A stretch of 61,560 bases of DNA, counting the filler, from Sluysia triapertura (lineage: Eukaryota), in assembly GCA_046118255.1 (NCBI GenBank). It is 4 parts of 4 records of this genome, joined end to end, with 100 filler letters (N's around TTAATTAATTAA, not from the genome) between each part and the next. Parts side by side here need not be neighbours in the genome. Positions count along the whole stretch, not along the records: positions 37,692 to 61,560 come from JBJNIA010200708.1; 3 more parts are not named here. One strand, written 5' to 3'. Below, one piece after another: positions 1 to 61,560 of this stretch; the stretch's first letter is position 1, and the number at the start of each line of letters is the position of its first letter. The notes under the pieces are model-generated. The model was not told the origin of the DNA, did no database searches, and saw only the letters and a list, made by a program, of their open reading frames with translations. Position numbers and translations under genes: made by a program.

Positions 1-798
1 TTCTAAAAAATATCCTTATTATTATAGTGTTGTTGTAAGTTTACTTAACGAAACTTTTAATCAAGTTATTATTATAAATATTTAACTGATCTCTAACAGT
101 TGATTATGTTTATGGTAAATTGAAATTTCAACGAGGCCTACTTTTGAAAAAGGTTCTATGTCTAATGTGTTGTTTAAATATTTGTTGCAAATCAATGGCA
201 AGAGGTTCTAAAATGGGATTATAAATCTTTAAATTAAAACTACAAGCGTTTGTTAGCAAATTAATCTGAAGAGTTTCATCAGAAAACAATTATACCAAAG
301 TTCTAAAGGTTCTGATGCCTTAACAAAATAATTAACAAAGGCAGAATACCATTTCTTTGTATTAAGTATTAAGATTTTTATTGATGTAACCATGTGAATA
401 ATTTACTGTTTTAACTGTTCAATTTAGAGATGTGCACAATCATCAAAGAGTTTGGGATATTGTCAGGATCAATTACAGTCTCGAAAACTACTGATTTTAT
501 TTTGTCCATAAGTCTTATAGATTCAGAAAAGAAGAACCAAAGCCGTCGCAAAATTATCGCACAACAAATCTTTAACTCATAACATAATTAACAAAATTCC
601 CAATCTAAATCACATATCCTAATTAAAGAGATTTAATTAATTAATGATTACATACATCTTTCAAAAGATATATGAAGAAAAAAACATTTTTATTAGTTAT
701 TATTAGCTATTTATTAGTTAATTATTAGTTATGAGAATTATTTTAGTTAATTATTTTTCAAATAATAATTTAAAATAAATTTGTTTTAAAAAATCAAT

Positions 799-1485
799 AT
801 GGCTGAAAATAATCACAATGCTATTGATACCGATGGTAAAAGTAAAAATAATAGCAACACTAATAATCTTGATGATGCTGAAAAATTGAATATCAAAACA
901 TCTTACACAATAGATGAATTGGAATCGCAAATGAAAGACTATAAAAAAGATTTTTATTGCAAATGTGATGAAATGTCTGAATTAACATATCAAAATAGTC
1001 AAACAATTGCTGATTTACAATCATTAGATGCAGAAATTGAAAAATTGGAACAACGAACCAAGCAATTAATAAAAAACAAACAAGAAATGGAATTAGAACT
1101 GGATGAATTATCAGAAAAATTAGCTCTAACTCGTCAACTAACGAATAATTATAGTACCAACAAAGAAATGTTATTTTCTCAAGCTAAAGATCATTTAGAA
1201 TATAATGCTGAATACTTTCATTTAATTATTAAACCGTATTTTAACTATGATGGTTTTGAAATTATTTTTAATAATTCATTACCTTCCAGTGATGTTGATG
1301 ATTCTAACAATTTCATTGGATTTGTTAATTTGAAAATTGATGAGGAATTGGGATTTGTACTGGACAAATGTGAACCTGATTTTGAAAAAATTAAGGATTT
1401 AATTGACGATTTAAACGATACTTTTGATTGGAAATCATTTATTATTTTATGTCGAAAACATTTCGATGAAGTTAAGAATGTATGA
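799..1485 (+). CDS. SPC25: Kinetochore protein Spc25 (Ndc80 complex), single exon
   Basis: 228 aa ORF. N-terminal coiled coil, then an RWD-like tail 'FVLDKCEPDFEKIKDLIDDLNDTFDWKSFIILCRKHF' matching the Spc25 C-terminal pattern (C.P....l..l...LN.t.d...F....R..F). Confidence 0.8.
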   Translation: MAENNHNAIDTDGKSKNNSNTNNLDDAEKLNIKTSYTIDELESQMKDYKKDFYCKCDEMSELTYQNSQTIADLQSLDAEIEKLEQRTKQLIKNKQEMELELDELSEKLALTRQLTNNYSTNKEMLFSQAKDHLEYNAEYFHLIIKPYFNYDGFEIIFNNSLPSSDVDDSNNFIGFVNLKIDEELGFVLDKCEPDFEKIKDLIDDLNDTFDWKSFIILCRKHFDEVKNV

Positions 1486-1716
1486 ATGTTTTATTGTTGA
1501 TAAATTATTTTGTTTAAATTAGTTATAACAATTTATAAAAATAGAATCGATGATTAATTTATGTATTTTTATCCCATTACTGCAATTGCCAAAACCGTTG
1601 AATTTACATTAATATCAGGTTAAAATAAAAACCATACATTTAAATTAAAATAATTGTTTCAGTTTTAAGGTAAAATCATTAAATTCATTTGAGTCCTCAA
1701 CAATTTATATTCCGCG

Positions 1717-2200
1717 ATAATAATAATATATTAATTTATATTGCGCTCATATTTACTGCGAAAGTACTCAAAAGCGCTTAAGGTAAATCATTCACTATAA
1801 TATTTTTGAAACAGAAACAACTTTGCCTTTTTCTTAAATATTTCATAATCTTCCAGTAATTCTCTGGTAACTGGTTGTATATTTTTTGAAACATAAACGG
1901 TATACAACCTATCACCTAGCTTATTATCACTGTGGATTCTGTATAGATTATTATGTCCCAATGAAATATTCATATTTGTTCTAATTTTTGTATTATTTCT
2001 AAAAGATATTCAGGATTTCCGTAATGTAATCATTTGTAGATTATTGTCATGATTTTAAATTCTATTGGCAACCAATGTAATACCCTAAGATAAGGTGTTA
2101 TGTGAAATTTTCTTCCAACTTAGAGAATCAGTCTAAAACCTAAAAACATATGCTCTTATCTTCTAAAAACATCTGAAATTTTTAAATATGTAACTGCTAT
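1717..2200 (-). mobile_element. Degenerate L2/CR1-clade LINE 3' end
   Basis: Minus-strand translation HITPYLRVLHWLPIEFKIMTIIYK*LHYGNPEYL, then FKKKAKLFLF. Followed by an L2-type 3' UTR (AAGCGCTTTTGAG...GAGCGCAATATAAAT) and a short (TAT)n tail. Confidence 0.8.
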
Positions 2201-2277
2201 ATTTGTATTTTCTAATGTATTTTCTGTTTTAATATAGAAGTTGAAACGAAGTTAAATTTTATAATTAATTTTCAAAC

Positions 2278-4013
2278 CTTCTCCTAATTGATCATTACAT
2301 TGAGCCAATAAAGATATTTCTGTCCAACCCAAAGCAAGATTAATTTGCATTTGGCCTTCACATTGATGTTGTAGACCAATTCGTCTCTAGATTAATAATA
2401 CATTTTATTTTGATAAGTTATTAAAATATAAACCATGTCTTAATTATTTCATATCATATACCCAATTTGTTATTTTTGTTATACTTCATAAAATGGACTA
2501 ACCGGAGATCGAACCCGGGACCTCTCGCTGCGCAATTCGACGCTCTGCCACTGAGCTATCAGCCCCGTCGAACAATTTTTAGATTACTATATTCAATTAT
2601 ACGGAATGGCACCTTAGGCCTATATCTCAACATTTTAGTAGTAGATGAAGCAGACATAGATAGAGAAGATACGTTCAGATTTAAGGTCAAGATTATAAGA
2701 CGTTGCTTTGAGTTTAAATAATCAATTTTCAACCTAATATTAAAATAGTATATCATTTTAAAGATGGCGATCTATGTTTTTGTTTTAATGCTTCACTTGT
2801 TTATTTATTTAATTGAATGATTAATATTTGAATTTGAATTTGAAATGTGTCAACTTTAATCTACACTGTAATCAGAAGCTATTATGATTGATAGTTTTAT
2901 TTCTTATAAAAGTAAAGATTGATATTTAAATAATGTTAAGTATGTACATTTTTGCCATGCACATTTTGAATGATAAATATATTAATTTGAATTAAAATAT
3001 TATTTTTTTCTTTTTTCGAAAATTGTACAAAACACATTATTTGATATATTAACTCATTTTATGGATTTAATTGGAACATTTTTCATATTTTGAAAATATA
3101 TTTCATTTATTTTTGAACATCTGTTCAATATACTTTGCAGAAATGTTTCGTTTAAAGTAAGAAATGAAAATGAGAGATTTTCCATGAAGTAAGGAATGAA
3201 TTGTTGACCTATTTCAAAAACAAGGAATATATATAACTGAAAAAAATCTGCAAAACACCTCATAGTCAAGTGGAAAAGACAACTATCATTCAGAATTTAC
3301 CCATTCGATTCTACATTCCAAGCTATTGCTACGCTTATGACACTCGAATAAAGGCAGTGTTACGTTTTTTAAAAAAATTTTAAAACATAAAACACAATTT
3401 AGTTCTGATGTTGTAGTTGGTTCTATTTGTCTTGTTACTTTTAAATTATTATTAGTAGAAGTAACTGCATTTTTTATTTAATGACCAAAAAGTATTTCTA
3501 TATTATGCATTTGAAAAATTTGAAGTTTCATCTTTTATTTCACTTTAAAATTCCAGGTAAACAAGGATCTTTATTTCAAATAAAATCATGAACTAAATGA
3601 GCACCAATACTTTTTAAAAACGATAAAACTAATGATTCATCATAAATAAACGAATATCAATAGTAAGTGTAAAAATTTTATTTTAATAGTTATGTATAAA
3701 ATTTACTTTTAAAATTTATGTACAATAAAATTTACTTTTGTTTTAAGGAACATATTTTGACCCAAATCTTTATATTTTTTAATTTTTTCTATATCATTAT
3801 CGTTTAAATTTAAATTATAATTTTTAACGAATTCATCTGTTATTTCATAGGGATTTCTAAACTAATAAACTTAATATTAAAACCAGACTTTCTGACAGTT
3901 AATGGTTTTTTATTATTATCAATATCTTCTTTTAATCTAGACTGCAATTCCAATCTTTGACTATGTGATATTATTCCAAAACGATGAATCACTGGAATTT
4001 TAATAACTTGCAT
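2278..4013 (-). CDS. TMEM232: TMEM232-like protein, first three exons (4013-3889, 3856-3736, 2386-2278); continues left of the window
   Basis: GT-AG splicing in consistent phase gives MQVIKIPVIHRFGIISHSQRLEL...KNPYEITDEFVKNYN...KTK/RRIGLQHQCEGQMQINLALGWTEISLLAQCNDQLGE. This matches the TMEM232 N-terminal motifs KFGII and AWTE..LAQC. The first intron is 32 nt. Confidence 0.75.
2494..2565 (-). pseudogene. tRNA-derived sequence (Cys/Ala-like head, broken anticodon arm); tRNA pseudogene or SINE-like head, copy 1
   Basis: 72 nt GGGCTGATAGCTCAGTGGCAGAGC...GGTTCGATCTCCGGTTAGTCCA. A and B boxes are intact and the acceptor and D stems pair; the anticodon stem does not. Confidence 0.75.
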
Positions 4014-4515
4014 ATTTTGAAAAGTTAATAAATTTAAATTAACGCAATCAAGTTAGTAAGGAGATCATAAAACTTAAACAATGTGATTTTATTTTTATCT
4101 TTTAAGTACATTTAATAACAAATTAAAAAAGCAGGGACATTTATTTTTAGAATTTAAATTACGTAATAAAAGAAAATAATTTTTTTTAAAAAAAGAAATC
4201 TATTTATAGTAATTTCATCTTCAATATAAATACTTTTTTATTTTTTATTAATCCTCTTCTGAAATTTTATGTGCTTTATACCAAAATACTTAGAAGGAGT
4301 AATAAAATAATATAAAGATTTTTCATTTGTTTAACTAAATCCAATTATCAAAAATTTATCAAATATTCAAATATTGTGTTTATCATCCTTAAATTCTGTT
4401 TAACTTCAATAATTCAGTTTAACTAAGTACAAAATAACTATGATTGACTTTAATAAATCGCCATTCAGGTTTTTGCTCTATTTATTTACTTGGATACTAA
4501 TTTTGAAAATTTTCG

Positions 4516-6213
4516 ATGGGACGCAAGAAAATTGAAATCAAACGAATTGGAGAAGAAAGAACTCGTCAAGTTACTTTTGCGAAACGTAAAAGTGGTTTAA
4601 TTAAGAAAGCTTGTGAATTGAGTGTATTGTGTGATTGTGAAATTGCATTGATTATCCTTAATAATAATAACAGACTTTATCAATATGCTAGTAGTGATAT
4701 GGATACGATTTTGTTGTGGTATACTCAGTACGAAGAACCCCATGAATCTAAAACGAATAAAGAACTACAAGACATGTCTTGGAATCCTAAGAAACCCGAT
4801 TCTAATCAGTCTGATGATGATGATAATGACAATGACGAACTACCTAACCTTAAAATAGAAGGATTAAATGCTGATTTAGAACATATTAATGCGGTGTCAG
4901 TTAATATAGATTCGACATCAATTGCGAAAATTGCATTAGATAGTAGTGGTATTAATTCAATAACTTCTAATCATATATATCAAGATAGTGATCGAAATTC
5001 TCAATGTTTAATTGTATCTCATGATCAAATATATAGCATAGTTGCAATTACGCCAAACCAAAATGTTGCTTATGTGGTTAATAATGTGTCTGGTCATTAT
5101 TGTTCGGCATTAATTACTTATGGAAGTACAAAATTGAATAGTGGCTCAAGTAATCATTACGAAATCAAATTTATAAATATCGAACTAAAATTTAGTTGTG
5201 TAATTTTATGTAAAAGGGATAATAATAGAAATGGCAATTTGGACGAAAAAAATGTCGAATTAGTTAATCAAAATAATTTTACAACCGAACATAATAATCA
5301 AAACGGTGATTCTGATTACAGCAATCTTGTTGATGAACAACTCAAGAAAAAGGTAGTGTGTCAACATAATCAAACCTACGTTGAAGTAAACGACGAATCA
5401 ATTGATGAGAAAATGGAAGAAGGTGATGAAGATTACGAAGATAATTGTAAGTCGAAAGAGCAGCTTCTTTCCTCGTTGATTTCAAATAATGGCGAAGATA
5501 TCAAAAGTAATAATTTAACATTAAATTTTATTTATATTTTTGTTAATAGTGATTATTTATATTTTATTTATTGTAGGACTTTTAGTTTATCCTATAACGA
5601 AACTAGATCCTGGGAAGGAGAGATTCTGCACCTTTTAAATTCATCAATAAAGTGTACAATTTTAGATAAATTTCAAATTTTAATAAATTACTACATTAAA
5701 CGTGTTAGACTTTCTTATTTCTATCATATAGATAAAAATGTTAATTTGAATAATAAAAAAATACAGAAAGATGTTAAAACGAATAACAAAAAAGCTAACA
5801 AAGATGTTAAGTTATACAACAAACAAAAGTTTAATAAAGTCGTTAAGGAAATTGAGCATAGCGTTGATGTAGAAAAATCGCAAGAGCACAATGACGAAGT
5901 TGAAGTCGAATTTTCACATGACGAAATGACTTTTGATAGCGATGATATATGTAGTTCAGATAAAGTTCAATTCTATAAAATTCTAAAGGCCTTCCATCTA
6001 GTACAGTCCAACATTAGGATATCTCAATTATTGAATTTTAATTACACTATAAGCAAACATAACATTCCAAAGTTTAAACTTTATCAATATTGTTATTTTG
6101 TATATAAATTTAAGCCCTCAAAGTCTTTTATAACTTTTAATCATAATAAATCCAAAACAACAATACTCCTCCCCATAATTATTAATACAGTGAACTTATC
6201 TTTATTATTTTGA
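4516..6213 (+). CDS. MEF2: MEF2-type MADS-box transcription factor, divergent; true 3' exon structure uncertain
   Basis: N-terminal 84 aa [47 protein letters not shown]...[10 protein letters not shown]...[10 protein letters not shown] is a MADS plus MEF2 domain. Beyond ~5500 the ORF runs through intron-like and repeat-derived sequence. Confidence 0.9.
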
Positions 6214-6605
6214 ACGAAGATTTTATTTCTCAACCATTTTAAAGATTTTATACATTTCGTGAGATTACTTAAAGATTTCAAATGCTTATCGATATTCCTG
6301 GAAAACTTAAAGGTTACTAAGGTTTTCAATGACTCAAAAGTTCTGAAGTTCAAAGGTACCCTAATGCTTCTAAAGTTTTTCAAGTCTATCTCAAGCTTCT
6401 ATATGGTCTCAAACCCTTACATAGGTCTTTGTAACTCCAAGGTATTCTTTAACTTTTAACATTATTATAAATATTTTTACTTTCATGATTCTTATTCCAA
6501 CAATGTTTATAATGTTCAATCCATCACTTTGTATCCGTTCTTTCTTCATTTTAATTCTATATGTTTCTCAGGCACTTTCTAATACAGAGTAGGGCAATCC
6601 CAACA
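5950..6605. mobile_element. Solo-LTR-like repeat, copy 1 (TGTAG...CCAACA, 656 bp)
   Basis: 6175-6605 aligns by eye with 8905-9338 (direct) and 27751-28135 (inverted). TG/CA termini. The first ~225 bp differ from the other copies. Confidence 0.6.
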
Positions 6606-8689
6606 ATTATTCTAGTCGGACTGAGTAAACCTTGTATTAGAATTGATTTTCTTATTTATTTAAAAGTTTACTTAACTCGTTTATAGCTTCACGTTATTAT
6701 GTTCTATGGCTATAATTATTAATCTATTATTTGATTTATATTTAGAAATATAATATTTGTTTTATTTGATAATATTAATATGGTTAAATTTTATTTTGAC
6801 TAATAATTATTTCAGAAAAGTAAAAATTAATTTATATCAATGTTGCGTCTTTGAAAATTAGAAAATTATTAAAAATAAATATCAATTTAATTAGCTTAAA
6901 ATTAATCTCAATTATTTAAATATGCACTAGATAAATTTCCAATAATTCTCATATTTAATATCAATAATTATTTGCCCTAAAATTAAGCTCTTGGAAATCA
7001 AATCAATAACAATAACACAACAATTTACTGGTTAAATAAAAATCAATTACAAATTAGTATTATTATAAATCCCTAGTAAGCAGTACTAAAAATGATTGAA
7101 ATTACGAAATTAACAATAATGTTTATAATAGTGTCAGGGATATAACAATCTATCAAAAGAAACGAGAGGTGACGCAACACTAAGAAAAATATTAACTATT
7201 ATTCACGATTATCAAATATAAAACTTTCAACAAAATACAAGAACAACAACTATTTTAATAAAATCCTCCAAAAAATAATATTATTTTTAATTATAAAATA
7301 AATTCAAAAATTACTTAAAGAATGGATCTTTTCATTTGCATTACTAATTGTTATTATTGTATTGTTGTAGTTGTTGTTGCGTTGTGAGATAAACTTTTTA
7401 AGTTTTCCTTTTTATATTTTCTCATCATCCAATAATTTCCAATTTTGTTATTAAACATTTTCTTACACATATTACTGCAACATCCTTTGAGAATTAATCC
7501 GACAATGATAACTGTGACACTGATATAGTACAGACTGTCAAACTTTATTAGATACGATATGACTACGAAATGATTTTGTCAAGTATTATGCAATTGATTT
7601 TAGTACCAGAGACTACAACTATACAAGGAATTGATCAACATATCGTGCCATTATCAAGATACACGGATAAAGTCACAGACAAATTTTATCAATGTTTATG
7701 TAATTTCAATTCTGTTAGTTTTAAATTGATTTGTTTGTCTAATTACTTTTTAGCTAATCAAGGAAACTATCGGATCTTGAAATGGCAGCGAATCAAGTAT
7801 AATGGTCATAATGATGCAGATACTTTTCTTTTTCAAATTCATGTCCACATTTTTATATATAATAGGATCTTAGTTTTAGTTTATCAATTTTACATTGAAA
7901 TTTCAATTATGGGTTTAAAAAATAATTTCAGATATAGATTTAAGATACATTATTATTTGAGTTATTCTGAAAATTACCATGAGAATTTTAAGAAAATTTA
8001 AAGTATAACAACAATAAAATTAAATAAAGTGATAAATATGTTCCTTCACCAATCAATAAACCCTGAATTAAATATTTATCCATTAAATTCATCATACGTA
8101 TCCATTGTTTTTAAAATACCGCTTAGTAGTATCTTTCGTAATAAAATTAATAATACGTCCTCAAATCCAGCTTACACTTTAAAGATAAGTATTAAGTTTA
8201 GAAATTCAGTCTCAAAACTCCGTTCAAAATACTATTCAACACTCACATCAACAGTACCAATACCCATATGATTTACGATTATGTTCCTTTACTCTACTCA
8301 ATCTAATTTTACTAAAATTAATTTTCACATTAAAATAACTATCATTATTATTAGAAACATACATAAAAATAAGAAATCCAATTTTATTTTTCAAAATTTA
8401 ATTGATTACTGGTTTTTCACACCCAATTTTCTAATGAAAAATGTTTTAAGCTTCTTATTCTCAAACAAACCACTCTACAAATATTTCAAACTCAATTCTA
8501 GATTCTCCTCTTCCATAACAATCATTTCATATTCCATTCATTACATTTGCATCACTCTAAGTATAAAATATTCAACATTCCATAATTAAAAATTAATTAA
8601 AATTTGACTTTGCTCAGTATTAAGGCATTCTTTGCATGAACTTAGTCAAACCATATCTTTATCGAAAGGTCTTTAATTTAACACTTAAT

Positions 8690-9338
8690 TGTAGCATTTC
8701 GCATTCAAAAGTTATTCACAAAAACGTTTTTTTCTTAATTATGTTAATTAAGATTTTTGATTAATTAATCTATTTTTAGACTTAATCTTATTTTATGTTT
8801 AACGGTTTTATTAAGGTCCTAAAGTTATTTAGTAGTTTGTAAGGCATTTAGGAGTCTCTAGATATTTTCACCTTTACCTCTCTGCTTCCTTTTCTACTTC
8901 TTCATGTTAATTATTGCTATACTAGATTTATGCTTAATATCAATAACAATGATTTTATTTCTCAATCATTTTAAAGATTTTAAATACTTTATAAGATTAA
9001 TAAAGGATTGCAAATGCTCATCGATGTTCTAAAATACTTAAAGGTTACTAAGGTCTTTAATGATCTAAAGGTTCTAAAGTTCAAAGGTACCTTAATCCTT
9101 TTAATGGTTTTTCAAGTTTATCTCAAGCGTCCACAAGGTCTCAAACCCTTATATAGGTCTTTGGGCCCTTAAGATATTATTTAGCCGTTAACATCATTAT
9201 AAATGTTTTCTTTTTCATGATTCTTATTTCAACAATGTTTATAATATTCAATTCATCACTTGTATCAGTTCTTCCTTGATTTTATAGTTCTATATGTTTC
9301 TTACTCATCTCTTGATCTACAGTTTGACAATTCCAACA
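8690..9338. mobile_element. Solo-LTR-like repeat, copy 2 (TGTAG...CCAACA, 649 bp)
   Basis: Aligns end to end with the reverse complement of 27751-28345, and over its 3' two thirds with copy 1. Confidence 0.7.
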
Positions 9339-10869
9339 TCAAAATGTCTTGAAATAAAATAAATATTTATCAATCAGTATTATGTGTATCTATTTATGCT
9401 ATGGTGGTGGTTCGCTTCATAATTCAGAATTTTACATTACTCTATTCGCACACAAAAACAAAAATCACTCACTCAATTAAACAATCCATCACAAAAACAC
9501 CAACATTTTATATCCCGACCTTATCAGTTGTCATTACCTATTTGAAAAGTTCTATCTTTTCAAACCTTTAGCATATAGTATAGAAATGTTAACAATAATG
9601 TTTTTATTGTTTCATTCTCGCCTTTCTTTATTGTGATTATTCTGTTCTTAACTATCTAATTCCTCCATTCTTGTTATACTTCATTTTTATGTTTCTTTTT
9701 GTAATTTGTTTTATCTATTTTATGTCAGAGTGAATGAATGATTATTGTATAAAAATACATACAACATGATGAATATAATAATACTGTTAGGTTTTGTTTT
9801 TTAATAAGTTAGTATGAAGTATTTATTTTCAAAAAAACCTCTAGACTCGTAAGGACTTATCCGACAATTAAATATATCTTATATCGCTATGATTCGACTG
9901 GTAAATGTATTTATTATTTATCTTTCTCAATCTATATTTATTAGATATTAATTATATTATCGATATCAGGAGATCGGAGCTCTTATACCCGTTCCGATAT
10001 TCGGGAATGGAAGCGCTAATAGTTGATCTGTCAAAGAAACTCTTTAAAACAATTTTATTCTCAACTTACTCGTAATAATAAAACGAACAAATTAACTAAA
10101 CTATTTATTAATGATTACAATATATTTTTAACGTATAAAAAATACAAGAAAGTGTATTATAAAATTTAATCACTTTTGTATAATCAGTAGCTGGAAATAT
10201 TGTCAATTGTATCGATATATGTATATATATAAACTGATAATGGTCAATAAATAACTAGATTCCTGATGATTGTCTGCTATTCTCCGAAAACGACTATCAA
10301 AGTATTAAGCTATATCTATTCTTTTGTATCGTAACTTTTTTCTTTCGATTATTTTGCGTTTTATGATTTTTTGTGATGCCTTCTATACTGATATTCCATG
10401 TAATAATAGTAATTTAAATTCTTTCGCGATATTAAATATTTAAATAACGACCATAATATCCAATAACGAAGATAATAATATTCAATAACAGCGATAGTAA
10501 TAATAATAACGATAGTAATAATATTCAATAACAACGATATATAGTAATTCCTTTATATAATTTTTCTGATAACAATTATGTATATAACTTCTATAATGAA
10601 AATTTTTTAATAACAGTAATAATAATAATTCTAACTGAAATTTTCACTATACTGTTCTATTAATAATTTTGTATTCAAGTGGTAAATAATAAGAATAATA
10701 ATTATTATTATTCTTGTCCTGGATTAAATTCTATGTTTAATTATTTTATTTTATTTTATTAGTAACAATTTTAATAAATAATTTTAATAATGGATTATTT
10801 AATAATAAATGAATATTATATTATTTTATGAATAATAAATAATTTTAATAATAAATGAATATTATTTAA

Positions 10870-10871
<2 letters not shown>

Positions 10872-10917
<46 letters not shown>

Positions 10918-10923
10918 CATCAT
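10872..10923. repeat. (ATT)n microsatellite abutting the 3' end of tRNA-like element copy 2
   Basis: Directly visible trinucleotide run. Confidence 0.95.
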
Positions 10924-10927
10924 TAAA

Positions 10928-11003
10928 TGAATTGATCGGGATTCGAACACGGGCCCTCTTACAGCCGTACAATTCGATGCTCTGACCACTGAACTATCGG
11001 CCC
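10928..11003 (-). pseudogene. tRNA-derived sequence, copy 2 (more degenerate)
   Basis: GGGCCGATAGTTCAGTGGTCAGAGCATCGAATTG...GTGTTCGAATCCCGATCAATTCA, homologous to 2494-2565. About 70 bp of 5' flank is also shared. Confidence 0.7.
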
Positions 11004-11554
11004 CGTCTAACAATTTTATTTTATTATAGTCAATTATACTATCATTATTCTAAATGACACCTTAGACCTCTACCTCAACAAATGTCATTATTTAAATTCG
11101 ATATTAAATTAATGTAATGAATCTGTATAACCACTAATACCGTTACACACATACATTAACTTCTCTAATTACTTCTAATTTAAATTTATTCATAAGTTAA
11201 TAATAATAATCCTTAACTTGCGACAGGATCCGGTTACAGTGTGCAGCTTATACCCTAATGTGAGCATATCTGTAACTATAAGTGACAATTCTTGACATTA
11301 AGTTTAACTTTTAATCTCTTATCCTTCAATTTACCTTCTGTACTTTAACAGGGAGTGCCAATGTTTTATGTTTATACATTTTTGAGAAGAGATCAATTCT
11401 AAAATGAGTCTTAATAATTCACAATTTTTAGGTTGGTGCTGTTTTTTTACAAACATGAAAAATGCATACTGATCAAGAATAAAAACCATGCAAAAAATTC
11501 CAGATAACAAAATGAATTTATTAAATCATTAGAAAAAACAAATATCTCCGTCTC

Positions 11555-11710
11555 TCAATCGGTGAGATATTATCTCCACAATCGATCTAACTTCCTTCCA
11601 CCGTTGTGGCAGTTTGAAAAAACTTGGTGATTTTTGGTCGAAAAATTCTTCAATCCACATTGTTATTGCTTCTTCGTTTTCAAATGTGAGACACCAGAAA
11701 GATGGTTCGA
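11555..11710 (-). mobile_element. mariner transposase C-terminal remnant
   Basis: Translation TFENEEAITMWIEEFFDQKSPSFFKLPQRWKEV resembles the mariner C-terminus (F...eei..w...ff..k...ff..gi.kLp.RW.kv). Confidence 0.7.
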
Positions 11711-12429
11711 CATGTTGATTAAAATAGAAAAGGAGTATACGCCGGAAATGTTTATTTTTTATCTACCTGAAAGTGAAAGTTAGTCTAAAATGATTTAAAT
11801 AGATAATTTATCTGAATAAATATAACTCAAATCAGTTAAAACAAGAAGTTCGTGTGTTTTCTTTGCAACAAATAAAACCGCACGAATTTATGCAGCAACC
11901 CAATGTAATCAAAATTCTAAATATAAATTAATTATTAAATTTATTATTAATTATTAATTTTATTATTACTACTTATGTTTAATTATTGATATTACGGTAG
12001 ATATTTATATGATATATGTTTTTTACATGCTTTTTTAAAACAAATGACATAATTTAAATATTTTCAACTTAGTTTTTCATCAGATTTTAATCACCATTTA
12101 TCGCTTCTGATAATTCTATTGATTATGCCACTTCTTCGAAACAAAGATTCTTTTCAAGCGGGAAGAAGTCGAGCTGTGAGGTACTTACAAATAAAAGATG
12201 CATTAGAAAATAGAATAGAAAAGGAATGCAAGGCAACCAAATGTATTGAATAATTAACTAAACCTTTCAATGCATGGATGATCGACTAATCATTTTTAAT
12301 GTGCTTGACAAAAGTATAGGGCATCCTCTCTACTTTTGTCGTATATACAAACACAATTCATATTATAACAAATTAACAATACTATTTAATAAATAAAACA
12401 CGAATAAACTATTACTTATTTATAGTTTC

Positions 12430-12529
12430 NNNNNNNNNNNNNNNNNNNNNNNNNNNNNNNNNNNNNNNNNNNNTTAATTAATTAANNNNNNNNNNNNNNN
12501 NNNNNNNNNNNNNNNNNNNNNNNNNNNNN
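12430..12529. other. Scaffold gap with artificial TTAATTAATTAA six-frame-stop linker (same at 25044-25143 and 37592-37691; plain N gap at 17746-17935)
   Basis: The same 100-nt N/TTAATTAATTAA/N structure occurs three times. Confidence 0.95.
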
Positions 12530-15500
12530 TTCGGCTATACTTTGTATTAAAAGGATTGGTAAATAATTGTGAATTTACGAATCCGAACAAAATTCGGTAA
12601 AAATATTTACTCTGACCTATTCAATTTAAATCTATGGAGGTTAAAAATAGGATTTCTTAGGTGATTAATTAATAAATGTTAAACAGTAATTTACGTAGAT
12701 CCTATTAAAAGTATCTATAACAATATATTGAGTTTACGATTCCGAATAAACTTCGGAGGACTTAAATCAACTACTGATTTTAAAATTTTATATTTATGTA
12801 ATTTGCGAGGATTCGATAAACGAATTTTTTATTAATAATTATTAAGTAAATAAATTACTTAAAGTACATTACGGAAAAAACACAATTAATTATACCGTAG
12901 TGTAATATGCGTAATATATAAAAATGTGGTATTTACTATATTAACTGAAAAGTTAAGGCGATAAGATTTTAAAAATGAGTTTACGAAAGAACCCTTAATT
13001 GGTTCAAAAAGAAAATTATAAAATTAAATTCAGTGTATTTTACAATAGTACTTAAAATGTACCAACTTTACTAAAAAAAACAAACAATCGAAAAAGTTTG
13101 CAAGGCTAACAAAACGATTTTTAAATATTTTTTAATTGTGTAAATTATGTGTAAATTTCATTCATCCTTGACAACTCTGGACAAACAAAACTAAATATTT
13201 AATTTTACATTAAAATGGGATAGTTTATAAAATAACATTGAAATGAAATAATTTATGAATTACAAAATTATTAAATAATATTTTAATAATTAAAAATTAC
13301 TTACATAAATTAACAAAATCCGATATTATTAACAAAATTAATCAATAAAATAATGATAATAGACACATCAAAATTAATCAATACACTATCATAATTGTAG
13401 AATAAATCGATAAAATAATAATAATAGACACGCAATACAATCACTATTAGATCATAGATCATAATATTATGCCCAATAAATTTTTCTACTTCATTTTTTA
13501 ATATTTGCTCCATATACTTAAATTCTATTTTATGACAAATTTCTTGTAATAGTTATTGTCATATAAATGATTTTTAGATCTATTTTGGTGATAATATGAC
13601 AAATTTTATTTTTATATTAATTTTCATAATTTATTATGGTGGTTTGTTTTGTTAGTGTTACTTTTAATAAATTCAAGGTTTTTTGTTTTTATTTGCTACA
13701 TTTACCTTCTCCATTCGCTAATTAAGTATATTTTTTTATTTCAGAAATTTTAAGATACTGAAATTTTTGAAATTTCTGTTCACTTACTATAAAATTATTC
13801 GACACTATGTTTATTATAATAATTATTAATAGAAAATAAGTTTTTATTAAATCTAAATATAAAATTCAGCTTGCAGTCCACTGTCCAGTGTCACTGGTTA
13901 TATATCAATTGTGTTTTTCCATTTATTCAAATTGATTTATTCATTCTAAAAATTAATCTGAACCTGGTTACTAGCAATCTCATAAAATCAGTAGATCACA
14001 AAGAGTTAGATTGACGGTATTTAATAGAACCAGCATTATATCTAGATTTTAATATTGATAAGTTGTTCACTCTGGTAAGCATAATATGCTCTTGTTGTAA
14101 CTCATTATCGACTTTATAACTTTATATCGTGTTCCAAGAGCAACTTTGATCGATATGAATGTAGATCGCTTCTCGCATTGCATTGGTAATAATTTAGTAT
14201 TGGTTTATTAACACGACATATTCAAAAACAGATCCACCACACCAACAAATTTTAATTAATGGTAATATAAAAACGTTAAACTGTATTTATGAAGATATTT
14301 TTACTTGCTTTATTAATTATGCTAGTTTGATCGTATCTGGCGTGTATGTAAAACAAAAACGTTCTACGAATCAACTCGACCTACGAGATAACTCGTAGTT
14401 GGCAGTGTAGGTGTTAAACAATCAATTATATTTAGGGTTTTTTTTATTATATTAACCTTCCAATTGAACATCCTATTATGACTACTGCGACATTCGTAAC
14501 ATTTGATTATAAATTTTCTATGAATGCATGTCGTGCATCTAATATTAATAGAATTATACATTTGAAATTATTAAAATAAATATTATGTATTACTTGTTAG
14601 TGATAAGAAAATAAAGCCTAATAGAGATTAAACATTAGTTAAAAATTGGGACGTTATATGGTTATAAAAAACAAAACTAACTAATCATTTTGTTTATTTA
14701 ACAAAGATATAGTGATAAAATTTATAAAATTACGAAATTTATAAAAACATATGAATATATAAAAATATAACTTTTGATTATAACTTGTTTCTTGTACAAT
14801 GGACCATCACAATCACAATTTCATTGGTTCAGGTTATCTAACCACAATATACATTAATCCTGATCAAACGCTGATAATTGTTTTGTGTCAATATTTCCTT
14901 GTTTTCTTCATTTTATTTAAAACTAGATTTGTGGTTTTGTAGCTTATTAATAATAATAATATTATTATTATTAATTTATCATTAGATTACACATTTTCCT
15001 TTATTGTAGAATTAAATCCAACACTTGTGACGCACGACACTATTGATTATATTATTATTAATTTTCATTTATTATTTTTATCGATTGATTTATTTACGTT
15101 CACATATATATTTCAATTTAATAATTTCCTTATTTGTTTATTTATTATATTTTGCATTATTCAGTTTACTTTAATAATTTTAATTGGTATTGTTATAATG
15201 ATTATTTTTTAATTTTATAAAATTATATTTCTTTAAATATTATTATTTATTAAAATTGTTCATTTGATACTTCTTAAACAATTCAATATTATTATTAATT
15301 AAATAATCATTCTATTGTTGGTTCCTATTTTTGTTTCTATGTATTTATCATGGATTATAATATTTCCCATAAACCACATGGAATCACACGATACAAGTTC
15401 CACCTTTGCATAAGTATATAAATAGTAATTGTTTAAGTGTGAGATTTGATATCCATGTTTGATAATATTTTTATACACAAAACTTAATGTACTATAATTT

Positions 15501-15677
15501 ATTCAATTTATACATTTTTTCTAAATATACTTGGCCATAAAAATCTAGCACCATTCATGTTTCGTAAAACAATATTGAAAAACACATCCAATAATATAAA
15601 AAAAATAAATTAAATTAAAAAATTTAAATAAATAATAATAAATTATACTTCGGTTTTATTAAATATATTTAATTTAG

Positions 15678-18600
15678 GACGGCGATCAATAGTTGGGAAA
15701 AATTTATTGCGTAAACGACGAGGTTCAGGTAACTTTCAACGTACAAATACAGTCAGTAAGGTAGGAAAAGGTTGGATATCGTTTTATTTATATAGTAAAA
15801 ATATATATTTTTATTTTTACTTTTCAAATATTGCTTTATCAAAAAAGAATATGGATTTCGAGAAACATTGATTTTTTGAATGATTTGTTTCCGTTAAGTG
15901 AAGTTTTTACTCGAATCAAAAGTTTTAATTTTTGATTAAAATTCAATGTCAATATTTGTAGAAAATTACATTCGACGCGTTTTAATGTTGCTTCAGTATC
16001 TTTTGGATAGGAAAACTGTATTGAACAATGTTAATAAATTTTCGTGTTTGGTGAAAAAATCAATAGTGCATCCAATGGTCTTATAGATCTTTGAGTCTTT
16101 TTATATTAAGAGTGGGTAGCCTAACGGACCTATGTAGAGTGCAAAGCGGGCAAAAAAAACTGCACATTTGCAAAAAATACTTTTCAAATGATATAAATAT
16201 TTTCTTCGCTCTTAAGTGACGGTCCGCGAAAAGGGTACTAATACCCGTCTCGCTGATAATGTTTTAAATTTATAAATTTTAAACTAGATAAGATGAAAAT
16301 TTATTTTAGAGCTATATTATTTTCGTGTTAAATAAATGTTATTTGTATAATTTAAGTATTCTGCATACAATAAATGCTCAAAAATTACAATTACAAAAAT
16401 TACCACATGGCTTATTTGTAAGGTCAAAGTTACCTGTACGAAGTTTGGCGAATTAATTTGACACGAGCCAAATACATTGTTAACGCTTCATGCGGTCTGT
16501 GATGCCGTAATTCCACTTAAGAGAACTTATACTTTATAATAGTACGAATTTCCGACTTTTCCATTTTCAACAAAATTAATTTAAAAAAAATGTTTTTATT
16601 ATTTTTTCTAGCTTATAATTTTTTTTTAAACAGGCCAGTTATGTAACTTTCCATAATTATATTTATCTTATACATATTAGTTTTCGTTGTAGTCATAATA
16701 AACATTCAAAATGCACAAATAGTTTTGAAAAAAGTATTTAAAAACATAAAAATGAATCTTAACAATGTACCAGTCTGAATTATCAGTAAATAGTTCCATA
16801 AACTTTCTAGTTAACATCTGGTATGTCATGGTAGTTAATTACATCTATTAAAATCTGACGTTTTTATTTAATTTTTGATATATACAAAGTTCCATTACTG
16901 TTATTGTTACTTTCTTAAATTGCATAATATTAGAATCATTTATTGATATGATAAATGTTTTACGAATTTTAATTTTAATCGATATTACTGAAAATTATAT
17001 GCATAATCTAGAAAAATGAACAGATTACTAAACAATCGTGCTTTGGTTGTGAATACTTTAGTTTATTTGATGGTCTTCCAATTGACCAAAATTATATTTC
17101 TTCTAATAAAACCAAATTGACATCTTAGTAATTAAATCGTTAAATTTCAGGCAAGTAAAGTAAAATAACCTTAAAAAATTAAAACAATAGTTGAATGCAA
17201 AGTTATAAATGTTTGTATTGCAAAATCTTAAATATTTACTGAATATAATAAAGATGCCGAAGCTAACATAATTACCTTTGAGGAGAAATTTTACAAAATA
17301 TACTTTTACAATAAGCTGTTCAAAGGCGTTAAGTTATTGGAAGAATACAATAACAAGTTTTTCCATTTTAAGAATTATGTATTTAGACGCTTTAAATTAC
17401 TTGTTTCGTGGCAAATATTGGCGCAGCATGAGGTAGTGCACAATTGTTTAATATCTAATTAGAGAACATGAGATAACAATAACAGTCACTCAATATAAAG
17501 TCAATGATAATGATGAAAATGCATTTAATAGTTAAAGTTTAGAAATGATTTAGTGATATTTTAATTTTATATCTTTATAAAGAAAATTTATATAAGATTC
17601 ATTATTATAGTAATTTAATAAATTTTCAGATAAAATTAAATACAGTTTTATATTGTATAAAATTCGTAGTAATTTTAATTCCAGATATTATATTGCTTAT
17701 ATATTTATATTTTCATCATTCCTAGCACTTAGTTGGTTCCATTCTNNNNNNNNNNNNNNNNNNNNNNNNNNNNNNNNNNNNNNNNNNNNNNNNNNNNNNN
17801 NNNNNNNNNNNNNNNNNNNNNNNNNNNNNNNNNNNNNNNNNNNNNNNNNNNNNNNNNNNNNNNNNNNNNNNNNNNNNNNNNNNNNNNNNNNNNNNNNNNN
17901 NNNNNNNNNNNNNNNNNNNNNNNNNNNNNNNNNNNCTGTTCGTGGTAATAGATTAGGAAGTGTAAGATATAGAAAAGAGAGTAATCAATCACAAGTGAGT
18001 TACACAGTAGATGTTGGTGGCTATAATGATGATGCTACACCTACGCAGAAAGACCAACAGCAAACACATCAACAAGTTCCAGGAACTACATCAACTCCAT
18101 CCGATTCGCAAACCGCTGGTGGAACATCTTCTGTACGAGAACAAGACAATTGTGTTAATTATATGCCATGGTTATCTGTTGTTATACAATTTGCTAACAA
18201 GTTTGTTGATTTTTGATTTAATAAATACTAAAGTTTAGCGTTAAATGTGTAAATAGTTCCTTGTAAATTATAATAGCATTCTAAAGATGATGAAATTGAA
18301 AGCTCAAAGTAACCAATTCTGAAAAGTTATTGAATGTGTGTTATTTTAAAAAATCTACTAATTTGTTTTTCATGATGGTCTTATTGATTATGTTTATTCA
18401 GAACAAATTTTGTGTGCGTACACGATGGTTATTGTCATCCTGATTGTTACGAACGGCAGCAGCGTCAATGTCGTCGATTAATCGATGCAGTTCGAACGGT
18501 TTATAGTGTGGATTTATCAAGATTCAAACAAAAGCCCGGTTCAGGTGATACTTCGAGCAATTACCATGATTCACTCAAATCAGGTTCACATTAAATTATT

Positions 18601-21600
18601 TGTAATTGTTTGAAAAGTTGTTTATAATTTTAAATATGTTGCTCATAATAATAAACTATTTTTGAAAAAATAAAAACACCTAGAAATTTTTATTCATTTA
18701 CAATTTATTTATTATTTAAAATATAATCCTTCGTGTTCTAAACGGTCTTGTCAGTGATAATGTAATCTTTGCTTTTAGAAGCGAAAATTTATTCGCAGTC
18801 ATTTATGTTATCGCCAAAATTGAAGGTTCTGTTCTTTAAAAAATGAACCATTGACCGGAACAAGTAATAATCCAATTGAGCAAGATCTTTATTATAAGCT
18901 GAACTTTGAATTGACCCGAAAAAATCATCTATTATTTTTTTCCTTTTTTTACTACGCGAGATAAAATTTTATTTACGTTGACTAATTCATTATAACGATC
19001 AATCATATTAACTTCTCTTTATTTAATTATAATAAATGTTAGAAATGAAAACCTGATAATCATGAATCAATTCGAAGTAAACTTTACCTTCAAAGTTCGA
19101 TCAAATACATCATGCTATTTTTCACGATCGGTTGACCATTTCTAACCGTCGCTAAAAATACTCATTTTTAAACATTCTTATTACTACTGGAGTGTACCAC
19201 CGAATGCATGATGATAAAGATGTGTTATTTACTTTTATATAACAAATTTAATGTTGAAAAGTCTCAGATTCAAATTTAATTAATTTGTGATTCAAGTAGT
19301 ATAAATAATGGCTGAATGTAAAGAATTTGTAACGAAATATGAAACCGAAGAAAAGCGTGGTGTAATTCAAATTTCGGAAGTTTATAAGTATAAGACATTT
19401 AGTAATAGTTACATTATTTTAAAAATATGATTGTCGGAACATTGCATGCATACAAGAAGATACTTCCGAGTTCAAAACTATATAAATGATACTTGATCGA
19501 TCGATCTGAATTACGAATAGAAAACTTTTATTTTATGGCATTTATAATCTAGCGTTTAATACACAATTAATATAAATAATAAAAATAAATCAGTTGGATC
19601 ATTTTTTCAATGAATTTAAATATAATAGTTCTGTGCGCTGTAGAGTTGTATTATTATAATACAACTTGTAAAATTAGTAAAATTGAAGATTTGTAAAAGT
19701 AGTCGCTCAGTTAATTGATCTAGTTCACGGTTTTTGATCTTAAATTCGTAACCGTCTCTATGACAATTAAAATGTTGACAAATATATTTATCCTGAAGGT
19801 CTGGAGCAGTTAACTCAAACAAAAAATAGAGGTGCTTGATTAAATTTATTTTGTATATCAAGTGATCAATGACCAAATGTTCTTTACATTTTCCAAAATC
19901 AAAAATAATTTTATTACAATGATGAAAACTAAAAGTGACAGATTCTATCAGTGTAACTTAAAGATCCGAAATCTTGACTTTTGTGTCACTGGACAATTTA
20001 TAATTAAAATTAAGATAGGAATTTTCCTTGTTATTATTAATTGAAATAAAAATTTTATAAATAATAAAAAATAAAACGTCAAAAATTTATATAGCATATA
20101 ACTATCAAAATGAAATTGAAGAATAGAAAAATTAACATACTTATGATTATTATATAGTCTATTTGTTTCTTTTAGACGTCTAAAATCTTCATTTTCAAAT
20201 TATACATATTGTGAAGCGGTATCAATCCGCTTCACTTTTACATATTCTGGATCATTGACATTGAAAGTTTTGTAATTCCTCAAAAACCTGACAACCATCT
20301 TGGTTTTATCAATTTTTTGCCTGATTTTAATTTTTCTTTTTCTTAGTTAATTACTTTGCTGATCATCTCTTGATTTGGCCATTTGTTTATTTTTTACTAC
20401 TATCTTTTTTCACATCAATTCAATTACCTCAATCTTTTTTCTCTACAAGATTTTTTAATTTTTGTTAATATTTTGGCTATTAATTCTATTAATTCTATAC
20501 TGTGTAATTCTATATTGGCAGCCATTTGTAAAATTTTTATTTTAAATTTGCTATAAACACATTCATTATCCTTTTATTCGATGAAACGTGAATTGGCACT
20601 AAGTTTGCCAATTCGCATTTGATTGGACTCAAATTTCAACATGTGCATAAACACATAAAAGCCTAGATTAATGGCCATTTTGTTTTGCTTTATTATTATA
20701 ATAATAATAATTATTATTATTATTATTAAAATAAGTATTATTTTCTGTGTAATACAAGACAAAAAAATCTCGTTCTACGTATATTTTATACAAATTTTTT
20801 TTCTGATTTAACATTATTTATAAGAATTTCGACTTATTTGATTTTCTTTTGGTACGGATTTTGTATTTTTCGAATCTTGATGTTGACGCTTTCTTTGATT
20901 CATTTCATTGATTTTATTTGAAAATCATTCTTTTGTTTTTCTGCAATTTATAAGTGATGTTCCATGTTTTTTTGTTTTTTTTTATTTCGATTGAAGTAAT
21001 TTTTCTTTATGGCTCTAGATATTTATTCACAATTGTGTAAAAACTGCAAAACAATTAATATTTATCACTACCACATAGTCACCATTAGCTGAAATTTTAT
21101 GGTTCTTTTGTACGCAATAGAAACATAATAAGTATAAGAAACTGTTCAAAATATTTACATAAATTGTTACTTTGTCTTTACTTCTTCATTTTCTTCACTA
21201 CTTTTGATAAGTTCATTAAATTTATGTTCTTTTTTTAAAGGAAATTGTTCAACACTATGCATCTTTTCCTGTGGCTTTTTAATAATTTCAATGAATGTGT
21301 TTAATTATACAAATTGTATGGCATCCTTTGAATTTGTATAAATTTTAAATTATTCTATCAAGATAATTCGTGACGAAACGAAAAAAATCATGATAAGTTA
21401 CATTTATACATATTTGAAATATGTTTAAAATTTAAACAAATTTATGCATGTAAACAAATATCTGATCATCCTTTTTTGAGTATTTACAAATGAAATGTAA
21501 AGATTGATGATTATCCAAATCTACCTTTTGAATAATAAGAGTATTGAGTTTTTTTTATTTTCATGTTTTACAATGATTGCCTTACTTCCTTTCTTTAACT

Positions 21601-22664
21601 TTCTTTTACTTATTTCTTTTGGATGTTTCGAAGCTTTCTATAAGATTTTGCTTGTTTATTTCTGATTCATGTACGAATGTACTTTTTAAATTTAGCATTT
21701 AGAATAAAAAATATGTACTATAAAAATCATTTTTCTTTTGATAATAAAATATTGACAAATTATTAAGGTAAAGTAATTGAATCAACTGAACGTTTACCTC
21801 AAAAAATTAATAAATCAAAAGATCAAGATGAAATTCGTGCAAAACGAGAATTATACAATTACAGCAGAGAAAAGAAAATCGATAATTAAAATCAATAAAA
21901 TCTTCAGTAGACGAATGAAAGAGTTTGACCAATTTTTGTTGAAAGCATTTTGGAAAAAGTGTTGAATATAAGGCTTAAGTCAGCTAATATGCCAGAAACA
22001 TCAATATATTCGAATAATATATTATATTTTTTAAGTGTATCATCAATTGGGAACCAAAAATTTATTTAGAATTTAATTTTAGATTATTGAAATATTTAAA
22101 AATAATTAAACTATTTTTAAACTATTAAAATATTAGTTAATCAATTGTAAAAAATCTGTCATTAATCATAAGTGCATGCTTTGTTTAAAGAAATTAATTA
22201 TTTCAGAATAATTTTCTCAAAAATAATGTTATGATGTTTGAAAATATTGATTGGGTCATTTCTTGTTATCATTGTTCTAAACTTCTTGCATCTTTCTATG
22301 TAAGTTGAATATTTCTCATGTTGCAGACAAGTTGCAGTGCATTTCCTGCGACACAACTTCATATTTATTTTCTAAATCGCCAAATAATCAGGCAAACTAA
22401 AAGTTGTGATTCCCAAAATTAAAGAGTTTGACAGACATAAATATACAAAATTTTCTTTGAAGAAAAATCTTGGAATATAGTGATTTAATCATATCTTGAT
22501 CGATTACGGCCAATATAAAATCGTAAAATTCATTATATACTTACGAATAGTTGACATATTTAATTCTATAAATGCATATGTATCTCATTTAAATCGTTCT
22601 CCATTAAGGCTAGAGCATATGATATATCATCTGCTAACATAATATAATAAAAGCTTTACTGAAA

Positions 22665-22725
<61 letters not shown>

Positions 22726-23705
22726 TCACTATCCATTATGTTTAGAAGCACGACCTTCAATTGTGAGTGGATTTTCTCAAGATTCAGACTCCAATATTAG
22801 TTCGACTGTTTCTTCAATGTCGTCTACGGACTCATTAACAGCTATAGCTAGTCATAGTGATGACAGTTCAAATTCTTCAGGAAATACTTCGTCGAGTTCA
22901 GATGATAGTGACTCTGAATGTATGGGATATGGAGATGACAGTGGTATTTATTGTGGTAATAGTGTTGATTTAGATGCTGGTCTTCAGTTGTTAATGCATC
23001 GTGCAACTTCGGATGGTGCTGGTATTGGTAATCTAGATGAAAAGAAGATGAGCTTGTGGTCTCGCGGAACACGGCGCAAAGAATCATCAACTGGTGGATT
23101 CCATTCACCTCATCACTCTACAGGTATACTTCTTTCATTCTTTTGTTCTACAAAAATTTATTAAATTTAGTGATAAAGCAGAGTTTAAACAACATTTATA
23201 ATCTCACCATATTGGAAATCCATTATGTTGACGTTTCTGTGAGCATGTTTGGGTGTTATGGTCTTTATATAATGGTGTTTTTTATATAATAAAATGGAAC
23301 ATTCCATTAACATCAGTATAAGCTTGAGTAAACTTTATATGCCTTGTTATTTCATATAAATTTGATAGAGAAATTGCTTTACTGAACTTTGTAAAAATAT
23401 TATTTGAAATTGTGCTTTTCTCATTAATGATTTTGATATTTGTGATTTTAGCAACTGGTATGTTAGAAAGATTTCTTTTAAAATCTCGCAGTAACAATGA
23501 TGGTAGTGGTCAGAATAATGCCGGTGACGATTATGATGGTGGCGTGGGAGCTTTTGAAGGTCTAGATGGTTTTGCTGCAACTCGAAGAACAAGCAATGAA
23601 ATGGGAGGTTCCGAAGTTGGTGTGGGTCTTAGTGAAAGGCAAAGAATGAAGAAGGGTGTTGGTAAACCAGTTGATCATCCAATTCTAAGATACCTAGATA
23701 ATTAT
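15678..23705 (+). CDS. UNC80: UNC-80 (NALCN channel complex subunit), internal exons: 15678-15760 (tentative), <17936-18200, 18402-18583, 22746-23123, 23452-23705
   Basis: YMPWLSVVIQFANK/TNFVCVHDGYCHPDCYERQQRQCRRLIDAVRTVY matches the UNC80 motif C.H..YCHP.CY......C.RL..A....Y. GT-AG junction phases (2, 1, 1) are consistent across the last four exons. Confidence 0.8.
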
Positions 23706-25906
23706 GTTATTATTATTATTATTAAATAATTTTAAAATTTATTGGTTACGTAAGGAACTGTTACCATCAGTTTGTCTCCTTTTTATTCTATGTTAATTTA
23801 TATTGGCCAATATTCAAATTGAAGCCTGAATATAACTATCTATTTAGTTTTGTCTTTTTATTAATAATATATTACTATTTTGCTTTTACAACTTTTCATT
23901 AACAATCTTACCAGATGGTATGACCTTATTAAATTATTGTATTGATGCTGAAATCAAAACTAAATTCTTTACTTTAGTTAAACTGTTTTTCCTTATTTTA
24001 TTAATTGGAATAAAAGTATTTTCATTTATTGAAGTTCTTTCATGATTAATAATAACTGCTTGATTCTAAAAGAAAGATTACTTCAGTTTTAAACAATGGT
24101 ACACTTTACAATATAAAAGGACGTAATGAAAAATTTATTATTTGTCATAAATTCTATTGAGTTTGTTTAATTAATATTTCAACATTTATTAATTTCGAAA
24201 GCCTTAATCCTAAGTTAAACTCCAATACTGTAAAGAGAATATTACAATCATGCTTTAAATTTATATCTATAAATCTATAGAACCCACTATATAAGTAAAC
24301 AATAATTTATTCAAAAATATATTCTATCATTTAGACATTTTTCAAGTCATAAATGATTCGGCACTATTTATAACTTGAACACACAAGATCGAATCTCAAA
24401 CCAAGCAGATCTGAAAGCTTGTGAGACTTATAAAACTGACGCTTACTGCTGAGAATATATATTCATTATTTCTTATGAATCGCTTCATTCAAATGAAAGT
24501 ATTGTTTTCAAATTATTCTCAACATTTTTTGGAACACAAATTTCTTCACTTTGAAAAGTCATTAACGACGATATATAAAATGTAACAAGATCATTTTATT
24601 TTACTCTAAGAGCAGTACTTCATCAAGGTTACAACCAAGCGAATAGAAATATATCCTTCTCATTAGATCTTATTCGCATATTTGAGCACGATAACTTCAG
24701 TGATTCTAGCAAAGAATTCTTTAATGAATGAAAAGTGAATGAAATTTCTTTCTAATGACAGCTCTCTCATAATTTTTTAGAGATTATATATTTGTTGGAG
24801 TTTTAGATTATCTTTATTCATGTGGGTTAAATAAATAATTAAAATTAATTTATATAATATTACATTGAAAATGGCAATGCTAAATAATAAATCAACCTCA
24901 AAAAAGGGTCCGGCTCTAATAAACTTTATGAGTCAATTACTATTGTAGTGAGGGCTTTTGAATAGGTTAAAATATTATCGTTGTCGCCTCTATTCTTGAC
25001 GTTGAAGGTACAAATATAAGTAACTGTCTTTTTAGAACGAATTNNNNNNNNNNNNNNNNNNNNNNNNNNNNNNNNNNNNNNNNNNNNTTAATTAATTAAN
25101 NNNNNNNNNNNNNNNNNNNNNNNNNNNNNNNNNNNNNNNNNNNATAACGATTGTCATTTTTCATAAACCATGTTTAATTAGGTTAGATTTTTATTAAACA
25201 ACACTAACACTGATATTTTGTAGAAAAATAGTAAATAATTCAGCAAAACTGACAACTTATCTCCAACTGTTGCAAATCCAACATCTTCAGAAACGACGTC
25301 TAACGGTATGAGACATGACCAATCCAACATTCTTAACCCGACTAGGTTAAATAGTAAAGTTTAAATTTATGCATTTCAATAATTTTGTAAAATCAATAAT
25401 ATTCAAACTAGATTTGCTTTAAAATTACATTAATTTATGTGCTTCTGCATCTGTAATTATTAATTCCTATATAAAATTAAATATATGATAACCCAAAATA
25501 GACAATATTAGCAATATAAAATTTATTTATTTATTATACAAATTTTTATACAAAGTGTGATTGTGTTGAATTACTAATAAACACTGAAACATTTAGCAAT
25601 TTTTTGTAAGCTTATTTCAGTTCTTCTTTGTAGATATTATTTTATTATTTTCGAAATGGGGGAAGCACGGTTTCTAGAAGTTGTGTGATTATAATACATA
25701 ATCTTACTTACATATTACTTAGATGAGTAATTTCGTGTTGATTAATAAATTAATTTAATTAATTAATTAAGTAAAATAATAATTTAATCCGCTATCTTCT
25801 CGTTAATTTAAATCGCAAGGCTTCCATTTTTATTACATCTTTCTTTCATTGCATAACTTCACTTCATTCCAAAATTATATTATAGAACACATTTTAATTA
25901 AGTTAA

Positions 25907-26459
25907 CACTTAAATCGCCGGCGTTGCATAAATGAAATGTTACGCGACTATCGCTAAACCGCTGGGGTTGCATTAATGCAATCTGTAACATGCTTGTTAA
26001 CAACGCATCTATATTGATTGTCTTACGTTTTTTATCTTGTCAATTGAAATGATACTGATATAGCCATTTTCTTATGCACACTCAGTTTCTTTGTGTACAT
26101 TTATGAATGAGTTTACATACGCGATATATTTTTCTAATTATTTTAAATAATAGTTATAAAATATTTAAAAAGAATGTCGAAGAAATCTATGCAGATTATT
26201 TATCTTGCAATGAAGAACAAAGTGATTTAAAAAATTCTCAAGACGAAGATTTTAGTGACATTTCCGAAGATAGTGGTTATTCTGAAATTATACCTGTCAC
26301 AAAAAACGTAAAACCAATCAACCCCTCGATACATAAATGACGTTTAAAATCGATTGATCTCAAACTGACAATGAACCGTATCTTGACCAAGTTTTGGAAA
26401 ATAGCGGAGTTACTTCAAATTTCGAATTAAAAATGCGTTAAATGCCGGTAATTTAAATA
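25907..26459 (+). mobile_element. piggyBac-like deleted element with acidic transposase N-terminal remnant
   Basis: Left end TTAA|CACTTAAATCGCCGGCG and imperfect inverted right end TGCCGGTAATTTAA. Internal acidic stretch EEQSDLKNSQDEDFSDISEDS. A related terminus lies at ~57510-57544. Confidence 0.4.
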
Positions 26460-27750
26460 TATATGCGATTAAAATAATAGGCTGTCAAAGTGTTAATTTT
26501 ATCAATCTTATATCTTATGTTATCTAAAAATGTCGTTCATAAACATATTTCCTGTCGTACACAATTTATCCGTTTATTATCGTTACTATTATCATTATTA
26601 TTTCCATCATTATTAATAATTTTATCAATAATTATATTATTAACTATTATTACTTTTTATTAATTTTATTTTTATTATAATTATTTTTATTACCGCTAAT
26701 TTTTCATTTTTAATTATTATTTCTATTAATATTTTTATTAGTAAATTCAAAAATTTTATTTTTTTATTGTTGGGTCTGGTTAAAGCTGAAGGGGAGCGCA
26801 AGGTTTATAGCTTTTAATGTAAAAAATAAGATTATTAAAAAAGTAAATAAGATAAAACATTATGTTAGGGAAAAATGTGTGTGAAGTATTTAAATAAAAT
26901 GAAATAATGAAATAAAAAATTAAGTACATTTGTTAATTAATTTAATAATAATGTTACGAAGCATGTCGACGCAGATAACGTAAAAATCACTTATCCTTAT
27001 TAATTTTTATTACCTAAAATTTATATTCAACTTTGAATATTGAGCTTCATTTCCATTAAGAAACGTGATTGAGGACTTATCTTTAGTAATTGATTAAACT
27101 TTATATGTAATATTTTTATTGTTTAATTTAATAAATAAGTTTTATTAAATAAGTTTTAATTTATTATTGTTAAATACAGTCGCCAACTTTTATAGTGTTG
27201 TGTCACCCCTGTTTTTATTAGATTTAGTACTTAAGTTAGTGATTTATAATTGTTGAATTTATACATTGAAAGTATATCATTATAAAAGAGTAATTGATAA
27301 TTTATTGTGCTAATTAAAAATATATTGAGATTTCGCATTAATTTAATTGTTGAGTTATATTTAAATATTTTCAAATAAAGACAACATTATTAATAATTTA
27401 ATTTCTAAGTTACTTTATTAATTGAATTAATTTTTTATAATTAAATTAATTTTTATTTTTAATATAATTTTTATTCTAATTTAAATTTAGATGATTTCAC
27501 TTCTAAGTCCTTTTGATTCGACACTATAACCTGAATAGGCTTTTCTCAAATATTTTTATGTACTCTAACTCTTAAAAAAATTACGTTCTAGTTACTTTTG
27601 GTTTGTATTAAGTCATGCTTCCTCATTTCAAATTTTCAAATCTTCTGAAGCTAATAGTTTTGACATGCTAAATAAGTGTGGTACGTTCTGATTTATTTCG
27701 CGAATTCCATTTTTATTCTTGGTTTTTTCGATTTTAGGACTACTTATTTA

Positions 27751-28345
27751 TGATAGGATTACCCAACTGTTGGACAAGAAACGAGTAAAAAAATATGGAA
27801 TTAAAAAATTCATGAAGAATTGATGCAAAATGAGGAAAAGAACATTATAGACAATGTAGAACAAGAATAATGAAATAAAAACATCTACAATCATTTTGAG
27901 AATTGATGAATACCTTGGAATTCCAAGGACCTTTGCGAGATGTTGAGACTCTTGATGAAGCTTGAGATTGATGGGTTTAGAAAATGTTTTGAAGCGTTAA
28001 AGTATCTTGGAATCTGTGAACCTCCAGACAATTTGAGACCTATGAGAAATCTAGTAAAGTATTTGAAAACTTTAATATATTTTAGAAATAAAATCATTAT
28101 TCATATTAAAGATAAATATAATCCATTAATAATTAATATTAAGAAATATAAAAGTGAATAATTGTGTGTAAGTATCTAGAATTCTTTCAGTGCCTTATAA
28201 AGTACTAAACAAATTTAGAACCTTAATAAAATCTTTAACCATAAAGTACGACTAAATCGAAACTAGACTAATTAATTAAAATCTTAATCAACTTAATTAA
28301 GAAAAAGTAAGGTTTATTAATAGCGTTTGAATGCGGAATGCTATT
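27751..28345. mobile_element. Solo-LTR-like repeat, copy 3 (inverted relative to copies 1 and 2)
   Basis: Reverse-complement alignment to 8690-9338, including blocks GAATACCTTGGA, GAAGCTTGAGAT, CCTTAATAAAA and TTTGAATGCG.AATGCTA. Confidence 0.7.
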
Positions 28346-28516
28346 GTTAATATAGTATAAATTTTAATTGTTAATATAGTATAAATTTTAATTGTATAAA
28401 TTTTAATTGTTCTAATGTAATATAAAAAATTTTCAATATAATGTTTAAAAATACCTTTTAATAGTAATCTTATTGTGTCATACAGAGGACAATAAAATAT
28501 TATATCATTAGTATTA

Positions 28517-28565
<49 letters not shown>

Positions 28566-31124
28566 ATTTTATATACACAAATAAAGTCTATTAAAAGAAT
28601 TATAAGATATGAAATTTAAATTAATGTATATACAGTCTATCAGGAAAAATTAATAGATTTACATTTTAGTATAAGATCTGAAATTTAAAATTACACGAAA
28701 GTATATCTGAAATTTATAGAATTACACATATTTAAATTTACAATTTAGTATTACACAAAATTATAATTTGAAATCTAAAATATATCTGAAATTTAAATTT
28801 CTTATGTATATATAAAATCGGAATTATAAATTCTATTACGATTATTAAATCATTTTGTATATAAACAAAAACAAAACGAGCAAACAAGGCAATAAAATTA
28901 AAAACTTTTGGTGGATTTAAGAAATATTTGAAATCTCAATTTATTTTCACGTGAACAAAGAAGAAAACGAACAATATACTAAGTCAATCGTGACAATTTT
29001 TGGTGGAACATTTAATATTCGTGAGTGTTATATTATTTTGTTGTCCTTTATATATGTGTATTAATACTAATATTGTAAAATTTTCTTTTGCGTACTTTAT
29101 TAATTAAAAAATTTGATTTATTTGTATTAATAAATAATTGTTAGTTCATTCGACTTCGTTTTGAGAGTGAGGCCCTAGAAGAGTAAATAAGAATTATAAG
29201 GAATTACATTAAAAATATCAAGTGATAAATAGTTTTAAATTAGTTTATAAACTATCTATTCATTACTAACAAAACTATTATTACTAAATTATTAAGCACT
29301 CCTATCCTGAATAACGAGGACGAGTATACCGACTCATACCTCCAGTAGAGTAAAGTGATATAATAAATTAAGGTTCTTAAGAATAATCTTTAGAGAGATT
29401 TGAATCGTTAACATAGAATAAGAATTTTTATAATACAGAATAATATCCAGACCTATTTGAACTTAGAAAAAAGATAAAAGTTGAATTTCAATTACCGAAA
29501 CAGTCGAGAATAAGTTAACCTTTAAAATATTAAATTAAATAACAAAATATTTATTACAGTATCTATAATTGTAGTTGGTTCTTTGATTCTCTGTATAGCA
29601 AAATGAAGTTGCTTAATAATTTTAGCCTGTCAACAGTCAACGATTTATACTATATTTTAATTTAGTTAAATTGAAGTACTGTCGACTGGTGACAGTTTGT
29701 GCCACTAAAATGGTCATAATAAAGTATTTGTAATAGTAATTAATTGATTAAAAATAATAATAATCAGTATAATAAAATAGTTAATTACAATAAAATAGTA
29801 ATAATAATAAAATGTTTACAAAGAAATTAATAAAATAAAGATTAAAATGTCCACAAATTCTTCCTGATATTTTACACGAACTTTCTTTTATTTAAAAAAT
29901 TACAAAATATTTCTTCACATACAATTAAATGAATTTAAATAAGATATAATTTGTTGATTTAAAATACCAAAAATAATTAAAAGGTGTAAATACTTAAGTG
30001 TGAGAGAATTTAGAACTTGAAATGTTGAGTCAATTTTAAGATATATGTTTGCTAATTTAAGGTGTAAATTGTGATTCTAATGTTGTGAGATAAAGATTAA
30101 AAATGTTTTATATGAATTTTTGAATATACTTTGATGTTTGAATGTAAGTAAAGTTTGGATGTTGTAAGATTGTGACTTGAAAATGTATTGAAAATAAAAT
30201 AGTTTTTTATGGATCTGAAGGAAATAAAATACGGCAAAAATTTTTGATACATTCTAAAAAGGTAGTTGTATAAAGTTAACAAATGTGATTATGATTGTAT
30301 TGTTATGGAATGTGCGATATGTTGAATTAAATTAGAAATGTCTTAACTTGACATTTTAAGTTTATGTTTGATGATTTTCGATGTTGAATAAGATTTTGAT
30401 GTTATGGAATTTTATATTTAGAATGTTTGTAAGTATTAACAATTATGAAATATTCAGAAGAGTGGTTTTGTTGTATGTGAATGAAATAAAATTTATAAGT
30501 ATTGGGTTGACAACTACAACTCCAATAGGCATGTTAAATTTCGCTGCCAGATCTCTTTCAGTATAAAAGCCTTTCATTTAAGGGTTGAAAAATATGAAGG
30601 AAATTTTAACAAAATTTAATATTAAAACAAAATGTTCGAGATTATTTGTATATTCTTGATGTATTAATTCCATTTTTCAAAAAAGTGGTGCTCGTTATGT
30701 AGAGGTCTTCCTGCAATATAATTATTAGTGTTAGATTTTAATATCTATTGCAAGTATTCAGATTCTGCACTCAACGATCAATTTACGCTTTTCAAACATA
30801 TCATTTAATTATTAATATTTTAAGAGATATTCAGAATTTTTGCAATAATTTTAGTTTATTATTACTTATAATGTATTATTAAAAAGTTTTTTATTTTCAT
30901 TTTTAATAATAGTAGTAGATATACTACTTATTAATAATATCATCATTATTGATATTATTGTCGTCATTATCATTATCGACACAATCAAAATCTTTGCTCA
31001 TTTACAACGTAAACCAATGAATTTCAAAGTATTACCGATATTACATTTATTTTATTGATGAGTATTAATTGAAGAATCAAATTAATTGATGAGTATTAAC
31101 TGAAAAATAATTTATGCGATATTA

Positions 31125-31290
31125 GTACAGGGTCGACGGTCCACGCTATCTAAACTCAAATACAAAACTGCTGAAGCAAATTTCAGAATCAAAGAATAAT
31201 GTTACGAAAATGTTATGATAAACTTAGAATACTCGAAGTCATATATGGTACAGATGGCATGAAAGGTTTTCAGAAGCTAATTATAGATCT
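31125..31290 (+). mobile_element. Possible mariner N-terminal (HTH) remnant
   Basis: TA|CAGGGT start; translation fragments KLKYKTAEA and YRWHERFSE. Confidence 0.35.
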
Positions 31291-33890
31291 AATTAAGAAT
31301 GATTACCATGATTCTGTTCTGAAATGAAATATATACTAAAGAATTTTATATATGTTTTAATGATTTTATATATAAGTATTATGAATATTTTTATTTTATT
31401 TTTTTAAAAATAATGAGTAATAGAGAACTTTATTTTATCATAAGGTATAATGAACATTTCTATAATTTTATGTTTTTAAAAGAAAGAAATGATAACTTTA
31501 TAAATTCATAAGGCTTTTAAATTTTATATTAAAATATAATGAAAATTTATATTACCTTATATGACAACATGTATTTTGAATGACAGCAAGGATTCTAATA
31601 ATTTCAAACAAATTCAAGGCATTTTTAAAGATTTACTAATAATAATTTCAATAAAATAAAGATAATGTATTTTGAAACATATTTTAAATAATTATTTTTA
31701 TCCTACTGTTCAGAATGTCACGTTTAAATGTTATAAATTGTTCATATTTTTTTGTTTTGTGTTTTTATATGTTCATTGTCTTCTGATTTTACTCAAAAGT
31801 TTTGTTTTTAAGTCGTATAAGATTAATGATTATTTCAATTAGGGCCTAAGTTCATAATTGTTTATGTATAATAATAAGTTATTGACTTTGTTAATTTGTG
31901 CAATCATAAATGTTAAATTAATAATTACGTTGTTTTGTAAACGCCGTAAGCGCCATCATGACTTGTCACTTATTAAATATAATTTTAATCATACATCAAA
32001 ATTAAAGATACAAAATGATATTTTAAATTATCGTCACACTCGAACTCACTTGTGCATTATGTCTAAAACATATTAGTGTTTTATTATGCTATTTTTGTTG
32101 AGTCAGTTGTGGCGCCTTTTAAAGAATCTTAGAATTTGTAAAGTTTTGATAAGACACCTTAAGCATCAAAACGAAGTTTCAATCAAACGCCTTCAGCGTT
32201 TTAGAATAGCTAATATATTTAATCTAGTTACTGATTAAAAAATCCAAAAAATATCTATTTTAGGAAAGAAAAACATATTTGAAGGGAGTATTTGTAATTT
32301 ACAATATTGAATGTCAAGACCTTAAATAGCATATTTAGTATTGTGACAATGACTACTTTCCGAATATTAACCAACCATTACCAGTTCTGATTCTCAATCA
32401 ATACCTATCTCATTATGCCAAGTTGAAAATATCGTGCCAAATGTTATGTGATAGTATAAGAAATCAAATCTTGATTTTTAATTAATACATCTCCGTAGAA
32501 ACGTCTGTAGTTTGCATTAACAAAGCATAACTTGCAGTATAAGTTAATATTACCTTCGACCTGGACAAAATAAAATTACAACTAAAGGATGAAAACCCAA
32601 AATGAAACAAGTTTCTAAGAAGCCAACTCTACCTAGATCTACTCACATATCAAATCTTCTATTGATAACTATGACAACTGTATAGCTACCTGAACTCTTA
32701 TTGGGTAAAAATGTGGACCTTAGGGACAAAAACTTGAAACTTCACCAAAATGACAAGTTTCCTTGAACCTGAGATCCGGACAATGAGCATTTATTTCCGA
32801 AAAGCTTATAACAATGTATTAAACTTTCACTTGAATCCTCATTTAATATTTACAAAGATCAGAGCCTTCAATATTCTGAATAGGATAGTTAGAATAATAT
32901 ATAATACCCATCCTCTCAATTTTGTGTGAAAACATGTAAGCATGTTACAACCATTACTTCCTACAACTACTTATCCTTTCTCTTTTCTCCGTCCTCTCGG
33001 TAACAATCTAAATCTGGACAGAACCTACTACTGCATGCCTAGTTGTATTCTATTTGATAAAATAAAAGTTTAAAGTACTTAAATTCAATTGATGGTGAAA
33101 ATATGGGATTTTTATTTTCACATATAAACCCAATAATACAATCACGAAACTTACAGTAATAGCAAATTGATTTAAATTTATTTTGTAAGTTATCATAGTC
33201 AAAAGATTTTTTATTTAGACTGGTTGGTGGAGTTTACATTTTTTACACATCTGTTTACACATTTTCCAGAATTATGCATGAGACTTAATAATTTGGGATG
33301 CACCAAGGTAAATAAATTGTACGAAAATTCATAATCATGAAGAGTTACGATTACTAACTAATATGTTATTAAAATTATCAAAGTGTGTATGTATTCATAA
33401 TTTTAGTTTTGAAATTAAATATCAGTATGAAAATATAGTGAAACTGCAGAATGTACTTTACTATTCGTCAATAATAAAAAATAAACAAGTTTTTACTTTA
33501 ATATTATATTATTAATAAAAAACAGATACTAAAAAGAAAAAAAATAACGAAAATATAAGTTTTTCACACTGAAAAAATTCATGAGATTATTTCTTCTATA
33601 ATATTATATTCACGAGGTCTCAAAACAATTATAAAGAAAAAAACTAAAAATGAGGTCATAATTTATCAAAAATATGAAGATCAATAGTAACAATTAAGAA
33701 AGAAATAGACTCCAAAGCCGAAGCCGTTAATTTCACAATGAGATTCCACTTCCTTCTCGATGTCATAAAAAGAGTGACATCATTTCATCATTTATATAAC
33801 AGAACCATAACAAATATCGTGATCAATTACTTAAAGTTCATAAATAAAATATTTTTATGTTATTTTGAATTAAAATTTAAAAACACTAAC

Positions 33891-34517
33891 TCGTTGCAAT
33901 AGATGACACGACGAATTCCAAGTTACTCTTTGTAATTGTAAAATCCCACCAGCAAACCAAATGGTTACTAAATCTTTAATTTCTGAATTAAGAACAAACA
34001 AATTATTCACTATTTCACTATCATTAAATTCTTCTAATAATTCTTTTAATGAACTTTCAATAGAATCCATAGACACTTTTAATTTATTTTGAATATCAAT
34101 TATATCAGAACGTATATCTACAATAAACTTAATTCCGTCAGGAATTTTTCCAAGATTAATAAAAAATTGGCGATACTTTGGTTGAAGGCTTTCTTTTATA
34201 TGATATAAGTGACGAACACGAGTACCATGAGAAACCTAATAATGTATGCTTTAAAAATTAAATCAAACCATCTGTTTAAACATCAAATTTTGATACTTTT
34301 CGTTTGTATAGTCATGAAGACAAGATAGTTCTTTCAAAAAACGGTAACGATCAGTTGCAATCATCTCGGAATATGATGTACAAAGTTTCTTATATAAATC
34401 CTGATAAAAAAATTAAATATTTTTACGTATTCATACTTCTTTGTAGACACCACCGCCATATTGTATTAATTTTCTAGTTTCGGATAATAAATGTTTAAGT
34501 GTTAAAGAACCAGACAT
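33891..34517 (-). CDS. MLYCD: Malonyl-CoA decarboxylase, first three exons (34517-34437, 34400-34269, 34235-33891)
   Basis: Spliced translation contains LQPKYRQFFINLGKIPDGIKFIVDIRSDII and WFAGGILQLQRVTWNSSCHLLQR (MCD motifs GGV+FLV.+R.D and WF..G.L.L.RVTW.S). Introns are 36 and 33 nt, all phase 0. Confidence 0.85.
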
Positions 34518-35084
34518 GATATTATTATACTTTTACACTTGTCATTTTGATATATAGATTGTTATAATATAAAATACTTATTTGAAGTATTATACTCTAA
34601 TATACATATTATACATATTTATACATATTATATTATACATATTTATACATATTTATATTTATATTTTAAGTATATAAATAATTTTAATAATAAATATTAA
34701 AATATTTTTGTTCAATTAGTACATGAAATTTTTCGTTAACATTTTGAAGTTTATTTGTATTTTTATTTATTACTTTCTTCTATTGTAGAAAATTGATATT
34801 ATTAATATTTATTCATGAAACATTTTTAAATAACAAATTATTATAATTTTTGTTTGTATTTAGAGAATAATTTAACCTTATAACTTTGGTAACGCATTAA
34901 ATTATAAACTTATTTAATGATCAAACAAATTAAATTGTTACTGTATCTTTATTATATAATTTATTAATGATATTAAAAATGAAATATAAACATTATAATT
35001 ATAATAAAATTATAAATTATTTTTTTCTTCTAATTTTCAATTTTTAAATATTGATATTGCTATTTTTAGATTTAACATTTTCCA

Positions 35085-35423
35085 ATGGCAAAAAATTATA
35101 ATCGTTCCGATATTTTTCCTCCTATTAAAACTGTTTACGAAGAAAGTTACGGTAGTGCTCGTGGATCTCCGCAACCAGTTTTGCCATATAAACGTTTAGA
35201 AGTTTCAACAGATCGCATTTCCGAATTAGAAAATCGACTTGATTATCAAGAACGTACTACTCAACAGTTAGTGGATAAAGCAATTCATATCAAGCAAGAA
35301 TTAATTGAAAATCTCAGTTTAACACAAGGAACATGGCAAGAAGAAAGAGTGGCTCGTGAATTATTACAAGAGCATGTACGCACAATAACAGCAGTGATAC
35401 GACAGATGAATAAGGATGTAAAA
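35085..35423 (+). CDS. FAM81: FAM81 family coiled-coil protein, first coding exon
   Basis: LENRLDYQERTTQQLVDKAIHIKQELIENL...ARELLQEHVRTITAVIRQMNKDV matches FAM81A/B (LEDRI...EKTT..LV..AF.IK.D+...LEEHIRNITAIVKQLNRDI). GTATGT donor at 35424. Confidence 0.8.
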
Positions 35424-37519
35424 GTATGTGATCTAAAACTTTAGCAAATTTCCTAAATTAGCGTACTTTTAAGTTGTGCCCATTCTCGAGAAGTGAATTT
35501 AAAAAATTTGGCTACAATGAATAAGTTTAAAATATATTTAAATAAAAATTGTAACTAATTTTAACAAGTTTTAATTTGAAATATTAAATTTCTGCCAGAA
35601 TATCGTTATTTATGCATGATATCAAAATAATTACACTAATGAAGTTTACATTAATGTATTTAACACGTACTACAATTATTATTATTAGCTAAAATTAAGA
35701 AAGCACATTTCATGAATAATTAAATTTATTCTGCACGTCATTTTACGATTAAAAGTAATTTGTAAAACGTTTTTTGACATTTTTGAATTTATACACATTT
35801 AGGTTAATTTAAGAGATATTTTAAGAAATTTTTATATTGAATTTTATTTGAATATTAATCAAAATTTATTTTTGTTACATGAAATATGGGTGATTTACAG
35901 TTACACAAAAAATATTGGCTACATTCATTAAGAGACAAATAAAATTAAAGAAATTAGTAGTTAATTTTCTTGGTGATTTTTGTAATAAATAAAGAATTTA
36001 TAAAACTTTGATACTTAATTCAAACAAGAAAAGTAGAGATATTTTTTGTAGCAGATTTTATTTTCGTGTTAAATAATTTTTCTTAATTCAAATAAAATAC
36101 ATACATATATATACATCGTAAATTATGTGTAGCTGTTGTTGTATGGCATTTTTTGTTGCTGAACTGAAATATAATTTTTATGTGAATTATTTTTTAATGT
36201 TAATTTTATACATATTTAACACCTTAAATTGTGTAATAAAAAATTTTAAATTGTTTAAAAAGTTATTTAAAATAATAATATCTAAGGGTACTTGTTCCTT
36301 TATAGAATGAATAAATCAAACAAAAATTAATTTCAAAACAAATTAAAAAATTATGAAAATAATCCATTCGCAGTATAAATTTGTTTACACCTTTTCGAAT
36401 AATTGTTAAGTTTGTGTTAAATGAATGCGTACATGATAAAATTTGTCATATTCATATCACAAGTAGTACTAAATGGAGATATAAGGTATTCAGAACTTTG
36501 AAAATTATGAAATGGTTATTGCTATTATTTAAACAAAATATTGTATTTTAATAATTATACATTTGCTCTGAATTTCTAAACTCTTGACCTATGGCAAAAT
36601 AAATTTTAGCAGGATTTTAACAGTATGCGACTTGCGACGTGAGTGAGTGTATCTGTCAATTCATAAAATATAATTTCAACTTATTCATACCATGTATTTT
36701 ATTCCTCAGAAATTCAACTAGTAATGTTTTTTACTGTACATTCTCGTCACGTCACAACTTCGTTAATTTAATAAATCGAATATAAATTCTAAAAACAACC
36801 GAATAACAGAACACAAGTGTTGTAATTTAAACTTTTACTAACAAATTATTATTTAATTATTTACAAATTGTTCTTAATAATAAAGCAGCAAATAGAAAAA
36901 TAGAAATAAAAATGAAGAAATTTAAAATTAATTTGTACAATATTTTAGAAAAGATTTTGTACCTCAATAAATCGGGGATCAAAAGGTTTATATAAAATTG
37001 ATCTTTAGTGTATTTTAAAGTTTCAACGTCTAAACTTTGTTGAATTTGCATAAAAACTCTCGCATTACTTTTTACAATCGTTTATTCCAAATAAACTGCT
37101 CTTAAAACTTGAAATTTTCTTACACATTTTTGCTCATTAAATTGTGATTTAAACTAGTCATCAGTCAATCAAAATCAATGAAATTTCTCGAAAATTCTAG
37201 AATTTTATATTTCTTTTTTCGAAAATTAACATTATTTTTGTATTTTTTAAGAGCTTAAAGGGTTTTAATGGCAACTTAACAATTTTAAAATATAACGTTA
37301 AATTGCTACGAAATAATGATTAAAATTATTAAATTATTTCAGTTCAAAAACAAAGAAATAAATGAGGTATGAAAAATATTTCACACATATTTAATGAAGT
37401 TTCATTGTTCATTAAGAGTGATCCATATCGAAACAATTCATAATGCTTTTAATTCACATTTATATTTACATTTTTTACTTTTGCATTAAAATCATTAAAA
37501 TTTTATTAGATTTGTCTCT

Positions 37520-37591
<72 letters not shown>

Positions 37592-37691
37592 NNNNNNNNN
37601 NNNNNNNNNNNNNNNNNNNNNNNNNNNNNNNNNNNTTAATTAATTAANNNNNNNNNNNNNNNNNNNNNNNNNNNNNNNNNNNNNNNNNNNN

Positions 37692-37768
<77 letters not shown>

Positions 37769-37774
37769 TCTAAC

Positions 37775-40700
37775 CTGCACAGATACCAGTACTATAATAT
37801 TAAAAGTAGGAAAATCTTTTAAATAATCCGTTTGAGACCAATATTTTCTTCTTTGAAACAAATTCACCAAACGACGAGTAATAATCAAGTCTTTAACTCC
37901 TATGATTCCTATATAAAGAAACATACCGTACATAGCTGCCATAGGAATGTATTTTAGTGCACTACCAAGAAACACTGATAAGAAAACCAGTACCCCTACA
38001 ACAATACCAGTTATACGCTGTTCTGCTAATCCGATTACTCTAGATAATGATAATTTTTATTATTAATTGTTTTTTCGAAATTTGTTCAGTCTTAATGAAA
38101 AAATGATTACTTCTTGACAGTCGACTAAAATGATGAGTCACAACACATGCCATATGATTAAAGGCTTGTGTAAGTAATGGGTACGGTTTTGCCAACAAAT
38201 ATTTCATTACAGAAGAAAATTGATACTTAACCATTTCAGGGCAGGATCCTTATATCAAATTAAAGATATTGACAAGAGCTTTCATTTAATATCAAATGAG
38301 GATAAACATTTTTGTTCGAAAGAAAAGGATAAAAAAATTAGAAAACCAGTTAAATGCTATGAATTTTTTTTCTACATTCTGGATCTTTATTTCTTCATTC
38401 CATACACTACCTTTGCGAAATTCGGTAAACATTTCATACATGGACTTCAATAAAGAACTAATGGAAAAGTTTTGGCAACCAAAGAGAAATATTGAGAGGA
38501 AGACCATTTTTAGGTTAAGTGGTAAGCATTTTCCATCATTAATCTGGCCTTCAAAACGTTTATATTAAATGTAGTGGAAGTACAAAAGAAAAAAGATGTC
38601 TAATTATTGTAATGTTTGGTTATATTTTACTATATATATCGTACGAAAAATCTTTTAGATGAATAAAAATTGCATTTAAAAATTGCATACACATTTTTAT
38701 GCATTGTTTTACATAAGCAAGTAATTTTTTTCGATGACAGAAATCCAACAAAACTAAATATTAAGTATTTCTACTTATACCAACAAGGGTTAGTCTTCAT
38801 TATGAAGATTTCAAATAAGATCCGTATGTAGATATAGAAAAAAAGTCATATGATAGTAATAATTTCTAGAGTTAAGAAAATATAATTTTAATTTTGAGAA
38901 GATTCTTGAAGATATCCATAAAGACTGATATTATTTTCATGTTTTCTAATATTTTTTCAGAATTTTTGAATACCAGTCACAGACGACTCACATGATTTAT
39001 TTTTGCTAAATCAACAGTTTTAAGAGTATTTTCTACTTTCAATTTGCTAGATGACTGGTCTTTAAATTAGTAAAGTATATAATTCTTTATATAGAACAAA
39101 CTTCAATTTTTAAAAATTTTCAATATTAATATTAAACTAAATAAATCATTTTATACACATTGTGTACATTAATCCTAACGGAGGGCAAATCAATAATATA
39201 AACAATAATATGAAATTGAAAAGTAATTTAAAATTATATAACGTGATTTATATATATATATTATTTACGAAATGTTAGAATTATGTGAATTATTTAACCC
39301 CAAAACAAATTTGCTCTCAATTATACATTTATTTAATAAATAAATGATAAAATATCATCATGGGGATATCAACCTTTAATTTCTTTATTTGAAATTTGAA
39401 ACGTATAATAATTAAAAGTTGCTTAAAAAGAAGAATAAAATAATGAAGATAATAATGTAAATAGAGCAATTAAGTCAATGTTAAAAAGGATGAAAATTAA
39501 TAAAGTTAAGAACATTTTAAAATATTAAAAATATATTTAAGCTACGAATGGCTCGTTTGTATAGTTAGATCTAAAAAGTTTTTTAAAGCAATATGAAAAC
39601 ATAATTTATGCAACATACTTTGGCGGTACACCGGGAGCATTATTAATACTCCATTTACTCATCGCAATACAAAGTGCATTTGTTCTCACCATTGCTCCGG
39701 ATACAAAAGGCCAACCAGTGAATGCGGAGATGATCGGAAAAACAAGCAAAACTAAGAAAAAATTTATCGAAAATAGAACCGGTTTAGTAAGCTTTCGTTC
39801 TGATTTACAAGCACAGATTCTGATAATAATAATAATAATGATAATAATAATTAAAAATAAAAATAAATACAGTGAAATTACTATTATGATTATTTTAAAA
39901 CGAAATAAATCATCAATATTGAGTACTTTATTTTATATTAGCAAACTTATGAAAATTAATTCTTAAATGTTTTGGCAAAAAATCAAAATCCAATTAAATT
40001 AATTAGAAGAATATCAATCGTAAATGATATTTATTACTTATTTTCACGGTACTTTAAACCCTAGGATTGCCAAGAACAAAATGACGTAAATTACAAAGCG
40101 TGAACAAAATTATCCATAATACATATTTCTTTATTTTCAATAAATTGAATATTTAAACACACTCATTACAAATTATTCCCTTTTTTGAATGTAAAAGACA
40201 AACATAATTGTTGCATACTAGAAATTCTTTTAACTTTTTGCTTTTTTCTATCAGAATGTTATTGTTGATACTGCGTTTAAATTTTTCTCTGGGCAAATGG
40301 CTTTGATTCTTCTCAAAATATCCTACACTGTTTCTTCTAACGTAACATTAATATTGAAAAAATTAATTAAAAATTCACGTTTTATGAAGCGGAAATTATT
40401 TTAAATTGTACGAGATATTTATAAAATTACAATAAAAGTTTCAAAACTTCAGCTCAATATGTTTTGTCCGCGCTTGGTAATCGTAGGGTTAAATATTATA
40501 ATCTAATTTGAAATTTTATATTAAAGAAATTAACATAGGTACTGTTTAATATAAGAGTAGTTTATTTGCATCATGGAGTACTCAAGGTTAATGTTTAGAA
40601 CGTGAACAATCATGGGTTATTTTGATAAATTATTTATTATTCAAGAAACGTCCAGATTATATTTTCAAGGTGTAGTTTCCTTTTAACATTGTTCAAACTA

Positions 40701-41260
40701 ATAACTTTAATTATACTGCATTGTGTGTTTAGAAATATTTATTATTTAATATTATTTATTTATTAATTATTATTATTTAATAAGGAAATATTATTATTTA
40801 ATATTTGAACGTTTATTATTTAATAAGGCAATGTGACATTGGTTAAAAAATTAATCAACTAACGAATTTGTGGAAACTTCAGTAAACATTATAAAGAATA
40901 TACTGACAGCGATCGCGAAACAGAAACCGTGTGTTTCACTTGTTGTTTGAACAAGTTTTGAATAGTCCGGTTGATTTAGCCAAAGTGTAAGATTGGTTTC
41001 GTTACTCGGTGGTATATTAAGAGTTGGCATATTGTAAGCGTGAAAAAATATTCGTTCCAAGGCTACTACAAGAATAATACCCAGTGGAACATTGAATGAA
41101 CCAAGCAAATTTCGTATCTGAAAAATAATTAATACATCATAATTTATTAAACATCAGTATATCTTCATTATATGTAATTAATAATATTCTTTCAACAATT
41201 TTCTTTTATTACACAATAACAATATTCTTCAACCTAAGATAGATCATAATCTACAATTTC

Positions 41261-41339
<79 letters not shown>

Positions 41340-42360
41340 TACGTTACTATTGTTTTGCTTAAAGGCTACATACTTCATGTAAAATTGTTTAAAGATTTTT
41401 AAAAATGTCTTAATCAAAATGAAATTCAGTGCTTTATGTAGTAATGACTTTCGCATATATTGAGTTCTACAAAATACGGTGTACCAACATCACTTGCAAT
41501 TAATAACGTTTCTACTAAACGTCCATAAAGTTACGATATATGATAAACAATATGACTGATAATAGTTCTATGTTACAAACACATAGCTATGTCTTGATCT
41601 CACATAAATATTCATATAATATCAAATAATATCACTGCATCAACTGTAACTTATGATTGAGGTCGAAATCGTCCTTAGTTTAAGTCGTGTAATCTTTACT
41701 TTAAGTAAATCATTCATAATCTTAACCAAACTATGAATGTACTGCAAGGAAAATATCTATTCTTTAGTAGACTGAGTTTTTAAATGTAAAACAGTTGAAC
41801 CATTATTTGAACATTTACACTCGTAATTAATCATTAAATACTTTTTCTAAAATGAAATTAAATCAAGTTTTTAACTCTGCAAAATAAGGTAGAAACGAAC
41901 ATTTAAAATTAATACTTGACTGATTATACTGCCTCAAACAACTTGTTAGATATTTACTAAGTTCATTTTCAACAACGTGACCAAATTAATTCAAAATTCA
42001 TTAATTCATTATTTCAAAATTCATCAATATGTTCATTTAAATTAAAATATCATTATATTAACGATACCATAATCAATTAATCGATAATAATAATAAACAT
42101 TATTTTAGTCTCAAAATAATCATTAATACTAACTTGTCGTCTAAAAAATGAGCCTCGTTTTATTTTAATAAGAATCATGCAAAAGTCTATCATTAAAAAG
42201 GCTAAGAATAATGTAGTACCACCAACACCGAACGTTATCCGTTCTTGGTATAATGTAACCATGGATTCAGTAGTAACATTCATTGATGCCACATTAGATG
42301 CCTTATGCGGTAGTCTCTAATAATAATAATAATATTAAGAATAATAATATTAATAATAAT

Positions 42361-42395
<35 letters not shown>

Positions 42396-57166: not shown

Positions 57167-57961
57167 TTAGCATTAAATTATATTCCTATTAAAACATGAT
57201 TATTATGATTATGATTATAGTTTCTATTATCGTTACAATGTCACTTTATTATTCCACAAACAATAGACTTAAATATTCGCACACCTTCACATCATCATAC
57301 CAAAAGAGCATTATCCTCTGTAATTCTTAACAATTAAACGCCCGCATATTTATTTTACTGCCACACGTAAACACATGGCAATCTTTAACAAATTTTAAAA
57401 ACTTAACTTCTTAGAGAAAAATCAGTATAAATTTATGACGTATTCACTTATTAAAGATATAGGTATAAAAAAGGCAAAAATTCATGGACAGTAATACAGT
57501 AATACAGTCATGCATTAATGCAAGGCCGGACGGTTAGATGTTAATAAATAATGCATCATTAATATTACCATTTTAATTTTATTGTTGCTTTTGTTATTCG
57601 AATTTTCTATTTTGAATCCTATAAACTCAACAGTTAATTCATTTCATAACAATTGCAAAGTAAATCTTTTCATATCTTTAATAATGTATTGTTAAGACAC
57701 AAACAATGCAGAGTAATATTTCGGGTTTAGTTTCATATCGAGTTTTGAAATTGGAAAACGATAAATCAGAGTCATTTTTGAACGCATTTAGATTCAACAT
57801 CTAAATGTTTCATACAATGCTCAATATGGTATGAATAATTTTCAGAATTTGAAAATATTATTTTTAGTGACGCAAACATGAATGTAGATAAGTATCGGTA
57901 AAATCTACCGATACAAATTATATAATTATATAATATAAATCTTTTCATAACACAACAAAAA

Positions 57962-57980
57962 TGGTGTCAGGAGTGGGATT
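57962..57980 (+). promoter_or_regulatory. LTR-retrotransposon primer-binding site complementary to the tRNA-Leu 3' end
   Basis: TGGTGTCAGGAGTGGGATT is the reverse complement of AATCCCACTCCTGACA-CCA (mature tRNA-Leu end including the non-encoded CCA). It lies 4 nt after an LTR-like ...TAACACAACA end. Confidence 0.85.
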
Positions 57981-57993
57981 ATTTACTTTCCGA

Positions 57994-58844
57994 TTACATG
58001 TTATATTGAAAAATATTATGGTACGAATTGTAAACACGATTCTCATTATTTTCTTTACTTTCCAATGTGTCATATTTCTGTGGAATTGTTTGGTAATCAT
58101 CTGCACAGAGTAGAGATGTGTTACCTAAGACATAATCATTTACATCGATCATAATATTAACTGAAACTGGAAATGATATTTGTATATTTTGAGATAAAAT
58201 GTAATCGTCATTACTATTTACAATAGATTCCGAATTCACTTATTCATCATAAATTTTAAAGTCTTTGGATAAATTAACACAGATATTGTTCAAGTCTGTA
58301 TTGAGGTCAATTAAATTATTTAGTATTATATCTAAGCCAGATAATTTTAGCGCATCTGAATTAACCCAAGTATTTAATAAAGGTGATCTTATATCCAGTT
58401 TGAAATGTAAATCTTTAATCGATTTTGATAATCCGCATAATGTTTCAAACATTTCAATATCTCTTAGAAGTGAATTCTCAGAATAAATACGATTCAAAAA
58501 TTTCGTATCAAGTTTTAGTGATTTAATACAGCAATTTAATGTTGATTCGTTAATAGCGTGCCGAATCCAAGTTCTACTGCAACCAACATTTGTAATAGGA
58601 TTAGATTATTATCTTCATGCATGTATTCCAAGACATCTTTGGAAATTATGCCTTTTATAACTGTCTAAAATTCATAATCAAAAACCAGCTTGGGTCTATT
58701 AATTTTTCGAAGTTGTTGATGAAGAAATACTGCTTCTATGGCAGAGCATAAATTGAATGTATGAATATAATCGGAGATTTCATGAAGATCTCGATCTTCT
58801 TTATACGTTAATATGGCTTGCATAGTTAACTCCTTTTCAATCAT
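57994..58844 (-). pseudogene. Intronless disrupted copy of a PLEKHM1-type RUN-domain gene (N-terminal part)
   Basis: LCSAIEAVFLH...EF*TVIKGII (TAG at 58665-67 replaces the conserved Trp), frameshift near 58600, then NVGCSRTWIRHAINE...YSENSLLRD...LHFKLDIRSPLLNTW...LKLSGL. Another in-frame TAA at 58240-42. Confidence 0.75.
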
Positions 58845-59070
58845 TTAATTTAACCATTAAATTATCTTTTCTGATGAAATAAAATTGTAAAATTTTATTC
58901 TTTATTAGATTAATGTTATTTTTAGTTACATGAATTTTTTAAACAAATTATACTTTTTTGCATTGGCTGTCAAATATTTTTTAGTAACTGTCTAATTTTA
59001 TACTTTCTCCGATTGGTTGTCAATTAATATTAACTGGGATTAATCAAACTGGGACAGACCAATCGTCTTG

Positions 59071-59132
59071 ATTGGTTGTTCAACCAGAGTGATAAAAATA
59101 ATGCAGAGATTCACTCTGGTTAGACAACCAGT
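59071..59132. other. Conserved 22-bp-stem hairpin / CCAAT-box palindrome, copy A
   Basis: Arms 59071-59092 and 59111-59132, 18-nt loop. The first 19 nt are identical to 61207-61225. Confidence 0.75.
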
Positions 59133-59183
59133 AATAACGCTAATAGAAAATTGATTTGAAAGTGTCTAGTAGTTAATTTCGGA

Positions 59184-59371
59184 TGTAGTTGAACTTCAAT
59201 TGTTATGAAATGAAGAATAAAATATTTTAGATGAATTTTTTAATGTAAATTGATGGTTTTGAATATCATTGTGGTTTGAATGTTGAGATTGTGGATTTAA
59301 ATTAATTTTAGTGGATGTAAAGGAGATAAAATATGATATAAAATTCTCAAAGTGATAGGTTGACCACCACA
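59184..59371. mobile_element. Short LTR-like segment (TGTAGTTG...CACCACA)
   Basis: TG/CA termini and G/T skew. The terminal 17-mer TAGGTTGACCACCACAA recurs at 60033-60049, with a variant at ~30505-30519. Confidence 0.45.
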
Positions 59372-59374
59372 AGA

Positions 59375-59951
59375 TCATTTAAGCTTTTGTTCATATTACA
59401 CGCAGGACTTGATGATGAATGTAAACTATTCAAAATTGACTCACTACTACTTCTATGAAATCGGTCTGATGTAATCGTTGAATAATTATTTTGATTAAGT
59501 CGATAAATATATATAAATATATATTTAGATTTGATATTTAGATTCAGAAGGCACACTTTGCAATCCATTAGCAATAATAGTACAATTTTTATGTACTGGA
59601 TGATATATTACTACATCTGACTTTGATGACAAAAGATACTGCTGTTTATTATGAAATTCAATAACATCTAAGACAGTAGGAAACTTATATTTCCGGTCAA
59701 TGTAATACAGCAACTGATTTTCATTTTTTTTCTGCGTCAATTTTTACTATTGAATGTATAAAAAGTTTATTCCATTTACTTATCACTATAAATTGTTTAT
59801 TTTTATCACTTGAGAAGCGAAGTAAAAATTCACCACTGGACACATTACGCTCTTCTTCATGTTTACGTTCAACTTCACCATGATACCACTTTATATTTAT
59901 CAATAAATCAATTTGCTTTTTAATTTCAGAATCAATGTCTAATATTTTCAT
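59375..59951 (-). pseudogene. Intronless, frameshifted SH2-domain gene fragment (BCAR3/SH2D3- or FES/FER-type SH2)
   Basis: WYHGEVER...SSGEFLLRFSSDKNKQFIVISKWN, frameshift in an A8 run at ~59724-31, then YKFPTVLDVIEFHNKQQYLLSSKSDVVIYHPV. A later frame reads RFHRSSSESIL. Confidence 0.7.
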
Positions 59952-60151
59952 CTAAGAATGAATATGTCTCAATCATTAAAATTTATTTCGGTATCGTTTT
60001 ATGTATAGTGTTGAATTAAAATTCTAAAATTTTAGGTTGACCACCACAAAATACAATAGAAAATGACGAGAATAAAACTAATTATTACCACAAACAAAAT
60101 TGTTATTTGTCTAATGTTTGGAATGAGAGAATTTCATATGTAGGTTAAGAA

Positions 60152-60360
60152 TGTAATGAGATTACAAATATTACATTGTTAAAATTATTAAAATTCTTGA
60201 AACTAATATTTTCTCGACTTAAATTAAATAAAGGTATTACTTTTAAAATTAATATAAAATTTATTGAAATATTAATACCTTTATTTAATTTAAGTCGAGA
60301 AAATATTAGTTTCAAGAATTTTAATAATTTTAACAATGTAATATTTATAACCTTGTTACG
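60152..60360. repeat. 209-bp near-perfect palindrome occupying the LTR position upstream of a PBS
   Basis: Perfect 74-bp arms 60166-60239 and 60273-60346 with a 33-nt spacer. Pairing extends, with G-T and A-C mismatches, out to TGTAA...TTACG. Confidence 0.95.
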
Positions 60361-60364
60361 AAAT

Positions 60365-60383
60365 TGGTGTCAGGAGTGGAATC
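60365..60383 (+). promoter_or_regulatory. Second tRNA-Leu primer-binding site
   Basis: TGGTGTCAGGAGTGGAATC; the first 15 nt are identical to 57962-57976. It lies 4 nt after the palindrome end. Confidence 0.8.
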
Positions 60384-60413
60384 TATGTTAAAACCGAGTC
60401 TTATTACATGCTG

Positions 60414-61041
60414 TTAAGCAGCGGCAAGAACTTTCTTACATAGTTGAGAGTAATCGTAAACTATACTAACAACTATTGGTGGCAAATTTAAATGTTGATT
60501 TAAATCACTAAGGTTAATACGACTCATTATATCTCTTGTTATTGAAATATTCAGTATCTTTTGAGTCATCTCAATTCTATCTTCACTACCTTCAGTTAAT
60601 TCCGTATAAGTTCGCATCATGACTTTATAAAAGGCATCATCTTTTAAATTTGCGGTTAATATTTTAACTTCCAAAGTCGAAAGACATTGAGAAAATATCC
60701 CAATAGAATTGTTAATGCTTAATCCAGCTTTGTTGCAGACACTGTTGATGAGAGTTCTCGGATTACAAACTTCGCGTGTAATTAATTTGAATATACTTTC
60801 GATGTTGTCCAGACGAGTGATGATCAGCTCTAGATTTTGACGAGTAAATTCTAAATTAGTATTATTGTTGATTTGATTTCTCGAATTATAATAAGATTCT
60901 GTTTTAGTTTCAGAATTTCTTTCGTTTTTGATCTCTAATAAAATCTTTACTTTCTATACCATGCAGAACACTGATTACATCATGGATATCTAAAATGAAC
61001 ATTCTAAGTCCACTTTCACTATGTTTAGCTAAATCGTTCAT
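60414..61041 (-). pseudogene. Disrupted intronless ORF: coiled coil plus possible DUF4806/BEN-like domain
   Basis: A ~180-codon stop-free frame 60414-~60954 (LELIITRLDNIESIFK...LKDDAFYKVMMRTYTELTEG...QKILNISITRDIMSRINLS). The nearest ATG (61041) is in another frame. The domain assignment is weak. Confidence 0.4.
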
Positions 61042-61206
61042 GTTTATATATTCCTTTATTAAATTCATCTATGTTCCATTGAGAAAATTTTGAGCCCAAA
61101 TTGTTTTAAGTTTTCACCTTAATTTTTTCTATTATATAAAAACACTAAATTTATTTTTATGAATCAATTAACTACTCTCTCAATACTGATTAGTTGTGCG
61201 TTCGTT

Positions 61207-61269
61207 ATTGGTTGTTCAACCAGAGAAGAAAACAAAAATAGCAATGCTAATTCTAGTTGGACAACCAAT
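61207..61269. other. Conserved hairpin / CCAAT-box palindrome, copy B
   Basis: Arms 61207-61225 and 61251-61269 (19 bp, one mismatch), 25-nt loop. Confidence 0.75.
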
Positions 61270-61560
61270 CAAAGTACTGCAAAGTAATTATAAAATTATT
61301 AAATTAAATGTGTCAAATCAATTAACAAAATTGGCAGTGGTTGTAATAAGTAGTGTTGATACTACTTTGTTTAATTAACTGAAGATTGCTGGCAGCTACT
61401 AAATAATGTGGTGGCACATTGACAATAATCAAAATGGCGATTTCGACAATAAAATGATTAAAATATTAATAATAAAAATCTTTTGTTAAAGAAAAAATAA
61501 ACATAAAGAAAAAAAATGATTTTAATGGATCTAAAAGAATTAAAGAATAAAAGGTTTGGA

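What the first reader, a model, noticed from the sequence alone, without database searches (positions are those of the whole stretch)
57883..61300. Repeated cassette: hairpin LTR, tRNA-Leu PBS, antisense captured gene, conserved hairpin (candidate gene-capturing non-autonomous LTR element family)
Seen: two units ~2.4 kb apart share one order of parts. (1) A TG-starting, self-complementary segment (57883-57957; 60152-60360). (2) Exactly 4 nt, then TGGTGTCAGGAGTGG (57962; 60365). (3) Within ~15-30 nt, a shared CCGA..TTACATG motif and the 3' end of an intronless minus-strand coding sequence. (4) About 170-230 bp upstream of that sequence's ATG, the same hairpin starting ATTGGTTGTTCAACCAGAG. The two cargoes are unrelated (PLEKHM1-type RUN versus DUF4806-like) and no gag/pol is present. 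Established: TGG plus tRNA 3' complement just inside a ...CA end is the PBS of LTR retroelements, and LTR elements can acquire mRNA by template switching. Inference: a TRIM/LARD-like vehicle with constant cis-elements and swappable antisense host-gene cargo.
Basis: partly seen in the sequence, partly recalled or inferred. Interest (0 to 1): 0.82.

Follow-up and report, generated by a model that had tools for sequence, protein, structure and literature searches.

The report
Antisense gene retrocopies with tRNA-Leu sites
Three broken, intron-free copies of host genes lie in a row in an AT-rich animal genome, and two of them abut an 18-base copy of the end of a leucine tRNA, the mark of a retrotransposon's reverse transcriptase. 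This looks like a by-product of retrotransposon copying, not a shown family of gene-carrying elements.

Summary
The main observations hold. The complement of the 3' end of tRNA-Leu(CAG), CCA included, occurs twice on the + strand, at 57962 and 60365, matching 18/18 and 17/18 bases. Each copy lies 17-34 nt from the 3' end of an intronless, disabled minus-strand ORF. A 62-nt hairpin with an identical 19-nt arm lies upstream of each ORF.

Several details do not hold:
- The two "hairpin LTRs" are unrelated to each other, and only the second is a real palindrome.
- I found no second LTR copy, no target-site duplication and no polypurine tract for unit A.
- The CCGA..TTACATG motif is not statistically supported.
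- Cargo B has no detectable homologue; DUF4806 is only a language-model lead.
- A third intronless unit, a Fes/Fer-type SH2 flanked by a 42-nt direct repeat, lies between the two and lacks both the tRNA site and the hairpin.

My best reading is relics of LTR-retrotransposon reverse transcription. DNA ends finishing in the 18-nt copy of the tRNA primer were extended on cellular mRNAs, which gives antisense, 5'-complete gene copies. In unit B that DNA end was probably a snap-back strong-stop DNA.

The conserved hairpin is unexplained.

The parts
57883..57957 (+). Segment just upstream of PBS A, a candidate U5 or LTR end. It starts TG and ends CA. It contains a 9-bp stem hairpin and an AT palindrome. 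Its left boundary is uncertain.
   Evidence: Not similar to the corresponding segment of unit B.
57962..57979 (+). PBS A: an 18-nt complement of the 3' end of tRNA-Leu(CAG), CCA included. Base 57980 also matches.
   Evidence: primer sequence in PMC7229842; probe in PMC3413118.
57980..57996 (+). Junction between PBS A and cargo A. It contains CCGATTACATG, which overlaps the cargo's last codon and stop codon.
   Evidence: Significance is weak.
57997..58844 (-). Cargo A: an intronless copy of the N-terminal, RUN-domain part of a PLEKHM1-like gene. It is disabled by stops at 58665-58667 and 58240-58242 and by a 1-nt frameshift near 58600.
58962..59062 (+). Degenerate extra copies of the hairpin arm motif. 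ATTGGCTGTCAAAT lies at 58962. A weaker hairpin spans 59012-59062.
59071..59132 (+). Hairpin H_A. Its stem of about 20 bp carries CCAAT/ATTGG in both arms.
   Evidence: It is 76% identical to H_B over 67 nt.
59334..59375 (+). Direct repeat R1, on the 3' side of the SH2 copy. Its core is AGGTTGACCACCACAA.
59528..59951 (-). Third cargo: an intronless Fes/Fer-type SH2 domain in two frames. The frameshift lies in or next to the 8-base A run at 59724-59731.
60012..60052 (+). Direct repeat R2, on the 5' side of the SH2 copy. It is 83% identical to R1.
60153..60359 (+). A 207-nt palindrome with 101-nt arms that are 91% complementary; the inner 73 bp are perfect. Its right arm ends 0-5 nt from PBS B. 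It is a candidate snap-back minus-strand strong-stop DNA, with the right arm as R-U5.
60365..60382 (+). PBS B, matching tRNA-Leu(CAG) at 17 of 18 bases.
60383..60416 (+). Junction between PBS B and cargo B, running from the end of the PBS through the cargo's stop codon. It may be the antisense of a short 3' UTR, because AATAAG lies 17 nt from the PBS on the minus strand.
   Evidence: reading of the sequence.
60417..61068 (-). Cargo B: an intronless ORF of about 220 codons in two frames, with a frameshift between 60913 and 60953. It has no detectable homologue. DUF4806 is a weak lead only.
61207..61269 (+). Hairpin H_B.

Best explanation
The block 57883-61270 is a patchwork left by the reverse transcriptase of LTR retrotransposons that use tRNA-Leu(CAG) as primer.

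Proposed steps:
1. In units A and B a DNA strand ended in the 18-nt copy of the tRNA primer. That is the natural 3' end of plus-strand strong-stop DNA. It is also the 3' end of a minus-strand strong-stop DNA that folded back and copied itself and then its primer.
2. Instead of making the normal second strand transfer, this strand was extended on a cellular mRNA.
3. The result is an intronless gene copy in antisense orientation to the PBS. The copy keeps the 5' part of the message and stops a few bases from the PBS.
4. The 207-nt palindrome that ends at PBS B is the folded-back R-U5.
5. The SH2 fragment, flanked by a 42-nt duplication, entered by template switching out of and back into another template.
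6. All three copies have since decayed.

Shown: the PBS; the antisense, intronless, disabled ORFs; the palindrome and its position; the absence of LTR pairs.

Inferred: the order of polymerisation steps; that the segments upstream of the PBS are U5 or R-U5; and how the products entered the chromosome, perhaps by capture at a break.

The conserved hairpin is not explained by this model.
For: PBS:
- It has exactly the 18-nt length copied from a tRNA primer, with the non-encoded CCA, and occurs twice. The 18-nt rule is stated in PMC6088434.

Cargo ORFs:
- They are open for 81-179 codons right up to 17-34 nt from the PBS in a 25% GC sequence.
- Cargo A is the N-terminal RUN part of a PLEKHM1-type protein, so the 5' end is kept and the 3' end lost. 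That is the opposite of LINE-type copies and is what priming inside a message predicts.
- The neighbouring SLC4 gene is split into many exons, so intronless ORFs are not the norm here.
- There is no poly(A) tract at the junctions.

Palindrome and upstream segments:
- The palindrome arms run to within 0-5 nt of PBS B and do not include it. That is expected if the RNA primer was lost from the 5' end of a self-primed strong-stop DNA.
- Self-priming is documented in vitro (PMC6088434).
- The segments upstream of the two PBS copies are unrelated. This fits a recurrent mechanism better than one element family.

Precedent:
- Partial and multi-gene retrocopies joined to LTR-element pieces are known in animals (PMC5131818).
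Against: - The 62-nt hairpin shared by both units has a 19/19 identical arm and sits on the same side of each cargo. This model gives it no role, and it is what a vehicle family would predict.
- Unit A has no palindrome, and its upstream boundary is unknown.
- Extension of strong-stop DNA on mRNA and its fixation in a genome has, to my knowledge, not been described.
- There are only two instances, at one locus.
- The parent genes, the junction microhomology and the donor retrotransposon could not be examined.
- The outer end of the palindrome can be aligned in two ways.
Confidence: 0.4

Rival explanations
1. Units A and B are members of a non-autonomous, tRNA-Leu-primed LTR-type element family (TRIM/LARD-like). 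Its constant cis-elements (terminal segment, PBS, short leader, hairpin) frame a swappable antisense gene that may be driven by the hairpin/CCAAT region.
For: - Both units have the same order and orientation of parts and a similar size, 1.25 and 1.12 kb.
- The hairpins show a constraint-like pattern: the 5' arm is 19/19 identical, the 3' arm 15/19, and the loop is poorly conserved.
- The hairpin motif occurs six times, all upstream of cargoes A and B, and nowhere else in the 24-kb piece.
- The junction motif is present in both units.
- Chimeric retrocopies can go through further rounds of retroposition (PMC5131818).
Against: - Neither upstream segment has a second copy in the piece.
- The upstream segments are not homologous to each other.
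- Unit A has no polypurine tract, and I found no target-site duplication.
- Apart from the PBS and the hairpin, no shared word stands out from noise.
- The junction regions do not align.
- An intronless antisense cargo cannot arise by the usual minus-strand template switch.
- The SH2 unit has neither element.
Confidence: 0.22
2. Chance juxtaposition in a decaying, repeat-rich stretch. Two truncated 5' ends of unrelated tRNA-Leu-primed LTR elements, copies of a short hairpin repeat (MITE-like or miRNA-like) and three old pseudogenes happen to lie together.
For: - The upstream segments are unrelated to each other.
- The hairpins are 76% identical, like old dispersed repeats.
- They resemble miRNA-type hairpins only below the Rfam thresholds.
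- No element boundaries or duplications were found.
Against: - Both PBS copies face the same way and lie 17-34 nt from the 3' end of a long open frame on the other strand.
- All three cargoes point the same way.
- All hairpin copies lie on the 5' side of cargoes and none elsewhere in the 24 kb.
Confidence: 0.2
3. A cluster of small minus-strand genes, or very recent pseudogenes of them, that share a promoter module (palindromic CCAAT boxes followed by TATA-like boxes). The tRNA-like 18-mers sit in their 3' flanks as regulatory or small-RNA target sites.
For: - On the minus strand, CCAAT motifs with TATA-like boxes lie 139-227 nt upstream of the ATGs.
- The frameshifts in the SH2 copy and in cargo B could be homopolymer sequencing errors.
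Against: - Cargo A has two nonsense substitutions as well as a frameshift.
- CCA is not genome-encoded in eukaryotic tRNA genes, so the 18-mers point to reverse transcription.
- Cargo A and the SH2 copy are fragments of larger proteins.
Confidence: 0.1
4. Assembly artefact. The palindrome, or the whole array, results from a chimeric or fold-back read.
For: A perfect 73-bp inverted repeat is unusual and unstable.
Against: - The palindrome is short and has diverged outer and central parts.
- The PBS and hairpin copies differ by substitutions, as real paralogous sequence does.
Confidence: 0.05

Closest known systems
LTR-mediated retroposition (chimeric retrocopies flanked by LTR-retrotransposon pieces; Tan et al. 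2016, PMC5131818; yeast Ty1 retrosequences)
   Same: - Intronless, often partial copies of host mRNAs.
- Several genes joined at one locus.
- Joined to LTR-element sequence.
- No poly(A) tail and no LINE-type duplication.
   Different: - Here the copies are antisense to the element's PBS.
- They begin within 17-34 nt of it.
- No LTR pair or internal retrotransposon sequence is recognisable on the far side.
Self-primed (snap-back) minus-strand strong-stop DNA of retroviruses (in vitro; PMC6088434)
   Same: An inverted duplication of the segment between the RNA 5' end and the PBS, with the arms stopping at the PBS.
   Different: - It is known as a dead-end product in the test tube.
- Here it would be fixed in a genome and extended through the primer copy into an mRNA.
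TRIM / LARD non-autonomous LTR retrotransposons
   Same: - A tRNA-type PBS.
- No gag or pol.
- Small size.
- Possible carriage of foreign sequence.
   Different: - No paired terminal direct repeats.
- No polypurine tract for unit A.
- No target-site duplication.
- PBS for tRNA-Leu. Published TRIMs use tRNA-Met as far as I recall; I did not check this here.
LINE-type processed pseudogenes
   Same: Intronless, disabled copies of host genes.
   Different: - No poly(A) tail and no target-site duplication.
- The 5' end is retained and the 3' end lost in cargo A.
- A tRNA-primer copy lies at the junction.
MITE-like or pre-miRNA-like hairpins (Rfam mir-582, mir-5365)
   Same: A hairpin of about 62 nt with stems of about 20 bp, one arm better conserved than the other, and a poorly conserved loop.
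   Different: - Scores are far below the Rfam gathering thresholds: 39 against 70 bits, and 25 against 84 bits.
- No consistent target-site duplication.

Membership tests
LTR retrotransposon / TRIM / LARD | Primer binding site complementary to a tRNA 3' end, just inside the 5' terminal repeat | tested here: met
   An 18/18 and a 17/18 match to tRNA-Leu(CAG), CCA included.
LTR retrotransposon / TRIM / LARD | Two terminal direct repeats (5' and 3' LTR) | tested here: not met
   Self-BLAST with 9-nt words found no second copy of 57883-57957 or 60153-60359. Unit B's 3' side is cut at 61560, so only 290 nt could be checked.
LTR retrotransposon / TRIM / LARD | Polypurine tract before the 3' repeat | tested here: not met
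   No purine run of 9 or more between 58000 and 61200 on the + strand. The A-rich runs at 61488-61516 are ordinary for this composition.
LTR retrotransposon / TRIM / LARD | Target-site duplication of 4-6 bp and TG..CA termini | tested here: inconclusive
   Unit A's segment reads TG..CA. Unit B's ends in ..TTAC(G). I saw no matching flanks when reading the sequence, but the right-hand ends are undefined.
LTR retrotransposon / TRIM / LARD | Multiple dispersed copies in the genome | not testable with these tools
   Only this 24-kb piece is available. The metagenome, viral and bacterial scans gave only chance hits or none.
LTR-mediated retrocopy (Tan et al. 2016) | Intronless, often partial copy of a host mRNA, without poly(A) or LINE hallmarks | tested here: met
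   The RUN and SH2 copies are fragments with continuous frames and no poly(A) tract. The parent genes were not seen.
LTR-mediated retrocopy (Tan et al. 2016) | LTR-retrotransposon sequence on both sides, with microsimilarity at the switch points | tested here: inconclusive
   Only the PBS side is recognisable as retrotransposon sequence. Microsimilarity needs the parent and donor sequences, which are not available.
LINE-type processed pseudogene | 3' poly(A) tail, flanking duplication, 5' truncation | tested here: not met
   No A or T run at the junctions. Cargo A keeps its N-terminus and lacks its 3' part.
Helitron (gene-capturing) | 3' hairpin followed about 10 nt later by CTRR, inserted between A and T | tested here: not met
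   Unit A has CTAA-T 7 nt after the hairpin. Unit B has no CTRR within 25 nt. The cargoes also lack introns.
Pfam DUF4806 (cargo B) | A match to the family profile | tested here: not met
   No Pfam hit at E up to 1. No hits in the 5.8-billion word search, the 1.84-billion phmmer search or PDB. The only pointer is an ESM-Atlas feature score of 0.89 with 180 of 256 shared features. The fold model was too poor to use, pLDDT 38.
Rfam mir-582 / mir-5365 (hairpin) | A score at or above the family gathering threshold | tested here: not met
   39.4 bits against 70, and 24.6 bits against 84.

The most novel reading that the evidence does not exclude
A route of retrogene formation that has not, to my knowledge, been described. 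DNA intermediates of an LTR retrotransposon that end in the copied tRNA primer are extended on cellular mRNAs and fixed in the genome. These intermediates are plus-strand strong-stop DNA or a folded-back minus-strand strong-stop DNA. The products are antisense, 5'-complete gene copies, and they would leave a natural fossil of a self-primed strong-stop DNA. Alternatively, the two units belong to a replicating family of tRNA-Leu-primed vehicles that carry host genes in antisense behind a conserved hairpin promoter.
Probability: 0.35. Interest if true: 0.75.

Novelty: new variant of a known kind. Interest (0 to 1): 0.55.

Why it matters
LTR retrotransposons are known to copy host mRNAs, and the accepted route puts the gene in sense orientation between element pieces. 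A locus where gene copies start right at the copied tRNA primer and run antisense would show that later intermediates of reverse transcription can also pick up host messages. One copy sits behind what looks like a folded-back strong-stop DNA, and this locus would preserve such an intermediate in a genome. Either reading is directly testable with the full genome.

Tried and rejected
External and protein searches:
- The exact ORFs are not in the protein collection.
- Word searches with cargo B, the RUN piece and an SLC4 exon were all blank.
- The full phmmer search with cargo B was blank.
- A metagenome scan with the hairpin 16-mer returned 120 loci. None had the inverted partner, the PBS or AT-rich context, so they are chance matches.
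- Viral scans for the hairpin and the PBS found nothing.
- The scan of bacterial and archaeal genomes gave one chance hit.
- The cargo B fold was too poor (pLDDT 38) to search with.

Ideas tested and dropped:
- A third, degenerate PBS unit near 57660-57725 is not significant (p 0.30).
- Shared 5' leaders among the three units come down to one 26-nt block between unit A and the SH2 unit (z 4). Gapped alignments are not significant.
- The hairpin as a Helitron end or a TA-flanked MITE has no consistent termini.
- The 42-nt repeat core as a second PBS matches no tRNA I could name, and the match would be only 14 nt.
- No trace of the Hydra spliced leader SL-B1 lies upstream of the cargoes.
- Nine bases of the unit B junction equal the leader's 3' end (sequence). 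I take this as chance.

Organism: not identified. The 25.4% GC content and the DUF4806 lead are compatible with Hydra (PMC7642931), but this is untested.


Full report
Setting. The usable piece, 37692-61560, is 25.4% GC. It carries a many-exon SLC4-type anion exchanger gene on the minus strand, from 37692 to about 45200. Pfam HCO3_cotransp matches, and one exon is about 45% identical to solved anion exchangers. So this is an animal genome with ordinary intron-rich genes. I could not identify the organism. No tRNA gene and no gag, pol or integrase ORF were found in the piece.

What is there. A published reverse primer for human tRNA-Leu(CAG) begins with the same bases (PMC7229842; probe in PMC3413118). 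Unit A matches its first 19 nt, and unit B matches 17 of the first 18. Eighteen bases including the non-encoded CCA is the part of a tRNA primer that pairs with a retroviral primer binding site (PMC6088434). These are therefore real traces of reverse transcription by an LTR-type element.

On the other strand, each PBS is followed within 17-34 nt by the end of a long intronless open frame.
- Cargo A (58844-57997) is the N-terminal RUN domain of a PLEKHM1-like protein plus about 90 more codons. It is disabled by two nonsense codons and one frameshift.
- Cargo B (61068-60417, about 220 codons, one frameshift) has no detectable relative in Pfam, in two very large protein searches or in PDB. An ESM-Atlas feature search puts it nearest DUF4806 clusters at a score that is only a lead. 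A single-sequence fold was unusable.

The hairpin is also real. The 19-mer occurs at 59071 and 61207, each with an imperfect inverted partner, and both fold far better than shuffles. The two hairpins are 76% identical over 67 nt. The 5' arm is identical, the 3' arm is 15/19, and the loop is poorly conserved. Unit A carries further degenerate copies at 58962 and 59012-59062. All six arm motifs lie upstream of cargoes A and B, and none occurs elsewhere in the piece. Read on the minus strand, the arms contain CCAAT boxes followed by TATA-like boxes.

What does not hold. The two "hairpin LTRs" are different things.
- 60153-60359 is a 207-nt palindrome with a perfect 73-bp core.
- 57883-57957 holds only two small hairpins.
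- The two segments do not align (p 0.86).
- Between the units, only the PBS word and the hairpin word stand out from AT-rich noise.
- The CCGA..TTACATG motif is present, but it was defined from these two sequences and its spacing differs. The junction regions as a whole do not align (p 0.46).
- Neither upstream segment has a second copy. Unit A has no polypurine tract, and I saw no target-site duplication.

So the defining repeat pair of an LTR, TRIM or LARD element was looked for and not found.

A third unit. Between A and B lies another intronless minus-strand copy. It is a Fes/Fer-type SH2 domain whose two halves are in different frames, with the frameshift in or next to an eight-base A run. 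It has neither the PBS nor the hairpin. It is flanked by a 42-nt direct repeat that is 83% identical. This is the pattern left when a polymerase switches out of a template and re-enters it a little upstream.

Mechanism. In the usual model of LTR-mediated retroposition, the enzyme switches from element RNA to an mRNA during minus-strand synthesis. The gene then ends up in sense orientation between element pieces (PMC5131818). Here the genes are antisense to the PBS, they start almost at the PBS, and cargo A keeps the 5' end of its message and lacks the 3' part.

That is what one expects if a DNA whose 3' end is the freshly copied 18 nt of the tRNA primer is extended on an mRNA instead of making the second strand transfer. 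Two intermediates end this way. One is plus-strand strong-stop DNA. The other is a minus-strand strong-stop DNA that folds back, copies itself and then copies its own primer.

The second case predicts an inverted duplication of the segment between the RNA 5' end and the PBS, with arms that stop at the PBS and do not include it. The palindrome of unit B fits this. Its arms reach to within 0-5 nt of the PBS, depending on which of two alignments of the outer 15 nt is taken, and complementarity ends there. Self-priming of strong-stop DNA is well documented in vitro. I know of no report of such a product fixed in a genome; that statement rests on my own knowledge and two literature searches.

The unrelated upstream segments of A and B fit a recurring mechanism acting on two different donor elements better than one family. 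I put this reading at 0.4.

What it leaves open. Its conservation pattern looks constrained, and its position relative to the cargo is the same in both units. It might be a promoter module carried by a vehicle, a short dispersed hairpin repeat, or a small-RNA precursor. Its Rfam matches to mir-5365 and mir-582 are far below threshold. Other rivals are a chance juxtaposition of truncated LTR ends, hairpin repeats and pseudogenes (0.2), a decaying gene cluster with a shared promoter (0.1), and an assembly error (0.05).

Limits. No other part of this genome could be searched.
- The metagenome, viral and bacterial scans gave only chance matches or nothing.
- The genome-wide co-occurrence test, the search for parent genes and the search for the donor retrotransposon are the decisive steps, and they remain undone.

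Verdict. The retro-origin is well supported. The claim of a "gene-capturing LTR vehicle family" is not shown, and one of its defining features failed. The locus is an unusual variant of LTR-mediated retroposition and is worth a genome-wide follow-up.

Noticed in passing
37692-45200, minus strand: A many-exon SLC4-type anion exchanger or bicarbonate transporter gene, cut at the left edge of the piece. Two donor sites that I read begin GTTAG. The introns hold long (AAT)n/(ATT)n runs.
   Followed up: partly
59528-59951, minus strand: A Fes/Fer-type SH2 domain copy that is intronless and frameshifted in or next to an eight-base A run. It is flanked by a 42-nt direct repeat (59334-59375 and 60012-60052).
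   Followed up: yes
53331-53923: About 600 nt of imperfect 9-15-nt periodic repeats (GTA/GTT-rich) with very strong GC skew, up to +0.8. This produces long spurious Ser/Val/Thr-rich open frames on both strands.
   Followed up: no
52910-53188, + strand: A 93-codon open frame with a single C2H2 zinc-finger motif (Pfam zf-C2H2, E 4e-4, below the cut-off). It may be an exon or a relic.
   Followed up: partly
61207-61225 and 59071-59089: The conserved hairpin arm shares a 13-nt core (GTTGTTCAACCAG) with the Rfam consensus of the mir-582 family. The covariance score is far below threshold, so I take this as coincidence.
   Followed up: partly
60400-60410: On the minus strand the unit B junction reads ..TGTAATAAG.., which is identical to the last nine bases of the Hydra spliced leader SL-B1 as printed in PMC7986045. 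The GC content (25.4%) and the DUF4806 lead also fit Hydra. The organism is not established and the match may be chance.
   Followed up: partly
58871-58897 and 60008-60034, minus strand: A 26-nt block, identical at 23 of 26 bases, lies upstream of the first ATG of both cargo A and the SH2 copy. In both it is followed by ATGATTGA. Only the ungapped block is significant (z 4).
   Followed up: partly
50100-50700: A very AT-rich stretch (10-15% GC) made of 10-nt periodic TTAATAATTA-type repeats.
   Followed up: no

Follow-up and report, generated by a model that had tools for sequence, protein, structure and literature searches.

The closest described counterparts of the locus analysed here are the long terminal repeats (LTRs) of animal Gypsy/Metaviridae elements such as Mag, rGmr1 and Sushi. 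In the available part of PMC3601003, these LTRs share with our locus a TG-start motif, short imperfect terminal repeats and an AATAAA. The same text gives TGTNANR as the 5' integrase motif of an animal Gypsy clade, and describes LTRs of Mag clades as ~170-210 bp long with a primer-binding site (PBS) a few bases past their end, as is the case here. Palindromes within an LTR are also described for the Sireviruses of maize, where they are capable of forming hairpins and have been proposed to feed small-RNA production (accessible text of PMC4728375). Furthermore, the part of PMC8604942 available to us reports that the arms of inverted repeats of 7-16 bp are homogenised in yeast by template switching.

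Here, we describe a 209-bp fold-back in a stretch of 61,560 nucleotides from Sluysia triapertura, which we call the window. The host DNA belongs to an AT-rich animal genome, and the GC content of the window is 20-29% per 2 kb. The inverted repeat of a control LTR family, introduced below, measures 8 bp, whereas 88 of the 104 half-length bases pair in the fold-back. The fold-back is real, unusual, located at a true LTR-PBS junction, and known from one copy.

Results

Geometry and folding of the inverted repeat

The fold-back, a candidate Gypsy-type LTR, occupies positions 60152..60360 on the plus strand (209 bp, 16% GC), and its paired positions have a constant sum of 120512. Pairing from 60152/60360 inwards covers 88 bp with five mismatches, all of which are transitions, while transversions appear just outside and the pairing ends. 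The left arm consists of an outer imperfect part with 9 of 14 pairs matching (60152..60165, +) and a perfect part of 74 bp (60166..60239, +). A loop or spacer of 33 nt (60240..60272) leads to the perfect right arm, also of 74 bp (60273..60346, -), followed by the outer part of the right arm with its LTR-type 3' end (60347..60360, +). Re-derivation of the coordinates thus reproduced the perfect 74-bp arms of the original prediction, including their extension to 88 bp with transition-only mismatches. The claim that the entire segment folds was also borne out. The calculated fold of the hairpin was -104.7 kcal/mol (z -24), which was equalled by 0 of 200 shuffles, and that of its minus strand was -107.4 kcal/mol. 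With a score of 154-155, against a shuffle maximum of 32, it was the top fold-back in the window.

The five mismatches were all located in the outer 14 of the 88 pairs (P = 5e-5), and the core had none. Moreover, each of these outer 14 pairs was either a match or a transition (P = 6e-5, for a boundary picked post hoc). The clustering of the mismatches and the non-random rim imply a layered fold-back, in which a core free of mismatches is enclosed by a rim that is imperfect and older. Three mismatches fell within the outermost nine pairs, each of them a G-U on the plus strand. The core had a GC content of 14%, versus 25-26% in neighbouring LTR-like DNA.

An AATAAA of presumed function lies 8 nt 5' of the loop (60227..60232, +), with its mirror copy at 60280-60285 (-). 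One reading frame was open through the hairpin on each strand (60149-60388, +; 60148-60369, -). Such frames occurred in 0 of 3000 shuffled palindromes, yet in 68 of 4000 control palindromes made from window DNA. We set aside a coding palindrome, in which an open frame crosses the hairpin on both strands, as the frame had neither a start codon nor a Pfam match. A search against Rfam gave three miRNA-family matches, all far below the gathering score, which we took as generic hairpins.

Older AT-rich fold-backs with decayed arms and no PBS behind them were observed at 43190-43514, where the case is clear (108 identities and 24 mismatches between the arms at 43195-43510), and more weakly at 31342-31547 and 55001-55121. 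The decayed arms of these other fold-backs indicate that arm repair is not general in this window.

The right end and its primer-binding site

A PBS complementary to the 3' end of a tRNA (PBS2; 60365..60382, +) starts 4 nt after position 60360. A second one (PBS1; 57962..57979, +) is located 4 nt after a CA and is identical to PBS2 at 17 of 18 positions. These two sites were the sole occurrences of the 18-mer in the window at ≤4 mismatches. We take the corresponding tRNA to be tRNA-Leu. None of the tRNA-like units in the window matched the PBS, including the unit called tRNA-Leu by ARAGORN. Two such units, at 2467-2632 and 10902-11080 (ARAGORN: tRNA-??? and tRNA-Leu, respectively), were 73% alike together with their flanks.

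We scanned metagenome sequences for the junction TTACR-N1-5-PBS and obtained 27 loci. The full 18-mer PBS was present in 14 of them, while several others look like chance matches in genes. No tRNA genes were called among the 27 loci, and behind one locus lies an open frame that resembles gag, with a zinc-knuckle match that is weak (E 0.008). Fold-backs were absent from all 27 control junctions, two of which had <300 nt of upstream sequence for scoring; their arm scores were at most 25, versus 154-155 at our locus. One metagenome contig carries an LTR-PBS-type junction (L006 / L019) with a ~500-aa open frame in antisense behind it; this junction may be a chance match within a gene.

Divergent flanks were used to set the LTR starts in two control families. 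One family (L004, L010 and L020) had LTRs of 192-193 bp with a terminal repeat of 8 bp, and the other (L008 and L016) had LTRs of 186-187 bp. As the control LTRs measure 186-193 bp, 209 bp is an expected size for this PBS class. The last five letters of the L008 LTR are the same as those at the right end of the hairpin, with a final letter that departs from the usual LTR end in both. The chance of a stray fold-back ending 0-5 nt before either PBS was ~8e-4. The controls therefore support the right end of the hairpin as a true LTR-PBS junction. Likewise, the position of PBS2 at 60365 and the junctions of the 27 metagenome loci agree with the original prediction that a PBS follows 4 nt beyond the fold-back, and the 8-bp control repeat and the 0 of 27 control fold-backs agree with its statement that such a structure is exceptional for an LTR. 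Its designation as a putative LTR is well founded at the right end, through the junction, the PBS and the length controls, and partly supported at the left end.

The left end and proposed assignment to the Gypsy type

The left end at 60152 fits TGTNANR. This fit is not decisive, because any stem that is paired with the last bases of an LTR will resemble the motif. Immediately to the left, a purine-rich 12-mer (9 of 12; 60140..60151, +) is a weak candidate for a polypurine tract; 15 of the 227 TG sites in 57980-61560 were equally purine-rich. We infer that 60152 is the true start of the LTR.

No second LTR copy was found as a direct repeat within the window, which ends 1.2 kb past PBS2. Similarly, none of the 54 open frames of ≥38 aa in 55200-61560 matched gag-pol or other retroelement Pfam families. 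Gag-pol could be located beyond the window, as is the far end of the element, where a target-site duplication of 4-5 bp would be expected. Hence, the term Gypsy-type is based here on the ends, the PBS and the length.

The stretch before PBS1 (57690..57957, +) was also structured (fold z about -4.3) and is a candidate for an older LTR. Its comparison with the 209-bp hairpin gave no significant score, as 17 of 300 and 92 of 300 shuffles did as well. The presence of this structured stretch raised the odds of the reading favoured below, though it is not homologous to the hairpin.

Antisense reading frames and small hairpins

Behind each PBS we found a minus-strand open reading frame (ORF) instead of gag. 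RUN and SH2 were the only Pfam families above the cut-off among the 54 frames in 55200-61560. The RUN-domain piece (58243..58605, -) is of the PLEKHM1 type (Pfam RUN E 6e-9; PLEKHM1 E 2e-10), and a likely upstream RUN piece at 58668-58844 (-) was recognised by eye, without a Pfam match. A search for the RUN piece within longer proteins found nothing. The SH2 piece (59724..59951, -) is of the Fes/Fps type (Pfam SH2 E 8e-6; Fes E 2.9e-4), with a likely second piece in another frame at 59528-59743 (-), again seen by eye and without a Pfam match. The third ORF, of 179 aa (60414..60953, -), continues in a further open piece in another frame (60913-61068). Pfam and sequence homologue searches with the 179-aa ORF were empty, and an atlas match to DUF4806 (score 0.89) serves as a lead only to a DUF4806/BEN-like identity. 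Its single-sequence structure model had a mean pLDDT of 38 and was set aside. The RUN, SH2 and DUF4806-like ORFs are each broken into pieces in different frames.

The RUN ORF is preceded by a small hairpin (59063..59141) that carries CCAAT-like and GGTTGNNCAACC motifs, has an Rfam match under the gathering score and appears promoter-like. A homologous small hairpin (61193..61283) precedes the DUF4806-like ORF, and the upstream stretches of these two ORFs are homologous as well (0 of 300 shuffles reached the score). Region 57962-61560 can be described as two related units, each running from a PBS through an antisense single-domain ORF to a homologous small hairpin, with the SH2 ORF in between. 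The second PBS and the antisense ORFs go beyond the original prediction. Of the 11 matches to the palindromic motif GGTTGNNCAACC with ≤2 mismatches, 6 (at 59074, 59118, 59358, 60035, 61210 and 61255) are gathered in the final 3.6 kb of the window (P = 1e-5, for a motif picked after seeing the sequence). One may speculate that GGTTGNNCAACC is a binding site, perhaps for the BEN-like cargo. The element is presumably non-autonomous and moved by a tRNA-primed Gypsy partner.

Copy number and age

We used the depth of contigs from one public sequencing run, perhaps the source of the assembly itself; depth of this kind is not a copy number. Long unique pieces had a depth of 12-16, whereas the RUN and SH2 regions reached 1600-3200 and 830-1960, respectively. 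Depth was 80-332 before PBS1 and 1888-3215 after it, 202 in a bin of which 68% is hairpin, and 517-1420 after PBS2. At face value, the hairpin thus amounts to ≤ ~21 single-copy equivalents, and it may be unique in the genome. Its low depth does not single out the hairpin LTR, because depth before PBS1 is low as well. For the RUN-, SH2- and DUF4806-like cargo, summed contig depths of 500-3200 suggest tens to hundreds of copies. Short repeats with a depth of 4,000-21,000 were observed at 59195-59301 together with 30075-30182, at 55265-55770 and at 56530-56782.

No copies of the hairpin arm were found elsewhere within the window, and comparison of the arm with seven other window stretches, including the three other fold-backs, gave no score beyond those of shuffles. 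No viral contig matched a 20-mer taken from the arm.

Among the 40 variants listed, out of 800, 12 were located at 60439-60975; these were private to the window copy, as almost all of the depth there disagreed with the letter in the window. The probability of a flawless 74-bp core was 0.04 at a private decay of 2.1% and 0.23 at 1%. The core is probably younger than its element, or else was smoothed by the assembler. The recent origin originally proposed for the core is in line with the former value (P = 0.04).

Other features of the window

Several Pfam-type matches were found in the window, of the MEF2-type, Spc25, bicarbonate-transporter and malonyl-CoA decarboxylase families, which identify the host as an animal. 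A divergent SRF-TF domain of the MEF2 type (Pfam E 2.5e-20) forms the start of a 568-aa open frame (4507-6213, +) that continues uninterrupted beyond the domain; this frame is possibly a retrocopy. Near it lies a repeat pair at 6176-6568 and 8908-9301 (81% alike), with more copies near 27789-28343. A Spc25-like ORF of 231 aa in a single frame (790-1485, +) had a Pfam E of 1e-4. The gaps at 12430-12529, 25044-25143 and 37592-37691 all have the fixed pattern of 44 N, 12 bases and 44 N, which we took as a trace of the scaffolding method.

Discussion

Origin of the fold-back

The reading we favour, with a probability of roughly 0.48, is that of a Gypsy-type LTR whose ends stayed ordinary and whose interior acquired its mirror symmetry through a recent template switch. 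The starting point would have been an ancestral LTR of a decayed Gypsy-type element, with ordinary imperfect integrase ends. The polymerase would then have folded back and copied one half of the LTR onto the other, and would have rejoined its template where the former terminal inverted repeat lay, so that the 14 outer bases escaped conversion. Since the arms homogenised in yeast are 7-16 bp, the 74 bp considered here are an extrapolation. Several observations speak against this reading. The fold-back is a single copy, neither a second LTR nor gag-pol is present within the window, and 0 of the 27 controls fold back. In addition, the break between perfect and imperfect pairing at a TA, the G-U rim and the 14% GC core would suit a miniature inverted-repeat transposable element (MITE).

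Such a MITE is the foremost competing explanation, although we consider it unlikely. Tc1/mariner fold-back MITEs are AT-rich, have long terminal inverted repeats (TIRs) separated by a short spacer, and target TA. Our locus resembles them in its arms of 74-75 bp, its 33-nt spacer and its TA flanks, and differs from them in its low depth and its LTR-PBS junction. The candidate MITE would span 60165..60347 (183 bp, 14% GC), with terminal repeats of 75 bp and a TA on either side (60163-60164 and 60348-60349). It would be a young, low-copy, TA-targeting element that inserted within the loop of a small hairpin structure; this structure would form the U5 terminus of an ordinary but longer LTR running left of 60152. 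This explanation yields the perfect core and the imperfect rim in one known step (P = 5e-5 for the clustering), and accommodates both the low GC content of the core and the bias of the rim towards G-U on the plus strand. Once the core is removed, the rim folds at -6.5 on the plus strand and only -2.0 on the minus strand, and several control LTRs end in stems of -4 to -7 kcal/mol. An AATAAA at 60071 in the left flank, followed by a GT-rich stretch, resembles R-U5, and the window does contain other long AT-rich fold-backs. However, a TA is an automatic direct repeat in any palindrome, and our scan found many such pseudo-target-site duplications (pseudo-TSDs). The supposed TIR opens with a mismatched base pair, the window contains no other copy of the arm, and ≤ ~21 single-copy equivalents contrast with the summed 4,000-21,000 of short repeats nearby. 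None of the 15 joints listed, out of 68, skips the core. The length of 209 bp and the purine run before 60152 would become coincidences, and the left flank doubles as the upstream region of the SH2 ORF, which leaves little space for a U3. Of the MITE at the LTR position that was originally proposed, the common high-copy form is disfavoured by the low depth, while a rare MITE may account for the locus. Mutator/Foldback elements were rejected, as there was no TSD of 8-10 bp and the longest direct repeats at the boundaries were 2-6 bp and internal to the palindrome. DIRS-type elements encode a tyrosine recombinase, carry repeats at opposite ends of the element and have no PBS. They were rejected as well, since the arms are adjacent, a PBS follows, and no recombinase match was found.

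Two further explanations invoke an accident in the data or in replication. In a short-read assembly, a single collapsed path might have supplied both arms, or the assembler might have taken in a chimeric read, which we regard as improbable. The fold-back lies in a multi-copy region of a scaffold with N gaps, none of the 8 contig pieces listed, out of 6617, crosses the hairpin, and the 74-bp repeat is longer than the 31-letter words of the contigs, so that the arms cannot be phased. A fold-back chimera would yield neither an unrelated loop of 33 nt nor transition-only outer arms, and would not match LTR termini and a PBS at a class-typical length; an assembly error accounts for the perfection of the core but not for its design. 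The other explanation is a snap-back of strong-stop DNA during reverse transcription. In a one-off event of this kind, minus-strand strong-stop DNA would have folded so that R-U5 was copied in reverse, and the product would have integrated with this copy in place of U3. This would place the fold-back exactly at the end of the LTR before the PBS. Snap-back would extend the mirror image as far as the terminal base and let the arms decay evenly, yet all five mismatches are confined to the outer 14 pairs, and the internal region appears older than the core. The aberrant strand-transfer product that had been suggested, in the form of a pure strong-stop snap-back, thus fits poorly with 5 differences in the outer 14 bp and 0 in the core, and we consider it highly improbable.

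Within the favoured template-switch reading, a one-off or few-copy event is put forward tentatively, whereas a propagated lineage appears less likely. Equally speculative, and judged unlikely to hold in full, is the wider proposal of a palindromic-LTR lineage that is maintained by arm-to-arm copying, acts as a two-way poly(A) and double-stranded RNA source, and carries captured antisense RUN, SH2 and BEN-like genes. As part of this lineage proposal, the captured domains could act as decoys of host signalling or trafficking proteins.

Possible implications of a palindromic LTR

Read-through RNA that covers the two arms would pair into a double strand of 74 bp, a predicted substrate of Dicer and ADAR. 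Hairpin RNA and siRNA, as named in the original prediction, are likewise predicted products. Because the AATAAA is mirrored, with each copy 8 nt short of the loop, sense and antisense transcripts are both predicted to end within the loop. Such a predicted two-way use of poly(A) sites would suit an element with antisense cargo, and the stop of the antisense cargo ORF is located ~130 nt before the minus-strand AATAAA. AATAAA is common in DNA this rich in AT, and the two-way terminator stays hypothetical.

A true whole-LTR palindrome would blur the divide between LTRs and TIRs, and would present near-identical ends to the integrase. It would also place a double-stranded RNA of 74 bp within the control region of the element itself, and permit a direct test of a self-carried silencing trigger or a two-way terminator. 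If the fold-back is instead a one-off event or a MITE within an LTR, it is an ordinary accident in a repeat-rich genome. Of broader significance may be the surrounding cargo of multi-copy antisense ORFs (RUN, SH2 and BEN-like).

Comparison with known systems

Our searches of titles and the openings of abstracts, in which subscription literature and Repbase reports are thinly covered, gave no match for a whole-LTR palindrome, nor for a retrotransposon with antisense cargo of this kind. The palindromes of Sireviruses, according to the available text of PMC4728375, occupy a palindrome-rich sub-region of the LTR in a plant Copia lineage for which siRNA data exist, whereas here the entire LTR folds back, as seen from sequence alone.

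The giant Gypsy elements named Burro in planarians are likewise LTR elements with captured host-like regulatory domains, some of them in separate ORFs (accessible part of PMC6431247). Unlike the antisense cargo found here, the domains listed there (AIR1, Smc, MATH, BIR, ankyrin and BCL2) are mostly part of the sense polyprotein. In that same accessible part, RUN, BEN and antisense each occurred 0 times as whole words, and the portions of PMC8532177 and PMC11410931 available to us contained nothing further on structure. Because the hairpin element has no reverse transcriptase in the window, no link to Burro can be drawn.

Tandem arrays of TRIM elements and the Helenus elements are non-autonomous and tRNA-primed, and their LTR-internal-LTR-internal layout with shared repeats would fit two PBSs 2.4 kb apart (available text of PMC6934838 and PMC10886601). 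They differ, as far as described in these texts, from the kilobase-sized coding interior, the non-homologous pre-PBS stretches and the LTR without tRNA-like sequence observed here. TRIM was rejected because the 2.4 kb between the PBSs contains coding remnants and the pre-PBS stretches are unlike each other, and Helenus because ARAGORN calls no tRNA-like sequence in the LTR, where the Rfam matches are confined to miRNA hairpins below threshold.

The Retand elements of plants are also comparable, as they are Gypsy elements with antisense accessory ORFs, some of them non-autonomous, as is proposed here (accessible text of PMC11963269). The ORFs of Retand are situated between pol and the 3' LTR and are mostly of the TRP28 type in that text, whereas the antisense ORFs of our element lie right after the PBS and are RUN-, SH2- and DUF4806-like.
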